This document shows positions 1 to 64,000 of a stretch of 64,000 bases of DNA, piece after piece. The stretch comes from an uncultured Clostridia bacterium (GTDB lineage Bacteria; Bacillota; Clostridia; TANB77; CAG-465), in assembly GCA_934169925.1 (NCBI GenBank), contig CAKPOO010000003.1, positions 62,847 to 126,846 of the forward strand. The letters are read 5' to 3'. The notes under the pieces were generated by a model. The model made no database searches, was not told the origin of the DNA, and saw only the letters and a list, made by a program, of their open reading frames with translations. The position numbers were made by a program, and so were the translations under genes. How positions within the stretch are numbered: position 1 is the stretch's first letter; each line of letters starts with the position of its first letter.

Positions 1-52
1 GTATGGTATAATCTTAGCATTATATAGTTAATTTGTCAGGAGGAAAAAGCAT

Positions 53-289
53 ATGGGTTGGTTAGATTTGACATGGTCAATAGCTACTGTTATAGTTGCA
101 ATTGTTCTAACAATTGTTATTATGTTACAAAATGAAAAAGGACCATCATCTTCAAATGGTAGTTCTAATACATTTTATGGAGCTAATAAATCAAAAACTT
201 TAGATGGTGTTTTATCAAAATGGACAATTGCACTTGCAATTATATTTTGTATATTGTGTGTATGTACAACAATTTCTATAATGCACTAA
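53..289 (+). CDS. secG: Preprotein translocase subunit SecG
   Basis: 78-aa protein with two TM helices flanking a Gly/Ser-rich loop (MGWLDLTW...). Strong RBS aggagg 8 nt upstream. Precedes rnr, as in many Firmicutes. Confidence 0.75.
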   Translation: MGWLDLTWSIATVIVAIVLTIVIMLQNEKGPSSSNGSSNTFYGANKSKTLDGVLSKWTIALAIIFCILCVCTTISIMH

Positions 290-313
290 TATAAGTTTAG
301 TTAAGGAGAAACT

Positions 314-2545
314 ATGAGTAAAAAATATCAAAATGATAATGTTTTGAAGCATAGTGACAAAGAATATTTTGACAAAAAGGAGACTATGTGCTCCTTTTTT
401 TTAGAGTCAAATTATGTACCTATGACTTTAAAACAAATATGTAATATTTTACAAATACCAAATAAGGATATTGTACTTTTAAATATGATTATAACTGATC
501 TTGAAGAAAGTGGAGTTATATTTTGTGATGATAGTAAAAGATTTTGTGTTATTGATGGAAAGAACTTTGTAAAAGGTATTTACCATGCAAAAAATTATAA
601 ATTTGGATTTTGTATTGATGGCATGTCAAATGATGTATATATAAAAAGAGAAGATAATCTTTTTGCAATGGATAAAGATGAAGTTGTTGTAAAGATAACA
701 AAACAAGAAAAAGATGGTATGTCAAAAGAGGGCAAAGTCGTTAAAATTCTAAAAAGGAATACTAAAAGAGTAATAGGGAAGTTTACAAAATCTAAAAATT
801 TTGGATTTGTTGTTACATTAGAAAAGAAAATAGAAGATATATATATACCAAAAAAATATATAAATAATATAAAAGATGGAAGTTTTGTCGAAGTTGAATT
901 TTTAAAATATCAAACTGCAAATTCGAAAGCTGAAGGAAAAATTATTGGAATAGTTGACACTAAAAAAATTGAACATCCGGAAGTTATAGCTATGTATAAA
1001 TCATATGATTTAGATGAAAAAGAAGATTTTCCAGAGTTTGTAAAAGAAGAAGTTAAAAACATTCCAGATCATGTTTTAAAAAATGAGTTAAAAAATAGGG
1101 TAGATAGAAGAGATAAAAAAGTATTTACTATAGACTCAGAAGATGCTATGGATCTTGATGATGGTGTTTTTGTTAAAAAAGATAATGATAAATATATTTT
1201 ATCTGTATATATAGCTGATGTAAGCCATTATGTAAAAGATTCTACATTCCTTGATAAAGAGGCTATAAAACGTGGAACTAGTATATATATTCCTGGACGT
1301 GTTATTCCAATGCTTCCAAAGGAATTATCAAATGGCATTTGTAGTTTAAATGCAGGTGTTGATAGATTAGCTCTTGCAATTGATATAACTTATGATAAAT
1401 CTGGTAATGTATTAGATTATGATATTTTTAAAGCTGTTATAAATGTTAATAAAAAAATGTCATATGATAAAGTATTTAAAGTATTAAACAATGAAGACGA
1501 AGTTGTTTTAAATGAATACAAAGATTATATAGATGATATTAAAGTAATGGCAGAACTTGCAAGTATATTAAATAAAAAAAGAATAAGAGATGGAAGTATT
1601 ACTTTTGATGTAAAAGAAACTAAGGTAATAGTAGATGAAAACTTTAATGTTACAGATGTAAAAGCTTATGAAAAGAATTTTGCAAATGATATAATAGAAG
1701 AATTTATGCTTGCTGCAAATATGACAATTGCTAAGAATTTTTATTTTATAGGGCTACCTTTTATATACAGAATTCATGAAAAACCAGATGAAGAAAGAAT
1801 AAGGGAGTTAAATGAATTTTTAGCAAATTACAAAATAAGGATAAAAGCTGTAAAAAATGTACAACCCAAAACTTTATCATCAATTTTAGATGAGTTTAAA
1901 GATAATGAAAATAAAGATGTTTTATCATCAGTAATGTTAAGAACTTTAAAACTTGCAAAATATTCAGATGAATGTTTAGGGCATTTTGGACTTGCTGCAA
2001 AATATTATTGTCACTTTACCTCTCCAATAAGAAGGTATCCTGACTTATTTATACATAGAGTTATATCAGATTATATTGAGTATAATTCTCAAATACCTGA
2101 AAAATTACTTACAAAGTATGAAAATGATGCAAAAATTTATTCTGTTTCTTCATCTGAGGCAGAAAAGCAAGCAACAACAATTGAAAGAGATTTTGATTCA
2201 TTATATGAAACTATATATATGCAACAATTTATTGGACAAGATTTTGATGGTATTGTATCATCTGTTACATCATTTGGAATGTTTGTAAAATTAGATAATA
2301 CAGTTGAAGGTCTTGTACCATTTAATAATATCTTAATTGATGATTTTTTTGAATATGATGAAAATCTTAAAATTTTAATTGGAAGAAAAACAGGACGTAC
2401 TTTTAAAATAGGAGATAAAGTAAAAGTAACACTTGTAAGAGCTGACAGTTTTGCAAAAGAAATTGATTTTGAAATAAGAGGTGAAAATGGAAATGAAAGA
2501 AAAAGAGAAGAAAAAAGTAGAAAAAAAGGTCGTAAAGAAAAATAA
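314..2545 (+). CDS. rnr: Ribonuclease R (RNB family 3'-5' exoribonuclease) with C-terminal S1 domain and Lys-rich tail
   Basis: 743 aa. RNB catalytic-region motifs (FTIDSEDAMDLDDG, HFGLAAKYYCHFTSPIRRYPD), C-terminal S1-like region and basic tail. RBS aaggaga. Confidence 0.9.
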   Translation: MSKKYQNDNVLKHSDKEYFDKKETMCSFFLESNYVPMTLKQICNILQIPNKDIVLLNMIITDLEESGVIFCDDSKRFCVIDGKNFVKGIYHAKNYKFGFCIDGMSNDVYIKREDNLFAMDKDEVVVKITKQEKDGMSKEGKVVKILKRNTKRVIGKFTKSKNFGFVVTLEKKIEDIYIPKKYINNIKDGSFVEVEFLKYQTANSKAEGKIIGIVDTKKIEHPEVIAMYKSYDLDEKEDFPEFVKEEVKNIPDHVLKNELKNRVDRRDKKVFTIDSEDAMDLDDGVFVKKDNDKYILSVYIADVSHYVKDSTFLDKEAIKRGTSIYIPGRVIPMLPKELSNGICSLNAGVDRLALAIDITYDKSGNVLDYDIFKAVINVNKKMSYDKVFKVLNNEDEVVLNEYKDYIDDIKVMAELASILNKKRIRDGSITFDVKETKVIVDENFNVTDVKAYEKNFANDIIEEFMLAANMTIAKNFYFIGLPFIYRIHEKPDEERIRELNEFLANYKIRIKAVKNVQPKTLSSILDEFKDNENKDVLSSVMLRTLKLAKYSDECLGHFGLAAKYYCHFTSPIRRYPDLFIHRVISDYIEYNSQIPEKLLTKYENDAKIYSVSSSEAEKQATTIERDFDSLYETIYMQQFIGQDFDGIVSSVTSFGMFVKLDNTVEGLVPFNNILIDDFFEYDENLKILIGRKTGRTFKIGDKVKVTLVRADSFAKEIDFEIRGENGNERKREEKSRKKGRKEK

Positions 2546-3140
2546 GTTTATAGAAAAATTAAAAAAATTTTGTAAATTTTATAAAAAAGATATATTAAAA
2601 ATAGCAACTATTTTTTATGCGGCAACACTTATTATATTTACTTTTATGATAATGAAAAAATTGTCTACATATGATGTATCTAAAGTTGGAGATTTTTCTA
2701 ATATAGAAAAGCAGACTTTAAATAAAATTACTTTTATAAAACAACTATTTTTAGTATCATTTCCATCAATTTTAATTACTTTTATTTTAGCATTTGTACC
2801 ATATTTAAAATTGCAATTTATAACACCAATTGTATATAGCTACATTACTACAAATCAAATGTTTAATGTATTTAAAAGCACAAGTACAAGTAATAATGTT
2901 AATTTAATGACAATAGGTAGTGTTATAATAATACTTTCAATTTCTATTATGTGTGCTATTAGTTTTAATTTAAGTAAAGTAATTGAAAGTAATAGAAAAT
3001 TAAAAAGTAATAAAGCAAAAAAAGAAAAATTACATGATGATAAAAAAATAGAAAAAATTTCATTTGATAAAGAAAATTTTAAATTAATAGTTATTGTAAT
3101 TATTTTAAATATAATAGGTACAATTGTATATATAGCTTAA
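2493..3140 (+). CDS. Hypothetical membrane protein (Lys-rich N-terminus, 3-4 TM helices); start uncertain, overlaps the rnr 3' end
   Basis: ORF 2481..3140. The likely ATG at 2493 sits 9 nt after GAGGTG. Hydrophobic segments IATIFYAATLIIFTFMIM, LFLVSFPSILITFILAF, IGSVIIILSISIMCAI. No recognisable family. Confidence 0.45.
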   Translation: MKEKEKKKVEKKVVKKNKFIEKLKKFCKFYKKDILKIATIFYAATLIIFTFMIMKKLSTYDVSKVGDFSNIEKQTLNKITFIKQLFLVSFPSILITFILAFVPYLKLQFITPIVYSYITTNQMFNVFKSTSTSNNVNLMTIGSVIIILSISIMCAISFNLSKVIESNRKLKSNKAKKEKLHDDKKIEKISFDKENFKLIVIVIILNIIGTIVYIA

Positions 3141-3157
3141 TTTAGTAGGAGTTTATT

Positions 3158-3805
3158 ATGAGAATGAGAAATAACAAAAATGCTTTATATGATTTGGAAG
3201 CATTTGAAAAATATGTATCTGGTAAAGAAAAGATACAAGAAATATTAAAAAAAGAAGAAAATAAAAATAAAAAAATATTTTTAGAAATTGGTATGGGAAA
3301 AGGTGATTTTATAACTGCACTTGCAAGAAATTATCCTGATAATATATATATTGGAGTAGAACTTAATAAATCAGTTCTTGCAATTGCATGTAAAAAGTTA
3401 ACTAAGTATGAACAAGATAATAATATAAAACTTAACAATTTATACCTTATGTCTTTTGATGCTATTACACTTACTGATATATTTGAAAAAAATCAAATTG
3501 AGAAAATATATTTAAATTTTAGTGATCCTTGGCCTAAGAAAAGACATGTTAAAAGAAGACTTACATATAAAGATTTCTTAAGTTTATATAAACAAGTTTT
3601 AAAAGAACATGGTGAAATTGAATTTAAAACTGATAATAGGGGACTTTTTGAATATAGTTTGGTTAGTATTCAAAACTTTGGATCTACTTTTAAAGAGGTA
3701 TATTTAGATCTTCATAAAGTTGAAAATATAGAAAACTTTGAGACAGAATATGAACAAAAATTTTCAAAACTTGGTCCTATTTACAAAATAGTTTTTGAAA
3801 TATAA
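3158..3805 (+). CDS. trmB: tRNA (guanine46-N7)-methyltransferase
   Basis: 215 aa. SAM-binding FLEIGMGKGDF and the conserved TrmB motif NFSDPWPKKRHVKRRL. Confidence 0.85.
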   Translation: MRMRNNKNALYDLEAFEKYVSGKEKIQEILKKEENKNKKIFLEIGMGKGDFITALARNYPDNIYIGVELNKSVLAIACKKLTKYEQDNNIKLNNLYLMSFDAITLTDIFEKNQIEKIYLNFSDPWPKKRHVKRRLTYKDFLSLYKQVLKEHGEIEFKTDNRGLFEYSLVSIQNFGSTFKEVYLDLHKVENIENFETEYEQKFSKLGPIYKIVFEI

Positions 3806-3828
3806 GATATAAAATAAAATAAAATAAA

Positions 3829-3866
3829 AACTCTTTGTTAAAATTTCTAACAAAGAGTTTTTTATT
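3829..3866. terminator. Bidirectional rho-independent terminator between trmB and fhs
   Basis: Inverted repeat aaaactctttgttaaaatttctaacaaagagtttttt with flanking A and T runs, between convergent genes. Confidence 0.6.
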
Positions 3867-5437
3867 TAGAAATTTTCAAAATTAGGGGTTTTAGGAAGGC
3901 CTGGCATAGTTAATACTTTTCCCATGTATATTGTTATAAAACCTGCACCAGAATTTAAACGTACATCAGTAACACTTACTTGAAAATTTTTAGGTGTACC
4001 TAATAAATCTTTATTATCAGAAAAAGATAGTGGTGTTTTTGCAATACATATAGGTAAATTAGAAAAATTAAGTTTTGTAATATTAGAAATTTTTTCTTTA
4101 GCTTCCTTTGTATATTTTACACTTGCCCCCTTATATATTTTAGTAACAATTTTATATACTTTTTCCTCAATACTATCTTCTAAATTGTATGGGAATAGTA
4201 TATCTTTTTCTTTAGTTTGATTATCTAAAATATCAAGTATTGTATTTGCAAGATCTATTACGCCTAAACTACCTTCATTAAAACAATTTGAAGTTACGCA
4301 TTTAACATCTTGTTTTAAACAAAAATCTTTTACAAATTGTATATCATATTCATTATCAAGATCAAATTTATTTATACAAACGACAACATCTAAATTAAAA
4401 CTTTTAATATTTTCAATATGTCTTTTTAAATTGAAAATTCCAATATTTAAATTATCTTTACCGTTATATTTTAATGCTCTTATACTTGTAACAAGTACAA
4501 CCACATCAGGTTTTATATCATTATTTCTACATTTTATATCAATAAATTTTTCAAAGCCAAGATCTGCTCCAAAACCTGCCTCAGTTACAACAAAATCAGA
4601 AAGTTTTAACGCTGTTTTTGTTGCAATAATGCTATTGCAACCATGTGCTATATTTGCAAAAGGTCCAAGATGTACAATTGCAGGAGTATTTTCTGATGTT
4701 TGGACTAAATTTGGACTTAATACATCTTTGGTAAGAGCAAGTACTGCATTAGTAATTTTAAGATCTTTTAAATAAATTGGAGTATTGGTAAGGGAATAGG
4801 CAATAATCATTTTATCCAACTTATTTTTTAATTCTTCTTTTGAATTACTAAGACAAAATATTGCCATAAGTTCAGATGCAACGGTTAGTTCAAAAGATGT
4901 ATTAATATTTTTCTTTTTTAATATACCATCATTAGAAATAGCAATATTTCTTAAAGCTCTATCATTCATATCAATAACCCTTTTAATACAAATATTATTT
5001 TCATCAATATTTAAAGCGTTACCTTGGAATATATGATTTGAAATAGCAGCACAAATTAAATTATTTGCAGAAGTTATTGCATGAAAATCACCATTAAAAT
5101 GAAGATTTATATCTTCTTGTGGTTCAACAGTTGATTTTCCTCCACCAATAGCACCACCTTTTATTCCAAATACAGGACCTAAAGAAGGTTCTCTTAATAC
5201 ACAAATACTACTTTTATTTAACTTATTTAAAGCCATTGAAAGTCCTATTGTTTGTGTAGTTTTTCCCTCACCAAAAGGTGTTGGATTAGTTGCAGTTACT
5301 AAGATAAGTTTTCCATTTTTTTTATTATTTAATGTAGAATAATAATTAGAATCAATTTTTGCTTTATATTTTCCATAATTTTCAACGTAATTTTCATCTA
5401 TATTTAATTTATTTTCAATATCAACAATATTTTGCAT
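3866..5437 (-). CDS. fhs: Formate--tetrahydrofolate ligase
   Basis: 523 aa. N-terminal YGKYKAKID, P-loop TPFGEGKTT, and conserved C-terminal NSGAGFI...MPGLPK. Confidence 0.9.
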   Translation of the reverse strand: MQNIVDIENKLNIDENYVENYGKYKAKIDSNYYSTLNNKKNGKLILVTATNPTPFGEGKTTQTIGLSMALNKLNKSSICVLREPSLGPVFGIKGGAIGGGKSTVEPQEDINLHFNGDFHAITSANNLICAAISNHIFQGNALNIDENNICIKRVIDMNDRALRNIAISNDGILKKKNINTSFELTVASELMAIFCLSNSKEELKNKLDKMIIAYSLTNTPIYLKDLKITNAVLALTKDVLSPNLVQTSENTPAIVHLGPFANIAHGCNSIIATKTALKLSDFVVTEAGFGADLGFEKFIDIKCRNNDIKPDVVVLVTSIRALKYNGKDNLNIGIFNLKRHIENIKSFNLDVVVCINKFDLDNEYDIQFVKDFCLKQDVKCVTSNCFNEGSLGVIDLANTILDILDNQTKEKDILFPYNLEDSIEEKVYKIVTKIYKGASVKYTKEAKEKISNITKLNFSNLPICIAKTPLSFSDNKDLLGTPKNFQVSVTDVRLNSGAGFITIYMGKVLTMPGLPKTPNFENF

Positions 5438-5517
5438 AAGTTTATCACCTAAAAGTATTATATCATATGAATAAAAAATTTAAAACTAATATATTAAATA
5501 TAAATTTTTATTTTATA

Positions 5518-5546
5518 TTGAAATTTTATTTGATTCATAGTATAAT
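5518..5546 (+). promoter_or_regulatory. Sigma-A type promoter (TTGAAA-N17-TATAAT) upstream of the 5570 ORF
   Basis: TTGAAA at 5518-5523, a 17-nt spacer, TATAAT at 5541-5546. Confidence 0.45.
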
Positions 5547-5569
5547 TTATCTTGTTTCAAGGTGATTAT

Positions 5570-6049
5570 ATGTTAATAGATGTAGAAAAAATGAGAATGT
5601 TAAGAAATGATAATCCTGAAATGAAATTTAAGTTATTAAGACCAAATATAGAAAGATTTTTTAGAGATTACATTTATTATTTTAATATTTATGATAGAAC
5701 AGAACTTATTATAGATTCAGGGTATTTACCATATCATTATTTAGATGAAGCTGTTTTAAGAAAAGTAATTCATTTATTAGAAGATGAATTAGGTTATAAC
5801 ATAATAATAATGAAAACAACAAATACTGCACAAATAGGTTATCAAAAAGGTGATCTTATAAATATAAGATTATTTGATAGATTAAATACAACAGCAAAAG
5901 AGGTTGATGATTATTTTAATATAAAAATGTTTCAACCACTTTATTCATCTTTTCATAATTTTGATAATATTAATGGTAATAAGAAAGATGTAAAATCATA
6001 TTTATCATGTCTTAATACTGGTGCAAATTTATTGCCTGAGGGTAAATAA
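5570..6049 (+). CDS. Hypothetical cytoplasmic protein
   Basis: ORF 5552..6049. Probable ATG at 5570 preceded by aaggtga. No recognisable domain. Confidence 0.4.
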   Translation: MLIDVEKMRMLRNDNPEMKFKLLRPNIERFFRDYIYYFNIYDRTELIIDSGYLPYHYLDEAVLRKVIHLLEDELGYNIIIMKTTNTAQIGYQKGDLINIRLFDRLNTTAKEVDDYFNIKMFQPLYSSFHNFDNINGNKKDVKSYLSCLNTGANLLPEGK

Positions 6050-6067
6050 AAAAGAAAGAGGGATTGT

Positions 6068-6700
6068 ATGAAAAAGAATGAAAAAATAGCATTAGTAGTA
6101 GTTTTAATATTAATAGCTATATTTGCTTGTATAACTGCTTTTGTAAAACTTAATATTGGAAATGAATTTGAATTAAAAATGTATAATTTTATAAATGCTC
6201 CTTGGTCTGATACAGCTACAAAAGTAATTACAATTATTACAAACATAATTGGAAAATATGTACTTGCAGCAATAGTTGTTGTATCTTTAATATTTAAAAA
6301 ATCAAGAATTAAATTTACAGTTCCAATGATTTTTTCTGTTGGAGGAGCTGTAGTTGTAAAAGAAATTTTTAAACATATTGTAAAAAGACCAAGACCAACA
6401 ATATTACCACTTGCAGTAGAAGATGGTTTTAGTTTTCCAAGTGGTCACGCTGCAATTGCTGCAGCACTTGCAGTTACATTAATTTATTTTATATGTAAAA
6501 ATATGAAAAATGGTGCACTAAGAAATACTTTATTAGTACTTGTAGTGTTATTCCCATTTGTTATCTCATTTACAAGAGTATATTTAGGTGTTCATTATTT
6601 CTTTGATGTAACAGCAGGATTACTTGTTGGTGTAGGTTCTGCAATTGCTTGTAATACAGTAATAAATAGATTTATATATAAAGAAAATGAAGATAAGTAG
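6068..6700 (+). CDS. PAP2-family phosphatase (phosphatidic acid phosphatase / undecaprenyl-diphosphatase-like) membrane protein
   Basis: The three PAP2 signature motifs: KxxxKRPRP (KHIVKRPRP), PSGH (PSGHAA), and SRxxxxxHxxxD (TRVYLGVHYFFDV). Multiple TM helices. Confidence 0.8.
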   Translation: MKKNEKIALVVVLILIAIFACITAFVKLNIGNEFELKMYNFINAPWSDTATKVITIITNIIGKYVLAAIVVVSLIFKKSRIKFTVPMIFSVGGAVVVKEIFKHIVKRPRPTILPLAVEDGFSFPSGHAAIAAALAVTLIYFICKNMKNGALRNTLLVLVVLFPFVISFTRVYLGVHYFFDVTAGLLVGVGSAIACNTVINRFIYKENEDK

Positions 6701-6720
6701 AAATACTTATCTTTTATATA

Positions 6721-6795
6721 TTGGGATATCGCCAAGTGGTAAGGCATCGGACTCTGACTCCGACATTCGTAAGTTCGAATCTTACTATCCCAGCC
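6721..6795 (+). tRNA. tRNA-Gln (anticodon CUG)
   Basis: Cloverleaf folded by hand: acceptor UGGGAUA/UAUCCCA with U1-A72 as in bacterial tRNA-Gln, anticodon stem UCGGA/UCCGA with loop CUCUGAC, T-arm GUAAG-UUCGAAU-CUUAC, discriminator G and encoded CCA. Confidence 0.8.
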
Positions 6796-7029
6796 AATAT
6801 AAAAATAATAATATAAAATGTGAAACAAATTCGATAAAAATATCAAAGAAAAGTTTCACATTTTTTATTTCTTTGCAAAGGAAAAGTTTAGTTTAATTAA
6901 TTGTAATGTCATATAAAATATGATATAATGCGCCATAGGACTTTATATACAAGTAGCCCTTACCAAATTTGGAGGGCGTTATGTCCTCCAAAACATGTAA
7001 ACATTAAAAAATGAATAAGGAGGAAAAAA

Positions 7030-7203
7030 ATGAGTTCATTGTCACAAATTGCACTTGCAAGAATGTTAGGAGTTGACGGTGGTTTGTCTGATCATGTATT
7101 ACCTAAGGAAATGAATAAAACAATAGACCGTATGTCTGGCAGAGATAATGATAAAAAATCTGAGAAGAATGACAGAAAAAATAATTCAAATCCATATAGG
7201 TAG
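7030..7203 (+). CDS. Small hydrophilic ORF (57 aa), hypothetical
   Basis: ATG at 7030 preceded by a near-perfect RBS aaggagg; encodes MSSLSQIALARMLGVDGGLSDHVLPKEMNKTIDRMSGRDNDKKSEKNDRKNNSNPYR; followed by a hairpin terminator. It is below the length cut-off of the supplied ORF track. Confidence 0.4.
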   Translation: MSSLSQIALARMLGVDGGLSDHVLPKEMNKTIDRMSGRDNDKKSEKNDRKNNSNPYR

Positions 7204-7221
7204 AATTTAAAAAAGCAGTCA

Positions 7222-7262
7222 AAAGAACGTGAAGAATTTATTTCTTTACGTTCTTTAATTTT
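7222..7262 (+). terminator. Rho-independent terminator
   Basis: Hairpin aaagaacgtgaagaatttatttctttacgttcttt followed by a T-rich tract. Confidence 0.6.
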
Positions 7263-7377
7263 TTGTAGTGCTTTTTTATTGCTATTTTAATCACTTTATG
7301 TAGAAAATAATTTGACTTTTTAGCAATATGATTATATAATTTATACTTAGGAAAAAAGAAAAAAATGAGGTAGAAAA

Positions 7378-10300
7378 ATGTTAATTAGTCCAGATGAAAT
7401 CAATAGAGTTTTATCATATACAGGTAATTTAATTACAAATAGAGGAAAAAAATATTTTGAGCAATCAAGAGTTAAATTACTAAATTTTAAATATGTAAAT
7501 GATGATAATTTTGAAGCTATATCAAAGGTTACTGGAACTGATGAATATATAACGTGCATATCAAAAGAAAATGGAAAAATAAAATATAGTTGCAATTGTC
7601 CAAATGAAGCAGATGAAAAGGTACCATGTAAACATATTATTGCTATGTTTTTTGATATGTATATTGACTTTAACAAATATTATGAACTTTCTAAAAATAG
7701 TGAGAGTAAATCAATATTAGATTATGAAGAAGAATTAAAAAATATTGCAGCTATAAAAAAAGAAAAAGCAGTAAAAAAAGAGAAAAATAAACAAAATAAT
7801 GTGTTAAAATCAGAAAAACTTAATTTTGATGAATCTTTTTTATCATATTATGAAAAATTAGAGTTTGATAAATTTGAAGAAGATAATTTAACAGGAAAAT
7901 TAAAATTAGTGCCATATATTGATATTTATGGATTAAAAAATAGTAATATTAGTATTTACTTTAAAATAGGTATTAATAGTTTATACATATTAAAAGATGT
8001 ATACAGTTTTGTTGATGATTTTATAACAAAAAGAGAAATAAAACTTGGAAAGTCTGTTTTAAAAGTAAAAGAAGAGATATTTGATGAAAATTCAAAAAAG
8101 TTATTTTATTTACTAAAAAAGAATTATTATAAAATAAAGTATATGAATTTAATGTCAAATGTAGAATTGCCTAAAAATTCTAGAGAATATGTAGCAATTT
8201 CATATGATTTACTTGATTATATTTTCGATATTTTTGAAAATCAAAGTATAAATGTATATAGCAAAAAAAGTAATTTAGAAAAATATACTACATTTTTAAA
8301 TAAAAATCCGATTTTAAATTTAAATATTGAAAGTGACGTAGATGGTAATATAAATTTAAGTTTGGAAAATGATGAATATACAATATACAGTAGTATTGAA
8401 AATTCATACATTTTGTTAGAAGATACTATGTATAGATGTACAAAAGATTTTACTAAAAATGTATTACCTGTACTAGAAGAATTACAAAAGGATAAGGATT
8501 ATAGTATAAAAATAACAAAAGATAAAGCTTCAACTTTTTGCAATTATTTAGTTCCAAGTGTAAAAAAATACGTTAATTTAGATGTAAAAGACGATGTTAT
8601 AGAAAAATACAAGACAGATAAATTAGTTACAAAGGTATATTTAGATCTTGATGAGTTAAATAATATTATAGCAAATGTTAAATTTGTATATAATGATATG
8701 GAATTTAACCCATTTTCAGAAAATAAAGAGATAAAATGTAATAGAGATATTATTCAAGAAAATAAAGCAAAATCTATGTTTGCAAAATATAAATTTAAAG
8801 TTAATGAAAAAAAAGGTTATTTATTTTTAGATGATGAGGATGATATTTATGAATTTTTAGTAAATGGTACTGAAATTTTCATGAATAAGTTTGAAGTTTT
8901 AGTTACTGAAAAACTAAAAAATAAACAAATTATTAATACTACAAGTTTAGATTTTGGTGTTAGAATAAAAAATGATTTGCTTGATATTTCTGTTGAAAAT
9001 ATGAATTTTTCTGAGAAAGAATTAAAAGAAATTTTTGCAAAATACAAAGAGAAGAAAAAATACTATAGGTTAAAAAATGGTACATATATAAATCTTGATG
9101 GATATGGTATTGATACGTTATATACCCTTAATGAAACACTTGGAATTAGTGAAAAAGATATTGCATCATCAAATATTACTTTACCAAAGTATAGAGCATT
9201 ATATGTTGATAATATTTTAAAAGATAAAGATGGTATAACTGTAAATAAAGAATCTAGTTTTAAAAATATCATAAAAGATATAAATAATGTAGCTGATGCA
9301 GAATATGAAATACCTAAAAATTTAAATGCAACTTTAAGAGAATACCAAAAGACTGGCTATAATTGGTTAAAATCACTTGAAAAATATGGATTTGGTGGTA
9401 TTTTAGCTGATGATATGGGGCTTGGTAAAACAATACAATTAATTGCAATTTTATTAGATAGTAAAAATAATGAAAAAAATAGTACTTCTATTGTTGTATG
9501 TCCAAGTTCTTTATACATAAACTGGGAAAAAGAATTAAAAAAATTTGCCCCATCAATTAATATGCTTGTTATATCAGGAAGTAGTGATGAAAGAAGAAAG
9601 TTAATCAAAAAAGCAAGCAAATATGATGTTATTATAACATCATATGATATGTTAAAAAGAGATATTGAACTTTATGAAAGTTACAATTTTAAATATATTA
9701 TTGCTGATGAAGCACAATATATTAAAAATAACAATACCAAAAATGCAAGAGCTTTAAAAAGGTTAAATGGTAAAACAAGATTTGCCCTAACAGGTACACC
9801 TATTGAAAATTCACTTTCAGAGCTTTGGTCAATTTTTGATTATATTATGCCCGGATATTTATTTAGTTACAAAAAGTTTAAAGATAATTATGAATCAAAA
9901 ATAATAAAAGATGAAAGCAAAAAAACATTAGAAAAATTACAAAGGATAGTTGCACCGTTTGTATTAAGACGTGTAAAAAAAGAAGTATTAAAAGAGCTTC
10001 CTGAAAAAACAGAAAGCATAATGTATAGTAAAATGGATGAAGAACAAGAAAAAGTTTATGATTCATATTTATATAATGCAAAAAAAGAATTAGAAGATGA
10101 AATTTCTAAAAATGGAATTAAAAAATCAAGAATAAAAATACTTTCAACTATAACAAGGCTAAGACAAATCTGTGCACATCCATCATTATTTTTATCTGAC
10201 TATAATTATGGTAGTGCAAAACTTGAACAATGTATGCAAATAATAGAAGATGCTGTAAGTGCTGGACATAAAATTTTGCTATTTTCAGGGTTTACTTCAA

Positions 10301-19108: not shown

Positions 19109-20719
19109 ATGGCCAGTGTTTTAGGTATATTTGTAAGTAGTAATGTTATAAAATATGCAAAAATTTCAGAAGAAAGTGGTAAAAAACTTAAACTTGAAGA
19201 TTTTGGCGTAAGATTTGTTAAAGGAACTCAAAAGGAAACAATAAGAAGTATTATTGAAGAAACTAATTCTCAAAAGATTCCTATAGCAATCAATCCACAA
19301 GGCTCAAAATACATAAACTATGTAATGTTTGATCAGGCACAAGGTAGAAATGTAATGGCTGACGTTGCAAAAATGGAATTTGAAGCTTGGTGCGAAAAGA
19401 ATGCAAAATCTCCAGAAAAATATTCATATATTTATAAGGTTGCAGAAGTAAAAAATAATGAGAATAGATATAATGCAGTTTTGAATTTCATAGAAAAATC
19501 AAAGCTTGAAGAATGTTCTGATCTAGGGGGATACAAAGCTGATAATATTTTACCTGCTCAGTTTTCTATTAATAGATTAGTTCCTCAAGATGAGAAAAAT
19601 TATATGCTTGTAAATTTAGATGAAGCTTTATCTATTTGTGTTATTGTCGAAGGAAAGCTTTTAGAACTTAAATACTATGATATTGGTATGAAACAGATTT
19701 TAGATGACTTTTCTTTAAAACTTGGCTCTTATCAAAAAGCGTATGAAGCTTGCAAACAATTAAATGTTTATTCTGATGAAAGCACTAATAATAATCATGA
19801 ACTTGAACAAATTGCAGAACCAGTACTTCAAGAAGTGCTAAGAAATGTTGCAATCGTACTTAGTAAAAACAGAAATGAAATTGAAAAAGTATATATTACA
19901 GGTAATGGTATAGTATTTACAAATATGGATATTTTATTTAAAGAATATCTAAATATAAAATGTGAAATATTAAAACCAGATTTTATTCAAGATACAAGTG
20001 ATGTAAGAAATGTAGCTGAAATGCTAGAAACAGTTCAAGCTATGGCTTTAGCAGTTGAAACTCTTTCGCCTGTTAAAGAAAATTTGACTTTCTCACCAAA
20101 AGATGCAAAATCAAAATCAATGTTTGCATCTAGTGCTAAGCCTAAAAAATTACCAAAGAGAGAAAAAAGTAATGAAGATAGAAAAGAAAAAGAATTAAAT
20201 CTTCCAAGAAAAATTTATGATGCTTTGGTTTGTTCAAGTATTGTTATGATACTTGTCGTAATAGCATATAGCATTTTTGGTATAATGTATTCAAATAATA
20301 TAAATACAATGATTAAGAAAATTGACCAAAAAACAAATGAAATTACAACAGCAAAATCAGAAATTGATTCTGATATAACTTATATCTTAAATAATACTGC
20401 TAAATATAAAGTGGTTAATGATCAAGTAAATGACTACATTAATAACACAACAATATCACAAGTTAGATCAAAAAACATATATAATGTAGCAGCATTTATG
20501 CAAAGAATTGTAAAAATAATCCCTAACAATGTACAATTAAAATCAATTAAATCAGATGAAAATAAACATGTTACAATATCAGCTCAATCTGAAAGTTATT
20601 CATCTCTTGGATATTTCTTATCTGAATTGAAATTAAGTGGTACATTAAATAACATTGAGGTTAATACAGTTCAAAATGGTACAACAACAGTGGTTGAGAT
20701 AGGTGGTGATTTACCATAA
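19109..20719 (+). CDS. pilM: Type IV pilus assembly protein PilM (actin-like ATPase domain) fused to a PilN-like TM plus periplasmic region
   Basis: ORF 19046..20719. Probable ATG at 19109 after aaggag. The N-terminal about 340 aa has a PilM/FtsA-like architecture, followed by a TM (VCSSIVMILVVIAYSIFGI) and a coiled-coil periplasmic tail. Lies next to pilO, pilins, pilB, pilT and pilC. Confidence 0.65.
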   Translation: MASVLGIFVSSNVIKYAKISEESGKKLKLEDFGVRFVKGTQKETIRSIIEETNSQKIPIAINPQGSKYINYVMFDQAQGRNVMADVAKMEFEAWCEKNAKSPEKYSYIYKVAEVKNNENRYNAVLNFIEKSKLEECSDLGGYKADNILPAQFSINRLVPQDEKNYMLVNLDEALSICVIVEGKLLELKYYDIGMKQILDDFSLKLGSYQKAYEACKQLNVYSDESTNNNHELEQIAEPVLQEVLRNVAIVLSKNRNEIEKVYITGNGIVFTNMDILFKEYLNIKCEILKPDFIQDTSDVRNVAEMLETVQAMALAVETLSPVKENLTFSPKDAKSKSMFASSAKPKKLPKREKSNEDRKEKELNLPRKIYDALVCSSIVMILVVIAYSIFGIMYSNNINTMIKKIDQKTNEITTAKSEIDSDITYILNNTAKYKVVNDQVNDYINNTTISQVRSKNIYNVAAFMQRIVKIIPNNVQLKSIKSDENKHVTISAQSESYSSLGYFLSELKLSGTLNNIEVNTVQNGTTTVVEIGGDLP

Positions 20720-21414
20720 TGGTTGAAAATAAAAAAAGCTTAATTGCTATAATTGTTTTTGCAGTTTCTTTGATTTTATTAATAGTTGTTTTAAGTGGTG
20801 GTTTATCATCACTTGGTATAGTATCTCTAAAAGGAATAGGTGCTAAAAGAAATGATTTAGTAACTGCTGAAAACAATTACACATCTAAAAAAGCTTCATA
20901 TGATAGTTCTTTTGAAAATATTGAAACAGCAGAAAAAAATTATGATGCACAAAAGAAAAAATATGATTCTATTAGCGATGAAACAGTAAATGTTATAAAA
21001 AAATCAGCTAGTAATGAAAAATATAGTATCGAATATATGTGGATTAAACTTGGTAACTATGCAAAAAAAGATAATTTATCAATAGTAATTGTAGAACCAG
21101 GAAATGATTCAAGTGATACTTCTAGTAGTACAACTACTTCTACTACAACAAGTGATACAGTAAGTTTAGATAATACTACTACAAAAGAAACTACAGTGGC
21201 AACTGCAAAAAGTAGTGAAACTACACAAACTTCTAATGGTGAACCTTTAAAAATTAAAGTAGAAGGTAGTTATTTAAATATTGCAGATTTTATATTTGCA
21301 TTAGAAAGTGATAGTGAACTTAAATTTAGAATAGATAATATTTCAATGGAATATGTATCAGGTACTACAATATCTACTACATTTGAAGTTAAAAATGTAA
21401 CTATCTCTAAATAG
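20719..21414 (+). CDS. PilO-like pilus assembly protein (bitopic, coiled coil, Ser/Thr-rich linker)
   Basis: 231 aa with an N-terminal TM, a coiled-coil region and a poly-Ser/Thr stretch. Start codon overlaps the pilM/N stop. Confidence 0.5.
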   Translation: MVENKKSLIAIIVFAVSLILLIVVLSGGLSSLGIVSLKGIGAKRNDLVTAENNYTSKKASYDSSFENIETAEKNYDAQKKKYDSISDETVNVIKKSASNEKYSIEYMWIKLGNYAKKDNLSIVIVEPGNDSSDTSSSTTTSTTTSDTVSLDNTTTKETTVATAKSSETTQTSNGEPLKIKVEGSYLNIADFIFALESDSELKFRIDNISMEYVSGTTISTTFEVKNVTISK

Positions 21415-21426
21415 AAAGGATGAAAA

Positions 21427-21789
21427 ATGGATAAGAAATATATATTAACATTTAGTATTTCAGTATTAGTATTAAGTTGTGTTGTTCTTTTATGTTTAAC
21501 ATTTTTAACACCTCAACAAACAGTTAATATAAATAGTTCATTAAAAGAGTATAACGGAATTAATAAAAATGATTATGCTTATACTCAAACTAAAGATATT
21601 AATGTTGATAATTTAGTAACTGAATATACAATTACAAACAATGAAATTTCTAAATTTAAAGGAAATTATCAATATGTTCCTGGTAATACAAATCCATTTT
21701 CTCCAGCTTCTGAATTATATGATGAAGATGGAAATTTGAAGAATAATACTAATTCAGGAAGTAGCTCAAGTAGTACAGCTGGAAAATAA
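21427..21789 (+). CDS. Hypothetical bitopic protein in the Tfp locus (possible PilP-like or minor component)
   Basis: 120 aa with an N-terminal TM. Confidence 0.35.
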   Translation: MDKKYILTFSISVLVLSCVVLLCLTFLTPQQTVNINSSLKEYNGINKNDYAYTQTKDINVDNLVTEYTITNNEISKFKGNYQYVPGNTNPFSPASELYDEDGNLKNNTNSGSSSSSTAGK

Positions 21790-21799
21790 GGAGTAAAAA

Positions 21800-22267
21800 A
21801 TGAGTTCTGACAAAAAAATGAAAGTGATAATAGGTATTCTTATTGCTATAATAATAGGAATAGTACTATTTATCACATTAACAGCAAAAACAAACAACGC
21901 AAAATTTGTAGACGATTTAATAAATACTCAAGCAAAAGTTTCAAAATATATAGGTCAAATTGAATCTGAAACTTTTAATGCTTATACAGAAGAGGAAATA
22001 ATATTAGGAAAAACAAATGAAGATAAGATAAAGAATATAAACGAAAAAGAATTAATACCTCTTGTAGATGAAGATAATAAAGTTGAAAATGGTACAGTTA
22101 AATATTATCCTATAAATGATGAAAATTTAAAAACACAATTTGGAATTGATTTATCTGAGTATTCAGAAATAAAATGGTATATATCTACTAATGGATATGT
22201 AAAAGTTAAATTAGAATCAAAACCAAAGTGGTGGTCTGCTAATTTTAATAGTTTAATTATTAATTAG
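21800..22267 (+). CDS. Hypothetical bitopic protein in the Tfp locus
   Basis: 155 aa with an N-terminal TM (VIIGILIAIIIGIVLFITL). Confidence 0.35.
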   Translation: MSSDKKMKVIIGILIAIIIGIVLFITLTAKTNNAKFVDDLINTQAKVSKYIGQIESETFNAYTEEEIILGKTNEDKIKNINEKELIPLVDEDNKVENGTVKYYPINDENLKTQFGIDLSEYSEIKWYISTNGYVKVKLESKPKWWSANFNSLIIN

Positions 22268-22326
22268 GTAAAAACATATATAATGTTTTTATATATATTT
22301 AGATTTTTTTAAGGGAGGTAAATTAT

Positions 22327-22896
22327 ATGAAAAATTCTAAAAAAGGTATTTCTTTAATAGTATTAGTTATAACAATCATCGTTATAATTATACTAGCTGC
22401 AGCAGTTATATTAACTATGCAAAAATCAAATCCTATTGCTGACGCAAGAACAGCAGTAGAAAAAGAAGATTACACAGAAGCACAAAATGCTTACAATATG
22501 TGGTTATCAAAAGTTATGGTAAAACAACTTGATACTGTAACATTCACTGGTTGGATTGGTGATATTTCAGATTTTAATGGTAAGACAAATGGTCATAGTT
22601 CATATTTAACTGATGGTAAAATAAATTCTATAACAACTAATGATTCATCATCAACTGCAACAACTCCACCAATAGTATCAACAGTAGGATTTGCAACTAG
22701 TTCACTTGCTAAATTAAATAGTGAAGTTATAACTAATTATGTTTCAACAGTAGATATTTCAAAATTAGGATTACCAGAACAAGTTAAAGCTATTTATGTA
22801 AAAGATAACAAAGTTATTGGATTATACAAAAATTCTACAGTTAGTTTCTTAAATCCTACTACTGATGTTATAACTGTTGATCAAACAATTGGTTAA
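22327..22896 (+). CDS. Type IV pilin-like protein, paralog 1 (class III-like signal KKG|ISLIV..., lacks Glu+5)
   Basis: 189 aa. Short basic leader ending in Gly followed by an approximately 25-residue hydrophobic helix. Residues 1-72 and the last 60 aa are nearly identical to the next ORF. Confidence 0.55.
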   Translation: MKNSKKGISLIVLVITIIVIIILAAAVILTMQKSNPIADARTAVEKEDYTEAQNAYNMWLSKVMVKQLDTVTFTGWIGDISDFNGKTNGHSSYLTDGKINSITTNDSSSTATTPPIVSTVGFATSSLAKLNSEVITNYVSTVDISKLGLPEQVKAIYVKDNKVIGLYKNSTVSFLNPTTDVITVDQTIG

Positions 22897-22919
22897 TTTA
22901 AAAATTATATAGGAGGAAA

Positions 22920-23513
22920 ATGATGAAAAATTCTAAAAAAGGTATTTCTTTAATAGTACTTGTTATAACAATCATCGTTATAATAATTCTTGCTGCAGCA
23001 GTTATATTAACTATGCAAAAATCAAATCCTATTGCTGATGCAAGAACTGCAGTAGAAAAAGAAGATTACACAGAAGCACAAAATGCTTACAATATGTGGT
23101 TATCAAAAGTTATGGTAAAACAACTTGATACTGTAGCTTTCAATGGTTGGATTGCAGCTGATGGTATTACAATGAGCACATATGCAGATACTGCAAAAGG
23201 TGGTGCAACTGGAGCTAATGGCAAAAGATTAAGTGATGGATATATTAAATCTCTAGATACAACTAAAGATGCAATTGATATAGACAAAACAATTACAGTT
23301 GGTTTTGCTACTAGTTCAAATGCTAGATTAAATAGTGATGTTGTAAATAATTTAGTAAGTAAAGTAACAATTTCTCAATTAGGATTACCAGAACAAGTTA
23401 ATGCTATTTATGTAGTTAATAATAAAGTTATTGGTTTATATAAAAATTCTACAATTAGTTTCTTAGATGTAGGTACTGATACAATAACTGTAGATCAAAC
23501 AACAACTAAATAA
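22920..23513 (+). CDS. Type IV pilin-like protein, paralog 2
   Basis: 197 aa. N-terminal 72 aa about 97% identical to paralog 1; conserved C-terminal block VGFATSS...LGLPEQV.AIYV..NKVIGLYKNST.SFL; divergent core. Confidence 0.55.
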   Translation: MMKNSKKGISLIVLVITIIVIIILAAAVILTMQKSNPIADARTAVEKEDYTEAQNAYNMWLSKVMVKQLDTVAFNGWIAADGITMSTYADTAKGGATGANGKRLSDGYIKSLDTTKDAIDIDKTITVGFATSSNARLNSDVVNNLVSKVTISQLGLPEQVNAIYVVNNKVIGLYKNSTISFLDVGTDTITVDQTTTK

Positions 23514-23582
23514 TTAAACATAGGTGAATTTTATGAAATAACTGTCGTTAGCAACATAAAATTTAAAGGATGAGTAATTTTT

Positions 23583-23631
23583 AAAGACATATACATATAT
23601 TCAATATGTGTATATGTCTTTAACCTTATAT
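23583..23631. promoter_or_regulatory. Near-perfect 22-bp-arm palindrome (hairpin or operator)
   Basis: aaagacatatacatatattcaatatgtgtatatgtcttt has one mismatch and no clear U-tract. It lies between the pilin genes and the pilD-remnant gene. Confidence 0.5.
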
Positions 23632-23723
23632 GTATTTGATATATTATATATTATGTATTTGTACATATTTTAGAATACATCTTTTTAAATGTAGTGTAAA
23701 ATGTGGATAAATAAGGAGGATAT

Positions 23724-24134
23724 ATGATTGTATTCTTAAATGTAATTTTAATTATTTGTATGTTTGTAATGGGATCTTTGTTTGGAAGTTTCTTTTCACT
23801 TGCAACATATAGATTACCTAGACATCAAGATATAATTGCTACTAGATCGTATTGTCCAAATTGTAAACATAGATTAAATTTTTTCGATTTAATACCTGTT
23901 TTTAGTTTTATATTTTTAGGTGATAAATGTAGGTATTGTAAACAAAAAATTAGTCCTAGATATTTTTTACTTGAAGTTTCTAATGGTTTACTGTTAGTTA
24001 TTTTATATCTAATTTTTGGATATACTATTAAACTTGCAATTATTTGGATTATTTATTCTTTTATTTTTGTTATTATTGGAGCTAAAATAATGGAAACAAA
24101 AATGTCAGATGAAGAGAAAAAGGAAGTGGAAAAG
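23724..24134 (+). CDS. Prepilin peptidase (PilD) N-terminal Zn-finger domain only; no A24 catalytic domain; in frame with the downstream pilin
   Basis: GSLFGSFFSLATYRLP...CPNCKHRL...LIPVFSFIFLGDKCRYCKQKISPRYFLLEV matches the PilD N-terminal domain, including its Cys tetrad. The region carrying the two catalytic Asp residues is missing. Confidence 0.6.
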
Positions 24135-24521
24135 ATGAAACTTTCAAAAAAATCTGGTGTGTTTATATCAGAACTTGTAATAGCTATAGTGTTATTTGCA
24201 ATTTTAATGATTTCAGTATTTACAATTTCAAGAAATTATACTAAAAATGCAACAGAAACAATTTTAAAATCTAATGCAAATGTAATTGCAGTAAAAAATC
24301 TTGAAATGTGTCTTGCAACGAAATATGATAAACTTGCATCATATACTTTACAAGAAAAGTTTCAAGATGTTACATATTCAGTAAATGTTAAAGTTGATTC
24401 TGTTTCAGATACTGATTTTTCAAAAAAGGATATAGTAAAAAAAGTTGAAGTAGAGGTAAGTTATATGCAAAATGGAGTAAAAAAGACACAAACTATTTCA
24501 ACACTAAAAGGTAAGGTGTAA
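24135..24521 (+). CDS. Prepilin-type minor pilin (MKLSKKSG|VFISELV..., canonical Glu+5)
   Basis: Internal ATG at 24135 within ORF 23724..24521. Class III signal with G|xxxxE and a hydrophobic helix. Confidence 0.55.
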   Translation: MKLSKKSGVFISELVIAIVLFAILMISVFTISRNYTKNATETILKSNANVIAVKNLEMCLATKYDKLASYTLQEKFQDVTYSVNVKVDSVSDTDFSKKDIVKKVEVEVSYMQNGVKKTQTISTLKGKV

Positions 24522-24524
24522 AAA

Positions 24525-24995
24525 ATGAAAAAAGGTATTACAATGCTTTCTTTAGTAATTTATGTTGTTTTATTTTTTGCATTTTCTGCAATTGCAATTT
24601 CTGTTTCTACGAATATGAATTTTAGGACATTATCAGAAAAAGGAATTATTTATTGCAATGAAGAGTTACAAAAATTACAATATAATTTACTAAATAGTGC
24701 TAAAAACAGTACATCTTGTGATATTATACAAAATACTTTTGTTTTTAGTAATGGTGATGAATATGTTTTTGATAGCAGTAATAAAAAAATATATAAAAAT
24801 GGAGGAACTCTTATTGATTCAATATCTAGTTGTTCTTCTATATCTGTATCAGAACTTAAGTCTACACCTGAAAATTTTGTATCAAATATAGACAAAGATG
24901 CAGAATATGTATGTTTAAATGTTGAATTTTCAAAATATAATCAAATTTTAAATACAGATTTATTTTTCAAGATAGGAGATGATACAGTTGAATAA
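24525..24995 (+). CDS. Minor pilin-like protein (MKKG|ITMLSLV..., no Glu+5)
   Basis: 156 aa with a pilin-like N-terminal helix and Cys residues in the C-terminal region. Confidence 0.4.
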   Translation: MKKGITMLSLVIYVVLFFAFSAIAISVSTNMNFRTLSEKGIIYCNEELQKLQYNLLNSAKNSTSCDIIQNTFVFSNGDEYVFDSSNKKIYKNGGTLIDSISSCSSISVSELKSTPENFVSNIDKDAEYVCLNVEFSKYNQILNTDLFFKIGDDTVE

Positions 24996-25209
24996 ATTAA
25001 AAAATATTTCAAAATTAAAAGGCTCTGGAATTTTGGTAGTAATTTTATCAGCTATTGCTTTTTCGATTTATTCAATGAGTGTTTTTTCAGAATCTAAACA
25101 TTTTAGTTTGATATTTAGTAAGTATGAAAAAAGTATATCAAATTATTATGAAAAAAATGTAAATGATGTAGATGGATTTTATGATTATATTTTAAAGTTA
25201 AATAAATAA
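24979..25209 (+). CDS. Small pilin-like protein
   Basis: 76 aa; LKGSGILVVILSAIAFSIYSMSVF is a pilin-like helix. Confidence 0.3.
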   Translation: MIQLNKLKNISKLKGSGILVVILSAIAFSIYSMSVFSESKHFSLIFSKYEKSISNYYEKNVNDVDGFYDYILKLNK

Positions 25210-25212
25210 TAG

Positions 25213-26868
25213 ATGGGAGTGTATGTTAAAATGTTTGAAAATGTTAGAGAAAAAAAGAGTCCAATAGGACTAGAGTTTATTAAACAAGGATTACTTACAG
25301 AATCTCAAGTTGATAGAGTTCTTGAATATCAAAGAGAACACAAAGAATTAAAATTTGCTGAAATTGTTGATGTTCTTGATATGTGTAATAAACAAAAATT
25401 ACTTGAAATTTTATCAGAAAAAATTAAAGTAACTATGGAACCACTAGAAGGAGATTTAGATATAAATCCTGTAGAATATTTACCAAGAGATATAATTATA
25501 AACTATAGAGTTATACCTTTTGATTTAGTTGGAAAAACTTTAAAAGTTGCTTTTTCTGATCCACTTGATGCAAACCGTGTAAGAGAAGTAGAACTTTTAC
25601 TTATGAACCAAGGTTACGATATGGAGATTTATGTTACATTATATACATCTATAATGAAACAAATTTCAAATTTAAAAAATGTTGGTACAAAATATGTTAA
25701 TAAAGAAGAAAAAGATGTAACTAAATTAATTGATAATATTATTTTAACAGGTATTGAAAAAAGAGCAAGTGATATTCACTTTGAACCAATGCAAAATAAA
25801 ATAAGAGTAAGATTTAGAATAGATGGTCAACTTGTAAATATAACTGAACTTCCAAAAGAAAGACAAGAACTTATCGCAGGAAGAATTAAGTCTATTTCTA
25901 ATATGTATCAAGAAATTCAAAATGACCAAGATGGTAGTATTGATACTTTTGATAACTATAGTATCCGTGTATCTAGCCAAAAAAATGTTAACGGAGAAAA
26001 GTTTGTTCTAAGACTTTTAAAGAAAAATACAGATGCAAAAGATTTATTTGAACTTGGATTTTTCAATGATAAAGAAACTATTGAAAAAGCATTTAACAAG
26101 AAAAATAGTATAATTCTTGTCTGTGCTCCTACTGGTGAAGGTAAAACTACAACTTTATATAGTGTTCTTGAATATTTAAATAGACCAGAAATAAACTTAA
26201 TTTCAATTGAAAACCCAGTTGAAAGAAGAATACCTGGTGTAAACCAAGTTGAAATTGGTGCAAATATAACATTTGCATCTGCATTAAGAACAGTTTTAAG
26301 ACAAGATCCAGATATAATTCTTGTTGGTGAAATACGTGATGAAGAAACTGCAAAAATAGCAATTGAAGCTGGTCAAACAGGTCACTTAGTTTTATCTACA
26401 ATACATACAATTGATGCTGTTGAAGCTATAACAAGACTTAGAAAAATGGGAATTTCTGATTATGATGTATCAGCAACACTAGTAACATCTATATCAGAAA
26501 GACTAGTAAGACGTTTATGTCCAAAATGTAAAAGACCTCATACTTTTACAGAAGATGAATTAAAATATATTCAAAGAGCAGAAAAAATTTCTGGAGTTAA
26601 TTTTGATTTAGAAAACGCACAACTTTTCGAACCAGTTGGTTGTGAATATTGTGATAATATTGGTTATTATGAAAGAATAGGTATATTTGAATTGTTATCT
26701 TTAGATGAGTATTTAAAAGATATGATTTCAAGTGGAAGATCAACTATTGATATTCGTAAATATGCAAAGGAAAATACAGGATATGAACCATTAGTTGTTG
26801 ACGGTATAAGAAAAGTATTAGAAGGAATTACTACAATAGATGAATTAAAAACAAAAATAACTCTATAA
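25213..26868 (+). CDS. pilB: Type IV pilus assembly ATPase PilB (GspE family)
   Basis: 551 aa. N-terminal GspE_N-like domain, Walker A CAPTGEGKTTTL, tetracysteine motif CPKC...CEYC, His box. An alternative ATG lies at 25231. Confidence 0.85.
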   Translation: MGVYVKMFENVREKKSPIGLEFIKQGLLTESQVDRVLEYQREHKELKFAEIVDVLDMCNKQKLLEILSEKIKVTMEPLEGDLDINPVEYLPRDIIINYRVIPFDLVGKTLKVAFSDPLDANRVREVELLLMNQGYDMEIYVTLYTSIMKQISNLKNVGTKYVNKEEKDVTKLIDNIILTGIEKRASDIHFEPMQNKIRVRFRIDGQLVNITELPKERQELIAGRIKSISNMYQEIQNDQDGSIDTFDNYSIRVSSQKNVNGEKFVLRLLKKNTDAKDLFELGFFNDKETIEKAFNKKNSIILVCAPTGEGKTTTLYSVLEYLNRPEINLISIENPVERRIPGVNQVEIGANITFASALRTVLRQDPDIILVGEIRDEETAKIAIEAGQTGHLVLSTIHTIDAVEAITRLRKMGISDYDVSATLVTSISERLVRRLCPKCKRPHTFTEDELKYIQRAEKISGVNFDLENAQLFEPVGCEYCDNIGYYERIGIFELLSLDEYLKDMISSGRSTIDIRKYAKENTGYEPLVVDGIRKVLEGITTIDELKTKITL

Positions 26869-26881
26869 TTTAGGAGGAAAA

Positions 26882-27979
26882 ATGGAAGCATTAGATTCAA
26901 TTTTGCAAAAAGCACTATCTTTAGGTGCTACAGATATTCATATTATTGTTGGTCAATTACCAATTTATAGAATAAGACGTGAACTTGTTTATGATCAATC
27001 AAAATTACCAATGTCAAAATCTACTATTTTAAAAATAATGGAGTACTTTTATGAAAATTATCCAACTTTAAAAGATGATTTTGAAGAAGATAAACAAGTT
27101 GACTTTACTTATTCATACATGGAAAATAGATTTAGAATTAATATATCTTTATCAAAAAGTAATCCTACTTTTTCTATTAGGGTTATACCTAATGGAAGTA
27201 TAAAAGTTAGAGATTTAGGATTAATTGATATAATAAATAAGATGAGAACTATTCAAAGTGGTTTAATCTTAGTTACAGGTAAAATTAATTCTGGAAAAAC
27301 TACAACTATGAATGCATTCATACAAGAAGTAAATAAATCTGATAAGAAAAAAATTGTTACACTAGAAGATCCAATAGAATATGAACACATATCTCAGGAA
27401 TCTGTTGTTATTCAAAAAGAAATAGGAAAAGAACTTGATGTAAAAGATTATAAATCAGGTCTTATAAACCTACTTAGAGAAGATGCTGATATTGCCGTAA
27501 TTGGAGAAATAAGAGATAGAGAAACAATGGACGTTGCTTTAGATCTTGCAGAATCAGGGGGACTTGTTGTAGGTACACTTCATACTCGTTCTTGTGGTGA
27601 AACATTAGAAAGAATTCTTTCTTTATATGATGGTAGTGAAAAAGCTGCTATAAAAAATACTTTGTCATCTGTTTTAAAAATGGTAATTTCTCAAAAATTA
27701 ATCATAAGTAAACAAAATGAATTACTTATGGTACCAGAAATAATGATGGTAAACACTGTATTAGCAGCTATAATACGACAAGAAAAGTTTAATATTGGTG
27801 ATATAGAAGATTCTATACATTCACAAAATGATATAGGATGTGTTAGTTTTGAACAATCTTTTACAGATCTTTATATAAGAAATTTAGTTGATTTAAAGAC
27901 TATAAAAGAAAATGTTGATCCAGAAAGATTTAAAATTATTAAAAATCTAATAATAAGTTCTGGTGTATCACTTGAGTAA
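26882..27979 (+). CDS. pilT: Twitching-motility / pilus retraction ATPase PilT
   Basis: 365 aa. LVTGKINSGKTTT (Walker A), GEIRDRETM (Asp box), VVGTLHT; length typical of PilT. Confidence 0.8.
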   Translation: MEALDSILQKALSLGATDIHIIVGQLPIYRIRRELVYDQSKLPMSKSTILKIMEYFYENYPTLKDDFEEDKQVDFTYSYMENRFRINISLSKSNPTFSIRVIPNGSIKVRDLGLIDIINKMRTIQSGLILVTGKINSGKTTTMNAFIQEVNKSDKKKIVTLEDPIEYEHISQESVVIQKEIGKELDVKDYKSGLINLLREDADIAVIGEIRDRETMDVALDLAESGGLVVGTLHTRSCGETLERILSLYDGSEKAAIKNTLSSVLKMVISQKLIISKQNELLMVPEIMMVNTVLAAIIRQEKFNIGDIEDSIHSQNDIGCVSFEQSFTDLYIRNLVDLKTIKENVDPERFKIIKNLIISSGVSLE

Positions 27980-28025
27980 TTTTTTTATTTATAATATAAT
28001 GAATTTATGTGGAAGGAGATAAAAG

Positions 28026-29381
28026 ATGCCAAGTTATAAATATAGAGTAATATATGAAGATGGAAAAATTGGTAGAGGCAGAATACTTGCTAAAAGTAAG
28101 GCTCATGCTATTGAAAGTTTAAAAAATGATAATGTTCAACCTGTATCTATTCAAAGACAGAATGATCCACATAAGAGATTTAAAAAAATTGATTATAAAA
28201 GATTAGTAAGATCTCAAATTATGAAAAATCAGAATTCGAGAGAAAAACATACTCAAAAGGAAAAGATTGATTGGAAAAACTTAACTTTAAGAGACTTAAA
28301 AAAATTAGAATTTCATCCTTTTAGACATGTTACTAGTAAAGATATAATTTCTTTTGTTAATAACTTTTATATATTAAAAAAGGCAAAATTTAATAATGTT
28401 CAAGCTTTAGAAGCTTTATATAATGGTGTAACAAATCCTGCTTTCAAATCTATAGTTGAAGATTTATTAATAGGAGTTCAAGATGGTGAAAAAATATATA
28501 AGATAATGATGAGTTATCCTAAAGTTTTCCCACCAATATTTGTTAATTTCATAAAAGTTGGTGAAGAGTCTGGTACACTTGATAGTGCACTTATATATGC
28601 AAGAGATTATGTAGAAAGTTCTATGGCTTTAAAAAAGAAAATAAGAGCGTCTGTTATTCCAAGAGTTTTACAATTCTTTGGTATAATTATCATGATGTGC
28701 GTAGCTGTTGTTATTGGTGTACCGATGTTACAAGATGTTTATGACATGTTTGATTCATCTGCTGAAATACCAGCTGCTACAATGGGACTTTTAAATGCAG
28801 TTAACTGGTTAATTGCAAATTGGTATTGGGTAGTACTAGGAATTGGTGTTGTAGTATTTGGTTTCTTAGCTATTATAAGTACGACAAGAGGCAGATATAA
28901 TTGGGATAAGTTCTTATTTAGGTGTCCAGTGCTTGGAAATGTTATAAGGAATATAACAATTGAGAAGTTTTTTCTTGCAATGCTTCTTAACTTAAAAAAT
29001 GGTTTAAGATTACAAGAAAGTTTAGAGATATCAAAAACTGTTACAAACAATCTATTTTTCTTATCAACAGTAGAAATTGCAAAAGCAAATGCTATAACAG
29101 GTGAATCTTGGATTACACCTTTTGTGGATAATAAAATATTTACACCTATGATGTCACAAATGGTATCAGTAGGTATGAAAACAGATATTGTTGAAATGAT
29201 AGAGAAAGTAAATGTATATATAAGACAAGAAATTGATGAATCAGTTGCAAAATTTGTTAAAGTTTTACCTGATATTACATATCTTTTTGTTGGTATAGCA
29301 TTGATTGCCTTTGTTATAACAATTGTTGTTCCAATAATTGGAGTATACATGGGAAGTTTCATAACAATCGATAGTTATTAA
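28026..29381 (+). CDS. pilC: Type IV pilus inner-membrane platform protein PilC (GspF family)
   Basis: 451 aa with two T2SF-type repeats separated by TM helices and a typical N-terminal cytoplasmic domain. Confidence 0.75.
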   Translation: MPSYKYRVIYEDGKIGRGRILAKSKAHAIESLKNDNVQPVSIQRQNDPHKRFKKIDYKRLVRSQIMKNQNSREKHTQKEKIDWKNLTLRDLKKLEFHPFRHVTSKDIISFVNNFYILKKAKFNNVQALEALYNGVTNPAFKSIVEDLLIGVQDGEKIYKIMMSYPKVFPPIFVNFIKVGEESGTLDSALIYARDYVESSMALKKKIRASVIPRVLQFFGIIIMMCVAVVIGVPMLQDVYDMFDSSAEIPAATMGLLNAVNWLIANWYWVVLGIGVVVFGFLAIISTTRGRYNWDKFLFRCPVLGNVIRNITIEKFFLAMLLNLKNGLRLQESLEISKTVTNNLFFLSTVEIAKANAITGESWITPFVDNKIFTPMMSQMVSVGMKTDIVEMIEKVNVYIRQEIDESVAKFVKVLPDITYLFVGIALIAFVITIVVPIIGVYMGSFITIDSY

Positions 29382-29389
29382 TATATAAG

Positions 29390-29427
29390 CACATTTGTAA
29401 TTTAAAGTTACAAGTGTGTTTTTTTGT
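29390..29427 (+). terminator. Rho-independent terminator after pilC
   Basis: Hairpin cacatttgtaatttaaagttacaagtgtg followed by ttttttt. Confidence 0.6.
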
Positions 29428-29484
29428 AATGTATAGTATTTAAATATTTTTAGTAAAAAATATACATTTTTAAAATAAATTTTA

Positions 29485-29513
29485 TTGACATCTAATTAAA
29501 AAACGAGTATAAT
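29485..29513 (+). promoter_or_regulatory. Sigma-A promoter for tRNA-Lys (TTGACA-N17-TATAAT)
   Basis: Consensus -35 and -10 hexamers with 17-nt spacing, 14 nt upstream of the tRNA 5' end. Confidence 0.6.
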
Positions 29514-29526
29514 TATACTTGTTAGA

Positions 29527-29602
29527 GTACCATTAGCTCAGTTGGTAGAGCAGTTGCCTCTTAAGCAATTTGTCCAGGGTTCGAGCCCCTGATGGTGCAC
29601 CA
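29527..29602 (+). tRNA. tRNA-Lys (anticodon CUU)
   Basis: Manual fold: acceptor GUACCAU/AUGGUGC (one G-U pair), D-arm GCUCAGUUGGUAGAGC, anticodon loop CUCUUAA, T-arm CAGGG-UUCGAGC-CCCUG, encoded CCA. Confidence 0.85.
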
Positions 29603-29645
29603 AATTTGAGGAAGTTTTTAAGCTTTCTCTTTTTTTATATACTTA

Positions 29646-29677
29646 ATCTATTTACTATTGTAAATAGATTTTTTTTG
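29646..29677 (+). terminator. Rho-independent terminator after tRNA-Lys
   Basis: Hairpin atctatttactattgtaaatagat followed by tttttttt. Confidence 0.65.
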
Positions 29678-29710
29678 TGATATTATTTTTATGAATTTGG
29701 AGGGGATTAT

Positions 29711-31012
29711 ATGCAAGGTATAACTGTAGATTTTCAAGGTGTAAAAAGATTTGTAAATGATTATGAATTAGAGGGTGTAAAGTCAAAAGTTTTAGACTCA
29801 AATAGAAAGCTTGAAAACAAATCTGGTCTTGGTAATGAAATGCTTGGTTGGATGAATTTACCAATAGATAGAAATGATGAAGAAATCACAAGAATAAAGG
29901 AAGTTGCAAAAAAAATACAAAAGCAGTCTGAAGTTTTTGTTGTTATTGGAATAGGTGGATCATACCTTGGTGCACAAGCTATGATTGATTTATTTACTAA
30001 TTCATTTAATAATTTAGTAGCAGAATCAGTTAGAAAATCTCCACAAATAATATTTGCTGGAAATACATTAAGTGCAAAATATTTAAGAAACTTAGTTGAA
30101 TATTTAGAAGATAAAGATTTTTCTATTAATGTTATTTCTAAATCTGGTAAGACATTAGAACCTGCTGTTACATTTAGAACATTAAGAGTAATGCTAGAAC
30201 AAAAATATGGAATTACTGGTGCAAGTGAAAGAATATATGTAACAACAGATGAAAACAAGGGAATATTACACGATATTGCTGTAAAACATGAATATGAAAG
30301 ATTTATTGTTCCAGATGATGTTGGAGGTAGATATTCTGTACTGACTGCAGTTGGACTTTTACCAATGGCTGTTGCAAATATTGATATTGAAGATATTTTA
30401 GATGGAGCTCAATTTGCATCTCATGTTTACTCTGATATTGATTTTGATAATAATGACTGTATGAAGTATGCAGCATATAGATATGCACTATACTCAAAAG
30501 GTAAAGAAATAGAAATAATGGCAAGCTATGAACCAAGTTTTAAATACTTTATTGAATGGTATAAACAATTATTTGGTGAAAGTGAAGGAAAAGATTTTAA
30601 AGGACTTTTCCCAGCAGGAACTATATATACAACTGATTTGCATTCTATGGGTCAACTTGTACAACAAGGAAAAAGAAATATTTTTGAAACTATATTAAAT
30701 GTAAAACTTGATAGAAGTTTTATAACCTTACCAGAGGTAGAAGATGATGAAGATGGATTAAATTATTTAGCAGGAAAAGATATTGATTATATAAATAAAC
30801 AAGCTTTTTTAGGTACTCTAAAAGCTCATGTTGATGGTCAAGTTCCAAACATTGTAATTAATATAGACGATATAAATGAATATTCTGTAGGTCAACTTAT
30901 ATATTTCTTTGAAAAAGCATGTGCTTTAAGTGCTTATACATTAGGTGTAAATCCTTTTAATCAACCTGGAGTAGAAGCATATAAGAAAAATATGATGGAA
31001 CTTTTAAAATAG
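29711..31012 (+). CDS. pgi: Glucose-6-phosphate isomerase
   Basis: 433 aa. Short Firmicute-type PGI with signature FVVIGIGGSYLGAQA and a conserved C-terminal region. Confidence 0.85.
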   Translation: MQGITVDFQGVKRFVNDYELEGVKSKVLDSNRKLENKSGLGNEMLGWMNLPIDRNDEEITRIKEVAKKIQKQSEVFVVIGIGGSYLGAQAMIDLFTNSFNNLVAESVRKSPQIIFAGNTLSAKYLRNLVEYLEDKDFSINVISKSGKTLEPAVTFRTLRVMLEQKYGITGASERIYVTTDENKGILHDIAVKHEYERFIVPDDVGGRYSVLTAVGLLPMAVANIDIEDILDGAQFASHVYSDIDFDNNDCMKYAAYRYALYSKGKEIEIMASYEPSFKYFIEWYKQLFGESEGKDFKGLFPAGTIYTTDLHSMGQLVQQGKRNIFETILNVKLDRSFITLPEVEDDEDGLNYLAGKDIDYINKQAFLGTLKAHVDGQVPNIVINIDDINEYSVGQLIYFFEKACALSAYTLGVNPFNQPGVEAYKKNMMELLK

Positions 31013-31020
31013 GAGTAATA

Positions 31021-31824
31021 ATGAAAAAATTAAGTAACTTTGATTTAAAAGTATTTGCAATTATTTTTATGATTATAGATCATATTGGATACTTTTTTAG
31101 TTTTGCTTTAAGTAGTGATGTATATATAACTTTTAGAATAATTGGAAGATTGGCTATGCCAATCTTTGCTTATTTAGTAGCAGAGGGAATCTATTATACA
31201 AAAGATATAAAAAAGTATATAGCAAGACTTGGAATTTTTGCTATAGTAACTCAAGCATTACTTATTTTAATAGATTATATACAAGTAAAAATTGGAAATA
31301 TAAAACTTGCAAATATATCAAGTAGTGCAAATATATTATTTTCCTTTATGTTTGCTGCTATAGTCATTATGCTTATTTGTAAGTTTATAGAAAAAGCAAA
31401 AATAACATTTTTTGTAAAAAATAAAAATTTAAAGTTAAAAGATATATTAAGAAATGTAGTAGTTATGTTTTTTGAATTTTTAGCTGTTATATTTATTTTT
31501 GTATTATTTAAAATTTTAAAATTTGATTATGGAATAAATGCTTTTTTACTTGTTGTTTTAATATCAATTATAAATAAAATATATAAAATAAGAAATATAG
31601 AAAGAATAGGAAATGTAAGTTATTATATACTTGTATTTTTAAGTTTGTTTTTACTTTGTTTTCCTCTTAAAAATTATTCATATATAAGACTATTTTCTAT
31701 TGTATTTATTTTATTTTATAGCGGAAAAAAAGGAAAATATAGCAAATATTTATTTTATATTGCATATTTGTTACAATATGTAATCATTTCAATTAGTTCT
31801 ATAATTGTATTCATGCATTTTTAA
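31021..31824 (+). CDS. TraX-family membrane protein (F-pilin acetylase family)
   Basis: 267 aa. N-terminal LKVFAIIFMIIDHIGYFF matches the TraX family signature; polytopic. Confidence 0.65.
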   Translation: MKKLSNFDLKVFAIIFMIIDHIGYFFSFALSSDVYITFRIIGRLAMPIFAYLVAEGIYYTKDIKKYIARLGIFAIVTQALLILIDYIQVKIGNIKLANISSSANILFSFMFAAIVIMLICKFIEKAKITFFVKNKNLKLKDILRNVVVMFFEFLAVIFIFVLFKILKFDYGINAFLLVVLISIINKIYKIRNIERIGNVSYYILVFLSLFLLCFPLKNYSYIRLFSIVFILFYSGKKGKYSKYLFYIAYLLQYVIISISSIIVFMHF

Positions 31825-31948
31825 TATATTGTTTACATAAACACTTTACAAGAAAAAATTATTGTGGTATAATTCGAATATCACAGTAATTTTTTTTTAC
31901 AAAAAACATAAGATTAATTATATAATGTCCAAAGGAGGAAATTTTATA

Positions 31949-32623
31949 ATGGAAAATTATAATGAAAACAATTTAATAAAAATTGCAGGTAAAGTGGTAG
32001 AAGAACCTGTATTTAGTCATGAATTATATGAGGAAAAGTTTTATATACTTTATATTGAAACAAGAAGACTTAGTCAATATTCAGACAAATTACCAGTAAT
32101 AATATCAGAAAGATTATATGATATATCAAATATAAAAAAGGATGATATTTTTTATATTGAAGGTCAATTTAGATCATATAACAAATTAAATGAAGGAAAA
32201 AGTAAATTAATTTTATCTATATTTGCAAGAGAATTTGTAAAAAAAGATGATGAAGAAATTTTAACTTTAAATGATGCTAATTTTGTAGGGTTTATATGCA
32301 AGCAACCTATATATAGAAAAACTCCACTTGGAAGAGAAATTGCAGATGTTTTAGTTGCAGTTAATCGTTCATATAAAAAATCAGATTATATACCATGTAT
32401 ATTATGGGGAAGAAATGCTAAATTTTGTGAAACATTACCTGTTGGTTCAAAAGTAAAAATTAGTGGAAGAATCCAATCAAGAAAATATGAAAAGAAAAAT
32501 CAAGATGGTACTGTTATACCAAAAGTTGCATATGAAATATCTGTTTCAAAATTTTCTATTGCAAAAGATGAAAATGTAGAAGATGTTAAAGTTGATGATA
32601 ATAATAATGATAATGTAAAATAG
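31949..32623 (+). CDS. SSB-like protein with two tandem OB folds
   Basis: ORF 31862..32623. ATG at 31949 follows aaggagga and an extended -10 tggtataat. The C-terminal half (VAVNRSYKKSDYIPCILWGRNAKFCE...ISGRIQSRKYEKKNQDG...AYEISVSKFSI) resembles SSB core motifs, and the N-terminal half repeats the pattern. Confidence 0.55.
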   Translation: MENYNENNLIKIAGKVVEEPVFSHELYEEKFYILYIETRRLSQYSDKLPVIISERLYDISNIKKDDIFYIEGQFRSYNKLNEGKSKLILSIFAREFVKKDDEEILTLNDANFVGFICKQPIYRKTPLGREIADVLVAVNRSYKKSDYIPCILWGRNAKFCETLPVGSKVKISGRIQSRKYEKKNQDGTVIPKVAYEISVSKFSIAKDENVEDVKVDDNNNDNVK

Positions 32624-32681
32624 ATTATATAACTTGTTAAACTTTTTGTTTAGCAAGTTTTTTTTATATAAAATTAATAGT

Positions 32682-33182
32682 TTATCTTTCATTTAAATTT
32701 AAGTTTAAAGGATTTATAAATTTATTATCTTTAGAAATACTAAAATGTAAATGTGGACCTGTAGTATTACCATTTTTCATACCATTTGAAAGGTACACAG
32801 GTCCAACTTTTGCAATTACAGTATTAGTAGTTACAAAATCACCTTTTGATATTAAAAAGTTTTCTGAAACATGACAATACATTGATTTATATCCATTTTC
32901 ATGGGATAGTATAACAGTATTTCCATATCCGTTTAAAAATCCAACAAATATAACTGTACCATTATAAAATGGATAAATATCTGAATTTATAGGAGCACCA
33001 AAATCAATTCCATCATGAAAGTTAATAACTCCATATAAATCCCTATAACCAAACTCAGATGTGATATATGTAAATTTTGTCGGAAAGTAAAAAAGGTTTT
33101 TGGAAGTGGAAGAGGATGTAAATATTGAAAAAATAAATATAATAACAAGAAATGTTACATTAATGTTAAAAAAATGTTTCAA
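32682..33182 (-). CDS. Secreted M23-family (LytM-type) metallopeptidase
   Basis: 166 aa with a signal peptide. HDGIDF (HxxxD) and GPHLHFSI (HxH) zinc-ligand motifs. Confidence 0.8.
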   Translation of the reverse strand: MKHFFNINVTFLVIIFIFSIFTSSSTSKNLFYFPTKFTYITSEFGYRDLYGVINFHDGIDFGAPINSDIYPFYNGTVIFVGFLNGYGNTVILSHENGYKSMYCHVSENFLISKGDFVTTNTVIAKVGPVYLSNGMKNGNTTGPHLHFSISKDNKFINPLNLNLNER

Positions 33183-33378
33183 AATATCACCATTTCTATT
33201 TTAGCGTGATAATATTTATTTGTAAAGAAAATTTGTATGTCAAATATTGACAAGATTACATAATTTAAAAATTAGAATTAATTTAAATTAAATTATATTA
33301 AAAATGTGAAAAAATACTTGATTTTTATTTCTCAAATGTTATAATTAAACTGTAGAAGTTAGTTTAAGGAGGAAATTT

Positions 33379-33795
33379 ATGAAAAGTTCAAAAAAATTCT
33401 TATTAAGAATAATACCAGTTTTTGTTGTTTTAAGCATAATATTAACTTCAGTAACAGGAGTTTTTGCATTTGGTAATTTTAATGATATTTCTGAGATTAA
33501 TAAAGGTGCAGGAACTACTGGTGATGGTGTTACATCTGTTAATGGTGCTGTAAATAGAGTATGGAAAACTGTTGTAACTGTTTTACAAATATTAGCAGTT
33601 GCTGCAATAGTTATAGCTGGTGTAAGATATATGTTTGCTTCAGCTGATACAAAAGCTGATATAAAAGGACAAACAGTTGGACTTGTTGTTGGTGCTGTAC
33701 TTGTTTTCGGTGCATCATTTATCGTTCAATTTATTATTAATGTTACTTCAGATGTTACAGGGGTAAAAGAATCACAACAAACACAACAACAATAA
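33379..33795 (+). CDS. VirB2/TrbC-like T4SS pilin paralog 1
   Basis: 138 aa. Signal peptide followed by two hydrophobic helices (TVVTVLQILAVAAIVIAGVRYMF / VGLVVGAVLVFGASFIVQFII) separated by a short charged loop, which is the VirB2 topology. Confidence 0.55.
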   Translation: MKSSKKFLLRIIPVFVVLSIILTSVTGVFAFGNFNDISEINKGAGTTGDGVTSVNGAVNRVWKTVVTVLQILAVAAIVIAGVRYMFASADTKADIKGQTVGLVVGAVLVFGASFIVQFIINVTSDVTGVKESQQTQQQ

Positions 33796-33844
33796 TAATG
33801 TTTTTATAAAATCAGGCTTGACCTGATTTTTTTATTAAAGATAG

Positions 33845-34234
33845 GTGAGATTTATGAATAAATTTAAAATCTTTGCAATAGTCATACTTGTTATTACTTT
33901 ATTTTTAACATTATATCCAGTGGTGTATGCAGATTTTGGAGAAGGTTTTGATCCTAGTAAGGTTGCATATGATAAAGTGTTAGAGGATGATACAGGTGTT
34001 GGAAAAATTACAAGCCCTATAAACAAAATTTTTAATACAATAGTTAGAATTTTACAAATTTTGTCTATTGCAGGAATAATATTAACAGGTCTTAGATATA
34101 TGCTTACAACTGATACTTTAAAAAAAGCAGATTTTAAAGAATCTACTATGTATTTGATAATAGGTATGGTTATAGTATTTTGTGCAAGTACAGTAATTGA
34201 ATTTATTGTAAAAGCTGCAGATGAAGTAATATAG
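33845..34234 (+). CDS. VirB2/TrbC-like T4SS pilin paralog 2
   Basis: 129 aa with the same architecture; the conserved motif IL.ILQI(L/V)S(I/V)A...I.TGL(R/K)YM is shared with paralogs 1 and 3. Confidence 0.55.
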   Translation: MRFMNKFKIFAIVILVITLFLTLYPVVYADFGEGFDPSKVAYDKVLEDDTGVGKITSPINKIFNTIVRILQILSIAGIILTGLRYMLTTDTLKKADFKESTMYLIIGMVIVFCASTVIEFIVKAADEVI

Positions 34235-34254
34235 TAAAAGGAGGATTAAGATAC

Positions 34255-34629
34255 ATGAATAATAGTTACAAAATATTATTTAAAATAATGGCTATTGTAT
34301 TTATAGGTATCATTATTGCAAGTAATGTTAGCATTGTTTTTGCAGATGATCTTTCTGATTTTAACAGTACAGATTTTAATGCTGGAGAAGAAAGCGTAGA
34401 AAAGATTGATACTGCCGTTCTTAAAATTTGGAAAACAGTTGTTACAATTTTACAAATTGTTTCTGTTGCAGCTGTTATTATTACTGGACTTAAGTATATG
34501 TTTGCATCATCAGAGAAAAAAGCTGACATAAAATCTATGTCACTTGGATTTATTGTTGGGGCAGTTATTGTCTTTGGATCTTCGTTTGTTGTATCCTTTG
34601 TTATAAAAGTTGTACAAGATACAATATAA
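34255..34629 (+). CDS. VirB2/TrbC-like T4SS pilin paralog 3
   Basis: 124 aa, same architecture. Confidence 0.55.
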   Translation: MNNSYKILFKIMAIVFIGIIIASNVSIVFADDLSDFNSTDFNAGEESVEKIDTAVLKIWKTVVTILQIVSVAAVIITGLKYMFASSEKKADIKSMSLGFIVGAVIVFGSSFVVSFVIKVVQDTI

Positions 34630-34731
34630 TAAGCTTAAATATTAATAAAAAATCTACTTTTTCATTAAAAAAAGTAGATTTTTTTTTACTTTATTGATAT
34701 AATTTGTATGTGAAAATAGAGAGGTTATTTT

Positions 34732-35700
34732 ATGAACAAAAAGATATTTAGTATAGTTATTATGAGCATAGTATTTTTTGCTATGATAGGTGGCAATGTA
34801 TTTGCATGGGTAGAGTCTGATGACGTATCAAGTTTAAGGAGTGATGAAATAGCAGAAAATATAAAAAGTAGTTTTAATAGTAAAAATATAGATGATTTTT
34901 TTTGCTATGTAAATTATGGATATAGTGATTTATCATCTGAGCAAAAAGAAGAAGTTGATCCATTGATAGAATATTCAGTAAAAAATTATAAAAGTCAGCT
35001 ACTAAGTGCTACAAATAAATTAGATCCTACTGAAGATCCAATAAGTTCACAACTTGATAGTGTTTGGAATAAATTTGAAGGTGGAAAGAGCTTTACTTCT
35101 AATGCGTCATCTGGTTCAAAGTCAGACGATGATAAGAAAAAAGCTGCTGATGATTGGTTTGGTCAAGCTACTTCTTGGTGGGGAGATGCTAAAAAAAGTG
35201 GATTTACAATTCCACAAGAAGCTCAGGATGTAATAGATCAATTTACCGATATGATTAACATTATAGGTACAACTTTAATATTTGTTGCAACAATTGTTCT
35301 TGGAATTAAATTTATATTTGGAAGTATTGATGGAAAATCTGAAGCAAAGGAAGATATGATTACTTTACTTGTAGCTTGTGTATTTTTCTTTGGATGGAAT
35401 GGAATAATGGGGATTCTTTTAAATAATGCTCATGATGACATTGCAATAGTTGAAGGTGAAACTAGTTACGTAACTGTAATTTCTAAAATGTTAACTGTAT
35501 TTAGAACAATTTCAAATTGTTTACTTGTTGTTGGTGTTATTTATGTAGGTATAAAATTTATATTTGCTGGTGCACAGGGAAAAGCAGATTTAAAAGCAAA
35601 ATCTGGTTTTTTTATAATTGGTATTATACTTGCATTTTGTACAGTAAATGTTCTTACTTTCTTATCAGATGTTATAAATCAAGTATTAACAAAAACATAA
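34732..35700 (+). CDS. Secreted/membrane protein with an N-terminal soluble domain and two tandem C-terminal VirB2-like hairpin modules
   Basis: 322 aa with a signal peptide. The C-terminus carries two copies of the ...IKFIFG(S/A)..GK..(A/L)K... TM-hairpin motif found in the three small pilins. Confidence 0.45.
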   Translation: MNKKIFSIVIMSIVFFAMIGGNVFAWVESDDVSSLRSDEIAENIKSSFNSKNIDDFFCYVNYGYSDLSSEQKEEVDPLIEYSVKNYKSQLLSATNKLDPTEDPISSQLDSVWNKFEGGKSFTSNASSGSKSDDDKKKAADDWFGQATSWWGDAKKSGFTIPQEAQDVIDQFTDMINIIGTTLIFVATIVLGIKFIFGSIDGKSEAKEDMITLLVACVFFFGWNGIMGILLNNAHDDIAIVEGETSYVTVISKMLTVFRTISNCLLVVGVIYVGIKFIFAGAQGKADLKAKSGFFIIGIILAFCTVNVLTFLSDVINQVLTKT

Positions 35701-35727
35701 GGAATATAAGAATTAGGGGGTTAATAT

Positions 35728-36129
35728 ATGGGAAAATCTTATTATGTTCCACGTAGTGTTAAAGGTGAGACAAGAATACTTATTATATTTACAGTTAAGT
35801 CATTTATTTTTACTCTTGCTTTTGGACTTATAGGTGGTGGAATTTGGGCTTTAGGCTCAAATCTATTTGGAATGGGAATGTTTCCAGGAATTGCAGTTAC
35901 AATTTTATTTGGAGGATTTGGTTATTTAATTGGTACAGCTAAAATACCTGATTCACCAATAATGGGACCATTTCAAAAAGCTGGTGGTGAATATGTTAGT
36001 GAAATAATTAAAAGATTTATCACTTTTAAATCAAGAAAAAAAATATATTTATATAATTACAATAGAGAAAATATAATTAATAATAAAAATAATAAAAATA
36101 GTAGTAATAACAAAGGAGGAAAAAAATAA
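35728..36129 (+). CDS. PrgI-family (VirB3-like) small membrane protein
   Basis: 133 aa. N-terminal YYVPRSVKGETRILIIFTVKSF fits the PrgI-family N-terminal pattern; two TM helices; sits just upstream of the VirB4 gene. Confidence 0.55.
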   Translation: MGKSYYVPRSVKGETRILIIFTVKSFIFTLAFGLIGGGIWALGSNLFGMGMFPGIAVTILFGGFGYLIGTAKIPDSPIMGPFQKAGGEYVSEIIKRFITFKSRKKIYLYNYNRENIINNKNNKNSSNNKGGKK

Positions 36130-37514
36130 TGCCTTATATTCTTTTAGGAGTTCTAGGTATATTTGGTGTAGTATTTTATTTTTATAATAAATCACAAACA
36201 AAAAAGGAAGATACTTCAAATATATCAAATAAAGATAAAGATAAAAATAAAAATTCATCTTCTGGTACTAAATCAGCAGATGTAAAAAAAGATGATGTAT
36301 TCAATTTTATGGAATTTGATAAAATTCAAGATGGTATGATTGTTCAAAATAAAGGAACAAAATATACAATGGCAATTAAATGTAAAGGGGTTAACTATGA
36401 CTTAATGTCTGATGTTGAACAACTTGCAGTAGAAGAAGGATTTATTACTTTTTTAAATACTTTAAGATATCCAATTCAATTATATGTACAAGCACAAAAT
36501 ATTGATTTAAAAGGTGCTATTAATACATACAAAAATAATGTAGCAAATATTAATGATGAATTTAATCAAATTGATAGAGAATATCAAAAAGTTCTTGAAT
36601 CATTTGAAGCTTCTGAAGAAGATATTGATAAAATTGAAAAAGAAAGAAGTAAAGTAAAAAATGTTTATGAATATGCAAACGATATTATAAACTACGTAGA
36701 AGTATTAGGATCTAATAAAGCATTATTACAAAGAAGCTTTTATGTTTTATTATCATACTATACTTCTGAGATAAATGCTTCAAGTAACTTTAGTAAAGAA
36801 GAAGTTGTTAATATGTGTTATAACGAACTTTTAACAAGAGCAAAAGGTATTTGTAGTGCACTTGCAGGTTGTGGAGTTGAAGGTAAAGTATTAAACTCAA
36901 ATGAACTTGCAGATCTATTATATAATGCATATAACAGAGATGATAAAGGATTAATTGATGTTAAAAATGCGTTAGAATCAGGATTTTATAGATTATATTC
37001 TACATCAAAAGATGCTTATGAGAAAAAAGAAGAACTATTAGAAGCAGAAATTGAGAAAAAAGCAAAATTAAAAGCATATAAAGCAATTAAAACTTCAATA
37101 GAAAATGGTACATACGTTTCTGATAAAGCAAAAGAATTGCAAAACGAAGAAGTTGTAAGTAGAGTTGCAACTGAAATAGTAAAAAGAGAAGATGTTCCAG
37201 TTGAAGTAAAAAAAGATGCTCAAAAAAATATAATAGAGGAATATAGACAAGATAAAAGAAAAATATTACTTGAAATAAATGATGAAAAACAAGAAAAGTT
37301 ATCAGAAGCTAATAAAGAAATTGAAAATTTGACAGGGGAAAAAGCAACTACTCAAGAAACAAATAAAGTTGAAGAAACTGCAAAAGATGTTGCAAAAGAA
37401 ATCACAAAACAAGAACTAGATTTAAGAAATGAAGAAGAAAATATTGCTCCTGTTTCTAATAATAAAGTAAATGAAAATTTCTTTGATGATTCAGAAGATG
37501 ATAGTATAATTTAA
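36129..37514 (+). CDS. Membrane-anchored coiled-coil protein of the T4SS-like cluster
   Basis: 461 aa with an N-terminal TM, a Lys/Asp-rich linker, and long predicted coiled coils in the C-terminal half. Translationally coupled to the upstream gene. Confidence 0.45.
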   Translation: MPYILLGVLGIFGVVFYFYNKSQTKKEDTSNISNKDKDKNKNSSSGTKSADVKKDDVFNFMEFDKIQDGMIVQNKGTKYTMAIKCKGVNYDLMSDVEQLAVEEGFITFLNTLRYPIQLYVQAQNIDLKGAINTYKNNVANINDEFNQIDREYQKVLESFEASEEDIDKIEKERSKVKNVYEYANDIINYVEVLGSNKALLQRSFYVLLSYYTSEINASSNFSKEEVVNMCYNELLTRAKGICSALAGCGVEGKVLNSNELADLLYNAYNRDDKGLIDVKNALESGFYRLYSTSKDAYEKKEELLEAEIEKKAKLKAYKAIKTSIENGTYVSDKAKELQNEEVVSRVATEIVKREDVPVEVKKDAQKNIIEEYRQDKRKILLEINDEKQEKLSEANKEIENLTGEKATTQETNKVEETAKDVAKEITKQELDLRNEEENIAPVSNNKVNENFFDDSEDDSII

Positions 37515-37537
37515 TTTAACTTTGGGGGATTAGATAT

Positions 37538-39550
37538 ATGAGTAAAAAAGAAGATAAAAAGAATAAAAAAGATAAAAAGAATAAGGAGAAAAAAGGTAGT
37601 GTAAGTAATGAAGAGATTATAGCAAATAACTCAGATGATTTTAATTCGTTAAAACTTAATCAATCTTCTTTACAAGATTTACTTGCTCCATCTGGTATAG
37701 ATGCATCTCATTATGATTACTTAGAAATATTTTCAAAAGTTTCAAGATTTGCTAGAACATTTTATGTTACAACAATACCAAGACAAGCTACATTTCCATA
37801 CTTTTTATCTGGAGTATATGAATTTGGTGATGTAAATACTTCTGTATATATAACACCTATATCAGAAACAACATCACAAAACGAATTAAATAAAACAATT
37901 GTAGAATTACAATCAGAAAGATATGTTGCAGAAGATAGAGGAGATATAAACAGAGCATCAGTACTATCTGCAAAACAAGCAGAAGCAGAAGCACTTCGTG
38001 ATCAAATAGCTGCAGGTTATAACAAATTATTTGATGCAACTATAGTTTGTACTTTGTTTTCATATACAAAAGCAGAACTTGATAAACTTTCTGAAATACT
38101 TGCAATGGAAGCATCAAAAACTCAACTTGGATTAAAAACAGCTTGGGCTTTACAAGAAGAAGGCTTTAAATCTAATTTACCTTTAAATTCGAATAAAATT
38201 ACAAGAAAACATACTTTTGATAGAGGTTCTATGGCAACAGTATTTCCTTTTGTAAATGCCGATGCTGGTATGGATACAGGTGTTCCAATAGGAATTAACA
38301 AACAAACAGGATTACCTTTATTATTTGATAATTTTAGTTCATCACTTACAAATTATAACATGATAATTTTTGGTAAATCTGGTGCTGGTAAATCTGTTAC
38401 AATAAAAACTATAATGGCAAGATCTGCTATATTAATGGGTGTTGAAAACCTTGTACTTGATGCTGAAGGAGAATATGTTGTTGTTGCTGATGCATTAAGA
38501 GGTATAAACGTTGATATTAGTCCAAAATCAGATACAATTATTAATATATTTGATGTTGAAACAGAAATTGAAAAAGATGAAATTACTGGTAAAGATAAAT
38601 TTGTTTTAAATATCGAAAACAAAGTAGAAGATGTTACACAATCTCTTCTTACTATGGCAAGAGGTGCAACAAAATCTCAAGAAGTTAACGAACTTACAAA
38701 ACAAATAATTGCTGAAATTGTTGCAGAAGAATATGCAGCAAAAGGTATTACTTCTGATCCGGATTCACTTTATACAAGTGAAACTACTTTTGATGAAGAA
38801 GGTAATATTGGTAAAATAAAAAAATTAATGCCTACAATTAGTGATTGGTATGAAAGACTACTTAAAAAAGCAGAAGAAAATGAAAATGATACATACAAAT
38901 ATCACTATGATTATTTAGTTAAAGTTATGAAACAATATTGTAAAAAATATAATGGACAAATGGCATATTTTGACGGTCAATCAACATTTGATTTACTTGA
39001 AGGTTGTCCTTTCATAAACATTAACTTATCTCAATTAGAGGAAAAATTTGCAAGACCACTTGCACAACAAATCTTACTTTCATGGATTTGGGAAAAATAT
39101 GTTAAAAAGAACAGTGAAGATAAGACAAAAGCAAGACAAAAAAGAGTGCTTGTCGATGAAGCATGGATGCTTTTACCTTATCCTGAAGCTGTAGACTTCT
39201 TAAATACAATGGCAAGACGTGCTAGAAAAAGAAATGTTTCATTAACAGTTGTTTCACAGAAATTCCAAGATTTCTACGAAAACAAAAATGTTCAAGCAGT
39301 ATTAACATCTGCTGATACAAAACTATTCTTAGCACAAGATAAATCTGAAATTGCTTATTTACAAGAAGTATTTAAATTAAGTGATGGTGAATCAAACTTC
39401 TTAATAACTTGCACAAGAGGTGAAGGATTAATTAAAATCGGATATTCATCAGCAGTTATTGCAATTAGACCAACTCAAAGAGAATTTGAGTTTGTTGAAA
39501 CAAATATGACAAAATTATTTGAAATGAACAAGAATAAAAATAGAATTTAA
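37538..39550 (+). CDS. VirB4/TraE-family T4SS ATPase
   Basis: 670 aa with Walker A IIFGKSGAGKSVT and the VirB4 Walker B signature VLVDEAWMLL. The N-terminal domain (YDYLEI...RTFYVTTIP) is as in the Gram-positive VirB4 homologs TcpF, PrgJ and Tn916 Orf16. Confidence 0.8.
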   Translation: MSKKEDKKNKKDKKNKEKKGSVSNEEIIANNSDDFNSLKLNQSSLQDLLAPSGIDASHYDYLEIFSKVSRFARTFYVTTIPRQATFPYFLSGVYEFGDVNTSVYITPISETTSQNELNKTIVELQSERYVAEDRGDINRASVLSAKQAEAEALRDQIAAGYNKLFDATIVCTLFSYTKAELDKLSEILAMEASKTQLGLKTAWALQEEGFKSNLPLNSNKITRKHTFDRGSMATVFPFVNADAGMDTGVPIGINKQTGLPLLFDNFSSSLTNYNMIIFGKSGAGKSVTIKTIMARSAILMGVENLVLDAEGEYVVVADALRGINVDISPKSDTIINIFDVETEIEKDEITGKDKFVLNIENKVEDVTQSLLTMARGATKSQEVNELTKQIIAEIVAEEYAAKGITSDPDSLYTSETTFDEEGNIGKIKKLMPTISDWYERLLKKAEENENDTYKYHYDYLVKVMKQYCKKYNGQMAYFDGQSTFDLLEGCPFININLSQLEEKFARPLAQQILLSWIWEKYVKKNSEDKTKARQKRVLVDEAWMLLPYPEAVDFLNTMARRARKRNVSLTVVSQKFQDFYENKNVQAVLTSADTKLFLAQDKSEIAYLQEVFKLSDGESNFLITCTRGEGLIKIGYSSAVIAIRPTQREFEFVETNMTKLFEMNKNKNRI

Positions 39551-39578
39551 AAATTAAATTTAAAATGGATGAGGATTT

Positions 39579-41192
39579 ATGAAATTAATAAGGATGAAAA
39601 GGAAATTTACAAAAGTTTTTTGTGTGGCGATATTCGTTATTGTTTTTATCAATTTCTTTGGTAGTGGAATTTACGCACAAGTAAATACAAATTATGGAGT
39701 AGGAGATAAAGGTTCAATAACAGTAAATTTAAGAAATTATAACGATGATAGTACTTTCTTATCAGTAATGGCTCAAATTATATATATAATTGCAGCTATA
39801 TTTGAAAATATTATTGCTGGTTTATTTAGTTTGCTTACAGGAACAAAGGTGTTCCCATGGGCAGATAGAATTATATTTAATGCCATTCCATTTTTAGACG
39901 TAAATTTTATGAATCCACATTCAGGTTCTTTATTTGAATCTTCATCAGGCTCACAAACTGCTTTGGCAGGAGTTATACAAAATATATATTATACAGTATT
40001 TATAATTGCAGTAGCATTTTTTTCAGTATGCGTAGGAATTTATGCTTTAAGACTTGTATTTGCAACTATTGCTTCTAAAAAAGCAGAGTATAAACAAGCA
40101 ATAGTAAAAGTGTTAATGTCAATGCTTTTATTATTCTTGACACATTATTTAATTTCATTTATATTTTTCGTAAATGAAAAATTAGTAGAAGTTGCATCTC
40201 AAATATTACTTAATAATTCAGAAGAGTATCTATCTGAAGTTGCAGTAGATGATATAAAAACGGACAGAAAAAATGCAATGATTTCTAGTTACACAGATGG
40301 AAAAGATGGTTTACTTGGTCATTTTTCTACTAGTGCGATAAAAAATAATAATTTGAATACTGAAACTAAAGAAGGAAAGTATAATTTAGAACATACTGAT
40401 GCATATAACATTGAAAGTGGTTCAGGTGAAGATATAGCACCTAAATATGCTGACAATAAATATTATAAATATGTTGTTGCACTTGTTACTGGAAAATTTG
40501 AATCAAAAGATAATCCAAATATAACAATAAAAAATTGGAGTAAATACAAAGATAATGAACTTGCCGGTATATATAATCCTTCAACAGGACTTATTTATAG
40601 TGACTTGGGAGCTGATAATGTTACATCTTTTAGATTACTAAATTTATTAAGTGATGTTCAATATTTAGGAGATAAAATAGAAGGTGTTGTAAATGGTAAA
40701 AGTAGAACAGAGGCAATAGAAGCTATTAGAAAAGACTATACGTATTACTCTACAACAGTCACAACGAATAAGGATAATGAAACAATAGAATTCACAACTG
40801 GAAAAAGAATTCGTTATACAACTGCATTTATAGATGTGTTAAAAAATAATCAACGTAAGTGTGATAATTTAGAACAAAGAATGACAGAACAAGAATTAGC
40901 TGCTTTTTTATATGATACATGGGATGCATTAAAAGATGTAAAATATAAAGATATTGAATCTGTAACAAATAAGAATGTATTATCAGGGCTTAGTTCTTAT
41001 TTTAAGAAAACAGCATATAATTCAAAAAGCTCACCTAAATTTAATATTATTTCATGTATATTATATGCAATTTTTTTAATACAATCTTTAATGTATTTTG
41101 TTGCATACTTTAATAGATTCTTTTATATTATTGTACTTTCAATAATGGCTCCACTTGTAATAGTTTATGATTTCTTTTCAAGTCGGCGCTAA
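39579..41192 (+). CDS. Polytopic membrane protein, paralog 1 of a 4-member family (VirB6/TrbL-like, hypervariable central domain)
   Basis: 537 aa. Conserved N-terminal module (FPWADRIIFNAIPFLDVNFMNP...YYTVF...CVGI.AL.LVFA.IASKKA.YK...FL.HYLISFIFFVNEKLVE.AS), divergent middle, and conserved C-terminal two-TM module (CILYAIFLIQSLMYFVAYFNRFFYIIVLSIMAPLVIVYDFF). Confidence 0.5.
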   Translation: MKLIRMKRKFTKVFCVAIFVIVFINFFGSGIYAQVNTNYGVGDKGSITVNLRNYNDDSTFLSVMAQIIYIIAAIFENIIAGLFSLLTGTKVFPWADRIIFNAIPFLDVNFMNPHSGSLFESSSGSQTALAGVIQNIYYTVFIIAVAFFSVCVGIYALRLVFATIASKKAEYKQAIVKVLMSMLLLFLTHYLISFIFFVNEKLVEVASQILLNNSEEYLSEVAVDDIKTDRKNAMISSYTDGKDGLLGHFSTSAIKNNNLNTETKEGKYNLEHTDAYNIESGSGEDIAPKYADNKYYKYVVALVTGKFESKDNPNITIKNWSKYKDNELAGIYNPSTGLIYSDLGADNVTSFRLLNLLSDVQYLGDKIEGVVNGKSRTEAIEAIRKDYTYYSTTVTTNKDNETIEFTTGKRIRYTTAFIDVLKNNQRKCDNLEQRMTEQELAAFLYDTWDALKDVKYKDIESVTNKNVLSGLSSYFKKTAYNSKSSPKFNIISCILYAIFLIQSLMYFVAYFNRFFYIIVLSIMAPLVIVYDFFSSRR

Positions 41193-41229
41193 ACTTTAAA
41201 TAATTACTAAATTATATGGATGGTTAATT

Positions 41230-42879
41230 ATGATAATTAATAAAAAATTAGGAAAATTAATATTATCGGTTTTTATAGTAATATTATGTTTTAATATATT
41301 TTCAAATACAATTTATGCAGCTATTAATCAATCTTATAAAACTACAACTAATGCAGATGCATCTAAATTAGATGAGGATATGAATGATGATGAAACATTT
41401 TTATCCATGACTGCACAAGTAGTTTATATTATTACATCCGGTATAGAATGGGTAGTTTCAAAATTGGTTGGAATATTTACTACAACAGATAAATTTCCTT
41501 GGGCAGATAAAATTATATTCAATGCAGTTCCTATGTTGGATGTCAATTTTATCAATCCTTCAAGTTATTCTTTATTTGAAAGGTCTGAAGGAACCTCAAC
41601 TGCTATAGCTGAAATATTAAAAAATTTATATTATACAGTATTTACAATAGGAGTTTCATTTTTTGGTGTATGTGTTGGTATAATAGCTTTAAAACTTATT
41701 TTTGCTTCAATTGCATCACAAAAAAATAAATATCAAAAGGCTTTATTTGAAGTATTTAAATCATTAATATTATTGTTTATATCATATTATTTGATATCAT
41801 TTTTGTTTTATGTTAATGAAAAATTAGTTGAATCAGCAAGTTCAATATTATTAAAAACATTAAAGGATAACAATCTTGAATTTCAATATATACCTGAAAA
41901 AGAATATAACAAAGAAGTAGTTGATAATAATGCAAATTGGCAAGCAGATCAAATGTTAGGAACTGGTATTACACCAAAGAATTATTATAATGGGGGATCT
42001 GACAATATTGCTGAAAAGAGTTATTACACAGATACAGAATGGAAGGAAACTCTTGTTTTAAGTGATGAATCAAATCCATTTAGAACAATGGATAATAAAC
42101 AATTTATTGAGAAAGTTACTTCTGATGCAACTGCATCTGATAAAGCATATAAATATTTATTTTTTGATATATTATCAAATAATACATTGCCATATTTTGA
42201 TAAGTATTTTAATGAATTATGGCAAGGTAGCAATGAAGCAGATGTAACACATTTATCACCAAGTAACATGAATAATATAATGATAGCAAATTTAATATAT
42301 GATGTATATAAATTAAATACTATACTTGAAAAACATGATTTTAAAGTAGGGGATAATGAAGCATATAAAGAAATAGAAGAATATGCAAGATATGAAGATT
42401 CACCTAGTAATGATGGTTCATGGGTTAGTTATTATAAAGGTAAAAGACTAAGACCAAAAGTATTGATAAAAGGAAATGGTGTATATGCATCAAATGAAGA
42501 AATTGTTGGATTTTTTAAGGCTATATATGATGATGTGGCATCAAGGTATAACAATAATGGAAATAATAAAGATGCTGAATTGTTAGAAGATAAAGAATTT
42601 GATAATAATGAAGTTGTACTAAGTTCTATGGGAGTATATTTTAAAAGTAGAGCATATTATGCAAATATGGTAGGAAAATCAGGAAGTATTGCAGCATCAG
42701 AAAGTAAAACAACTAAAAAATATAACGTAGTTGCCTGTGTATTATATGCAATATTTGTTGTACAATCAATAATGTATTTAATTTCATACTTTAAAAGATT
42801 CTTTTATATTATAATATTATCGATGATAGCTCCGCTTGTTATCGTATATGACTTTTTAACAAAAGCGGTAAATAATTAA
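41230..42879 (+). CDS. Polytopic membrane protein, paralog 2
   Basis: 549 aa; same conserved terminal modules, different core. Confidence 0.5.
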   Translation: MIINKKLGKLILSVFIVILCFNIFSNTIYAAINQSYKTTTNADASKLDEDMNDDETFLSMTAQVVYIITSGIEWVVSKLVGIFTTTDKFPWADKIIFNAVPMLDVNFINPSSYSLFERSEGTSTAIAEILKNLYYTVFTIGVSFFGVCVGIIALKLIFASIASQKNKYQKALFEVFKSLILLFISYYLISFLFYVNEKLVESASSILLKTLKDNNLEFQYIPEKEYNKEVVDNNANWQADQMLGTGITPKNYYNGGSDNIAEKSYYTDTEWKETLVLSDESNPFRTMDNKQFIEKVTSDATASDKAYKYLFFDILSNNTLPYFDKYFNELWQGSNEADVTHLSPSNMNNIMIANLIYDVYKLNTILEKHDFKVGDNEAYKEIEEYARYEDSPSNDGSWVSYYKGKRLRPKVLIKGNGVYASNEEIVGFFKAIYDDVASRYNNNGNNKDAELLEDKEFDNNEVVLSSMGVYFKSRAYYANMVGKSGSIAASESKTTKKYNVVACVLYAIFVVQSIMYLISYFKRFFYIIILSMIAPLVIVYDFLTKAVNN

Positions 42880-42905
42880 AAATTTAAATTTGAAGAAAGG
42901 ATATT

Positions 42906-44540
42906 ATGAAAAAGATAAATAAAATTTTAATAGTAAGTTTTATACTTTTAATTTTTATAAATATTTTTTGTAGTGGTTCTGTTTTTGCAGCTATTAATAA
43001 AGGCTACTCATCAGAATCAGCACCTACATTTAATTCACATATTGAAGTTATCCTTTCGGATAATATAGTAGTAAAGGCTTTAGAGCATTTTATATATTGG
43101 ATTGCAAATGCTCTAGAAACTTTAATCAAAAATATATTTGGTGCTTTAACTGGATCATATGTTTTCCCATGGGCAGATGGTATAATATTTAATTCGGTAG
43201 CACTACTTGATATAAATTTTATAAATCCATCTACAGGATCACTATTTTTAAATACTTCAGGAAATTCCACACCAATAGGTGCTATATTTAAAAATTTATA
43301 TTACACCGTATTTGTACTAGCAGTTGGATTTTTTTCAGTGTGTGTAGGTGTAATGGCTCTAAGACTTGTATTTTCTTCAATAGCTTCAGAGAAGGCAAAA
43401 TACAAAAAAGCAACACTTAATTGCTTTATGTCTTTATTAATGCTATTTACAACTCAGTATTTAATTTCTTTTATATTTTTTGTAAATGAAAAACTTGTAA
43501 CATCTGCAAGCATGATACTAAGTGATAAAATTGAAACTTTTACATTTGAATCTGAAGTACAATCTGCACTTGAAGCAAGACAAGATAATTTAAGTAAGCA
43601 AGGGTTACTTGGATCAAATGATCCTAATCATATAAAAGAAACAATACAATCAGATGCATATAATTATTACATAAAAAATCATATAGGTGATCTTCCACAA
43701 ACAAACGAAGAACAAACAAGGAAAAATGAAGTAAGTAGAACATCAGCGTATAGTAGATTATCAGAATCTGATATTACAAATCTTGGAAAAACACTTTCTT
43801 CAAATAAATATTATAAATATGCTGTTTTAATAATTACTGGTAAATTCCAAGATGTAGATTTAACAAACGATCCTCTATGGATAAAATATAAAGATGAAGA
43901 GATGGTTTCATATAACGTAATAGATGGCGTTGGTACATATGGTATATATAATCCAAATAAAGGAAGAATAACTGATGATTTAGCTTCAGATAATACTACA
44001 GCATATACTTACTATAGATTTATAAACTTGATATCTGATATAAAATATACTGCAGATTCTGGAGGAGCAAGCAAAGAACAAATAAAGAGTAATTATACAA
44101 ATTACACTGATGTAGCAGATACTCAACATTTATTTATACAAAATTGTAAAAGATTTGTCGTAAATTCAAAATCAGCAGAAAATGGTGCAACTTCTCAAGC
44201 TAAAACTTTGTATAAAAAAAGAATGAGTTCAGATGAACTGGCAGATTTTATAAAAAAAGTGCATGATAGTTTAAAAGATGTTGAATATAATGATGTTACA
44301 AATTTAAATGATGAAAATGTTTTTTCAGGTCTTGGAGATTTCTTTAAACAAAGTGCTTATGATTCTTCAAAGAAAAAAGATAAATACAATTTCATTGCTT
44401 GTATTGTTTATGCTATATTTTTAATACAATCAATAATGTATTTTATTGCATATTTTAAAAGATTTTTCTATATTTTAATACTTGCAATGTTTGCACCTAT
44501 AGTTATAGTGTATGATTTCTTTACAAAGTCATTTACTTAA
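42906..44540 (+). CDS. Polytopic membrane protein, paralog 3
   Basis: 544 aa; same conserved terminal modules, different core. Confidence 0.5.
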   Translation: MKKINKILIVSFILLIFINIFCSGSVFAAINKGYSSESAPTFNSHIEVILSDNIVVKALEHFIYWIANALETLIKNIFGALTGSYVFPWADGIIFNSVALLDINFINPSTGSLFLNTSGNSTPIGAIFKNLYYTVFVLAVGFFSVCVGVMALRLVFSSIASEKAKYKKATLNCFMSLLMLFTTQYLISFIFFVNEKLVTSASMILSDKIETFTFESEVQSALEARQDNLSKQGLLGSNDPNHIKETIQSDAYNYYIKNHIGDLPQTNEEQTRKNEVSRTSAYSRLSESDITNLGKTLSSNKYYKYAVLIITGKFQDVDLTNDPLWIKYKDEEMVSYNVIDGVGTYGIYNPNKGRITDDLASDNTTAYTYYRFINLISDIKYTADSGGASKEQIKSNYTNYTDVADTQHLFIQNCKRFVVNSKSAENGATSQAKTLYKKRMSSDELADFIKKVHDSLKDVEYNDVTNLNDENVFSGLGDFFKQSAYDSSKKKDKYNFIACIVYAIFLIQSIMYFIAYFKRFFYILILAMFAPIVIVYDFFTKSFT

Positions 44541-44578
44541 AATAGGTAATAATATTAAATTTACAAAAGGAAAGAATT

Positions 44579-46039
44579 ATGATAAAAGAAAGTTCAAAAA
44601 ATAAAAAAATAAAAAGATTAACATTTATATTAACTATAATGCTGTTATTTGTTACTATATGTAATTTTTTACCTAATAATGTAATATTTGCAGAAACAAA
44701 CTCTAATTATACAGATCAAGATGCTTTCCAAGTAGATGATCTGGATAAGAGTATAAAGCAAAACTTTTTAATTGATATATTAGGTTCATTTATATATGGT
44801 TTAGCTTCTATAGTAGAGGGGTTAGTAAGTTGGGTTTTTGAATTATTTACTGGTGTAAATTCATTCCCATGGGCAGATAAAATTATATTTAATGCAGTTC
44901 CTTTACTTGATGTTAACTTTATAAATCCATCTGATGGCTCGTTATTTAGTACAGAAGCAGCAATAGATAGTATTATAAAAAATTCATATTATACAGTATT
45001 TACATTAGGTGTAGCTTTTTTAGGAGTTGCTATTGGTGTAATGGCAATAAGAATTGTTTTTGCAAGTATAGCATCTGAAAAAGCAAAATACAAAGAATTA
45101 GTAACACAAGCTGCTGTAGCAATTTTGTTACTTTTCATGTCACACTATTTTATTTCATTTATATTTTTTATAAATGAAAAAATGGTAGAAGTAGCAAGTT
45201 CAATATTTTCTCAGGCAGTAGAAAAAGTTGATAATAATGTGAGTTTAACGGTAGTATCAGATGCAACAAAAAGTGAGATTGTCCATCAATTTCAACAGGA
45301 TATAAATGGCTTGAATTTTAAAACAGTATTTAATTTAAATCCTATAAACGCTATTAGAAGTACAATTGGTAATATAAAAGCTGTAGTAGATGAAATAAAA
45401 GGAAAGCCAAATAAAGGAGCAGGACTTGATAGTCCGCAATATAGAGATTATGTATATTACTTATTAACAGATCAGTACTATGTAAAAAAAGAATTATCGA
45501 ATGTATATAGCAGAGGTCAAAATATATTACAAAATATTTGGTTAGGAATAATTACAGTTTTTTATGATGATTCTACAGATCAAATTGAAAATTTAATTGA
45601 AGATGTGTGCTTTTTGTCAGAAATTGACACATATAAAGCTCAAAATTCTAGTATGAAAATAGCTGATGTAAAAACAGCGATTAATGAATATGTAGACAAA
45701 AATAGAGGTGGAAAAGATTACTTAAAAAATATACTTTTATCTGCATGGGGAGAGAAAAACCTTACAGATGATAAAGTTTCAAAAAATAATACTTTCCAAG
45801 GAATTGGACAATTCTTTAAAGAAAATGCATGGACATATGCAACAGATTCAAATGGTAAGATAAAAGGTTGGAAAGCTGGAAAAAATAGTATAATTTCAAC
45901 ATTGTTATATGCAATATTTATTTTACAATCAATAATGTATTTCGTTTCGTATTTTAAAAGGTTTTTCTACATATTGGTTCTTGCAATGTTTGCACCAATA
46001 GTAGTAGTATTTGACTTTTTAACTAAGGTAATAAATTAA
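44579..46039 (+). CDS. Polytopic membrane protein, paralog 4
   Basis: 486 aa; same conserved terminal modules, different core. Confidence 0.5.
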   Translation: MIKESSKNKKIKRLTFILTIMLLFVTICNFLPNNVIFAETNSNYTDQDAFQVDDLDKSIKQNFLIDILGSFIYGLASIVEGLVSWVFELFTGVNSFPWADKIIFNAVPLLDVNFINPSDGSLFSTEAAIDSIIKNSYYTVFTLGVAFLGVAIGVMAIRIVFASIASEKAKYKELVTQAAVAILLLFMSHYFISFIFFINEKMVEVASSIFSQAVEKVDNNVSLTVVSDATKSEIVHQFQQDINGLNFKTVFNLNPINAIRSTIGNIKAVVDEIKGKPNKGAGLDSPQYRDYVYYLLTDQYYVKKELSNVYSRGQNILQNIWLGIITVFYDDSTDQIENLIEDVCFLSEIDTYKAQNSSMKIADVKTAINEYVDKNRGGKDYLKNILLSAWGEKNLTDDKVSKNNTFQGIGQFFKENAWTYATDSNGKIKGWKAGKNSIISTLLYAIFILQSIMYFVSYFKRFFYILVLAMFAPIVVVFDFLTKVIN

Positions 46040-46057
46040 TATAATAAGGAGGATTTT

Positions 46058-47011
46058 ATGAAAGGAAATGTTTTTAGTAAATGGCTACAAGAGTTTTGTT
46101 CACTTGTTTTTGTACAAACAATTCAAGCTTTTATACTTGCAATGATAATGACAATTGTAATATCTGCCATGAATGCAGGTGGAAACTCAGATAGTTCAGA
46201 AGTATTGTATTCTACTGGTATACTTGCAATCGTTGCATTAACATCAATATCAAAAATTGAAGAATTAGTAAAAAATATCTTTGGTCTTCAAGGTGGACTT
46301 GGTGATAAAGCAAATATGAAAAATGGTGCTGGAGCACTTGTTGGTACTATGATGGCAGCAAGATTTGCAAAGAGGTTCTTGGATAATGGTCAGAAAATGG
46401 CTAGTGGTGTAAAAGGAGTGTTTGACGCTAATACTCAAAGAAGAGTTAACAGAGCAAATTGGGATAAATCTACATCAGCAGCAAATCAAAAATATGATGA
46501 TAATGTAAAAGAACTAGATGATAAATTTATTCAAGAATATGGAAATAGATCTACTTGGGATACACAAACAAAGCAAAGATATGAAGATAAAATTGAAAAA
46601 CTTAAAGATAAAAGAGATAGTACACTTACATCTGCAAATAAAGCATATCAAGAAGGCGAAAAAGCAGCAAGTAAGAACTTTAAAACTTCAGCACAAAAAT
46701 TTACTTCAGGAGCTACAGAGGGGTTACTTGGTACAGGTGGTGCAGTATTAGGAGCTACAGGAAGTCTTATTTATCATGGTGCATCAGGTGAAGTAAAACC
46801 ATCCCACGTACTAAATAGTTCACTTACTGGAATGGGATTAGGTGATTCACTTGGAGAAACAATCAATAATACAGCATATACTCATATAGTAAAAACTCAA
46901 TTGGAAAGATCAGAAAAACTAGCAGAAAAACAAAGCAAACGTGATTATAACAGAAATAGAAAAGCTATAGATGCAGCGTTAAAGAAAATAAATGATGTTG
47001 ATAATATTTAA
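46058..47011 (+). CDS. Membrane protein with a C-terminal coiled-coil/repetitive region (T4SS-cluster component)
   Basis: 317 aa; two or three N-terminal TM helices followed by a hydrophilic repeat-like region (NxKYDD / KxYxE). Confidence 0.4.
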   Translation: MKGNVFSKWLQEFCSLVFVQTIQAFILAMIMTIVISAMNAGGNSDSSEVLYSTGILAIVALTSISKIEELVKNIFGLQGGLGDKANMKNGAGALVGTMMAARFAKRFLDNGQKMASGVKGVFDANTQRRVNRANWDKSTSAANQKYDDNVKELDDKFIQEYGNRSTWDTQTKQRYEDKIEKLKDKRDSTLTSANKAYQEGEKAASKNFKTSAQKFTSGATEGLLGTGGAVLGATGSLIYHGASGEVKPSHVLNSSLTGMGLGDSLGETINNTAYTHIVKTQLERSEKLAEKQSKRDYNRNRKAIDAALKKINDVDNI

Positions 47012-47022
47012 GTGGTGTTTAT

Positions 47023-64000: not shown

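What the first reader, a model, noticed from the sequence alone, without database searches (positions are those of the whole stretch)
19109..29381. Type IV pilus locus with atypical features: pilins lacking Glu+5, and a pilM-pilN fusion
PilB, PilT, PilC, PilM/N and PilO are all present, so this is a bona fide Tfp locus. The two large pilin-like genes and two smaller ones have class III-like leaders ending in Gly but lack the near-universal Glu at +5 (G|ISLIV..., G|ITMLS...). Only one small pilin (24135..24521) has the canonical G|VFISE. PilM and PilN are encoded as one polypeptide. This raises the question of how the pilins are processed and assembled.
Basis: seen in the sequence. Interest (0 to 1): 0.6.

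Follow-up and report, generated by a model that had tools for sequence, protein, structure and literature searches.

The report
Pilus locus with a peptidase-less PilD
An uncultured gut Clostridia lineage has a conserved type IV pilus locus whose main pilins lack the usual Glu5, and whose pilin-processing enzyme PilD has lost its protease half and is fused to the one minor pilin that keeps Glu5, so how the pilins are cut and assembled is open.

Summary
The locus (19109-29381, + strand) is real. It encodes a PilM-PilN fusion, a weak PilO-like protein, two bitopic proteins, two mosaic major-pilin paralogues, two small pilins, PilB, PilT and PilC.

The pilins do lack Glu+5. The major pilins read KKG|ISLIV and the small ones G|ITMLS and G|SGILV.

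The "canonical small pilin" (G|VFISE) is not a separate gene. It is the C-terminal module of a 265-aa ORF (23724-24521). The N-terminal half of that ORF is the PilD methylase/zinc domain (PF06750, E=7e-29). No A24 peptidase domain is present.

This fusion is conserved in over 120 protein clusters and 47 of the 80 related genome loci fetched, all uncultured gut Clostridia. Gly-1, the acidic +5 residue and four Cys are invariant. Its pilin module folds like the GspI minor pseudopilin.

A sister group keeps a full-length PilD homologue with a degenerate active site, followed by a separate D5 pilin. Each locus examined has one acidic-+5 pilin, always attached or adjacent to PilD.

The most likely mechanism is leader cleavage in trans by an unlinked A24 peptidase. 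This could not be tested here. The PilM-N fusion is already known from C. difficile.

Verdict: new variant of a known kind, interest about 0.65.

The parts
19109..20719 (+). pilMN: one 536-aa protein with a PilM-like cytoplasmic part, a TM segment and a PilN domain
   Evidence: PF05137 PilN at aa 463-525, E=3.5e-7, found in 24 of 32 relatives. TIGR01175 pilM E=2e-5. Family profile against PDB PilM 3jc8 E=0.004. Syntenic in 72 loci.
20719..21414 (+). PilO-like bitopic protein (231 aa) with a Ser/Thr-rich linker
   Evidence: Conserved position after pilMN in all loci. No family hit of its own. PF04350 PilO appears in only 2 of 33 relatives at E~0.006. No PDB hit.
21427..21789 (+). Conserved 120-aa bitopic membrane protein of unknown role
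   Evidence: No family hit. Syntenic homologue in 44 related loci.
21800..22267 (+). Conserved 155-aa bitopic membrane protein of unknown role
   Evidence: No significant family hit. Syntenic homologue in 32 related loci.
22327..22896 (+). Major pilin paralogue 1 (189 aa), MKNSKKG|ISLIVLVITIIVIIILAAAVIL, Val at +5
   Evidence: Strong RBS (AAGGGAGG) upstream. 647 relatives share a near-invariant N-terminus and variable C-terminus. AF2 model shows helix 10-66 plus a beta domain, pLDDT 78.8. No N_methyl HMM hit. No significant fold match.
22920..23513 (+). Major pilin paralogue 2 (197 aa), same N-terminus, mosaic with paralogue 1
   Evidence: 72% aa identity to paralogue 1. The 5' 232 nt are 96% identical and the 3' 208 nt 81% identical, with a divergent middle.
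23581..23623 (+). Terminator-like hairpin (20-bp stem) after the major pilin genes
23724..24521 (+). PilD-N::pilin fusion (265 aa). aa 1-125 hold TM1, a four-Cys zinc/methylase domain, TM2 and TM3. aa 126-145 form a K/E-rich cytoplasmic linker ending KKSG. aa 146-265 form a GspI-like minor pilin starting VFISE.
   Evidence: PF06750 at aa 15-97, E=7e-29, and no PF01478. The architecture is conserved in the 120 best clusters and 47 genome loci. C44, C47, C69, C72, G145 and E150 are invariant in 119 sequences. AF2 model pLDDT 82.9. Foldseek top hits are XcpV/EpsI.
24156..24173 (+). Predicted prepilin-type cleavage motif inside the fusion: G145|V146-F-I-S-E150
   Evidence: Gly-1 is invariant in 47 of 47 genome loci and 119 of 119 clusters. 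Position +5 is E (41) or D (6).
24525..24995 (+). Minor pilin (156 aa), MKKG|ITMLS, Ser at +5
   Evidence: Gly-1 invariant in 57 of 57 relatives. Weak profile hit to a Geobacter pilin N-terminus, E=0.1.
24979..25209 (+). Small pilin-like protein (76 aa), KLKG|SGILV, overlapping the preceding gene by 17 nt
   Evidence: Gly-1 invariant in 48 of 48 relatives. The same overlap occurs in L001.
25213..26868 (+). PilB extension ATPase with an MshEN-like N-terminal domain
   Evidence: TIGR02538 E=1.3e-120. NF053729 c-di-GMP motif at aa 23-69, E=0.0036. PF05157 and PF00437 in the L001 orthologue.
26882..27979 (+). PilT retraction ATPase
   Evidence: TIGR01420 pilT_fam E=4.1e-82, aa 4-340.
28026..29381 (+). 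PilC platform protein
   Evidence: PF00482 T2SSF E=1.4e-23, two stretches. GspF E=8e-51 and PilC E=2e-45.
29387..29421 (+). Terminator-like hairpin closing the locus

Best explanation
**What it is (shown).** This is a conserved T4aP-type pilus system with a PilT retraction-ATPase gene, in an uncultured, low-GC, spore-forming gut Clostridia lineage. The lineage is probably GTDB order TANB77, from memory of record names only. The system has been remodelled in three linked ways:
1. The major pilin keeps a class-III-type leader ending in Gly and a canonical-looking alpha1N, but has Val instead of Glu at +5.
2. The bifunctional prepilin peptidase PilD has been dismantled. In this lineage the A24 protease domain is deleted. 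In the sister lineage it is present but has no GxGD motif.
3. The retained methylase/zinc domain (three TM helices) is fused through a cytoplasmic K/E-rich linker to a GspI-like minor pilin. That pilin is the only subunit of the locus with an acidic +5 residue.

**How it works (inferred).** An unlinked A24 peptidase without a methylase domain removes the leaders in trans. It could be TadV-like, for example one serving the Tad-like cluster known in TANB77. It cuts after the invariant Gly of the four pilin families and of the fusion. Cutting the fusion releases the GspI-like pilin and leaves the methylase module in the membrane. The GspI-like pilin and the two small pilins then prime a filament of E5-less major pilins, extended by PilB/PilC/PilMN and retracted by PilT. 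The methylase domain either N-methylates only the E5/D5 pilin or acts as a docking module. The hydrophobic filament core does without the N1-E5 salt bridge, as in archaeal type IV filaments.
For: - **Machinery.** PilB, PilT, PilC and PilN domains are present.
- **Conservation.** The gene order is identical in 80 genome loci.
- **E5-less major pilin.** The N-terminus KKG|ISLIVLVITIIVIIILAAAVIL is near-invariant over 120 listed relatives with 3-35-aa leaders and 104-326-aa lengths. V5 occurs in 60 of 60 and A5 in 35 of 35.
- **Paralogues.** There are one to six tandem, mosaic paralogues per locus.
- **Fusion.** It carries PF06750 only and is conserved full length in 120 clusters and 47 loci. Four Cys, G145 and E150 are invariant, and the linker varies in length and sequence. 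No conserved internal start exists.
- **Fold.** The pilin module is one long helix plus a 4-stranded sheet. Its best PDB matches are the GspI-type pseudopilins XcpV and EpsI, with probability 0.98-1.0 and target TM-score 0.55-0.70.
- **Sister group.** It has a full-length PilD homologue that aligns to canonical PilD over 234 columns (hhalign probability 99.8%). Asp1 is kept (114 of 120), GxGD is absent, and the nearest acidic position is D55/E40/Q10 of 120. A separate G|xTxxD pilin follows it.
- **Cleavage site.** Gly-1 is invariant in all four pilin families, which argues for continued recognition by a prepilin-type peptidase.
- **Literature.** Peptidases without a methylase domain exist (T4cP), and a Tad peptidase can be encoded elsewhere in the genome. 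TANB77 carries a Tad-like cluster.
Against: - No A24 peptidase was found in the 64-kb window or within 10 kb of the locus in any of 82 related loci.
- The rest of the genome could not be searched, so the trans-peptidase is purely inferred.
- The published TANB77 Tad-like cluster lists no peptidase either.
- In P. aeruginosa (my knowledge of the literature) Glu5 is needed for methylation and assembly, so an E5-less major pilin is not expected to assemble in a canonical machine.
- The major pilin matches no pilin HMM and no solved pilin fold.
- No expression or protein data exist for this uncultured clade.
- Membership in TANB77 is from memory of record names, not a tool result.
Confidence: 0.55

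Rival explanations
1. Peptidase-independent or non-A24 processing. No A24 peptidase acts on these proteins. The 265-aa fusion stays intact as a membrane-tethered, GspI-like nucleator or anchor. Its Glu5 pairs with the first or last subunit. The E5-less pilins are either cut by a different, unknown protease or assembled in a non-canonical way.
For: The protease domain is deleted here, and its active site is degenerate in the whole sister group. This suggests the clade stopped relying on PilD catalysis long ago. No A24-type motif occurs near any of 82 loci. Loss of Glu5 in the major pilin co-occurs with the loss of the peptidase. The topology of the fusion suits a tethered pilin: TM3 ends in the cytoplasm, followed by the linker and an outward pilin helix.
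Against: Gly-1 preceded by Lys/Arg is invariant in four independent pilin families and in the fusion, although leaders and linkers vary freely. That pattern is the signature of a recognised cleavage site. Leaders of 20-35 aa in some paralogues could not be buried in a filament core. Unlinked prepilin peptidases are common in monoderms.
Confidence: 0.2
2. An ordinary type IV pilus with an annotation illusion. The pilin module is translated on its own from an internal start, an intact bifunctional PilD lies elsewhere in the genome, and the upstream PilD-N reading frame is a tolerated remnant of a deletion.
For: In the window an ATG (24135) with a GGAAGTGG-like sequence precedes the pilin module. 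The sister group has the acidic-+5 pilin as a separate gene.
Against: The N-domain is under strong purifying selection, with 32 invariant columns including the four Cys in 119 sequences. The frame is open from the first start through the pilin in all 47 loci despite variable linkers. No conserved internal Met or SD exists, and several species have no Met in the linker. The major pilins lack Glu5 regardless.
Confidence: 0.1
3. The machine is not a surface pilus. It is a short pseudopilus used for protein secretion or DNA uptake, as proposed for the second T4P gene set of C. perfringens.
For: The fused pilin resembles the T2SS pseudopilin GspI. PilC scores best against GspF. A T2SS-like role for clostridial T4P genes has been proposed (abstract of PMC11580942).
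Against: PilT is present and conserved. The major pilin is hypervariable outside alpha1, multiplied up to six-fold in tandem, and mosaic. Orphan paralogues are even fused to a DGR-diversified lectin-like domain. All of this is typical of surface-exposed adhesive filaments.
Confidence: 0.12
4. The locus is a decaying, non-functional relic in a reduced genome.
For: The peptidase domain is lost. One relative (L045) has the fusion split into two pieces.
Against: All 12 genes are intact here, and order and reading frames are kept across 80 species-level genomes. PilB is 59-77% identical within the closer group. Motifs are invariant.
Confidence: 0.03

Closest known systems
Clostridial T4aP-type loci (C. 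difficile primary cluster pilA1-pilB1-pilC1-pilMN-pilO-pilV/U/K with pilD and pilT; C. perfringens)
   Same: Monoderm T4aP machinery with PilB, PilT, PilC, PilO and a fused PilMN, plus several minor pilins, in a spore-forming Clostridia host.
   Different: From my knowledge of those systems, they have a complete PilD (methylase plus A24 peptidase) and Glu5 in the major pilins. Here the peptidase domain is absent, the methylase domain is fused to a minor pilin, and the major pilin has Val5.
Bifunctional prepilin peptidase PilD (IPR010627 + IPR000045; peptidase family A24A)
   Same: The N-terminal 125 aa match PF06750 (E=7e-29), with TM1, the four-Cys cytoplasmic loop and two further TM helices.
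   Different: No PF01478 domain and neither catalytic Asp. A pilin replaces the five C-terminal TM helices. The converse truncation (peptidase without methylase: TadV, FlaK, PibD) is known. I found no description of a methylase-only form.
GspI / XcpV / EpsI minor pseudopilins (PilI of the PilHIJK core set)
   Same: The pilin module of the fusion is about 120 aa, with one long alpha1 and a small 4-stranded sheet, and has Glu5. These are its best structural matches. It lies next to two further small pilins, as in priming complexes.
   Different: Sequence identity is only 13-20%. It is covalently joined to a membrane enzyme domain. It is the only subunit with Glu5, whereas in known systems only the tip cap lacks Glu5.
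Archaeal type IV pilins/archaellins with FlaK/PibD
   Same: Class III signal peptides without Glu5 and without N-methylation, cut by a peptidase that has no methylase domain. Filaments assemble without the N1-E5 salt bridge. This is from my knowledge, partly supported.
   Different: The machinery here is bacterial T4aP-type (PilT, PilMN, PilC), and alpha1N is clearly bacterial-like (I-S-L-I-V-L-V-I...ILAAA).
Tad-like pilus cluster of TANB77 (Kim et al. 2024, PMC11680825)
   Same: Probably the same uncultured gut clade. It is a clade-specific type IV filament locus with unrecognised pilin-like proteins and no peptidase listed in the cluster.
   Different: It is a different locus and system (CpaB, TadZ, CpaE, CpaF, TadBC). 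That paper does not describe the PilB/PilT/PilC locus studied here.

Membership tests
Type IVa pilus machinery | PilB-type extension ATPase | tested here: met
   TIGR02538 E=1.3e-120, aa 146-547. The score is below NCBI's equivalog cut-off but is the best hit.
Type IVa pilus machinery | PilT retraction ATPase | tested here: met
   TIGR01420 E=4.1e-82 over the full length. 276 bits against a 319-bit cut-off.
Type IVa pilus machinery | PilC/GspF platform protein | tested here: met
   PF00482 in two copies, E=1.4e-23. GspF and PilC models at E=1e-45 to 1e-51.
Type IVa pilus machinery | PilM-PilN-PilO alignment subcomplex | tested here: inconclusive
   PilN is clear. PilM is weak. PilO is supported only by position and two marginal hits.
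Type IVa pilus machinery | Prepilin peptidase with an A24 domain | tested here: not met
   No PF01478 in the locus. No GxGDxK motif in the window or in 82 related loci.
Prepilin peptidase PilD (A24A) | N-terminal methylase/zinc domain with four conserved Cys | tested here: met
   PF06750 E=7e-29. C44, C47, C69 and C72 are invariant in 119 sequences.
Prepilin peptidase PilD (A24A) | C-terminal peptidase domain with two catalytic Asp (the second in GxGD) | tested here: not met
   The domain is absent here, and the Asp1-equivalent position 121 is variable. In the sister group Asp1 is kept but GxGD is missing.
Type IV pilin (class III signal peptide, IPR012902/PF07963) | Short basic leader ending in Gly, followed by about 21 hydrophobic residues | tested here: met
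   Met in all five pilin modules of the window. Gly-1 is invariant in relatives.
Type IV pilin (class III signal peptide, IPR012902/PF07963) | Glu (or Asp) at +5 | tested here: not met
   Val (both major pilins and the 76-aa protein) or Ser (156-aa pilin). Met only by the pilin module of the fusion, E150.
Type IV pilin (class III signal peptide, IPR012902/PF07963) | Recognition by the family HMMs | tested here: not met
   No N_methyl or TIGR02532 hit at E<=1 for any of the five.
Type IV pilin (class III signal peptide, IPR012902/PF07963) | Lollipop fold: long N-terminal helix packed on a beta-sheet | tested here: inconclusive
   Met for the fusion module. The major pilin model has helix 10-66 plus beta strands but no significant match to solved pilins.
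GspI-type minor pseudopilin | Small alpha1 plus 4-stranded-sheet fold similar to EpsI/XcpV | tested here: met
   Foldseek against PDB: 9a1f_R E=0.013, probability 1.0, target TM-score 0.66. 2ret, 5vtm_V, 5bw0 and 3cfi have target TM-scores of 0.55-0.70. E-values are modest.
GspI-type minor pseudopilin | Forms a tip complex with GspJ/GspK-like partners | not tested
   The two adjacent small pilins are candidates. No complex modelling was possible.
PilMN fusion of Clostridia | PilM and PilN encoded in one polypeptide | tested here: met
   Precedent in C. difficile.

The most novel reading that the evidence does not exclude
This clade may assemble a retractile type IV pilus without any A24 prepilin peptidase. 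The pilins would be matured by an unknown enzyme or not at all. The PilD methylase domain, permanently tethered to a GspI-like Glu5 pilin, would have taken on a new structural or catalytic role as the nucleating or anchoring subunit of a filament made of Glu5-less pilins.
Probability: 0.17. Interest if true: 0.85.

Novelty: new variant of a known kind. Interest (0 to 1): 0.65.

Why it matters
Two long-standing puzzles of type IV filament biology are why Glu5 is nearly universal and what N-methylation of pilins is for. A 2023 review still calls methylation "a mystery" (PMC10191384).

This clade offers a natural experiment on both:
- The major pilin has dispensed with Glu5.
- Exactly one minor pilin keeps an acidic +5 residue.
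- The methylase domain has been separated from the protease and physically attached to that one pilin.

This makes specific predictions testable by co-expression and mass spectrometry. For example, methylation may be needed only for the priming GspI-like subunit, or Glu5 may be needed only at initiation.

The hosts are abundant, uncultured human and animal gut Clostridia. If they are TANB77, their pilins have already been linked to immunotherapy response (PMC11680825), so knowing which surface filaments they really build has practical interest.

The work also shows that standard pilin and PilD HMMs miss this whole family.

Tried and rejected
1. **Alternative cleavage register giving Glu5.** Rejected. 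The alpha1N aligns residue for residue with the canonical FTLIEL... and places Val at +5.
2. **Internal translation start for the pilin module.** There is no conserved Met or SD.
3. **A24 peptidase hidden in the locus or window.** Pfam was run on all locus proteins and on selected membrane ORFs of the window, and a GxGDxK motif scan covered the window and 82 loci. Nothing was found.
4. **TraX (31021-31824) as an N-acetylase neutralising the pilin N-terminus.** This is attractive, but TraX is not linked to the locus in any relative. It more likely belongs with the T4SS-like genes downstream.
5. **Sister-group C-terminal domain as unrelated to A24.** Rejected. hhalign gives 99.8% over 234 columns.
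7. **PilO and PilMN against PDB by sequence.** Only PilM 3jc8 appeared, at E=0.004.
8. **Melville & Craig 2013 review.** It is not held in the library.
9. **Literature on methylase-only PilD or pilin fusions.** Nothing was found.
10. **Plasmid collection.** Only N-domain matches to canonical A24 peptidases appeared.
11. **Weak Foldseek hits of the fusion to sugar N-methyltransferases.** TM-scores are too low to use.

Full report
**1. Checking the observation**

The window is about 25% G+C. It carries spoIIIA sporulation genes just upstream of the feature. Twelve co-directional ORFs fill 19109-29381 on the + strand.

The motor and platform proteins are clear:
- PilB: TIGR02538, E=1.3e-120.
- PilT: TIGR01420, E=4.1e-82, full length.
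- PilC: two T2SSF domains, GspF E=8e-51.

The first ORF (536 aa) has a PilN domain at its C-terminus (PF05137, E=3.5e-7). Its N-terminal part is weakly PilM-like:
- TIGR01175 gives E=2e-5.
- A profile of 32 orthologues hits M. xanthus PilM (3jc8) as the best PDB match, at E=0.004.
- PilM_2 is found in 2 of 32 orthologues.

So the PilM-PilN fusion is real. The 'PilO' label for 20719-21414 rests on position and two marginal hits among 33 orthologues.

- MKNSKKG|ISLIV in both large genes.
- MKKG|ITMLS in the 156-aa gene.
- KLKG|SGILV in the 76-aa gene.

None matches the N_methyl or TIGR02532 models. The alpha1N still aligns position by position with the canonical FTLIELMIVVAIIGILAAIAIP. The register leaves Val or Ser at +5 with no alternative.

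**2.

The 'canonical small pilin' (G|VFISE) is not a gene of its own. It is residues 138-265 of a 265-aa ORF (23724-24521). Residues 15-97 of that ORF are the bacterial A24 N-terminal domain (PF06750, E=7e-29). This is the methylase/zinc module of PilD. There is no peptidase domain, PF01478.

This is not a local accident:
- The best 120 database clusters are 255-299 aa long and 49-100% identical.
- They cover the query nearly full length and carry PF06750 only.
- In an alignment of 119 of them, the four Cys, G145 (position -1) and E150 (position +5) are invariant.
- The cytoplasmic linker varies in length and sequence.
- No conserved internal Met or Shine-Dalgarno site precedes the pilin module. 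Several species have no Met in the linker at all.

The fusion protein is therefore the encoded product.

An AlphaFold2 model (pLDDT 82.9) shows three TM helices around the Cys-rich loop and then a linker. A 55-residue helix (144-198) and a 4-stranded sheet follow. The best PDB matches are the GspI-type minor pseudopilins XcpV and EpsI. Probability is 0.98-1.0, target-normalised TM-score 0.55-0.70 and best E-value 0.013.

**3. Comparative context**

A scan of species-representative genomes found 239 loci, of which 80 were fetched. All are uncultured gut 'Clostridia bacterium' or 'Clostridium sp. CAG:465/567/921/1219' assemblies with 24-31% G+C.

The gene order is conserved throughout:
- pilMN, pilO-like, one or two bitopic proteins, one to six major pilins, the PilD-like gene, small pilin(s), pilB, pilT, pilC.
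- The locus often lies directly after spoIIIA.

Two groups emerge (the names are mine).

*Group A* contains the window. PilB is at least 59% identical to the window's.
- It has the PilD-N::pilin fusion.
- The pilin module is G|V[FY]xxE in 41 loci and G|AINVD-like in 6.
- Gly-1 is present in 47 of 47.

*Group B* has PilB about 50% identical to the window's.
- It has a ~270-aa PilD homologue with PF06750 and a multi-TM C-terminal domain that Pfam does not recognise.
- It belongs to a family of at least 3834 proteins, whose 120 best members all carry PF06750 only.
- hhalign against five canonical PilDs fetched from the plasmid collection aligns 234 columns at 99.8% probability, so the domain is a diverged A24.
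- The first catalytic Asp is kept (D in 114 of 120, E in 6).
- The GxGD motif is absent. The nearest acidic position is D in 55, E in 40 and Q in 10 of 120.
- The PPase literature holds that two Asp are universally conserved and critical. This active site therefore looks degenerate.
- Immediately downstream lies a separate pilin gene with G|xTxxD.

In both groups the major pilin lacks an acidic +5 residue. V occurs in 60 of 60 for group A and A in 35 of 35 for group B.

In the loci examined, one pilin has an acidic +5 residue, and it is always fused to or next to the PilD-like gene. The likely history is relaxation of the protease first, then deletion of the protease domain, fusing the methylase module to the downstream pilin.

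**4. Are these still pilins that get cut?**

Gly-1, preceded by Lys or Arg, is invariant in:
- the major pilins (all 120 listed relatives, with leaders of 3-35 aa);
- the 156-aa family (57 of 57);
- the 76-aa family (48 of 48);
- the fusion.

A motif that stays fixed while leaders and linkers drift is what a recognised cleavage site looks like. Long leaders could not be accommodated in a filament core.

The major pilins behave like exposed filament subunits:
- The N-terminal ~35 residues are nearly invariant and the remainder is hypervariable.
- The two window paralogues are mosaic. The 5' 232 nt are 96% identical, the 3' 208 nt 81% identical, and the middle is divergent.
- One relative has six tandem copies.
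- A strong terminator-like hairpin follows the pilin genes, and another closes the locus.

No canonical GxGDxK motif occurs in any ORF of the window or of 82 related loci. Any peptidase must therefore be unlinked. This is known for monoderm Tad systems, and peptidases without a methylase domain are known.

The one paper that links this kind of organism to pili describes a different, Tad-like cluster in order TANB77 and lists no peptidase (Kim et al. 2024). I assign the present clade to TANB77 only from memory of how GTDB families were named after the CAG assemblies. No tool result confirms this.

**5. Mechanism**

*Shown:*
- The anatomy of the locus and its conservation.
- The fold of the fused pilin.
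- The absence or degeneracy of the protease.
- The 'one acidic +5 pilin' rule.

*Inferred (confidence about 0.55):*
- An unlinked A24 peptidase cuts all leaders, including the fusion at G145|V146.
- The released GspI-like pilin, with the two small pilins, primes assembly of Glu5-less major pilins by PilB/PilC/PilMN. PilT retracts the filament.
- The methylase domain acts only on the acidic-+5 pilin or serves as a docking module.

*Main rival (about 0.2):*
- No A24 enzyme is involved.
- The fusion remains a tethered nucleator or anchor.
- Processing is by something new.

*Other rivals:* an internal-start artefact (0.1), a pseudopilus rather than a pilus (0.12), and a decaying locus (0.03). All are disfavoured for the reasons listed under the rival explanations.

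**6. Comparison and novelty**

The system works like, and is related to, clostridial T4aP. The PilMN fusion is already known in C. difficile. It fails two defining tests: an A24 domain in PilD and Glu5 in the pilins.

The converse split of PilD, a peptidase without a methylase, is textbook. I found no description of a methylase-only PilD, of its fusion to a pilin, or of a bacterial T4aP-type major pilin family without Glu5. The absence of hits in an open-access library is not proof.

I rate it a new variant of a known kind, with interest about 0.65. It bears directly on the unexplained roles of Glu5 and N-methylation. It concerns abundant gut bacteria. It also shows that standard models miss the family.

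**7. Limits**

- The rest of the genome could not be searched for a peptidase.
- No structure prediction of complexes was possible.
- The major pilin's globular domain has no detectable structural relative.
- There are no expression data.

Noticed in passing
L088 10001-13500 (ENA human gut contig, a relative; not in the window): An orphan Glu5-less pilin paralogue with a 20-aa leader sits next to a diversity-generating retroelement. The element comprises an FGE-sulfatase/CLec-like target ORF (PF03781, E=3e-5), bAvd, a reverse transcriptase, and a VR (11108-11243) / TR (13362-13494) pair whose mismatches are A in the TR. In P0215 the pilin and the lectin-like region form one polypeptide. This clade therefore appears to have DGR-diversified type IV pilins. 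I found none described in the library; DGRs on Bacteroides type V pili are known.
   Followed up: partly
window 33379-52554: A conjugation/T4SS-like module. It has three tandem TrbC/VirB2-like pilin genes (33379-34629), a VirB4/TraG-type P-loop ATPase (37538-39550) and four paralogous ~540-aa membrane proteins with a T4SS_pilin-like segment (39579-46039). It also has a 1339-aa protein with an M23 peptidase domain (48535-52554). It is not near the pilus locus in any relative.
   Followed up: partly
window 31021-31824: A TraX-family protein (PF05857, E=5e-21). TraX N-acetylates F-pilin. I considered it as a way to neutralise the N-terminus of Glu5-less pilins. It is absent from the neighbourhood of the locus in 82 relatives and more likely goes with the T4SS-like genes.
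   Followed up: yes
window 13860-18778 and L001 1-3370: The spoIIIA operon (spoIIIAC, AE, AF, AH recognised) lies immediately upstream of the pilus locus. The adjacency is kept in about 20 related loci. No functional link was examined.
   Followed up: no
window 25213-25420 (PilB aa 1-70): PilB has an MshEN-like N-terminal domain: c-di-GMP-binding motif NF053729, E=0.0036, and PF05157 in the L001 orthologue. This hints at c-di-GMP control of pilus extension.
   Followed up: no
window 21090-21240 (PilO-like aa ~125-175): A Ser/Thr-rich low-complexity linker (SSDTSSSTTTSTTTSDT...TTQTS) lies in the extracytoplasmic part of the PilO-like protein. It produced weak mucin-like hits. It may be a cell-wall-spanning or glycosylated spacer.
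   Followed up: no
L011 6677-9841: One relative carries six tandem major-pilin paralogues with identical N-termini. Across the fetched loci the copy number ranges from 1 to 6.
   Followed up: partly
L045 9875-10818: In the closest species-level genome (65% identity) the PilD-N::pilin ORF is split into two pieces. This is a frameshift or an assembly error.
   Followed up: no
window 23724-24110 (N-domain of the fusion): Foldseek listed several SAM-dependent sugar N-methyltransferases (4oqd, 6uk5, 5bsz, 1y8c). Probabilities were 0.75-0.99, but alignments were only 58-70 columns and TM-scores very low. The hits are suggestive for a methylase domain but too weak to use.
   Followed up: no

What the first reader, a model, noticed from the sequence alone, without database searches (positions are those of the whole stretch)
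22327..23513. Tandem major-pilin paralogs with identical termini and a diversified central segment
The two adjacent pilin-like genes are about 97% identical over the first 72 residues and share a conserved C-terminal block (VGFATSS...LGLPEQV.AIYV..NKVIGLYKNST.SFL...TD.ITVDQT). They differ completely in a central segment of about 50 residues. That is the pattern expected for surface-exposed variable loops (antigenic or functional variation) maintained by duplication or gene conversion.
Basis: seen in the sequence. Interest (0 to 1): 0.5.

Follow-up and report, generated by a model that had tools for sequence, protein, structure and literature searches.

The report
Two tandem, mosaic, recombining pilin genes
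Two neighbouring genes in the type IV pilus operon of an uncultured, spore-forming human-gut Clostridia bacterium encode pilin-like proteins with the same 71-residue stem but different heads; strains swap the head segments by recombination, and the protein family is undescribed and lacks the glutamate normally considered essential in bacterial pilins.

Summary
Genes at 22327-22896 and 22923-23513 (+ strand, 26 nt apart, each with its own ribosome-binding site) are 96% identical over the first 230 nt, about 40% over a central 145-column segment with indels, and 78% over the last 216 columns.

They lie in a complete type IV pilus operon (PilMN, PilO-like, PilB, PilT, PilC) downstream of spoIIIA.

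Six strain haplotypes from human-gut metagenomes all carry exactly two genes here. Window and L001 differ at under 0.5% of flanking positions but at 22% between 22564 and 23575. Triplet tests show recombinant alleles, including exchange between the two gene positions (Fisher p down to 5e-12), with a recurrent breakpoint in the conserved KLNSEV block. Synonymous markers specific to each position show the duplication predates strain divergence, and the shared stem is held mainly by purifying selection (dN/dS about 0.05).

The mosaic and gene-conversion reading is supported. "Major pilin" remains inferred. There is no Pfam, NCBIfam or PDB fold match. The N-terminus G|ISLIV carries Val, never Glu, at +5 in 239 relatives. 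No A24 peptidase domain is in the window.

The closest analogue is Streptococcus sanguinis PilE1/PilE2. I rate it a new variant of a known kind, of moderate interest.

The parts
22313..22318 (+). Ribosome-binding site GGGAGG, 8 nt upstream of the gene 1 start codon
   Evidence: Read directly from the sequence
22327..22896 (+). Pilin-like gene 1 (slot 1), 189 aa. Leader MKNSKKG, then ISLIVLVITIIVIIILAAAVIL
   Evidence: ORF list and sequence. Exact protein is present in public gut metagenome assemblies
22327..22558 (+). Constant 5' module of gene 1. Encodes the leader plus the predicted N-terminal helix (residues 7-66) and the first strand
   Evidence: 96% nt identity to 22923-23154. Helix prediction. 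Amino-acid entropy about 0 across 12 alleles
22559..22686 (+). Hypervariable module V1 of gene 1 (residues ~78-120, Ser/Thr-rich)
   Evidence: About 40% nt identity to gene 2, with indels. Highest entropy among alleles. pLDDT is low here
22687..22896 (+). C-terminal module of gene 1 (GFATSS...LGLPEQV...NKVIGLYKNST...TVDQT). Semi-conserved, with a second variable patch at residues ~133-146
   Evidence: 78-81% nt identity to gene 2. This module is exchanged between slots and strains; the breakpoint is at alignment nt ~436
22911..22916 (+). Ribosome-binding site AGGAGG of gene 2, inside the 26-nt intergenic spacer. No terminator lies between the two genes
   Evidence: Sequence and terminator scan
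22923..23513 (+). Pilin-like gene 2 (slot 2), 196 aa. The ORF opens at 22920, but ATG 22923 is the likely start
   Evidence: Protein is identical to P0007
23155..23300 (+). Hypervariable module V1 of gene 2 (residues ~78-126)
22564..23575 (+). Tract that differs between otherwise near-identical strains: 281 differences in 1274 nt against L001
   Evidence: Flanks differ at 27/6000 positions upstream and 12/5371 downstream
23581..23623 (+). 20-bp hairpin just 3' of the variable tract. Likely a partial terminator or transcript-stabilising stem after the pilin genes
   Evidence: Folding of 23505-23730 gives z = -5.85. No strong T-run follows, so termination is inferred only
19046..21414 (+). PilM-PilN fusion (19046-20719; gene callers in other strains use a later start) and PilO-like protein (20719-21414)
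   Evidence: PF05137 and TIGR01175 hits. Synteny is conserved
23724..24521 (+). Fusion protein. A24_N_bact domain (the N-terminal domain of prepilin peptidase, without the peptidase domain), then a linker, then a canonical prepilin (KKSG|VFISE). It is the only Glu5 pilin in the operon
   Evidence: The two parts are separate genes in L011
24525..25209 (+). Two small minor-pilin-like genes (24525-24995 and 24979-25209)
   Evidence: N-termini MKKG|ITMLS and KLKG|SGILV. No family hits
25213..29381 (+). PilB-type assembly ATPase with MshEN domain (25213-26868), PilT-type ATPase (26882-27979) and PilC platform protein (28026-29381)
   Evidence: PF00437, PF05157 and PF00482 hits

Best explanation
The two genes are co-transcribed paralogous structural subunits of a Clostridia type IV pilus. 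They belong to a large, undescribed pilin family.

Each protein has three modules:
1. A constant stem: the leader MKNSKKG plus about 65 residues of predicted alpha-helix. This would be the membrane-anchor, assembly and filament-core part, and it is kept unchanged by strong purifying selection.
2. A hypervariable loop module, V1.
3. A semi-conserved beta-sheet module containing a second variable patch.

The conserved blocks are the 5' 230 nt, the KLNSEV / LGLPEQV blocks, and the region at the downstream hairpin. They serve as crossover sites for homologous recombination. Head modules are therefore swapped between the two gene positions of one genome (gene conversion) and between strains (allelic replacement).

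Each strain thus makes two different heads on the same stem, and the population holds many combinations. The most likely outcome is a pilus with a mixed, strain-specific surface, as in Streptococcus sanguinis PilE1/PilE2. The variation is probably driven by phage, host antibody or ligand specificity.

Shown here: the mosaic anatomy, the operon context, the population hotspot, the recombinant alleles, and the selection contrast between modules.

Inferred: cleavage after Gly7, co-expression, incorporation of both proteins into one filament, surface exposure of V1, and the selective agent.
For: Anatomy:
- Nucleotide identity runs 96%, about 40% and 78% along the genes.
- The two genes are 26 nt apart. 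Each has its own ribosome-binding site, with no terminator between them and a 20-bp hairpin after the second.

Context:
- PilMN, PilO-like, PilB (with MshEN), PilT and PilC are all in one operon.
- The same gene order holds in 6 same-species contigs and in other species.

Pilin-like features:
- Leader ending in Gly followed by a 22-residue hydrophobic tract.
- hhalign places the N-terminus in register with a canonical pilin N-terminus: 43% identity over 30 columns, E = 1.2e-3.
- The AF2 model (pLDDT 79) has a helix at residues 7-66 and then a beta-sheet.

Population evidence:
- There are always two genes at this position, in six haplotypes.
- Window against L001: 0.2-0.45% divergence in about 11 kb of flanks, but 22% between 22564 and 23575.

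Recombination:
- L022 slot 2 has the centre of L001 slot 2 (97%) but the 3' end of window slot 1 (95%), Fisher p = 4.9e-12.
- L002 slot 1 is L001 slot 1 joined to window slot 1, p = 1.1e-10.
- The same breakpoint, at alignment nt ~436, recurs.
- L029 pairs a window-type slot 1 with an L001-type slot 2.

Selection:
- Stem: dN/dS 0.00-0.15.
- V1: dN/dS about 1, reaching 2.1 for window against L001.
- C module: dN/dS 0.4-2.3.

Family-wide pattern:
- Relatives carry 2-6 tandem copies with the same conserved-variable-conserved layout.
- Paralogues cluster by genome in L006 and L010.
Against: - No Pfam or NCBIfam pilin model matches. The canonical Glu5 pilin in the neighbouring fusion also fails to match, so this negative result is weak.
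- Position +5 is Val. Glu5 is held to be essential for assembly of bacterial major pilins (PMC10628169).
- No Peptidase_A24 domain was found in any of the ~59 larger window ORFs scanned.
- The 5' modules are not freshly homogenised. Slot-specific synonymous markers persist across strains.
- Expression, cleavage and filament incorporation are untested.
- dN/dS in V1 rests on an unreliable alignment close to saturation.
Confidence: 0.55

Rival explanations
1. The tandem proteins are not the bulk subunit. They are tip-located or low-abundance adhesin pilins: alternative 'heads' carried on a filament built from another, Glu5-bearing pilin. That pilin could be the one released from the A24_N fusion, or a major pilin encoded elsewhere in the genome.
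For: - In characterised systems the pilins lacking Glu5 sit at the apex (PilA of S. sanguinis, GspK-type; PMC10628169).
- +5 is never Glu in this family.
- The same N-terminus carries BspA leucine-rich-repeat or GLUG adhesin-type modules in relatives of 300-690 aa, like modular minor pilins.
- The only Glu5 prepilin in the operon is the fusion product, with E150 invariant.
Against: - A major subunit translated 1:1 as a fusion with a membrane protein would be unusual.
- The tandem genes have strong ribosome-binding sites and a downstream hairpin, typical of highly expressed pilin genes.
- There are 2-6 copies per operon across species.
- No other pilin candidate lies in 64 kb.
Confidence: 0.22
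2. An old duplication followed by simple divergence. The stem is identical only because of purifying selection, the centre is free to drift, and gene conversion plays no real part.
For: - Slot-specific synonymous differences (nt 37, 39, 63, 66, 69) are shared by most strains.
- Stem dS is 0.16-0.28, not zero, and dN/dS is about 0.05.
Against: - Segment-wise incongruence and significant triplet breakpoints, including slot 2 alleles carrying slot 1 5' and 3' ends.
- Chimeric 5' marker patterns in the slot 2 genes of L002, L018 and L022.
- dS differs between segments of the same gene pair: 0.16, 0.69 and 0.35.
- Paralogues cluster by genome in L006 and L010.
- The divergence step between window and L001 is abrupt.
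Confidence: 0.1
3. They are not pilus subunits at all. They are signal-anchored (uncleaved) variable surface proteins that merely sit in the pilus operon.
For: No Glu5, no pilin family hit, no pilin fold match, and no A24 peptidase domain in the window.
Against: - Gly at -1 and the following 12 residues are essentially invariant in 239 relatives, and the leader is most often 5-6 residues long. That is the pattern of a processing site.
- Position in the pilus operon is fixed across species.
- In-register alignment with a canonical pilin N-terminus.
- A helix of about 60 residues followed by a beta-sheet.
Confidence: 0.13

Closest known systems
Streptococcus sanguinis PilE1/PilE2: two major pilins forming a heteropolymeric type IV pilus
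   Same: - Two adjacent, similar pilin genes in the pilus locus of a monoderm (single-membrane) bacterium.
- The N-terminal helix sequence is identical in both proteins.
- Differences are concentrated in head loops.
- Overall identity is comparable: 78% there (PMC6497953) and 70% here.
- In S. sanguinis the two proteins are incorporated stochastically at about 4:3, and immune evasion is the proposed role (PMC6497953, PMC10628169).
   Different: - S. sanguinis pilins have the canonical F1/E5 N-terminus (FTLVELIVV...) and a canonical pilin fold. Here the N-terminus is ISLIVLVIT, with Val at +5 and no detectable fold match.
- The central segment here is unalignable rather than differing by an 8-residue loop.
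- Here there is direct population evidence of module swapping.
- Co-assembly is untested here.
Neisseria pilE/pilS antigenic variation
   Same: A conserved N-terminal pilin region with variable C-terminal modules, reshuffled by homologous recombination at short conserved blocks.
   Different: - Neisseria uses one expressed gene plus many promoterless, 5'-truncated silent copies, with high-frequency unidirectional conversion within a clone.
- Here both copies are complete and carry ribosome-binding sites. No further copies exist in 64 kb.
- The exchange is seen only between strains, on population timescales.
Allelic major-pilin groups maintained in populations (Pseudomonas aeruginosa pilA groups, Dichelobacter nodosus fimA serogroups). 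This comparison is from my own knowledge, not tested here
   Same: A pilin locus that is far more divergent than its flanks, with a conserved 5' end and divergent 3' end, exchanged by recombination.
   Different: Those are single-gene loci (with accessory genes) in diderm (double-membrane) bacteria with canonical Glu5 pilins. Here it is a fixed two-gene array in a gut Clostridia lineage.
Clostridial type IV pili (C. difficile PilA1, C. perfringens)
   Same: Operon make-up: a PilM-PilN fusion, PilO, PilB with a c-di-GMP-type MshEN domain, PilT and PilC (review PMC6916266).
   Different: - Those major pilins have canonical class III signal peptides.
- Their operons encode full prepilin peptidases.
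- Here only the A24 N-terminal domain is present, and it is fused to a pilin.

Membership tests
Type IV pilin (class III signal peptide, IPR012902 / PF07963 / TIGR02532) | Short hydrophilic leader ending in Gly | tested here: met
   MKNSKKG. Gly is invariant in 239 relatives, and the leader is mostly 5-6 residues long. Definition taken from PMC6916266
Type IV pilin (class III signal peptide, IPR012902 / PF07963 / TIGR02532) | About 21 mostly hydrophobic residues after the Gly | tested here: met
   ISLIVLVITIIVIIILAAAVIL.
Type IV pilin (class III signal peptide, IPR012902 / PF07963 / TIGR02532) | Glu at position +5 of the mature protein | tested here: not met
   Val in both genes. Among 239 relatives: Val 222, Thr 12, other hydrophobic or Ser 5, Glu 0
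Type IV pilin (class III signal peptide, IPR012902 / PF07963 / TIGR02532) | Match to curated pilin N-terminal models | tested here: not met
   No Pfam or NCBIfam hit at E <= 0.1. This is weakly informative, because the canonical Glu5 prepilin in 23724-24521 is also missed
Type IV pilin (class III signal peptide, IPR012902 / PF07963 / TIGR02532) | Lollipop fold: an N-terminal helix of about 50 residues packed on an antiparallel beta-sheet | tested here: inconclusive
Type IV pilin (class III signal peptide, IPR012902 / PF07963 / TIGR02532) | Encoded with dedicated assembly machinery (ATPase, platform protein, PilM/N/O) | tested here: met
   Synteny is conserved in other strains and species
Type IV pilin (class III signal peptide, IPR012902 / PF07963 / TIGR02532) | Processing by an A24 prepilin peptidase and N-methylation | not testable with these tools
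   Only the A24 N-terminal domain (PF06750) is in the window. PF01478 was not found in any of the ~59 larger ORFs scanned. The rest of the genome is not available
Heteropolymeric pilus with two major pilins (S. sanguinis type) | Two adjacent paralogous pilin genes with identical alpha1 sequence | tested here: met
   71 identical N-terminal residues. The genes are 26 nt apart
Heteropolymeric pilus with two major pilins (S. sanguinis type) | Both proteins abundant and co-polymerised in one filament | not testable with these tools
   Needs filament purification and mass spectrometry
Silent-cassette antigenic variation (Neisseria pilE/pilS type) | Promoterless, 5'-truncated donor copies | tested here: not met
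   Both copies are full-length with a start codon and ribosome-binding site. No further copies in the window
Invertible-segment pilin switching (Moraxella tfpQ/tfpI type) | Inverted alternative gene segments flanked by inverted repeats, with a recombinase | tested here: not met
   Both genes are on the same strand. The only strong inverted repeat is the hairpin at 23581-23623

The most novel reading that the evidence does not exclude
The tandem genes belong to a very large pilin family. The family has at least 7,065 clusters at 50% identity with E <= 1e-3, and 1,719 with E <= 1e-10. It has no Pfam or NCBIfam model, and no paper in the searched library mentions the motif.

Its invariant N-terminus G|ISLIVLVITIIV carries Val instead of the 'essential' Glu5. 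These proteins may nevertheless be the bulk subunits of retractile type IV pili in uncultured gut Clostridia. That would imply a Glu5-independent assembly chemistry.

Two further features would fit this reading. The clade has a conserved protein in which the prepilin-peptidase N-terminal domain, without the peptidase domain, is fused to the operon's only Glu5 pilin. Arrays of 2-6 paralogues would give combinatorially mosaic filament surfaces.
Probability: 0.3. Interest if true: 0.75.

Novelty: new variant of a known kind. Interest (0 to 1): 0.5.

Why it matters
Type IV pili mediate adhesion, motility and DNA uptake, and they are phage receptors. Almost nothing is known about them in uncultured gut Clostridia.

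This locus is a clean natural example of modular surface variation. It has a fixed two-gene array, a constant stem, and head modules exchanged between paralogues and between strains whose surrounding genome is almost identical. That points to strong diversifying pressure in the human gut, from phage, IgA or ligand choice.

It also exposes a large unannotated pilin family that breaks the Glu5 rule. If these proteins are confirmed as filament subunits, the role of Glu5 in assembly could be tested by natural contrast. Annotation would also need correcting: the neighbouring proteins named 'prepilin peptidase' lack the peptidase domain.

Tried and rejected
- Pfam and NCBIfam scans of both proteins gave no meaningful hits.
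- A PDB sequence-profile search found nothing significant.
- The AlphaFold-database library was not available.
- Extra or silent pilin cassettes in the window: none found.
- An invertible element or flanking inverted repeats: none convincing.
- The metagenome-contig scan yielded no further same-species alleles, only 3 distant loci.
- The genome-contig scan did not contain this species. Its nearest named relatives are Clostridium sp. CAG:921 and CAG:1219 and uncultured Clostridia MAGs.
- A literature search for the N-terminal motif strings returned only false matches.
- Cluster look-up gave no source names or accessions for the pilins.
- A mobile-element or prophage origin is rejected. The operon sits in conserved chromosomal synteny after spoIIIA in all strains and related species.

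Full report
**1. What is in the sequence**

Two ORFs lie head to tail on the + strand: 22327-22896 (189 aa) and 22920-23513. The second most likely starts at ATG 22923 (196 aa). That start lies 6 nt from AGGAGG (22911-22916) and reproduces the MKNSKK N-terminus of gene 1. Gene 1 has GGGAGG 8 nt upstream of its start.

The nucleotide alignment is sharply mosaic:
- Columns 1-230: 220/230 identical.
- Columns 231-375: 58/145 identical, with 18 gap columns.
- Columns 376-591: 168/216 identical.

The first 71 residues are identical, with 7 synonymous differences. BLASTP gives 70% identity overall, E = 2e-72. The repeat finder picks out the same two blocks, D4 and D6, and finds no third copy in 64 kb. 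One correction applies: only the N-terminus is nearly identical.

**2. Context**

The window has 25% G+C and is chromosomal DNA of a spore-forming Clostridia bacterium. It carries RNase R, formate-tetrahydrofolate ligase, the spoIIIAA-AH operon and DnaE.

The two genes sit inside a type IV pilus operon, in this order:
- PilM-PilN fusion (19046-20719)
- PilO-like protein (20719-21414)
- two small proteins
- the two pilin-like genes
- a 265-aa A24_N_bact fusion protein (23724-24521)
- two small pilin-like genes
- PilB with an MshEN domain
- PilT
- PilC

No terminator-like site separates the two genes. A 20-bp hairpin follows the second gene at 23581-23623.

**3. Are they pilins?**

In favour:
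- A 7-residue basic leader ends in Gly and is followed by 22 hydrophobic residues.
KG|FTLIELMIVVAIIGILAA aligns with KG|ISLIVLVITIIVIIILAA at 43% identity, E = 1.2e-3, low probability.
- The AlphaFold model (pLDDT 79) has a helix at 7-33 and 36-66 with a break at Ser-Asn-Pro. It continues with a strand, a low-confidence loop at 79-120, and a sheet of four further strands. This is lollipop-like topology.
- The position in the pilus operon is fixed in every relative examined.

Against:
- No Pfam or NCBIfam model matches. The neighbouring canonical Glu5 prepilin is also missed, so this is weak evidence.
- A PDB profile search finds nothing significant.
- Position +5 is Val.

In 239 retrieved relatives the first twelve mature residues are ISLIVLVITIIV almost without exception. 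Position +5 is Val (222), Thr (12) or another uncharged residue (5), and never Glu.

A profile search of 1.84 billion cluster representatives finds 7,065 members at E <= 1e-3 and 1,719 at E <= 1e-10. Most share only the N-terminal 60-100 residues, and lengths in the retrieved set range from 48 to 674 aa. Some relatives carry BspA-type leucine-rich repeats or GLUG motifs behind the same N-terminus.

No Peptidase_A24 domain is present in any of the ~59 larger window ORFs scanned.

I therefore treat "type IV pilin-like structural subunit" as well supported by context and topology. I treat "major pilin" as an inference.

**4. Population evidence**

The exact proteins occur in human-gut metagenome assemblies. 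I recovered the locus from other strains of the same species: L001, L002, L003/L004 (the window's own type), L018-L020, L021/L022-L025 and L029.

Every strain has exactly two genes at this position. There are six combinations of alleles.

Window against L001:
- 27 differences in 6,000 nt upstream.
- 12 differences in 5,371 nt downstream.
- 281 differences in 1,274 nt between 22564 and 23575.

The divergent tract starts right after the constant 5' module of gene 1 and ends just before the hairpin. The neighbouring pilus genes, including the Glu5 fusion pilin and the minor pilin-like genes, stay at 97-100% identity.

**5. Recombination against selection**

The 5' 216 nt carry synonymous markers specific to each gene position (nt 37, 39, 63, 66, 69), and most strains share them. 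The duplication is therefore older than the strains. Three slot 2 alleles (L002, L018, L022) have chimeric marker patterns.

Nei-Gojobori estimates for the window pair:

| Module | dS | dN |
|---|---|---|
| Stem | 0.16 | 0.012 |
| V1 | 0.69 | 0.80 |
| C module | 0.35 | 0.22 |

The V1 alignment is unreliable and close to saturation. Across paralogue pairs, stem dN/dS is 0.00-0.15.

Segment-wise identity matrices are incongruent. L022 slot 2 shares V1 with L001 slot 2 (97%) but shares its C module with window slot 1 (95% against 88%).

Triplet breakpoint tests:
- L022 slot 2: p = 4.9e-12
- L002 slot 1: p = 1.1e-10
- L002 slot 2: p about 1e-7

A recurrent breakpoint lies at alignment nt ~436, in the conserved KLNSEV block. 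L029 pairs a window-type slot 1 with an L001-type slot 2.

In the sister species L006 and L010 (flanks 82-85% identical), the 'b' paralogues are 89-95% identical within a genome in their first 210 nt. Between genomes they are 82-87% identical. This is the signature of concerted evolution or repeated local expansion.

Conclusion: purifying selection keeps the stem protein constant. Homologous recombination at conserved blocks moves head modules between the two positions and between strains.

**6. Mechanism proposed**

The constant stem is the assembly and core module. V1 (residues ~78-120) and a second patch (~133-146) show the highest entropy among alleles, and V1 falls in the low-confidence loop of the model; I take them to be exposed surface, which remains an inference. 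Both genes are probably co-transcribed and co-assembled, giving a mixed surface.

This is what has been shown for S. sanguinis PilE1/PilE2. Those pilins are 78% identical with an identical alpha1, occur at about 4:3, are incorporated stochastically, and are proposed to aid immune evasion (PMC6497953, PMC10628169).

The selective agent here (phage, IgA or ligand) is inferred, not shown.

The chief rival is that these Glu5-less proteins are tip or accessory adhesin pilins on a filament made of another subunit. In known systems, subunits without Glu5 cap the filament (PMC10628169).

**7. Novelty and score**

Tandem, variable pilin paralogues and recombining pilin loci are known phenomena. New here:
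- The family itself: large, unannotated, Val at +5.
- The clade-wide A24_N-pilin fusion that accompanies it.
- The clear two-slot module shuffling in a gut commensal.

I rate it a new variant of a known kind, interest 0.5.

Noticed in passing
window 23724-24521: A 265-aa protein with an unusual architecture. It has an A24_N_bact domain (PF06750, four Cys) without any Peptidase_A24 domain, then a Lys/Glu-rich linker, then a canonical prepilin site KKSG|VFISE and a pilin-like head of about 115 aa. The full-length architecture is conserved in the 120 listed clusters (of 547 hits at E <= 1e-5; 49-64% identity), with K143, G145 and E150 invariant. NCBI names some members 'prepilin peptidase', which looks like a misannotation. 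It is the only Glu5 pilin in the operon.
   Followed up: partly
L011 9119-9670 and 9667-10077: In this related species the A24_N protein (183 aa) and the pilin-like protein (136 aa) are separate, overlapping genes. This supports reading the window protein as a gene fusion.
   Followed up: partly
window 22345-22392 and 22941-22988; relatives L005-L017: The pilin family has an essentially invariant mature N-terminus, ISLIVLVITIIV, with Val or Thr and never Glu at +5. It has 7,065 cluster representatives at E <= 1e-3, no Pfam or NCBIfam model, and no mention of the motif in the searched papers.
   Followed up: yes
L012 4898-6364, L014 7980-9863, L015 8001-12007: The same N-terminus is fused to large BspA-type leucine-rich-repeat or GLUG-motif modules (305-688 aa), often as tandem genes. 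These look like modular adhesin pilins.
   Followed up: partly
L006 7998-11162 and L010 7995-10101: Related species carry 6 and 4 tandem pilin genes of two subtypes at the same operon position. Each gene has the conserved-variable-conserved layout, and paralogues cluster by genome.
   Followed up: partly
L029 3597-4173 (slot 2 gene): A run of seven A instead of six in codons 4-6 shifts the reading frame of the second pilin gene in this assembly; the contig naming suggests a long-read assembly. This is either a homopolymer sequencing error or slippage-based inactivation.
   Followed up: no
window 23581-23623: A nearly perfect 20-bp hairpin (AT-rich, no clear T-run) lies directly after the variable tract. 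It is conserved at 99-100% between strains and marks the 3' recombination boundary.
   Followed up: partly
window 33379-52554: A type IV secretion or conjugation-like cluster. It contains three small tandem TrbC/VirB2-like genes (33379, 33845, 34255) plus a 322-aa protein with the same domain (34732). It also has a TraG/VirB4-like ATPase (37538-39550), four tandem ~490-550-aa paralogues (39579-46039, repeat families D1-D5) and a 1,339-aa M23-peptidase protein. This is another set of tandem diversified paralogues in the same window.
   Followed up: no
window 13860-14336 and 14329-14748: spoIIIAA is split into two overlapping ORFs that match the two halves of the Pfam model (positions 6-157 and 160-291). 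This is either a frameshift or a genuine split.
   Followed up: no
window 31021-32623: A TraX-family protein and a 253-aa protein with a C-terminal single-strand-binding domain lie between the pilus operon and the secretion-like cluster.
   Followed up: no

What the first reader, a model, noticed from the sequence alone, without database searches (positions are those of the whole stretch)
23724..24521. Prepilin peptidase reduced to its N-terminal Zn-finger domain and fused in frame to a canonical prepilin
The first about 120 residues match the PilD N-terminal domain, including the CxxC...CxxC tetrad and the RYFLLEV segment. The A24 catalytic region with the two essential Asp residues is absent. 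The same reading frame continues without a stop into MKLSKKSG|VFISELV..., a textbook prepilin. This is either a deletion remnant (pilD pseudogene, implying processing by a peptidase encoded elsewhere or loss of function) or a novel PilD-N-domain/pilin fusion.
Basis: seen in the sequence. Interest (0 to 1): 0.6.

Follow-up and report, generated by a model that had tools for sequence, protein, structure and literature searches.

The report
Peptidase-less PilD methylase domain fused to pilin
In a clade of uncultured gut Clostridia, the pilus operon's prepilin peptidase gene lost its protease half and its zinc-finger 'methylase' half became fused to the neighbouring minor pilin; the fusion is conserved and under purifying selection, so it offers a natural way to study what that enigmatic domain does on its own.

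Summary
ORF 23724-24521 (+) encodes 265 aa: a complete PilD N-terminal domain (PF06750, invariant CxxC...CxxC), no A24 catalytic domain, then in frame a prepilin-like segment (KSG|VFISE).

It is not a pseudogene or an assembly artefact. The same architecture occurs in >120 protein clusters and at least 46 GTDB species representatives (34-65 % identity), always at the same slot of a syntenic type IV pilus operon. K-x-G and an acidic +5 residue are kept in 174 of 175 members. Within the window's species dN/dS is about 0.04.

I infer that a prepilin peptidase encoded elsewhere cleaves at G145|V146. This would release a priming minor pilin and a free-standing methylase domain. That peptidase was not found in the window or in +/-10 kb of 47 related loci. 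This is the main open point.

I found no published description.

The parts
23581..23623 (+). 20-bp-stem hairpin between the major-pilin genes and the fusion gene. It is terminator/attenuator-like, and a similar hairpin is present in relative L046.
   Evidence: 3 terminator-like sites found vs 0.2 expected
23713..23719 (+). Shine-Dalgarno AAGGAGG, 4 nt upstream of the ATG at 23724
   Evidence: read directly
23724..24521 (+). Whole fusion gene, 265 codons plus stop
23724..24092 (+). PilD-type N-terminal ('methylase', IPR010627/PF06750) module, residues 1-123. It comprises TM1, a cytoplasmic Zn-ribbon loop (net charge +7), TM2, and TM3 up to about the position of the first catalytic Asp of canonical PilD.
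23853..23939 (+). Cys tetrad C44-x2-C47 ... C69-x2-C72, invariant in the family. K68 before Cys3 is also invariant. The window has D67 where the family has G or A.
   Evidence: the role of the Cys tetrad and of the G-K before Cys3 comes from PMC3584216
24093..24158 (+). K/E-rich cytoplasmic linker (residues 124-145), i.e. the former leader peptide, ending in K143-S144-G145. Length is variable in the family (11-50 aa, nearly absent in P0132). The last 8 residues carry net charge +3 on average.
24135..24137 (+). Internal ATG (M138), preceded by a GGAAG SD-like element. It is not conserved in the family.
24156..24161 (+). Predicted prepilin-peptidase cleavage site G145|V146. A G-1 / acidic +5 site followed by a hydrophobic tract is present in 174 of 175 members, and +1 is Val in 163 of those 174.
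24159..24518 (+). GspI/EpsI/XcpV-type minor pilin, residues 146-265. It has E150 at +5, a 55-residue alpha1 helix and a 4-stranded sheet (pLDDT 85-92).
19046..21414 (+). pilMN fusion (557 aa) and a PilO-like gene (231 aa), upstream part of the same operon
22327..23513 (+). Two tandem major-pilin paralogues (189 and 197 aa), 'KKG|ISLIV', with no acidic +5 residue
24525..25209 (+). Two further small pilin-like genes (156 aa 'MKKG|ITMLS'; 76 aa '..KGSG|ILVVI'), syntenic in all relatives
25213..29381 (+). pilB (551 aa), pilT (365 aa) and pilC (451 aa)
   Evidence: Pfam T2SSE/T2SSF on the conspecific locus L087

Best explanation
SHOWN. This is a functional, conserved gene fusion of a type IV pilus operon in a clade of low-GC uncultured gut Clostridia. 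The N-terminal module of a PilD-type prepilin peptidase (3 TM helices plus the cytoplasmic C4 zinc ribbon) is the part assigned in the literature to Zn- and SAM-dependent N-methylation of pilins. It is joined through a variable, positively charged cytoplasmic linker to a GspI-like minor prepilin that keeps an intact class III cleavage motif (K-x-G|V-x-x-x-E). The aspartyl-protease (A24) module is absent. The fusion derives from an ancestral 'pilD, then E5 minor pilin' gene pair by in-frame loss of the protease module. One nested species has secondarily split it into two translationally coupled genes.

INFERRED. The 4-TM precursor inserts with the Zn loop and the K-x-G|V site on the cytoplasmic face, which is the normal geometry for a prepilin peptidase substrate. 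A prepilin peptidase encoded elsewhere in the genome cuts after G145. This yields (i) the only E5-bearing pilin of the system, a GspI-type subunit that primes filament assembly, and (ii) a free membrane-embedded PilD N-domain. That domain then acts without a protease partner, most likely N-methylating the new Val1 of its own former partner, since E5 is the known determinant for methylation. Alternatively it serves as a pilin-docking module.
For: Conservation.
- 547 homologues were found. The best 120 are all about 255-299 aa, cover 94-100 % of the query, and carry PF06750 only.
- 47 GTDB species representatives carry the family, 46 fused and 1 split, down to 34 % identity.
- In 33 aligned members C44, C47, K68, C69, C72, K143, G145 and E150 are invariant.
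- 174 of 175 non-identical members have G-1 plus an acidic +5 residue plus a hydrophobic tract.
- dN/dS is 0.04-0.05 against conspecific alleles, with 7-8 synonymous and 0 non-synonymous changes in the pilin half.

Not an artefact. The window's 90 % cluster has 14 members, all 265 aa except one 143-aa member on a 981-bp contig, on >30 contigs up to 316 kb.

Synteny. The order pilMN, pilO-like, small genes, pilins, FUSION, 156-aa gene, 76-aa gene, pilB, pilT, pilC holds in all loci.

Origin.
- The canonical relatives P0151 and P0172 (PF06750 + PF01478) are each followed by a minor prepilin 'G|YSLIE', and P0151 demonstrably sits in the same operon slot.
- The sister 'group 2' has a degenerate A24 domain followed by 'G|FSTID' or 'G|VTGQD' prepilins.

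Separability of the halves. The fission variant L046/P0137 is a stand-alone prepilin with a normal 12-aa leader, 'MNNNKKLSKNSG|VFISEL'. It is seen on 35 contigs and is nested among fusion tips in 30 of 30 resamplings.

Topology. The Zn loop has net charge +7 and the last 8 residues before G-1 have net +3.2. TM segments start at about residues 1, 79, 98 and 140.

Literature.
- IPR010627 is the methylase domain. Zn is required for methylation but not for cleavage (PMC3584216, PMC10191384).
- G-1 is critical for cleavage. E5 is dispensable for cleavage but important for methylation in T4P (PMC4471445).
Against: - No A24 peptidase was found. None is in the 64-kb window, none in 4.7 kb further upstream, and none in +/-10 kb of 47 fusion-clade loci. 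The enzyme required for the inferred cleavage is therefore hypothetical here.
- A 145-residue, 3-TM 'leader' is far outside the 6-26 aa range of known class III leaders (PMC4471445). No prepilin peptidase is known to accept such a substrate.
- That IPR010627 alone suffices for methylation has never been demonstrated. Berry & Pelicic say 'remains to be formally demonstrated'.
- The window protein has D67 where P. aeruginosa PilD has the Gly (G-K-Cys3) that contributes to methylation.
- All the other pilins of the operon lack E5, so they may not be methylase substrates.
- Single origin of the fusion is not resolved by the N-domain tree (monophyly in 5 of 40 resamplings).
Confidence: 0.6

Rival explanations
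1. Uncleaved scaffold. The protein stays as one 4-TM polypeptide. The pilin-like helix and GspI-like domain dock into the base of the minor-pilin priming complex or the assembly platform. The PilD N-domain is thereby tethered to the machine, as a methylase acting on incoming pilins or as a purely structural adaptor. The fusion partner never enters the filament.
For: - No peptidase is found nearby.
- The 145-aa polytopic 'leader' is unlike any known substrate (PMC4471445).
- The N-domain is the better-conserved half (44-71 % vs 24-55 % identity), as expected if it is the functional core.
- Some members have almost no linker (P0132), so the site sits directly against TM3.
Against: - G-1 and acidic +5 are conserved in 174 of 175 members and +1 is Val in 163 of those 174. 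These are the determinants of cleavage and of post-cleavage function, and they are hard to explain for a helix that is never processed.
- The natural fission form is an ordinary prepilin with a short leader.
- The orthologue in relatives is an ordinary prepilin.
Confidence: 0.2
2. Two products from one gene by internal initiation. The full-length frame is incidental. The N-domain protein and a separate prepilin starting at M138 (leader MKLSKKSG) are the real products in this species, as in the naturally split relative.
For: - The window has an ATG at 24135 preceded by a GGAAG SD-like element. It would give a perfect 8-aa, +3 leader.
- The closest species-level relative (L046) expresses the two halves as ATGA-overlapping genes, seen on 35 contigs.
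Against: - Only 48 of 174 members have any Met within 25 residues upstream of G-1, about what chance gives.
- There is no stop codon, so the N-domain would still carry the pilin unless it is cleaved.
- The reading frame is maintained across all but one of the 47 species representatives despite A-rich, slippage-prone linkers of variable length.
Confidence: 0.1
3. Deletion remnant or pseudogene: a dead pilD that happens to run into the next gene.
For: Historically the architecture did arise by loss of the A24 domain between adjacent genes. The sister group also shows decay of the catalytic GxGD.
Against: - The architecture is conserved at 34-65 % identity across at least 46 species representatives, with invariant motifs.
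- dN/dS is about 0.04.
- The gene has a strong own SD.
- Lengths are constant and no frameshifts are seen across >30 contigs of the same species.
Confidence: 0.03
4. Self-processing or cryptic protease. The retained module, with the acidic patch after TM3 that aligns with the first catalytic Asp, or a dimer of it, cleaves its own G|V site. No separate peptidase would then be needed.
For: - No separate A24 gene was found.
- An acidic patch ([DE]-E-E; E131 in 135 of 155) follows TM3 in the register of 'GID[KR]E'.
- The scissile bond sits where the substrate would meet Asp1.
Against: - The Asp1-column residue is not conserved (D 43, E 64, other 48 of 155) and is absent in P0132.
- There is no second Asp or GxGD (1 of 155).
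- Every characterised A24 enzyme needs both Asp residues (PMC10191384).
- The other four pilins of the operon would still need a peptidase.
Confidence: 0.05

Closest known systems
PilD / GspO / ComC bifunctional prepilin peptidase-N-methyltransferases (MEROPS A24A; PF06750 + PF01478)
   Same: The N-terminal module is a full, high-scoring PF06750 domain with the C4 zinc site, the basic residue before Cys3 and the same cytoplasmic-loop topology. The gene sits in the pilD slot of a T4P operon. Databases name it 'prepilin peptidase'.
   Different: The whole A24 aspartyl-protease module is missing: the GxGD aspartate and 4-5 TM helices are gone. A prepilin is attached instead. It cannot be a peptidase by the known mechanism.
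TadV/FppA, FlaK/PibD: prepilin peptidases that naturally lack the methylase domain
   Same: They show that the two PilD modules are separable in nature.
   Different: They are the reciprocal case: peptidase without methylase. I found no published example of the methylase module kept without a functional peptidase, which is what this family and its 'group 2' sisters are.
GspI / EpsI / XcpV (T2SS) and PilV-type small minor (pseudo)pilins that nucleate the tip complex
   Different: Sequence identity is only 12-20 %, with no Pfam T2SSI/N_methyl hit. +1 is Val. Above all, the 'leader' is a 145-residue, 3-TM enzyme module instead of 6-26 hydrophilic residues.
Modular type IV pilins (e.g. Streptococcus sanguinis PilB/PilC) and other T4F gene fusions and fissions (PilMN fusion, TadB/TadC fission)
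   Same: They are precedents for domain grafting onto pilins and for fusion/fission of adjacent T4F genes. The same operon here also has a pilMN fusion.
   Different: Known modular pilins carry extra modules at the C terminus of the mature pilin, exposed on the filament. Here the extra module lies N-terminal to the cleavage site, is polytopic, and would be removed on maturation.

Membership tests
Prepilin peptidase, MEROPS A24A (PilD/GspO/ComC) | N-terminal PF06750/IPR010627 domain with CxxC...CxxC | tested here: met
   PF06750 E = 7e-29, model positions 1-83 of 84; Cys tetrad invariant
Prepilin peptidase, MEROPS A24A (PilD/GspO/ComC) | Peptidase_A24 domain (PF01478/IPR000045), 'always' present in prepilin peptidases (PMC4471445) | tested here: not met
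   Not reported at E <= 1. An HMM of 27 canonical catalytic domains finds nothing in the window.
Prepilin peptidase, MEROPS A24A (PilD/GspO/ComC) | Two catalytic Asp residues, the second in GxGD | tested here: not met
   The Asp1 column is variable (D 43 of 155). G.G[DE] occurs in 1 of 155 members and nowhere in the window.
Prepilin peptidase, MEROPS A24A (PilD/GspO/ComC) | About 8 TM helices | tested here: not met
   Four hydrophobic segments, the fourth being the pilin alpha1-N
Pilin N-methyltransferase activity (function assigned to IPR010627) | Zn-dependent, SAM-dependent methylation of residue +1 after cleavage | not testable with these tools
   Only the sequence determinants can be checked. 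The C4 site and K68 are invariant, and the substrate determinant E5 is present. D67 replaces the Gly in the window protein.
Type IV (pre)pilin / class III signal peptide | Gly at -1, about 21 hydrophobic residues, acidic residue at +5 | tested here: met
   G145, E150 and a hydrophobic tract are present in 174 of 175 members
Type IV (pre)pilin / class III signal peptide | Short (6-26 aa) hydrophilic leader at the N terminus of the precursor | tested here: not met
   145 residues with 3 TM helices precede G-1. The last 8 residues are leader-like, net +3 to +4. The split relative does have a 12-aa leader.
Type IV (pre)pilin / class III signal peptide | Match to pilin N-terminal profile models (Pfam N_methyl, TIGR02532) | tested here: not met
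   No such family is listed at E <= 1 in Pfam or NCBIfam. Short-motif models are easily lost to HMMER filters, so this is weak negative evidence.
Type IV (pre)pilin / class III signal peptide | Long alpha1 helix packed on an antiparallel beta-sheet | tested here: met
Type IV (pre)pilin / class III signal peptide | Cleavage by a prepilin peptidase and incorporation into a filament | not testable with these tools
   No peptidase was located. This needs biochemistry or proteomics.
GspI/PilV-type minor pseudopilin | GspI fold and small size | tested here: met
GspI/PilV-type minor pseudopilin | Forms a tip/priming complex with GspJ/GspK-like partners | not tested
   Two further small pilin-like genes follow (24525, 24979), but their folds were not modelled.

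The most novel reading that the evidence does not exclude
The PilD N-terminal module is an autonomous functional unit that these bacteria need even without any A24 protease. Their genomes may contain no conventional prepilin peptidase at all. If so, this T4P variant would mature by an unknown route: a different protease, self-cleavage at the tethered G|V site, or no cleavage, with the fusion acting as a membrane-anchored primer. In this variant the major pilins lack E5, and the operon's pilD has lost its canonical catalytic residues in two lineages, by deletion here and by GxGD decay in 'group 2'. Either way the family would be the first natural 'methylase-only PilD'. It would show what IPR010627 does by itself.
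Probability: 0.15. Interest if true: 0.85.

Novelty: new variant of a known kind. Interest (0 to 1): 0.62.

Why it matters
[quoted passage not shown] That the IPR010627 domain catalyses it 'remains to be formally demonstrated' (PMC4471445).

This family is a natural dissection of PilD. The methylase module is kept under strong selection without the protease module. It is physically coupled to the single E5-bearing pilin of the system. One species even has a stand-alone 143-aa version.

That gives three direct experimental handles:
- Is the module sufficient for methylation?
- Is E5 its recognition element?
- Can prepilin peptidases accept a polytopic 'leader'?

The finding also flags a systematic mis-annotation. 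These proteins, and the 'group 2' proteins with a degenerate catalytic domain, are labelled 'prepilin peptidase' in databases. T4P-competence predictions for abundant, uncultured gut Clostridia may therefore be wrong. Finally, it adds a clean fusion-then-fission example to the evolution of type IV filament machines.

Tried and rejected
- A regex for GxGDxK over the six-frame window found nothing. I then realised that divergent A24 domains (group 2) lack this motif, so the regex alone was insufficient. I replaced it with tblastn using group-2 C-domains and an HMM of 27 canonical catalytic domains run with --max. Both were negative for the window and all fusion loci.
- Pfam scans of 20 mid-size window ORFs and inspection of the unassigned membrane ORFs gave no peptidase candidate.
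- A PDB sequence search with the family profile gave only chance zinc-finger hits and sub-threshold geopilin hits. No solved structure of a bacterial PilD N-domain was found by sequence.
- The AFDB fold library was unavailable. I could not see how UniProt/AFDB annotates full-length relatives or compare the N-module with PilD models.
- A neighbour-joining tree of the 94-column N-domain was meant to test single origin but is unresolved (fusion monophyly in 1 of 30 and 5 of 40 resamplings). I make no claim of single origin. The first attempt timed out.
- I treated 'group 2' as a possible evolutionary intermediate and rejected that as unsupported. Canonical P0151/P0172/P0173 cluster with group 2, so group 2 and the fusion family look like parallel losses.
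- Walking beyond the window ends gave 4.7 kb upstream with no A24 gene. The last window ORF is not on record.
- The stand-alone pilin hit P0181 proved to be a fragment of a 263-aa cluster mate and P0192 a truncated call. Only L046/P0137 counts as genuine fission; P0134 is undetermined.
- Literature searches by domain names, 'methylase domain', 'stand-alone' and fusion terms found no description of this architecture. The library is open-access only, so absence is not proof.
- Promoter-like sites in 22800-25300 are no more frequent than in shuffles (20 vs 22.5), so nothing is claimed from them.

Full report
**1. What is in the sequence**

Window 23724-24521 (+) is one uninterrupted 265-codon ORF preceded by AAGGAGG. 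Pfam finds the bacterial peptidase-A24 N-terminal domain (PF06750) across residues 15-97, covering the entire model (E = 7e-29). It finds no Peptidase_A24 (PF01478) domain even at E <= 1. NCBIfam adds nothing.

After three hydrophobic helices and the C44xxC47...C69xxC72 loop, the frame runs through a K/E-rich stretch into M138-KLSKKSG145|V146FISE150LVIAIVLFAILMISVF. About 100 further residues follow.

The gene lies inside a type IV pilus operon. The order is pilMN (19046), a PilO-like gene, two small genes, two tandem major pilins (22327, 22920), this gene, two small pilin-like genes (24525, 24979), pilB, pilT and pilC. The window has 20-29 % GC. A spoIIIA operon lies immediately upstream.

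**2. It is a conserved protein family, not an accident**

A search of 5.8 billion proteins returned 547 hits. The best 120 are 255-299 aa, cover 94-100 % of the query at 49-64 % identity (one identical), and carry PF06750 only.

A scan of one genome per GTDB species found relatives in 342 species. Of the best 80, 47 belong to the fusion family, at 34-65 % identity. All are uncultured gut Clostridia from human, rabbit, chicken and buffalo samples, including 'Clostridium sp. CAG:921/465/1219'.

In an alignment of 33 members the Cys tetrad, K68, K143, G145 and E150 are invariant. Among 175 non-identical members:
- 174 have G-1, an acidic +5 residue (E in 167, D in 7) and a hydrophobic tract.
- +1 is Val in 163 of those 174, and -3 is almost always Lys.

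The linker varies from 11 to 50 residues and is nearly absent in P0132 ('...GTKFQKKKG|VFITE'). The frame is nevertheless preserved.

The identical 265-aa protein cluster of the window's own species occurs on more than 30 independent contigs up to 316 kb. This excludes assembly collapse. Against conspecific alleles the gene shows 11-12 synonymous and 2 non-synonymous differences, giving dN/dS of 0.04-0.05. The pilin half alone has 7-8 synonymous and 0 non-synonymous changes. A pseudogene is ruled out.

**3. The internal start is not the rule**

Only 48 of 174 members have any Met in the 25 residues before G-1, which is about the chance level. In this species M138 with a GGAAG element upstream could still allow some internal initiation. 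That remains a minor rival.

**4. What the two halves are**

The N half is the module that reviews equate with the PilD 'methylase domain' (IPR010627). It comprises the first two TM helices and a cytoplasmic C4 zinc finger. Zinc is required for SAM-dependent N-methylation but not for cleavage. A Gly and a basic residue next to Cys3 contribute to methylation (PMC10191384, PMC3584216). The family keeps K68-C69 invariant. The preceding residue is G or A, but D in the window protein.

Other pilins follow in the list, and Foldseek agrees.

Charge distribution fits the experimentally known PilD topology. The Zn loop has net charge +7 and the eight residues before G-1 have net +3.2 on average. This puts both the zinc loop and the K-x-G|V site on the cytoplasmic face and the pilin head outside. 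That is the geometry a prepilin peptidase requires.

**5. Where the catalytic domain went**

Relatives fall into three states at the same operon slot.

*(i) Canonical.* P0151, P0172 and P0173 have PF06750 + PF01478, 'GID[KR]E...IPD' and 'GxGDIK'. P0151 is followed by minor pilins, pilB and pilC. P0172's short contig shows only the adjacent gene. In both, the next gene is a small prepilin with a textbook site: 'MKSNNG|YSLIE' and '...SSKKG|YSLIE'.

*(ii) 'Group 2'.* This comprises 33 species representatives. The polytopic domain is retained and is still detectably homologous to A24: a custom HMM gives E = 2e-7 to 1e-3 in seven members, and the rest align with them. Pfam no longer recognises it. 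The first Asp is D in 26 and E in 7. The GxGD aspartate column is never D (I 25, L 3, V 2, N 2, T 1). The downstream gene is again a prepilin with an acidic +5 residue ('MTENENG|FSTID', '...KSENG|VTGQD').

*(iii) The fusion family.* Everything from about the first catalytic Asp onward is missing. The N module is joined to that downstream prepilin, and the prepilin's leader becomes the linker. In MAFFT's register the window's D129 aligns with Asp1. That column is D in only 43 of 155 members and is deleted in P0132. No GxGD exists.

A 94-column N-domain tree cannot resolve whether the fusion arose once (monophyly in 5 of 40 resamplings). It groups the three canonical proteins with group 2. Fusion and group 2 therefore look like parallel losses of protease competence with retention of the N module.

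**6. A natural fission**

In L046, the closest species-level relative, the N ORF ends '...KRLKK' at a TGA that overlaps the ATG of a stand-alone prepilin, 'MNNNKKLSKNSG|VFISEL'. One extra A in the A6 run would restore the fusion.

The stand-alone pilin (P0137) is on 35 contigs, and 143-aa N-domain proteins are on 26. L046 is nested among fusion sequences in 30 of 30 resamplings. The two halves can therefore work as separate polypeptides, and the pilin half is then an ordinary prepilin.

**7. Mechanism proposed**

Shown:
- The fusion is conserved and under purifying selection.
- The methylase-type module is intact.
- The GspI-type pilin has intact cleavage and methylation determinants.
- The topology is compatible with a prepilin peptidase substrate.
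- The fusion originated by loss of the A24 module.
- The two halves are separable.

Inferred:
- A prepilin peptidase encoded elsewhere cleaves after G145.
- The released E5 pilin primes assembly with the two downstream minor pilins.
- The freed N module methylates Val1 of its former partner.

On the last point, E5 is dispensable for cleavage but important for methylation in T4P (PMC4471445). This is the only pilin of the operon that has an acidic +5 residue. The N module might instead act as a pilin-docking unit.

The weak link is the peptidase. None is present in the 64-kb window, in 4.7 kb further upstream, or within +/-10 kb of 47 related loci. Whole genomes could not be read with these tools. 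A 145-residue polytopic 'leader' is also unprecedented, since known leaders are 6-26 aa. I put 0.6 on the processed-fusion model, 0.2 on an uncleaved scaffold, 0.1 on internal initiation as the main route, 0.05 on self-processing and 0.03 on a pseudogene.

**8. Comparison with known systems and novelty**

It is not a member of the prepilin peptidase family. Three of four defining features were tested and not met (PF01478, the Asp dyad, about 8 TM helices). Databases nevertheless name it so.

It works like two known things joined: a PilD methylase module and a GspI-type minor prepilin. Peptidases without the methylase module are known (TadV, FlaK/PibD). The reciprocal, a methylase module without a protease, is not described in any paper I could search, nor is a polytopic module N-terminal to a class III cleavage site.

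I rate it a new variant of a known kind. It would surprise a T4P specialist moderately. Its main value is that it makes two long-standing questions directly testable: what N-methylation is for, and whether IPR010627 suffices for it.

Noticed in passing
window 22327-22896, 22920-23513, 24525-24995, 24979-25209: All other putative prepilins of the operon lack the near-universal acidic +5 residue: 'KKG|ISLIV' (two tandem major-pilin paralogues), 'MKKG|ITMLS' and 'KGSG|ILVVI'. Major pilins in the group-2 relatives likewise read 'KG|ITLVA'. None is recognised by Pfam. This looks like an E5-less bacterial T4P variant in which only the pilin next to, or fused to, the PilD N-domain keeps E5.
   Followed up: partly
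loci L052-L084 (e.g. L069 9965-10774; L052 10001-10810): A sister group of 33 species representatives has a full-length 'PilD' at the same operon slot. Its A24 domain has lost the GxGD aspartate (0 of 33 have D) and is no longer recognised by PF01478, while the N-domain stays highly conserved. These are probable pseudo-peptidases annotated as prepilin peptidases.
   Followed up: partly
window 13860-14336 and 14329-14748: spoIIIAA is split into two overlapping ORFs (158 aa matching Spore_III_AA profile positions 6-157; 139 aa matching 160-291). The same split is present in the conspecific contigs L087 and L088, so it is reproducible and not an error of this window.
   Followed up: partly
window 23581-23623: A perfect 20-bp-stem hairpin lies between the major-pilin genes and the fusion gene, and a similar hairpin is seen in L046. 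It may be an attenuator setting the major:minor pilin expression ratio. The 3' tail is not a clean T-run.
   Followed up: no
window 31021-52554 (e.g. 33379-33795, 33845-34234, 34255-34629): TraX, SSB, an M23 peptidase (- strand) and three paralogous TrbC/VirB2-like T4SS pilin genes are followed by a run of large ORFs. This is a conjugative-T4SS/ICE-like region directly downstream of the pilus operon. A tRNA-Lys lies at 29527-29602 between pilC and this region.
   Followed up: no
window 23922-23924 (D67): The window protein has Asp where the family has Gly or Ala, immediately before the invariant K68-C69. The equivalent Gly in P. aeruginosa PilD contributes to methyltransferase activity (Pepe & Lory 1998, cited in PMC3584216). 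The change could mean altered or reduced activity in this species.
   Followed up: no
window 19046-20719: pilM and pilN are fused into one 557-aa ORF listed with a GTG start. Conspecific gene calls are 536-538 aa, so the true start is probably an internal ATG about 20 codons downstream.
   Followed up: no
L046 10400-10440: The fission in the closest relative sits in an A6 run of the A-rich linker, with an ATGA stop/start overlap. The K/E-rich (A-rich) linkers of this family are slippage-prone, so fusion and fission may toggle by single-base indels.
   Followed up: partly

What the first reader, a model, noticed from the sequence alone, without database searches (positions are those of the whole stretch)
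31021..33182. TraX-family (F-pilin acetylase-like) gene, tandem-OB SSB-like gene and M23 peptidase directly upstream of the VirB2-like pilin genes
In the F system TraX N-acetylates the VirB2-family pilin TraA. Here a TraX-family polytopic protein lies about 1.5 kb upstream of the VirB2-like paralogs, with an SSB-like gene and a secreted M23 peptidase in between. SSB genes and cell-wall hydrolases are common accessory genes of conjugative modules. They may mark the true left border of the T4SS-like system and hint that the pilins are post-translationally modified. TraX-family proteins also occur widely outside conjugation, so the linkage is only suggestive.
Basis: inference. Interest (0 to 1): 0.5.

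Follow-up and report, generated by a model that had tools for sequence, protein, structure and literature searches.

The report
Housekeeping genes flanking a T4SS-like island
The three genes are real, but two of them (a TraX-family membrane acyltransferase and a two-OB PriB/SSB-like protein) are ordinary chromosomal genes that merely sit beside the secretion-system island, and only the small M23 cell-wall peptidase travels with the pilin genes.

Summary
All three genes exist at the stated coordinates: TraX family (31021-31824), a tandem-OB SSB-like gene (true start 31949, to 32623) and a small M23 peptidase (32682-33182, minus strand).

The proposed link to the VirB2/VirB4 cluster fails for two of them.
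- **SSB-like gene.** It is the Clostridial orthologue of Thermoanaerobacter "TtePriB" (NCBIfam NF004476). It is a core gene found in at least 597 species genomes. In 71 of 80 sampled loci it has no T4SS gene within the up to 10 kb of flank held.
- **TraX.** It follows pgi by 8 nt and evolves fast (31-36% identity between orthologues). It is present in only 6 lineages with this T4SS cluster and absent at that site in 15 other such loci, including one of the two closest relatives sampled. It is only remotely similar to F TraX.
- **Sister clade.** 57 loci (VirB4 64-70% identical) carry the pilin-VirB4 cluster elsewhere in the chromosome. None has any of the three genes nearby.
- **M23 gene.** It co-occurs with the pilin genes in about 26 loci, transcribed divergently from them. 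I therefore place the left border of the island at the hairpin at 32631-32659.

Nothing supports pilin acetylation. The finding is ordinary and of low interest.

The parts
29711..31012 (+). pgi (glucose-6-phosphate isomerase), the upstream operon partner of TraX. Context only, not part of the T4SS.
   Evidence: NCBIfam NF010697 scores 637 bits against a cut-off of 443. Its stop codon is 8 nt before the TraX ATG, and the GGAG ribosome-binding site of TraX overlaps that stop. No terminator-like site lies between them.
31021..31824 (+). TraX-family (PF05857) polytopic membrane protein, a divergent member of the TmAT/AT3 acyltransferase superfamily. It is an accessory, patchily distributed gene.
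   Evidence: Pfam score 76.1 bits and at least 7 hydrophobic segments. Orthologues are 31-36% identical and occupy the same pgi-to-SSB interval in L008, L014, L089/90, L091 and L093. It is absent from that site in 15 other T4SS-bearing loci. Against F TraX it scores 22 bits.
31845..31873 (+). Promoter-like site (TTTACA-17-TATAAT with TG extension) in front of the SSB-like gene.
   Evidence: It matches 11 of 12 consensus positions and lies in the 124-nt gap between TraX and the ATG at 31949. This is a consensus match only.
31949..32623 (+). Two-OB, tail-less SSB-like protein, the orthologue of Thermoanaerobacter tengcongensis 'PriB' (TtePriB; NCBIfam NF004476/PRK05813). It is a core Clostridial gene and forms the conserved chromosomal flank of the island.
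   Evidence: PDB 4gs3 matches the N-terminal OB at E 3e-28 with 42% identity. At least 597 species genomes encode it.
32631..32659 (.). Terminator-like hairpin (12-bp stem followed by a T run) between the convergent SSB-like and M23 genes. I propose it as the left boundary of the T4SS-like island.
   Evidence: The site was found and read. The terminator scan found 5 sites in the region against 0.5 expected from shuffles.
32682..33182 (-). Small LytM/M23 metalloendopeptidase with a single N-terminal signal or anchor segment. It is transcribed divergently from the first pilin gene and is probably the leftmost gene of the island.
   Evidence: PF01551 scores 89.7 bits. The catalytic motifs are invariant in 10 orthologues. 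Orthologues (HMM 126-264 bits) are found only next to the pilin clusters.
33183..33378 (.). Divergent intergenic region holding promoter-like sites for the M23 gene (33226-33198, minus strand) and for the first pilin gene (33318-33345, plus strand, with TG extension).
   Evidence: Sites found and read. An AGGAGG precedes the pilin ATG at 33379.
33379..33795 (+). First VirB2-like pilin gene. Context only: it is the start of the plus-strand T4SS-like genes.
   Evidence: PF04956 scores 31.2 bits. Hydropathy shows a signal segment plus two transmembrane segments.

Best explanation
The 2.2-kb interval holds three separate transcription units. Only one of them belongs with the T4SS-like cluster.

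1. **TraX.** It is a TmAT/AT3-superfamily membrane acyltransferase homologue, co-transcribed with pgi. It is a dispensable, fast-evolving accessory gene. Most likely it acylates some extracytoplasmic acceptor unrelated to the pilins; the acceptor is unknown. This step is inferred.
2. **The tandem-OB gene.** It is the Clostridial core orthologue of TtePriB. This is a cytoplasmic, tail-less, two-OB ssDNA-binding protein that mimics an OB dimer within one chain. It presumably serves chromosomal replication or restart, not DNA transfer. It has its own promoter-like site and a terminator-like hairpin. It is simply the conserved chromosomal gene next to which the island sits.
3. **The small M23 gene.** It is an active-site-intact LytM-type peptidoglycan endopeptidase anchored or exported by one N-terminal hydrophobic segment. 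It is transcribed divergently from the first pilin gene and co-inherited with the pilin genes. It most likely cuts peptide cross-links locally so that the VirB2-type filament or channel can cross the thick wall. This step is inferred.

The island therefore runs from about 32660 (M23 gene) to the 1339-aa M23 protein that ends at 52554. It sits inside an ancestral interval that runs from the SSB-like gene, past a GT-C-like membrane protein, to an S1-domain gene.
For: **Shown: the SSB-like gene is a core gene.**
- NF004476 equivalog at 282 bits.
- N-terminal OB matches the TtePriB N-domain, PDB 4gs3, at E 3e-28 and 42% identity.
- Two OB barrels in the AF2 model.
- No conserved acidic C-terminal tip and no hydrophobic segment.
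- 7971 homologous protein clusters; the 120 best listed are 66-99% identical.
- 71 of 80 sampled loci have no T4SS gene, TraX or M23 orthologue nearby. Their neighbours are housekeeping-like ORFs named from their sequences rather than by a family scan: polysaccharide deacetylase-like, RluD-like, LspA-like, TypA-like.

**Shown: the flanking synteny is ancestral.**
- In 12 of those loci the S1 gene that follows the island in the window lies 4-10 kb downstream of the SSB-like gene.
- In 14 of them a GT-C-like membrane protein lies just downstream of it.

**Shown: TraX is patchy.**
- Present in 6 group-A lineages and absent from the site in 15 loci.
- Absent from 57 group-B loci.
- Four of four sampled TraX homologues outside this clade have no T4SS neighbours.
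- In PLSDB it matches only Gram-positive plasmids, 44 of 49 non-mobilizable and none F-like.
- It scores 22 bits against F TraX.
- PMC12423673 places the family as a divergent TmAT member.

**Shown: the M23 gene goes with the pilins.**
- Orthologues lie on the strand opposite the pilin genes, in the flank between the SSB-like gene and the pilins, in every group-A locus that reaches far enough, except L107.
- In L175 the order is pgi, SSB-like gene, M23, two pilins, then gdpP-rplI-dnaB.
- Catalytic residues are invariant.

**Transcription signals.**

**No other T4SS genes to the left.** The left 25 kb of the window holds no relaxase or coupling protein.
Against: - **Phylogenetic non-independence.** All M23-pilin co-occurrence comes from one clade (group A), so it could be inherited synteny rather than function.
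- **Systems without M23.** L107 keeps the cluster, the large M23 protein and the S1 gene but has no small M23 gene within 7.3 kb upstream. Group B has no M23-domain ORF within 10 kb on either side.
- **Separation in one lineage.** In L095-L099, L106 and L109 two non-T4SS genes separate the M23 gene from the pilins. One is an ATPase-like ORF and the other is the ancestral GT-C-like protein.
- **Adjacency of the SSB-like gene.** The adjacency of the SSB-like and M23 genes is about as constant as the M23-pilin adjacency. A lineage-specific role for the SSB-like gene therefore cannot be excluded.
- **TraX and T4SS-positive genomes.** TraX at this site was seen only in T4SS-positive genomes. Genomes lacking it here might carry it elsewhere, which I could not check.
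- **Weak promoter evidence.** Promoter-like matches in this AT-rich DNA are no more frequent than in shuffles.
Confidence: 0.7

Rival explanations
1. All three genes are accessory parts of the T4SS-like system. TraX N-acylates the VirB2-like pilins as F TraX does for TraA. The SSB-like protein coats transferred ssDNA. The M23 enzyme opens the wall. TraX marks the left border.
For: The gene order pgi, TraX, SSB-like, M23, pilins recurs in 6 lineages whose TraX proteins are only 31-36% identical. At this site TraX was found only in T4SS-positive genomes. Residues K10 and D20-H21 align with the same residues of F TraX.
Against: - The SSB-like gene is a core gene with no T4SS nearby in 71 of 80 loci.
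- 15 group-A loci, 57 group-B loci and L107 have the cluster without TraX nearby.
- TraX is tied to pgi by an 8-nt gap and separated from the pilins by a promoter, a terminator and an opposite-strand gene.
- No relaxase or coupling protein is present in the window, so there is no evidence for ssDNA transfer at all.
- F TraX itself is dispensable for transfer (PMC4027160).
Confidence: 0.07
2. None of the three genes is part of the system. The small M23 peptidase is a general cell-wall or division hydrolase that happens to lie at the island's insertion site. The island begins at the first pilin gene (33379).
For: - L107 and all group-B clusters lack the small M23 gene.
- In the L095-L109 lineage an ancestral chromosomal gene, the GT-C-like protein, lies between the M23 gene and the pilins.
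- The cluster already has its own 1339-aa M23 protein.
- The evidence for linkage comes from one clade only.
Against: - No M23 orthologue lies next to the SSB-like gene in any of the 71 T4SS-negative loci. The only M23 hit there, in L021, scores 93 bits and is 8 kb upstream.
- Of about 48 orthologous protein clusters, every context examined is pilin-adjacent.
- L175 keeps the M23 gene and two pilin genes together with no VirB4-type gene in the 9 kb held on the pilin side, where housekeeping genes follow.
- The divergent promoter region is shared with the first pilin gene.
Confidence: 0.23

Closest known systems
F-plasmid TraX (F-pilin N-acetylation factor; Pfam PF05857)
   Same: Both belong to the same Pfam family (76 bits) and both are polytopic membrane proteins. 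The N-terminal K...DH residues align.
   Different: - Similarity is remote: 22 bits, 25% identity over 108 aa.
- The window gene is chromosomal and follows pgi rather than sitting in a tra operon.
- It is present beside only a minority of the related T4SS-like clusters.
- Its nearest relatives are chromosomal Firmicutes genes in metabolic or housekeeping contexts.
- The substrate is unknown.
TtePriB of Thermoanaerobacter (Caldanaerobacter) tengcongensis (PDB 4GS3; NCBIfam NF004476/PRK05813)
   Same: Both have two OB folds in a single chain of about 220 aa and lack an SSB-type acidic tail. The N-terminal domain is 42% identical to 4GS3, E 3e-28. The NF004476 equivalog score is above its cut-off. 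PMC12614216 describes the two-OB chain.
   Different: No difference in kind was found. It is an orthologue from a 25%-GC gut Clostridium. The in-vivo role of this family is not established, even for TtePriB.
Two-OB SSBs of Deinococcus and Thermus (PDB 1SE8, 2CWA, 2FXQ)
   Same: The overall tandem-OB architecture matches: Foldseek TM 0.67-0.76 over the full length.
   Different: Identity is only 14-18%. Those proteins are the cells' main SSB and carry the C-terminal interaction tip. This family lacks that tip and, by general knowledge not checked here, coexists with a normal SSB in Clostridia.
Cell-wall hydrolases of Gram-positive T4SSs (PrgK of pCF10, CwlT of ICEBs1; the 'VirB1' class)
   Same: The proposed role is the same: local peptidoglycan opening for a trans-envelope machine encoded next to it. 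PMC12102498 lists these VirB1-class hydrolases.
   Different: Those enzymes are muramidase, lytic transglycosylase, CHAP or NlpC/P60 proteins, usually large and encoded inside the operon. This one is a 166-aa single-domain M23/LytM endopeptidase, transcribed divergently and missing from the sister clade.

Membership tests
TraX family (PF05857) | Match to the family profile above Pfam's gathering score, over most of the profile. | tested here: met
   76.1 bits against a cut-off of 25, covering profile positions 5-213 of 217.
TraX family (PF05857) | Polytopic membrane protein (about 9 transmembrane helices according to PMC12423673). | tested here: met
   Kyte-Doolittle hydropathy gives at least 7 segments above 1.6. 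This is a crude method and the exact number of helices was not determined.
F-type pilin acetylase (functional TraX of conjugative systems) | Close sequence relationship to plasmid tra-operon TraX proteins. | tested here: not met
   BLASTP against F TraX gives 22 bits and 25% identity over 108 aa. tblastn against 72,556 plasmids returns only partial matches on Gram-positive plasmids, 44 of 49 non-mobilizable and none F-like.
F-type pilin acetylase (functional TraX of conjugative systems) | Conserved genetic linkage with the pilin and T4SS genes. | tested here: not met
   TraX is present in 6 lineages. It is absent at the site in 15 group-A loci, in L107 and in 57 group-B loci.
F-type pilin acetylase (functional TraX of conjugative systems) | Required for N-terminal acetylation of the pilin. 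| not testable with these tools
   This needs mass spectrometry of the mature pilins with and without TraX.
TtePriB-type two-OB SSB-like protein (NCBIfam NF004476) | Equivalog model score above the curated cut-off. | tested here: met
   281.9 bits against a cut-off of 171, covering profile positions 2-213 of 219.
TtePriB-type two-OB SSB-like protein (NCBIfam NF004476) | Two OB folds in one chain, with the N-terminal domain resembling PDB 4GS3. | tested here: met
   The AF2 model has pLDDT 83 with barrels at 8-99 and 108-204. 4gs3 matches at E 3e-28, with TM 0.92 on the target and 42% identity.
TtePriB-type two-OB SSB-like protein (NCBIfam NF004476) | No conserved acidic SSB C-terminal tip. | tested here: met
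   The C-termini of 13 homologues are variable in length and sequence.
TtePriB-type two-OB SSB-like protein (NCBIfam NF004476) | ssDNA binding or a primosome role. | not testable with these tools
   This needs biochemistry or genetics.
Conjugative-element SSB (accessory SSB of plasmids and ICEs) | Encoded within the transfer module and distributed with it. | tested here: not met
   71 of 80 loci carry the gene without T4SS genes nearby. 57 group-B loci and L107 carry the T4SS cluster without it.
Peptidase M23 / LytM | Profile match plus the HxxxD, catalytic H and HxH motifs. | tested here: met
   89.7 bits against a cut-off of 28.7. FHxGxD, YxH and TTGPHLH are invariant in 10 orthologues.
T4SS-dedicated cell-wall hydrolase (VirB1-like role) | Systematic co-occurrence with the T4SS genes across independent lineages. 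| tested here: inconclusive
   It is present in every informative group-A locus (about 26) except L107. It is absent from all 57 group-B loci, 20 of which have at least 6.3 kb upstream of the first pilin. All positives come from one clade.

The most novel reading that the evidence does not exclude
In the minority of lineages that keep it, including this one, the chromosomal TraX-family protein acylates the N-termini of the Sec-processed VirB2-like pilins. That would be the first TraX-pilin pair outside F-like plasmids and in a monoderm. My evidence does not exclude a second possibility either: that the strict adjacency of the TtePriB-like gene to the island reflects a lineage-specific use of that ssDNA-binding protein by a relaxase-less T4SS.
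Probability: 0.07. Interest if true: 0.6.

Novelty: new member of a known kind. Interest (0 to 1): 0.2.

Why it matters
The main value is for annotation.
- It fixes the left boundary of an unusual chromosomal VirB2/VirB4 island in gut Clostridia at about 32.66 kb.
- It removes two tempting but false 'conjugation accessory' calls, TraX and SSB.
- It identifies the SSB-like gene as the widespread TtePriB-type two-OB protein, whose cellular role is still uncharacterised.
- It nominates one small M23 endopeptidase as a testable assembly factor for the pilus-like apparatus.

Tried and rejected
- **Upstream ORFs in distant loci.** I asked whether the ORF upstream of the SSB-like gene in distant Clostridia is a diverged TraX missed by tblastn. 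An HMM built from 90 homologues found none in 71 loci.
- **F-like TraX relatives on plasmids.** I looked for plasmid TraX relatives of the F type and found none.
- **F plasmid accession.** AP001918 is not in the collection. I used NC_002483 instead.
- **Liebschner et al. 2012 (PMC3498933).** The paper is not held. I relied on the PDB title and on PMC12614216.
- **L176 divergent ORF.** I asked whether a borderline M23 homologue (P0259, locus L176) has a pilin as its divergent neighbour. The 103-aa ORF is not VirB2-like. P0266 (locus L177) is a generic M23 context.
- **pgi-TraX as a fixed operon.** I considered this and rejected it. pgi lies 4.4 kb away in L008, and extra genes intervene in L087 and L089.
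- **Promoter counts.** As a whole they are not above the shuffled expectation, so only the positions of the best sites are reported.
- **Hidden T4SS genes to the left.** I looked for relaxase or T4CP genes in the left 25 kb of the window and found none.
Full report
**What is there**

The window is a 25%-GC chromosomal segment of an uncultured gut Clostridium. Identical genes occur on a 137-kb Hadza gut-metagenome contig.

- Left of the finding lie RNase R, FTHFS, an SNF2 helicase, the spoIIIA operon, a type IV pilus cluster (PilB/PilT/PilC), tRNA-Lys and pgi.
- Right of it lies the T4SS-like cluster, in this order:
  - four VirB2-like pilin genes;
  - a VirB4 split into a 461-aa and a 670-aa gene;
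  - four 486-549-aa paralogues, each with a weak, sub-threshold match to the T4SS_pilin profile;
  - three unknown genes;
  - a 1339-aa M23 protein.
- After the cluster come an S1-domain gene, an alanine symporter, dnaE, ychF and murC.
- No relaxase or coupling protein was found anywhere in the window.

**The three genes are real**

- **TraX (31021-31824).** It matches PF05857 at 76 bits and has at least 7 hydrophobic segments.
- **The SSB-like ORF.** Its real start is the ATG at 31949. A GGAGG lies 10 nt upstream, and every homologue starts MENYN.
  - It scores 282 bits on NCBIfam NF004476/PRK05813 against a cut-off of 171.
  - An AlphaFold model (pLDDT 83) shows two OB barrels.
  - Foldseek aligns the whole chain to the two-OB SSBs of Thermus and Deinococcus.
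  - PMC12614216 summarises TtePriB as two consecutive OB folds in one chain.
  - There is no conserved acidic C-terminal tip.
- **The M23 gene (32682-33182, minus strand).** It has one N-terminal hydrophobic segment. Its HxxxD, H and HxH motifs are invariant in 10 orthologues.

**Transcription layout**

These are consensus matches only.

- TraX starts 8 nt after the pgi stop, and its GGAG overlaps that stop codon.
- An 11-of-12 extended -10 promoter-like site at 31845-31873 precedes the SSB-like gene.
- A 12-bp hairpin with a T run at 32631-32659 lies between the convergent SSB-like and M23 genes.
- The 196-nt gap between the M23 gene and the first pilin gene holds one promoter-like site on each strand.

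On this layout the interval is three units, not one.

**Survey anchored on the SSB-like gene**

I kept the best 80.

- By tblastn and by HMMs for TraX and the small M23 protein, only the nine closest loci (L007-L015, SSB-like protein at least 58% identical) have the M23 orthologue immediately downstream. Seven of these are long enough to show the pilin and VirB4 genes too.
- The other 71 loci include members labelled Christensenellaceae, Lachnospiraceae, Anaerotignum, Caloranaerobacter and Tissierella. They have the SSB-like gene among what look, from the ORF sequences, like housekeeping neighbours. No T4SS gene, TraX or M23 orthologue lies within the up to 10 kb of flank held.
- In 12 of them a homologue of the window's S1 gene lies 4-10 kb downstream. 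In 14 a GT-C-like membrane protein lies just downstream of the SSB-like gene.

The island therefore occupies an ancestral interval that runs from the SSB-like gene, past the GT-C-like gene, to the S1 gene.

**Survey anchored on VirB4**

An alignment of the 670-aa VirB4 part retrieved 80 metagenome loci.

- **Group A.** Twenty-three loci have VirB4 75-87% identical. They repeat the window's order: SSB-like gene, M23 on the opposite strand, pilins, the rest of the cluster, large M23 protein, S1 gene.
  - Fifteen reach far enough left to show the M23 orthologue.
  - Only L093 has TraX.
  - In L104, L112 and L142 pgi directly abuts the SSB-like gene. L142 is one of the two closest relatives sampled, at 87%.
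  - L107 keeps the cluster, the large M23 protein and the S1 gene. Upstream it has glycosyltransferase-like genes (named from their sequences) and the GT-C-like gene, and neither the SSB-like gene nor the small M23 gene.
- **Group B.** Fifty-seven loci have VirB4 64-70% identical. They carry pilins, a p133-like gene and the split VirB4 at a different chromosomal site.
  - None has TraX, the SSB-like gene, pgi or any M23-domain ORF.
  - Twenty of them extend at least 6.3 kb upstream of the first pilin and 10 kb downstream of VirB4.

**Contexts anchored on TraX**

- Homologues drop from 97% identity (same species) straight to 34%.
- The best of them lie in the same interval between pgi and the SSB-like gene, next to the island (L089/90, L091). 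One (L087) lies after pgi and a cupin gene on a contig that ends too soon to judge.
- Four more distant family members sit beside an H+-PPase, Tex/ProS, GDPD/GH38 and an MFS_2 transporter, with no T4SS genes.
- Counting all loci where the region upstream of the SSB-like gene is visible, TraX is present in 6 lineages and absent in 15 loci.
- TraX orthologues are 31-36% identical. In the same loci pgi is 56-73%, the SSB-like protein 58-77% and VirB4 74-87% identical.
- Against F TraX (NC_002483) BLASTP gives 22 bits.
- Against PLSDB only partial matches appear, on Gram-positive and mostly non-mobilizable plasmids.
- The family is a divergent member of the TmAT/AT3 acyltransferase superfamily (PMC12423673).
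- F TraX itself is dispensable for transfer (PMC4027160).

**The M23 gene**

- About 48 protein clusters score as orthologues (117-192 bits). Below that the hits become generic M23 proteins.
- The most distant orthologue examined is L175. It shows pgi, the SSB-like gene, M23 and two VirB2-like pilins, followed directly by gdpP-rplI-dnaB. The M23-pilin pair therefore persists with no VirB4-type gene in the 9 kb held on the pilin side.
- Two weaker homologues are in unrelated contexts.
- Evidence against a dedicated role: L107 and group B lack the gene. In the L095-L109 lineage an ATPase-like ORF and the ancestral GT-C-like gene lie between M23 and the pilins. All positive evidence comes from one clade.

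**Conclusion**

- The SSB-like gene is a core TtePriB-type gene that forms the chromosomal flank of the island.
- TraX is a patchy accessory gene associated with pgi, and nothing ties it to the pilins.
- The small M23 endopeptidase is the only one of the three that tracks the pilin genes. It probably is the leftmost island gene, with a local wall-opening role (inferred, about 0.55 on its own).
- The boundary is best placed at the hairpin at 32631-32659.

The genes themselves are ordinary members of known families. The T4SS-like island is the interesting object, but it is outside this finding.

Noticed in passing
window 33379-52554: The T4SS-like island combines an array of four VirB2-like pilin genes with a VirB4 split into two genes (461 aa and 670 aa). 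The 670-aa part best matches the monoderm CD1110 and Mycoplasma ICE types. The island also has four 486-549-aa paralogues with weak, sub-threshold matches to the T4SS_pilin profile and a 1339-aa M23 protein. No relaxase or coupling protein is present. The VirB4 ATPase part is 64-87% identical across 80 metagenome loci at two different chromosomal sites, which points to vertical inheritance under strong constraint. The system resembles the relaxase-less T4SS with VirB2 arrays described in Patescibacteria (PMC12102498), where VirB2 pilins were said to be absent from Gram-positive T4SS classes.
   Followed up: partly
window 31949-32623; loci L007-L086: The TtePriB-type two-OB protein is very strongly conserved across Clostridia. 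The 120 best-scoring clusters listed out of 7971 are 66-99% identical to the window protein, and motifs such as KSDYIPCILWGRNAK are invariant among close relatives. At least 597 species genomes encode it. Its cellular role appears uncharacterised beyond the TtePriB structure.
   Followed up: partly
window 13860-14748: spoIIIAA is split into two overlapping ORFs, 13860-14336 and 14329-14748. They match the first and second halves of PF19568 respectively. This could be a frameshift, an assembly error or a genuinely split gene.
   Followed up: no
L091:11546-16535: One relative has pgi, TraX, the SSB-like gene, M23 and the pilins. The large paralogue and a p317-like gene then follow directly, with no p133 or VirB4 genes between. 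The island looks reduced or rearranged.
   Followed up: no
L175:7992-10230: In the MAG GCA_036667975.1, only the M23 gene and two VirB2-like pilin genes lie between the SSB-like gene and gdpP-rplI-dnaB. No VirB4-type gene lies within the 9 kb of flank held on the pilin side. Whether the rest of the system lies elsewhere in that genome is unknown.
   Followed up: no
L095-L099, L106, L109-L111, L107; L018-L079 (14 loci): A GT-C-like polytopic membrane protein of 490-560 aa lies just downstream of the SSB-like gene in 14 T4SS-negative genomes. In one group-A lineage it lies inverted between the M23 gene and the pilins. In L107 it is directly upstream of the pilins. It seems to mark the ancestral insertion point. 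The 64-kb window holds no copy.
   Followed up: partly
window 19046-29381 and 29485-29629: A full type IV pilus gene set lies immediately left of the region: a PilN-domain protein, a prepilin peptidase, PilB, PilT and PilC. A tRNA-Lys gene follows, with a perfect 12-of-12 promoter-like site and flanking terminator-like hairpins. The organism therefore encodes two different filament systems within 30 kb.
   Followed up: no
L108:231-864: In this metagenome contig the SSB-like gene is split into two overlapping ORFs. This is probably a frameshift or a sequencing error.
   Followed up: no
L174:8001-9609: Two TraX-family genes sit in tandem next to tex, proS and fba in another uncultured Firmicute. 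This is an example of paralogous expansion of chromosomal TraX genes unrelated to conjugation.
   Followed up: no

What the first reader, a model, noticed from the sequence alone, without database searches (positions are those of the whole stretch)
33379..35700. Three VirB2/TrbC-like pilin paralogs plus a larger protein ending in two tandem VirB2-like hairpins
Three adjacent small ORFs (138, 129 and 124 aa) each encode a signal peptide followed by two hydrophobic helices separated by a short Lys/Asp loop, which is the VirB2/TrbC conjugative-pilin topology. They share a core motif (I(W/F)(K/N)T(V/I)V.(I/V)LQI(L/V)(A/S)(V/I)A..(I/V)I.G(V/L)(R/K)YM). The next ORF (322 aa) has an N-terminal soluble secreted domain and ends with two further copies of the hairpin module. 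VirB2-type pilins are unusual in Gram-positive MPF systems. Multiple paralogs plus a pilin-domain fusion suggest a heteropolymeric or variant pilus.
Basis: partly seen in the sequence, partly recalled or inferred. Interest (0 to 1): 0.65.

Follow-up and report, generated by a model that had tools for sequence, protein, structure and literature searches.

The report
VirB2 pilin array in gut Clostridia
Four adjacent genes encode VirB2/TrbC-type pilins, one of them a tandem "double pilin", belonging to a type IV secretion machine fixed in the chromosome of uncultured gut Clostridia, which matters because reviews say Gram-positive bacteria other than Patescibacteria lack such pilins.

Summary
ORFs 33379-33795, 33854-34234 (the ATG start is more likely than GTG 33845), 34255-34629 and 34732-35700 each have a Sec signal peptide followed by one helix-loop-helix hairpin. 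The fourth has two. Three of the four exceed Pfam's TrbC/VirB2 threshold. The second hairpin of the 322-aa protein is homologous to the small pilins (hhalign 99.1%).

They lie directly upstream of VirB3-, TrsD-, VirB4-, VirB6- and VirB1-like genes.

This is not a plasmid or ICE module. The whole cluster sits between pgi and housekeeping genes in the same order in about 40 species-level gut Clostridia MAGs. VirB4 (76-86% identity) is more conserved than pgi (67-72%). No relaxase, coupling protein or integrase lies in the 64-kb window.

Between two near-identical strains, only the predicted extracytoplasmic segments of the four pilins are hypervariable.

Best reading: these are subunits of a surface-exposed T4SS filament or conduit. 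The first is the major pilin, two are variant pilins, and the fourth is a conserved tandem pilin with a variable head. The closest parallel is the pilin-array T4SS of Patescibacteria. It is a new variant of a known kind. Filament formation and function are untested.

The parts
33318..33345 (+). Promoter-like site (TTGATT, 16 nt, TG-extended TATAAT) upstream of the first pilin. A strong AAGGAGG ribosome-binding site precedes ATG 33379.
   Evidence: This is a consensus match only.
33379..33795 (+). pil1: 138-aa VirB2/TrbC-family pilin, the candidate major subunit. Signal peptide aa 1-30 (cleavage after VFA), hypervariable mature N-terminus aa 31-61, helix 1 aa 50-86, conserved loop ASADTKADIK, helix 2 aa 92-127.
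   Evidence: Pfam TrbC 31.2 bits, above the 27.9 threshold. AF2. Hydropathy. The first pilin of every related locus matches pil1 best, at 39-64% identity. 465 homologues found. aa 31-61: dN 0.55, dS 0.23 between strains.
33808..33830 (+). Terminator-like hairpin plus T-run directly after pil1.
   Evidence: A similar feature follows the first pilin in 19 of 40 related loci, against 11% of random 90-nt windows.
33854..34234 (+). pil2: 126-aa pilin paralog (129 aa if GTG 33845 is used).
   Evidence: Pfam PF18895 38.9 bits and TrbC 36.9 bits, both above threshold. 29% identical to pil1. Variable segment aa 25-60.
34255..34629 (+). pil3: 124-aa pilin paralog.
   Evidence: Pfam TrbC 23.9 bits, below threshold. 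45% identical to pil1. 108 bits against the pilin-hairpin HMM.
34643..34688 (+). 20-bp perfect-stem hairpin plus T-run after pil3, followed by an extended -10-like TGATATAAT ahead of the tandem pilin.
   Evidence: (I2).
34732..35700 (+). dbl: 322-aa tandem pilin. Signal peptide aa 1-25. Helical hypervariable head aa 26-150 (34807-35181). Hairpin 1 aa 162-231 (35215-35424). Variable linker aa 233-250. Hairpin 2 aa 246-321 (35467-35694).
   Evidence: TrbC 33.9 bits in two stretches. HMM hits of 26 and 37 bits. hhalign 99.1%. AF2 secondary structure. Conserved family with more than 120 members. Present in all 40 related loci.
35728..36129 (+). VirB3/PrgI-like small membrane protein.
   Evidence: Pfam PrgI, E 0.017, below threshold. 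Two TM segments. Position directly upstream of the VirB4 module. 47-73% conserved across loci.
36129..37514 (+). TrsD-like protein: one N-terminal TM segment plus a region matching the N-terminal domain of VirB4.
   Evidence: NCBIfam VirB4_plasma model positions 97-271. The homologue in L003 carries Pfam PF26593 TraC-like.
37538..39550 (+). VirB4-type ATPase with intact Walker A (GKSGAGKS) and Walker B (VLVDEAW) motifs.
   Evidence: Pfam P-loop_TraG, AAA_10 and DUF87. NCBIfam CD1110-family VirB4, 209 bits, below that model's 325-bit cut-off. PDB 4ag5 VirB4, E 2e-23. 76-86% identity across 40 species.
39579..46039 (+). Four paralogous VirB6-like polytopic membrane proteins (537, 549, 544 and 486 aa). 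Each has a pilin-like hairpin at about aa 122-200 and a large variable ectodomain.
   Evidence: PF18895 17-24 bits, below threshold. NCBIfam Mycoplasma-ICE TM protein families, below cut-off. hhalign against the pilins: 75%, E 2.5e-5. TM map.
46058..48518 (+). Three membrane-anchored proteins (317, 201 and 289 aa) conserved in the cluster. They have no family hits. By position and topology they are VirB8-like or scaffold candidates.
48535..52554 (+). 1339-aa membrane-anchored M23 peptidoglycan hydrolase, the VirB1 functional analogue.
   Evidence: Pfam Peptidase_M23, 76.8 bits. Conserved at the end of the cluster.
31021..33182 (.). Conserved left flank: TraX-family acyltransferase (31021-31824, +), two-OB-fold SSB (31862-32623, +) and a small M23 peptidase (32682-33182, -).
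   Evidence: Pfam. SSB and M23 precede the pilins wherever a locus extends far enough upstream. TraX is present in about half of those loci.

Best explanation
The four ORFs are VirB2/TrbC-family pilins of a chromosomally fixed, vertically inherited type IV secretion machine of an uncultured, low-GC gut Clostridia lineage.

Proposed mechanism:
1. Each protein is exported by Sec and cleaved after VFA/VYA.
2. It is held in the membrane as a helical hairpin, with both ends outside and the Lys-rich loop inside.
3. The VirB3 / TrsD / VirB4 / VirB6-like machine encoded immediately downstream extracts it and polymerises it into a surface-exposed filament or wall-spanning tube.

Proposed roles:
- pil1 is the major subunit. 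It is the first gene and the most conserved, has its own promoter-like site and strong RBS, and is followed by a terminator-like hairpin.
- pil2 and pil3 are fast-evolving minor or alternative subunits.
- The tandem pilin supplies two covalently linked protomers plus a variable head. It most likely acts as a tip, adhesin or nucleating subunit, the role VirB5 has in Gram-negative systems.

The machine is not an ordinary conjugation module, because no relaxase, coupling protein or integrase accompanies it. Its function is probably contact with, or exchange with, another cell or the host surface, or DNA import.

Shown: family membership, gene context, vertical conservation, and localisation of the hypervariable segments.
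Inferred: polymerisation, subunit roles and system function.
For: Family membership.
- Pfam TrbC and T4SS_pilin hits are above threshold.
- Topology is as expected.
- Hairpin homology is supported.
- A weak in-register match to solved VirB2 is the only T4SS hit in the PDB (8cue/8exh).

Context. VirB3-, TrsD-, VirB4-, VirB6-like and M23 hydrolase genes lie directly downstream.

Chromosomal and vertically inherited.
- The window carries RNase R, FTHFS, the spoIIIA operon, pgi, DnaE and MurC.
- The order pgi-(TraX)-SSB-M23-pilins-dbl-B3-p461-B4-B6-... is kept in 40 species-level MAGs.
- VirB4 is 76-86% identical across them, against 67-72% for pgi.
- All VirB4s of the clade collapse into one 50%-identity cluster; the next relatives are at 40% or less.
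- Neither plasmid nor viral collections hold a relative of pil1, and no plasmid holds a relative of dbl.
- Every ORF of 300 aa or more in the 64 kb is assigned, and none is a relaxase, coupling protein or integrase.

Surface exposure. Compared with a strain that is 96-98% identical at DNA level, divergence is confined to five segments, all predicted to be extracytoplasmic:
- 33500-33559
- 33920-34039
- 34340-34399
- 34820-35179
- 35420-35479
These are the mature N-termini of the pilins, the dbl head, and the dbl inter-hairpin linker. Whole-gene dN/dS is 1.0-1.3 for the three small pilins, against 0.05-0.15 for neighbouring housekeeping genes.

Expression layout.
Against: No filament has been seen and no organism of this clade is cultured.

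Foldseek of the pil1 model finds nothing significant, because a helical hairpin is too generic. The dbl model has low confidence. ORF3 is below the Pfam threshold.

The absence of relaxase and T4CP is shown only for this 64 kb and for +/-10 kb in relatives, not for whole genomes.

Hypervariability rests on two or three alleles. For the dbl head, dS is also high (0.78), which points to allele replacement by recombination rather than to proven positive selection.

VirB2 is also required in Gram-negative T4SSs that make no pilus (PMC12857230), so pilins do not prove a pilus.
Confidence: 0.6

Rival explanations
1. The proteins are true VirB2 homologues but do not build a long pilus. They form only a short stalk or channel lining that carries the T4SS conduit across the membrane and the thick peptidoglycan, as proposed for VirB2 in pilus-less Gram-negative T4SSs.
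For: VirB2 is needed for substrate transfer even where no pilus is made (PMC12857230). The VirB6-like paralogs contain a pilin-like hairpin, which suggests an intramembrane assembly platform. Two M23 hydrolases suggest a local opening in the wall.
Against: Strain-level hypervariability of exactly the segments that would be outermost implies exposure to external selection. The separately terminated, strongly signalled first pilin gene suggests that far more pilin than machinery is made.
Confidence: 0.25
2. The cluster is the mating-pair-formation module of an integrated conjugative element, with its relaxase, coupling protein and integrase lying outside the window. The pilins would then be ordinary conjugative pilins.
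For: The nearest VirB4 relatives (31-41% identity) are on Clostridium, Bacillus and other Firmicutes plasmids and ICE-like elements. Those elements share the layout small pilin-like ORF, VirB3, TrsD-like, VirB4, VirB6-like, hydrolase. An SSB gene lies next to the cluster.
Against: The chromosomal position and flanking housekeeping genes are the same in about 40 species. VirB4 is more conserved than pgi. G+C content equals that of the surroundings. No integrase, relaxase or T4CP is in the 64 kb or within +/-10 kb in L001 and L003. No plasmid or viral copies of the pilins exist.
Confidence: 0.07
3. The small ORFs are unrelated small membrane proteins, such as holins or generic two-TM proteins, and resemble VirB2 only through hydrophobic composition.
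For: Hydrophobic helices give low-level hits to many membrane families. Foldseek matches are non-specific. The PDB profile hit to VirB2 is not significant on its own (E about 4).
Against: Two independent curated pilin models score above their thresholds, while all other families are far below theirs. The loop and helix motifs are invariant across hundreds of homologues. The position beside VirB3/VirB4 is conserved in every locus. JGI annotation of homologues as VirB2/TrbC is independent of this analysis.
Confidence: 0.03

Closest known systems
Patescibacteria (CPR) chromosomal T4SS with VirB2-like pilin arrays (Southlakia epibionticum, TM7x; PMC12102498, PMC12857230)
   Same: Both are monoderm hosts. 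Both have MPF_FATA-like parts (VirB3/PrgI, TrsD, VirB4, VirB6). Both have tandem arrays of sequence-divergent VirB2-like pilins; in Patescibacteria these are 2-11 genes with about 25% mean identity. Both are chromosomal, usually without a relaxase, and co-occur with type IV pili.
   Different: The host phylum differs: here it is Clostridia that still carry the spoIIIA sporulation operon. A conserved tandem double-hairpin pilin is not mentioned in either paper's text on those arrays. VirB6-like paralogs are multiplied here. Whether the VirB4s are phylogenetically close was not tested. Essentiality is known only for Southlakia.
Agrobacterium VirB2 / RP4 TrbC / F TraA conjugative pilins (Pfam PF04956; solved pili such as 8cue and 8exh)
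   Same: Signal peptide plus helix-loop-helix hairpin. A charged loop that would line the lumen. Termini that would face outward. A Pfam match above threshold. Encoded beside VirB3/VirB4.
   Different: The signal peptide is a normal 25-30-aa Sec leader rather than a 40-50-aa one. No TraF-type cyclase is present and there is no conserved C-terminal processing motif. No outer membrane. No VirB5. The host element is not mobile.
Bartonella Trw T4SS
   Same: Lacks a coupling protein and carries multiple sequence-variable copies of the pilus subunit genes. These are thought to give variant surface pili for adhesion rather than translocation (PMC12857230).
   Different: Trw is a Gram-negative, plasmid-derived (R388-like) system. 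Its amplified genes are whole VirB2 and VirB5 copies, not a tandem fusion.
Archaeal Ced/Ted and Helicobacter ComB DNA-import T4SSs (PMC9905601, PMC12857230)
   Same: They are chromosomal and have no relaxase. They are built from VirB2-like pilin, VirB6-like and VirB4-like parts. A DNA-handling role would fit the conserved adjacent SSB.
   Different: No specific sequence relationship was shown. The NCBIfam CedD hit is only 27.8 bits against a cut-off of 600. Those systems have no tandem pilin.
Mycoplasma ICE 'Mbov_0395 family pilin-like conjugal transfer protein' with the Mbov_0396 TM protein and Mbov_0397 VirB4 (NCBIfam NF045849, NF045889, NF045975)
   Same: The gene order is the same: pilin-like, polytopic TM protein, VirB4. 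pil2, pil3, L537, p461 and VirB4 all give their non-Pfam hits to this trio.
   Different: All scores are well below the family cut-offs (for example 21.8 against 40). Those elements are mobile ICEs with a single pilin-like gene.

Membership tests
VirB2/TrbC pilin family (Pfam PF04956 / PF18895) | Match to the curated family model above its gathering score | tested here: met
   TrbC scores are 31.2 (pil1), 36.9 (pil2) and 33.9 (dbl) against a threshold of 27.9. PF18895 scores 38.9 against 26.6 (pil2). pil3 scores 23.9, below threshold, but is 45% identical to pil1.
VirB2/TrbC pilin family (Pfam PF04956 / PF18895) | Cleavable signal peptide followed by two hydrophobic helices joined by a short charged loop | tested here: met
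   Hydropathy and A-x-A-type sites. AF2 helices 50-86 and 92-127. Invariant K92 and K96 in the loop. No dedicated signal-peptide predictor was available.
VirB2/TrbC pilin family (Pfam PF04956 / PF18895) | Encoded with VirB3, VirB4 and VirB6 homologues | tested here: met
   The arrangement is conserved in 40 loci.
VirB2/TrbC pilin family (Pfam PF04956 / PF18895) | Polymerises with phospholipid into a helical pilus | not testable with these tools
   This needs multimer modelling or EM. Foldseek of the monomer was uninformative.
VirB2/TrbC pilin family (Pfam PF04956 / PF18895) | Maturation by cyclisation (TraF-type peptidase) or N-acetylation (TraX) | tested here: inconclusive
   The cluster has no S26/TraF-like peptidase and the pilins have no conserved C-terminal motif. 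A TraX-family gene lies two genes upstream here and in about half of the loci.
Self-transmissible conjugative element (ICE or plasmid MPF plus DNA-processing module) | Relaxase and type IV coupling protein encoded with the MPF genes | tested here: not met
   All ORFs of 300 aa or more in the 64 kb are assigned and none is a relaxase or T4CP. None is found within +/-10 kb in L001, L003 or L004. Whole genomes were not examined.
Self-transmissible conjugative element (ICE or plasmid MPF plus DNA-processing module) | Integrase or replicon, variable insertion site, patchy distribution | tested here: not met
   Flanks and gene order are the same in about 40 species. VirB4 is more conserved than pgi. 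G+C equals that of the surroundings. Neither plasmid nor viral collections hold a relative of pil1, and no plasmid holds a relative of dbl.
Patescibacteria-type chromosomal pilin-array T4SS | Array of two or more divergent VirB2-like genes next to MPF_FATA-like VirB3/TrsD/VirB4/VirB6, without a relaxase | tested here: met
   The window has three single pilins plus one tandem pilin, 29-45% identical to each other. p461 is TrsD-like. No relaxase is present in the window.
Patescibacteria-type chromosomal pilin-array T4SS | VirB4 falls inside the monophyletic Patescibacteria clade | not tested
   No named Patescibacteria VirB4 sequences were available. The nearest named relatives are Firmicutes: Clostridium plasmids (41%), and Heliorestis and a Peptostreptococcaceae MAG (32-37%).
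Mycoplasma ICE Mbov_0395 pilin-like family (NCBIfam NF045849) | Score above the curated cut-off of 40 bits | tested here: not met
   Scores are 21.8 (pil2) and 15.9 (pil3) bits.
   No holin family appears at E of 1 or below. All non-pilin hits are far below their cut-offs.

The most novel reading that the evidence does not exclude
A lineage of spore-forming gut Clostridia carries, as a core chromosomal trait, a relaxase-less T4SS that builds a VirB2-type pilus. It would be the second monoderm group after Patescibacteria to do so. It includes a tandem 'double pilin', not reported in the papers consulted here, whose exposed head and linker are swapped between strains. This would mean VirB2 pilins are ancestral, or at least widespread, in the Firmicutes branch of T4SSs. 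The single pilin-like ORFs on related plasmids and ICEs point the same way. It would also mean that non-conjugative T4SS pili mediate cell-cell or host contact, or DNA import, in the gut.
Probability: 0.45. Interest if true: 0.8.

Novelty: new variant of a known kind. Interest (0 to 1): 0.68.

Why it matters
Current reviews state that Gram-positive T4SSs lack VirB2 pilins, and that Patescibacteria are unique among monoderms in their potential to make conjugative-type pili (PMC4027160, PMC12857230). This locus shows a full VirB2 array in Clostridia, inside a machine conserved more strongly than a glycolytic enzyme and stripped of the conjugation-specific parts. That points to a housekeeping-like, non-conjugative use of a T4SS pilus in abundant but uncultured gut bacteria.

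Three consequences follow:
- It gives a Firmicutes comparison point for the origin of the Patescibacteria system. The authors of PMC12102498 left open whether those pilins were co-opted from diderm systems.
- It supplies a natural covalently linked pilin dimer, which could inform how VirB2 protomers pack.
- The strain-variable surface segments are candidate targets of phage or host immunity.

Tried and rejected
- Foldseek of the pil1 AF2 model against the PDB gave no match with E below 1, only generic helical hairpins. It is uninformative for this fold.
- A PDB sequence-profile search with the pilin alignment found VirB2 (8cue, 8exh) only at E about 4. The tandem-pilin profile found nothing relevant.
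- AF2 of the tandem pilin reached only pLDDT 61, pTM 0.34. I used it for secondary structure only and ran no fold search on it.
- An exact look-up of the 322-aa protein found nothing on record. The source was traced through pil1 instead, but only short Logan contigs were shown.
- tblastn of pil1 and dbl against plasmids and a scan of viral contigs with the pilin alignment gave no relatives.
- A literature search for pCP13 together with VirB2 returned nothing relevant, so my recollection of a VirB2-like Pcp protein could not be checked. Searches for TANB77 with T4SS and for Mycoplasma pilin-like proteins also returned nothing relevant.
- I tried to name the nearest VirB4 relatives. Most are unnamed metagenomic proteins, so placement relative to Patescibacteria stays open.
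- I looked for invertible-promoter-type inverted repeats around the pilin genes and found none convincing.
- I considered the TraX neighbour as a pilin acetylase. Adjacency holds in only about half of the loci, so it is left as a lead.
Full report
**1. What is in the sequence**

The window is a stretch of low-GC chromosome (about 25% G+C throughout). It carries RNase R, formate-tetrahydrofolate ligase, a SNF2 helicase, the spoIIIA sporulation operon, a type IV pilus cluster, pgi, DnaE, YchF and MurC.

At 33379-35700 there are four co-directional ORFs of 138, 129, 124 and 322 aa. Each begins with a Lys-rich n-region, a hydrophobic core and a VFA or VYA site. The small ones then have two TM-like segments and the large one has four.

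AF2 of ORF1, using an alignment of 32 sequences, gives a signal helix and a disordered stretch (aa 33-49). Two long helices follow (50-86 and 92-127), joined by the loop ASADT (helix pLDDT 70-82). AF2 of ORF4 is of low confidence (pLDDT 61). Its secondary structure shows a helical head (aa 37-97, pLDDT about 80) and two helix pairs, 162-200/204-231 and 246-278/281-321.

ORF2 probably starts at ATG 33854 (126 aa). The GTG at 33845 lies within the AGGTGAG ribosome-binding site, and gene callers on related contigs report 126 aa.

**2. Family assignment**

Pfam TrbC/VirB2 (PF04956, threshold 27.9 bits) scores 31.2, 36.9, 23.9 and 33.9 bits for the four ORFs. PF18895 T4SS_pilin scores 38.9 bits for ORF2. 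No other family comes near its own threshold, and no holin family appears at all.

NCBIfam gives only sub-threshold hits. All of them are to pilin or T4SS models: VirB2 PRK13857, the Mycoplasma-ICE 'Mbov_0395 pilin-like' family, and pLS20_p028.

An HMM built from the hairpins of the small pilins detects both hairpins of ORF4 (26 and 37 bits). Profile-profile comparison of the small-pilin family with the ORF4 family gives 99.1% probability (E 9e-19) over hairpin 2.

The only T4SS-related PDB hits of the pilin profile are the solved VirB2 pili 8cue and 8exh. They align in register but are not significant (E about 4). Foldseek on the monomer model is non-specific, as expected for a helical hairpin.

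**3. Surroundings**

Directly downstream lie the following:
- A PrgI/VirB3-like protein (35728-36129).
- A 461-aa protein whose soluble part matches the N-terminal domain of VirB4 models. This makes it TrsD-like; its L003 homologue carries Pfam TraC-like.
- A VirB4 ATPase (37538-39550), with intact Walker motifs and a match to PDB 4ag5 at E 2e-23.
- Four paralogous polytopic proteins of about 540 aa (39579-46039).
- Three membrane-anchored proteins (46058-48518).
- A 1339-aa M23 peptidoglycan hydrolase (48535-52554).

Each of the four large paralogs contains a further pilin-like hairpin at about aa 122-200. The evidence is PF18895 at 17-24 bits, and hhalign against the small pilins at 75%, E 2.5e-5.

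Upstream are a TraX-family acyltransferase, an SSB with two OB folds and a divergently transcribed small M23 peptidase.

Every ORF of 300 aa or more in the 64 kb has an assignment. None is a relaxase, coupling protein or integrase.

**4. Related sequences**

The 322-aa protein has more than 120 homologues at 90% clustering. Most are 205-222 aa: a signal peptide plus two hairpins, with little or no head domain. Invariant motifs include DFW..A..WF, GTT, ACVFFFGW and YVG.KYIF.GA.GK. ORF1 has 465 detectable homologues. Some are annotated by JGI as VirB2/TrbC.

A scan of one genome per species found 40 loci, all in uncultured animal-gut Clostridia MAGs (rabbit, human, sheep, deer, chicken). They include Clostridium sp. 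CAG:465, CAG:921 and CAG:1219.

tblastn of the window's proteins on these loci shows one conserved order: pgi - (TraX) - SSB - M23(-) - 2-4 single pilins - tandem pilin (two copies in L032 and L040) - VirB3 - TrsD-like - VirB4 - 1-4 VirB6-like - p317 - p201 - p289 - p1339.

Identity to the window across the loci:

| Protein | Identity |
|---|---|
| VirB4 | 76-86% |
| pgi | 67-72% |
| SSB | 57-73% |
| VirB3-like | 47-73% |
| First pilin | 39-64% |
| Tandem pilin | 33-49% |
| VirB6-like | 25-50% |

In an exhaustive search, the clade's VirB4s fall into a single 50%-identity cluster. The next relatives are at 40% or less.

Those next relatives sit on Clostridium and Bacillus plasmids and on ICE-like elements. 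They have the same layout, with one small pilin-like ORF upstream of VirB3. That ORF scores 18-25.5 bits on PF18895, just under threshold.

pil1 has no BLAST-detectable relative in either the plasmid or the viral collection, and dbl has none in the plasmid collection.

The cluster is therefore a vertically inherited, strongly constrained chromosomal system. It derives from the Firmicutes branch of conjugative T4SSs, in which a VirB2-like gene seems to be generally present but overlooked.

**5. Strain-level variation**

Contig L001 is the same species: pgi 99%, VirB4 99.6% and VirB3 100% amino-acid identity, and 96-98% DNA identity. Against this background, identity collapses only in five short segments:

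| Segment | DNA identity | Region |
|---|---|---|
| 33500-33559 | 57% | pil1 |
| 33920-34039 | 73-88% | pil2 |
| 34340-34399 | 88% | pil3 |
| 34820-35179 | 48-62% | dbl head |
| 35420-35479 | 73% | dbl linker between hairpins |

Under VirB2 topology these are exactly the extracytoplasmic, pilus-outer-surface parts: the mature N-termini, the head, and the linker between the hairpins. Signal peptides, helices and the cytoplasmic or lumenal loops are 94-100% identical.

dN/dS is 1.3, 1.0 and 1.2 for the three small pilins, against 0.05-0.15 for pgi, PilB, PilC and VirB4. For pil1 aa 31-61, dN is 0.55 and dS 0.23. For the dbl head both dN (0.61) and dS (0.78) are high, which suggests allele exchange by recombination. 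Only two or three alleles were available, so this is a pattern and not a formal test.

**6. Expression signals (suggestive only)**

A TG-extended -10 promoter-like site and a strong RBS precede pil1. A terminator-like hairpin follows it (33808-33830), and another follows pil3 (34643-34688).

A terminator-like structure follows the first pilin in 19 of 40 loci, against 11% of random 90-nt windows. This layout is typical of a subunit that is made in excess over its machinery.

**7. Mechanism proposed**

The pilins are exported by Sec and cleaved. They are then stored in the membrane as hairpins. The VirB4/TrsD/VirB3 ATPase module extracts them onto a VirB6-like platform, where they polymerise through a hole cut by the M23 hydrolases.

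- pil1 would be the bulk subunit.
- pil2 and pil3 would be variant or minor subunits.
- The tandem pilin is always present, usually as a single copy, and is always the last pilin gene. It would provide two fused protomers plus a strain-variable head. That makes it a plausible tip, adhesin or nucleator, replacing the missing VirB5.

For the function of the whole machine, two readings remain open:
- Contact or exchange with another cell or the host surface. This is Patescibacteria- or Trw-like, and the surface variation favours it.
- DNA import. This is Ced- or ComB-like, and the invariably adjacent two-OB SSB and the lack of relaxase and T4CP favour it.

I put family membership at about 0.9, non-mobile core status at about 0.8, an exposed filament at about 0.55, and the specific subunit roles at about 0.35.

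**8. Comparison with what is known, and novelty**

Guglielmini et al. 2014 found no pilin homologues in monoderm MPF classes (PMC4027160). The 2025 FEMS review lists Patescibacteria as the sole Gram-positive exception, and as unique in their potential to make conjugative pili (PMC12857230). The Patescibacteria study describes arrays of 2-11 divergent VirB2 genes, abundant TrsD and few relaxases. It leaves open where those pilins came from (PMC12102498).

The present locus shares all of these traits, but in Clostridia. It adds a conserved tandem pilin and multiplied VirB6-like paralogs.

Automated annotation (Pfam, JGI) already labels some of these proteins TrbC/VirB2, so the family call itself is not new. 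I found no paper describing this chromosomal system or the tandem pilin.

I rate it a new variant of a known kind, with interest 0.68.

Noticed in passing
window 39579-46039: There are four tandem paralogs (537, 549, 544 and 486 aa; 36-44% identical) of a VirB6-like polytopic protein. Each has a pilin-like hairpin at about aa 122-200, a large variable ectodomain and a conserved C-terminal TM pair. Related loci carry between one and four copies.
   Followed up: partly
window 36129-37514 and 37538-39550: VirB4 appears to be split. The 461-aa protein (one TM segment plus a soluble region) matches positions 97-271 of a Mycoplasma-ICE VirB4 model, and the 670-aa ATPase matches positions 292-876. 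This corresponds to the TrsD-plus-VirB4 arrangement noted for pGO1 and Patescibacteria.
   Followed up: partly
window 31021-31824: A TraX-family acyltransferase (the family of the F-pilin N-acetylase) lies two genes upstream of the pilins. It is present in this window and in about half of the related loci that extend that far. In the strain comparison its dN/dS is 0.67, unusually high for the neighbourhood.
   Followed up: partly
window 31862-33182: An SSB-like protein with two OB folds and no canonical C-terminal tip, plus a divergently transcribed 166-aa M23 peptidase, immediately precede the pilin array in every related locus that extends far enough upstream. This holds even where the further left flank differs (L003, L028).
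   Followed up: partly
window 33230-33244 and 34701-34715: The 15-nt motif AATTTGTATGTSAAA occurs only twice in the 64 kb, once upstream of pil1 and once upstream of the tandem pilin (expected 0.26; 1 of 100 shuffles reached 2). The first copy overlaps the palindrome TGTCAAATATTGACA. It may be a shared operator.
   Followed up: no
window 33808-33830 and 34643-34688: Terminator-like hairpins follow pil1 and pil3, dividing the pilin genes into separately attenuated units. A similar hairpin follows the first pilin in 19 of 40 related loci.
   Followed up: yes
window 19046-29381: A complete type IV pilus (Tfp) cluster lies just upstream of pgi and the T4SS: PilM/N-like, several small ORFs (candidate minor pilins), prepilin peptidase, PilB, PilT and PilC. 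Patescibacteria show the same co-occurrence of Tfp and T4SS.
   Followed up: no
L005 9225-9641; L049 1807-2208; L050 8599-8928; L051 7717-8073: Related mobile elements each carry one unannotated pilin-like ORF just upstream of VirB3. They are a C. botulinum plasmid, two metagenomic elements and a Heliorestis chromosomal element. The ORFs score 18-25.5 bits on PF18895. This suggests VirB2-like proteins are common but overlooked in this Firmicutes T4SS lineage.
   Followed up: partly
L001 7949-8149: In the near-identical strain the small M23 peptidase gene is called as only 66 aa, against 166 aa here. This may be a frameshift, an assembly error or a pseudogene.
   Followed up: no

What the first reader, a model, noticed from the sequence alone, without database searches (positions are those of the whole stretch)
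39579..46039. Four tandem paralogs with conserved membrane modules and a hypervariable central domain
ORFs of 537, 549, 544 and 486 aa share near-identical N-terminal modules (signal/TM, FPWAD(K/R)IIFNA(V/I)P.LDVNF(I/M)NP, YYTVF..GV.F.GV.VG..A(L/I)(R/K)L(V/I)FA(S/T)IAS.KA.YK, ...(H/Q/Y)Y(L/F)ISF(I/L)F(F/Y)(V/I)NEK(L/M)V) and C-terminal two-TM modules ((L/I)YAIF(L/V)(I/V)QS(L/I)MY(F/L)..YF(K/N)RFFYI(L/I)(I/V)L(S/A)(I/M)(M/F)APLV(I/V)VYDF). Their middle 200-250 residues are unrelated in sequence and length. That is the pattern of a family whose exposed core is diversifying, or of alternative variants of one structural component such as a VirB6/TrbL-like channel or a pilus tip adhesin or receptor-binding module. 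The conserved FPWAD...NP segment is not a motif I can place in a known family.
Basis: seen in the sequence. Interest (0 to 1): 0.75.

Follow-up and report, generated by a model that had tools for sequence, protein, structure and literature searches.

The report
Four tandem split VirB6-like secretion subunits
Four neighbouring genes in an uncultured gut Clostridia chromosome encode variant copies of the front half of the VirB6-like membrane platform of a pilus-type type IV secretion system; each copy has the same membrane core, including a segment related to the pilus subunit, and a different fast-evolving outward-facing domain.

Summary
Four co-oriented ORFs (537/549/544/486 aa) share N- and C-terminal membrane modules at 50-62% identity, which is not "near-identical". 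Their centres are 16-34% identical; centres 1 and 3 are homologous, and centre 2 has no relative among 1.84 billion proteins.

The genes follow VirB3 and a split VirB4 in a chromosomal type IV secretion cluster that carries four VirB2-like pilin genes. No relaxase or coupling protein lies in the 64 kb window. The cluster is conserved in about 80 uncultured gut Clostridia species.

Their first transmembrane hairpin is homologous to the cluster's own pilins (hhalign 97.8%, E 1e-12; controls negative). Between strains, differences sit almost entirely in the centres while the flanks are identical, which indicates recombinational allele replacement.

The closest analogue is the Rickettsiales virB3-virB4-virB6×4 operon. 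I file this as a new variant of a known kind. Its function is inferred, not shown.

The parts
39579..41192 (+). Paralog 1 (537 aa), front half of a split VirB6-like protein. Signal peptide aa 1-33 (cleavage IYA|Q, inferred). Conserved extracytoplasmic segment aa ~56-125 (FPWAD...LDVNF.NP). VirB2-like hairpin aa ~126-200 (39954-40178). Variable centre aa 216-472 (40224-40994). Second hairpin aa 473-537.
   Evidence: hydrophobic segments; T4SS_pilin hit at aa 126-194; hhalign to the cluster's pilins; AF2: core pLDDT 82-94, centre 40-60.
41230..42879 (+). Paralog 2 (549 aa). The centre, aa 214-469 (41869-42636), is an orphan domain.
   Evidence: no relative at E<=0.001 among 1.84e9 representative proteins except itself; no significant match to the other centres.
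42906..44540 (+). Paralog 3 (544 aa). The centre, aa 212-477 (43539-44336), is homologous to centre 1 (type A).
   Evidence: Strain variation: 6-17 of 266 residues differ in the centre against 0-1 in the flanks.
44579..46039 (+). Paralog 4 (486 aa). The centre, aa 217-410 (45227-45808), is type B, orthologous to the last copy in two related species.
   Evidence: In strain L001 49 of 194 centre residues differ while both flanks are identical (dS 0.44 against 0).
46058..47011 (+). Single-copy 317-aa gene, the back half of the split VirB6-like protein: two or three hydrophobic helices followed by a charged tail.
   Evidence: Collinear with residues 482-841 of the natural fusion P0073 (E 2e-25). 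Weak TrbL hit. Present once in every split locus.
33379..35700 (+). Array of four VirB2/TrbC-like pilin genes (138, 129, 124 and 322 aa). The 322-aa protein has two pilin hairpins in tandem.
   Evidence: Pfam TrbC/T4SS_pilin. Sequence read. Homologous to hairpin 1 of the paralogs.
35728..39550 (+). VirB3/PrgI-like gene (133 aa), TrsD-like free-standing VirB4 N-part (461 aa) and VirB4 ATPase (670 aa), immediately upstream of the paralogs.
   Evidence: CD1110-type VirB4, 1.2e-61; Mbov_0397 N-part, 7e-7. TrsD concept from PMC12102498.
47023..52554 (+). Downstream cluster genes: 201-aa and 289-aa proteins with no family match, and a 1339-aa cell-wall hydrolase with a Peptidase_M23 domain (VirB1-like role, inferred).
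   Evidence: All three are syntenic in related loci.

Best explanation
WHAT IT IS (well supported)
The four ORFs are tandem paralogs of the N-terminal part of a split, 'extended' VirB6-like subunit. They belong to a chromosomally encoded type IV secretion system that has VirB2-like pilins and shows no relaxase or coupling protein in the 64 kb window. The system is conserved in a lineage of uncultured, low-GC gut Clostridia.

Each protein has, in order:
- a cleavable signal peptide;
- a conserved outward-facing segment (FPWAD...LDVNF.NP);
- a transmembrane hairpin homologous to the system's own pilins;
- a 190-265-residue variable domain predicted to lie outside the membrane;
- a second conserved hairpin.

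The rest of the VirB6 fold comes from the single downstream 317-aa protein.

HOW IT LIKELY WORKS (inferred)
- The four genes are co-transcribed with virB3 and virB4.
- Each front half pairs with the common back half to form VirB6 protomers.
- As in R388 and pCF10, the protomers would assemble as the (pentameric) platform in the membrane on which pilins are stacked. The pilin-like hairpin offers a pilin-shaped docking surface.
- The cell therefore makes platforms, mixed or alternative, that differ only in the domain projecting into the wall or onto the surface.
- That domain and the pilins are the parts that vary between strains. The variation arises by recombinational replacement that uses the conserved modules as homology arms.
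- This pattern fits selection from something that sees the cell surface: partner or recipient cells, phages or host antibodies.
For: Position:
- The genes lie directly after VirB3, the TrsD-like gene and VirB4 here and in 77 species-level loci.

Split and fusion:
- Proteins of 840-920 aa equal a family protein plus the 317-aa protein.
- A single fused gene follows VirB4 in about 40 more distant loci.

Fold:
- The AF2 model of fusion P0073 has a core pLDDT above 85.

Sequence families:
- TrbL_4 matches 11 of 39 fused forms, spanning hairpin 1 to the start of the back half.
- There are weak hits to Mycoplasma ICE membrane proteins encoded next to VirB4.

Pilin homology:
- Pfam T4SS_pilin matches all four paralogs and 29 of 39 fused forms.
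- hhalign of the N-module against the cluster's pilins gives 97.8%, E 1.3e-12, over 97 columns.
- Controls (reversed pilins, VirB3, C-module, back half) all give P>=0.04.

Centre as an insertion:
- Forms of about 300 aa lack the centre.

Selection and variation:
- All four genes are intact in 7 contigs.
- Strain differences are confined to the centres, with raised dS and dN and dN/dS of 0.2-0.5, and to the pilins (dN/dS about 1). VirB4, VirB3 and PGI are identical at the protein level.

Age of the duplications:
- Modules are 60-80% identical in DNA.
- Related species carry 3 copies, and the last copy is orthologous to paralog 4.

Expression signals:
- Each gene has its own ribosome-binding site and there is no terminator between them.
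Against: - No curated VirB6/TrbL model reaches its threshold. TrbL_4 scores at best 19.1 bits against a cutoff of 27, and none of the four paralogs themselves matches it.
- No detectable sequence similarity to pCF10 PrgH or Tn916 Orf15, or to any PDB sequence.
- Foldseek against the PDB found nothing significant.
- The fold match rests on a predicted structure of a homologue, not of the window proteins.
- Topology, co-expression, pairing with the 317-aa protein, oligomeric state and any role of the variable domain are all inferred.
- Gene-average dN/dS is below 1, so positive selection is not demonstrated.
Confidence: 0.62

Rival explanations
1. The paralogs are minor or tip pilins, functional analogues of VirB5. 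The VirB2-like hairpin would let them be extracted from the membrane and built into the pilus tip, and the variable centre would be an adhesin or receptor-binding domain. The four copies would then give alternative tip specificities.
For: - Signal peptide plus a pilin-homologous hairpin.
- A large variable domain predicted to face outwards, with variation between strains alongside the pilins.
- No VirB5 homologue was recognised in the cluster.
Against: - Every family member has a second conserved hairpin.
- In about 40 species the protein is covalently fused to further membrane helices and a long charged tail, which is hard to extract into a fibre.
- The fused form matches the whole VirB6 fold.
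- By helix counting, the pilin-like hairpin appears to be part of that fold.
- The 322-aa double-pilin protein is a better candidate for a minor pilin.
Confidence: 0.15
2. The extra copies are redundant duplicates that are drifting, on the way to loss of function. The variable centre would be a dispensable loop under relaxed constraint with no specific role.
For: - Most species manage with one copy, and some copies lack the centre entirely.
- In L084 one copy is broken into 342 + 148 aa.
- The centres are predicted with low confidence.
- Centre dN/dS is 0.2-0.5, higher than for housekeeping genes.
Against: - All four ORFs are intact in 7 independent contigs.
- The modules show no amino-acid change between strains, apart from 1 residue in two contigs.
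- The duplications are old (60-80% DNA identity; orthologues in other species), yet the modules remain 50-62% identical with many invariant residues.
- dN/dS below 1 indicates purifying selection on the centres.
- Independent duplications recur in several lineages.
Confidence: 0.1
3. The paralogs are surface or entry-exclusion, or self-recognition, proteins of a conjugative element. They would be variable so that different element lineages are distinguished.
For: - Membrane proteins with a variable exposed domain encoded inside a T4SS operon.
- Allele-like replacement between strains.
Against: - The cluster is chromosomal and syntenic across species: PGI, TraX and SSB lie upstream, and S1, the Na/Ala symporter and DnaE downstream.
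- No relaxase, coupling protein or integrase lies in the 64 kb window.
- The protein provides most of the VirB6 fold, which is a core machine part.
Confidence: 0.05

Closest known systems
VirB6/TrbL platform subunit (e.g. TrwI of plasmid R388; Pfam TrbL families including TrbL_4 PF19597)
   Same: - Encoded next to virB3/virB4.
- Polytopic and helical.
- Weak TrbL_4 and TrbL hits.
- The expected role is a platform that recruits VirB2 (PMC12624023, PMC12857230).
   Different: - About 9% identity to TrwI, and below every curated HMM threshold.
- The gene is split in two, and the front half is present in four copies.
- A 190-265-aa variable domain is inserted between the two hairpins.
- The first hairpin shows clear sequence homology to the cognate pilins.
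- The host is a monoderm.
Rickettsiales rvh T4SS: virB3-virB4-virB6-1..4 (or 5) operon with multiple virB2 genes
   Same: - The same gene order, with 4 tandem VirB6 paralogs after virB3-virB4.
- In Anaplasma the paralogs are co-transcribed; here that is only inferred.
- Extended hydrophilic, surface-exposed parts.
- VirB6 and VirB2 are the components that vary between strains (PMC7648143).
   Different: - An independent expansion in an unrelated, monoderm lineage.
- Rickettsial paralogs are complete VirB6 proteins with huge C-terminal extensions or repeats. Here only the front half is amplified and the variable part is a central insertion.
- No outer-membrane components and no VirD4 nearby.
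Patescibacteria (CPR) chromosomal T4SS
   Same: - The same parts list: TrsD-like protein, PrgI/VirB3, VirB4, VirB6, arrays of divergent VirB2-like pilins (PF18895/PF04956) and M23-type wall hydrolases.
- No relaxase, and a chromosomal location (PMC12102498).
   Different: - Found here in Clostridia MAGs, not Patescibacteria.
- VirB6 is split and amplified.
- A phylogenetic relationship between the VirB4 proteins was not tested.
'Extended VirB6' proteins of Gram-positive MPF_FA elements (Tn916 Orf15, TcpH) and pCF10 PrgH
   Same: - Position beside VirB4.
- Multi-helix membrane core plus extra hydrophilic regions, and a size of 700-900 aa when fused.
- PrgH is modelled as a pentamer carrying the VirB2-like PrgF (bioRxiv 10.64898/2025.12.18.695078).
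   Different: No detectable sequence similarity to Orf15 or PrgH by profile-versus-sequence comparison (probability <=2%).
Mycoplasma ICE membrane proteins (NCBIfam NF045889 Mbov_0396, NF045848 MMCAP2_0566)
   Same: - The best curated sequence matches (E 4e-7 to 7e-3), covering both the N- and C-modules.
- About 300-aa proteins, like the family's short forms.
- Mbov_0396 is numbered adjacent to the VirB4 gene Mbov_0397.
   Different: - Scores of 16-30 bits against cutoffs of 70-90.
- No central domain in the Mycoplasma proteins.
VirB2/TrbC pilins (PF04956, PF18895)
   Same: Hairpin 1 has the pilin layout: helix, short K-rich loop (A.EKAKYK), helix. It is homologous to the four pilins encoded 4-6 kb upstream.
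   Different: The paralogs are 486-549 aa with a second hairpin and a large domain, and the hairpin is embedded in a VirB6 fold. They are not free polymerising subunits.

Membership tests
VirB6/TrbL | Encoded within a T4SS cluster adjacent to virB3/virB4 | tested here: met
   VirB3-like, TrsD-like and VirB4 genes lie immediately upstream, and the order is conserved in 77 loci.
VirB6/TrbL | Polytopic membrane protein with about 5 or more hydrophobic helices | tested here: met
   Each paralog has a signal peptide plus 4 strong hydrophobic helices. The 317-aa partner adds 2-3 more.
VirB6/TrbL | Match to a curated TrbL/VirB6 HMM above its gathering score | tested here: not met
   The four paralogs give no TrbL hit. 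The 317-aa protein scores 13.1 bits on TrbL (cutoff 25.9). Fused relatives score at most 19.1 bits on TrbL_4 (cutoff 27), in 11 of 39.
VirB6/TrbL | VirB6 three-dimensional fold | tested here: met
VirB6/TrbL | Pentameric assembly that recruits VirB2 and supports pilus or channel formation | not testable with these tools
   No multimer prediction or experiment was available.
Gram-positive VirB6 groups (PrgH; Orf15/TcpH) | Detectable sequence homology to PrgH or Orf15 | tested here: not met
   hhalign of the family profiles against pCF10 PrgH and Tn916 Orf15 gives probability <=2%. The targets were single sequences, so sensitivity was limited.
VirB2/TrbC pilin (PF04956, PF18895) | Signal peptide followed by two hydrophobic helices joined by a short charged loop, with sequence homology to pilins | tested here: met
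   As a domain only. T4SS_pilin scores 17-24 bits in all four paralogs, below the 26.6 cutoff. hhalign to the cluster's pilins gives 97.8%, E 1.3e-12, and four negative controls all give P>=0.04.
VirB2/TrbC pilin (PF04956, PF18895) | Small free-standing subunit (about 70-150 aa mature) able to polymerise | tested here: not met
   The proteins are 486-549 aa with a second hairpin and a 190-265-aa domain, and they are fused to more membrane helices in many species.
Mycoplasma ICE TM proteins (NF045889 / NF045848) | Score above the NCBIfam cutoff | tested here: not met
   Best scores are 29.7 bits against 90 and 28.2 bits against 70.
Conjugative element (ICE or plasmid) T4SS | Relaxase, coupling protein (VirD4/TcpA) and integrase or replicon nearby | tested here: not met
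   None in the 64 kb window. The flanks are housekeeping genes: PGI, DnaE, RNase R, SpoIIIA, Mur ligase. None lies within +-10 kb in L069. There is no match in the plasmid or phage collections. The rest of the genome was not seen.

The most novel reading that the evidence does not exclude
The VirB6 platform contains a true homologue of the VirB2 pilin as an integral part of its fold. In this reading the platform acts as 'layer zero' of the pilus and templates pilin stacking by mimicry.

This lineage would then have split VirB6 so that the pilin-like, surface-facing front half can be duplicated and swapped by recombination. The result would be a chromosomal, non-conjugative, Patescibacteria-like T4SS in uncultured small-genome gut Clostridia whose partner or target specificity, or evasion of phages and antibodies, is set by interchangeable VirB6 ectodomains together with variable pilins.
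Probability: 0.25. Interest if true: 0.8.

Novelty: new variant of a known kind. Interest (0 to 1): 0.6.

Why it matters
- VirB6 is the least understood core part of type IV secretion systems. This is a natural case in which it is cut in two, its front half carries a recognisable pilin-homologous hairpin, and that half is multiplied with different exposed domains. It offers a direct handle on how VirB6 recruits pilins and on what the 'extended VirB6' domains do.
- Pilin-bearing, relaxase-less chromosomal T4SSs were recently described as a peculiarity of Patescibacteria. The cluster here shows the same parts list as a conserved chromosomal feature of a whole group of uncultured, prevalent gut Clostridia.
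- The strain-level pattern (invariant machine, recombining surface parts) marks the variable domains and pilins as the parts most likely to interact with other cells, phages or the host.

Tried and rejected
- **Known plasmid or phage element:** megablast and tblastn against the plasmid and phage collections found nothing.
- **PDB sequence profile search:** only low-complexity or coiled-coil noise from the C-terminal tail.
- **Foldseek against the PDB (fused model):** nothing significant. R388 stalk chains recur only at E 1.4-7.
- **afdb50 library:** unavailable.
- **hhalign to pCF10 PrgH/PrgF and Tn916 Orf15:** negative.
- **Promoter scan:** uninformative in 25% GC DNA, with 158 sites found against 147 expected.
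- **Gene-conversion tracts or cassette-switch repeats between the paralogs:** none. The longest shared DNA is 60-80% identical and there are no meaningful inverted repeats. Programmed shuffling between copies is therefore not supported.
- **One paralog per pilin gene:** rejected, because single-copy species also have 2-5 pilin genes.
- **TANB77 'conserved pilin' paper (PMC11680825):** it concerns a different, Tad/CpaF-type pilus cluster.
- **Structure of the variable centres:** not obtained (pLDDT 40-60), so no fold search of the centres was meaningful.
Full report
**1. Observation**

The region 39579-46039 holds four co-oriented ORFs of 537, 549, 544 and 486 aa. They are separated by 26-38 nt, and each is preceded by a purine-rich ribosome-binding site. 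They are clear paralogs: BLASTP of paralog 1 against paralog 4 gives E 2e-76.

A four-way alignment, scored by region, gives these identities:
- N-terminal module: 50-57%
- C-terminal module: 50-62%
- central 190-265 residues: 16-34%

The quoted motifs are real, and many of their residues are invariant across 106 family members. Two statements are too strong. The modules are not "near-identical": their DNA is only 60-80% identical. The centres are not all unrelated:
- Centres 1 and 3 are homologous (E about 1e-24).
- Centre 4 belongs to a second type.
- Centre 2 is an orphan. It has no relative at E<=0.001 among 1.84 billion representative proteins.

**2. Genomic context**

The window is 25% GC and chromosomal. 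It carries RNase R, formate-THF ligase, a SpoIIIA gene, type IV pilus genes, PGI, DnaE, YchF and a Mur ligase.

The paralogs lie inside a type IV secretion cluster at 33379-52554, in this order:
- four TrbC/VirB2-like pilin genes
- a PrgI/VirB3-like gene
- a free-standing VirB4 N-part (TrsD-like)
- a VirB4 ATPase
- the four paralogs
- a 317-aa membrane protein
- two proteins with no family match
- a 1339-aa M23 hydrolase

TraX, SSB and a small M23 gene lie just upstream. No relaxase, coupling protein or integrase is present in the 64 kb. Nothing similar exists in the plasmid or phage collections.

**3. Relatives**

All homologues are unnamed proteins from metagenomes.

A scan of one genome per species found 77 loci, all in uncultured gut Clostridia MAGs from human, rabbit, chicken and ruminant samples. 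They include Clostridium sp. CAG:921 and CAG:465 and a closed 1.57 Mb chromosome. The gene order pilins-VirB3-VirB4N-VirB4-family gene is conserved in nearly all of these loci. The downstream 201-aa, 289-aa and hydrolase genes were recognised in the closer species. In several of the closer species the flanking housekeeping genes are conserved too.

Copy number of the family gene (L084 and L085):

| Copies | Loci |
|---|---|
| 1 | 65 |
| 2 | 11, typically one long copy plus one of about 300 aa that lacks the centre |
| 3 | L084 and L085 (two related species) and L066 (the last with no VirB4 in the stretch held) |
| 4 | only the window's species, in seven contigs from different samples |

A tree of the conserved modules places the window's four copies and those of L084/L085 in one clade. 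Paralog 4 is orthologous to the last copy in both species. Paralogs 1 and 2 are the youngest pair. Independent duplications occurred in other lineages.

**4. What the protein is**

Several results point to a split VirB6-like protein:
- (a) Some relatives are 840-920 aa and equal a family protein fused to the homologue of the downstream 317-aa gene. In the more distant half of the loci a single fused gene of 700-1090 aa follows VirB4. The window proteins are therefore front halves, and 46058-47011 is the common back half.
- (b) Of 39 fused forms, 11 give sub-threshold hits to Pfam TrbL_4. In one of them the alignment runs from the first hairpin to the start of the back half.
- The confident core of P0073 has only about 226 residues in total. 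The match must therefore include both hairpins and the back-half helices (inference by counting).
- (d) The best curated sequence matches are Mycoplasma ICE membrane proteins; one of them, Mbov_0396, is numbered adjacent to the VirB4 gene Mbov_0397. These fall far below their cutoffs.

Negative results:
- No curated TrbL model reaches its threshold.
- PrgH and Orf15 are not detectably similar.
- PDB sequence and Foldseek searches gave nothing significant.
- Paralog 1 modelled alone gives only generic helical hits.

**5. The pilin-like hairpin**

All four paralogs, and 29 of 39 fused forms, give weak hits to Pfam T4SS_pilin at the same place.

A profile of the N-module aligns to a profile of the clusters' own small pilins with 97.8% probability (E 1.3e-12, 97 columns). 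The alignment covers the whole mature pilin and shares the loop motif S.A.EKA.YK. Controls give P>=0.04: reversed pilins, VirB3, the C-module and the back half.

By homology with pilins (signal peptide, out-in-out), and by the positive-inside rule for the K-rich loop and for the YF(K/N)RFF loop, the conserved FPWAD...NP segment and the variable centre lie outside the membrane. This topology is inferred. The short forms show that the centre is an insertion between the two hairpins.

**6. Variation within the species**

The comparison covers six contigs of the same species, all selected for an identical paralog 1.
- VirB4, VirB3, the 201-aa protein, PGI and TraX are 99.6-100% identical.
- Differences concentrate in the centre of paralog 3 (6-17 of 266 residues, against 0-1 in the flanks) and in the centre of paralog 4 (49 of 194 in one strain, flanks identical).
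- They also concentrate in the pilins (76-91% identity), the back half (94.6% in two strains) and the hydrolase.

Synonymous and non-synonymous divergence rise together in the centres. For the paralog 4 centre dS is 0.44 and dN 0.16, while the flanks have dS 0. This is the signature of recombinational replacement by a divergent allele rather than local mutation. dN/dS is 0.2-0.5 in the centres and about 1 in the small pilins.

No repeats suggest programmed cassette switching between copies. No terminator separates the copies.

**7. Mechanism proposed**

This section is inference.

Each front half would pair with the single back half to complete a VirB6 protomer. According to the R388 structure and the PrgF/PrgH models, VirB6 protomers form a pentameric platform on which VirB2 is recruited and stacked (PMC12624023, PMC12857230, bioRxiv 10.64898/2025.12.18.695078). 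The embedded pilin-like hairpin is a plausible docking or templating surface.

Four co-expressed front halves would give mixed or alternative platforms that differ only in the wall- or surface-facing domain. That domain evolves and recombines together with the pilins. This points to an interaction with something outside the cell: a partner cell, a phage or host immunity.

The function of the whole system is unknown. It lacks the hallmarks of conjugation and has the same parts list as the Patescibacteria T4SS (PMC12102498).

**8. Comparison with what is known**

The nearest organisational analogue is the Rickettsiales virB3-virB4-virB6x4/5 operon. It has variable VirB6 and VirB2 proteins and surface-exposed extensions (PMC7648143). 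The window's array is an independent expansion in a monoderm. It affects only the front half of a split gene, and the variable part is a central insertion.

"Extended VirB6" proteins are known, but the function of their extensions is not. I found no paper describing this Clostridia system. The TANB77 pilin paper concerns a different, Tad-type cluster. Placing the organism in the GTDB order TANB77 is a recollection, not a test.

**9. Verdict**

| Item | Call |
|---|---|
| Observation | confirmed |
| Novelty | new variant of a known kind |
| Confidence in the identity (split VirB6 front halves) | about 0.8 |
| Confidence in the proposed working model | about 0.35 |
| Overall confidence | 0.62 |
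| Interest | 0.6 |

Noticed in passing
window 34732-35700 (+): The 322-aa 'pilin' has a signal peptide, a hydrophilic N-domain of about 150 aa and two VirB2-like hairpins in tandem (aa ~165-228 and ~245-318). It is the most polymorphic gene between strains (76% aa identity) and is a candidate minor or tip pilin.
   Followed up: partly
window 31021-52554 (+) and loci L007-L085: The whole cluster is a chromosomal T4SS with no relaxase or coupling protein nearby. It has a VirB2 array, a TrsD-like split VirB4 N-part, PrgI/VirB3, TraX, SSB and M23 hydrolases. This is the same parts list as the recently described Patescibacteria T4SS, but it is conserved and syntenic in about 80 uncultured gut Clostridia species.
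   Followed up: partly
window 33379-34234 (+): The small pilins of 138 and 129 aa differ by 9-15% between strains whose VirB4 and PGI are identical, with dN/dS about 1. A terminator-like hairpin (33808-33830) follows the first pilin gene.
   Followed up: partly
window 36129-37514 (+): The 461-aa ORF overlapping the VirB3-like stop codon matches only the N-terminal third of mycoplasma-type VirB4 (E 7e-7). VirB4 is therefore split into a TrsD-like protein and a 670-aa ATPase in all related loci.
   Followed up: partly
L066 3106-15216 (Lachnospiraceae MAG): Three consecutive long ORFs (2185, 955 and 885 aa) carry the family's N-module. No VirB4 lies in the 20 kb held, which may be a different context for the family.
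   Followed up: no
L084 8494-9976: In a related species the middle copy of a three-copy array is broken into 342 + 148 aa ORFs. This may be a pseudogene or an assembly frameshift.
   Followed up: no
window 13860-29381 (+): A SpoIIIA-type sporulation operon (Spore_III_AE at 15882) is followed by a type IV pilus gene set (PilN-like at 19046, prepilin peptidase at 23724, PilB at 25213, PilT-like at 26882, PilC at 28026). The same chromosome segment therefore carries two different pilus systems.
   Followed up: no
window 47023-48518 (+): The 201-aa and 289-aa proteins downstream of the back half have no family match in Pfam or NCBIfam but are syntenic in most loci. They may be VirB8-like components; this was not tested structurally.
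   Followed up: no
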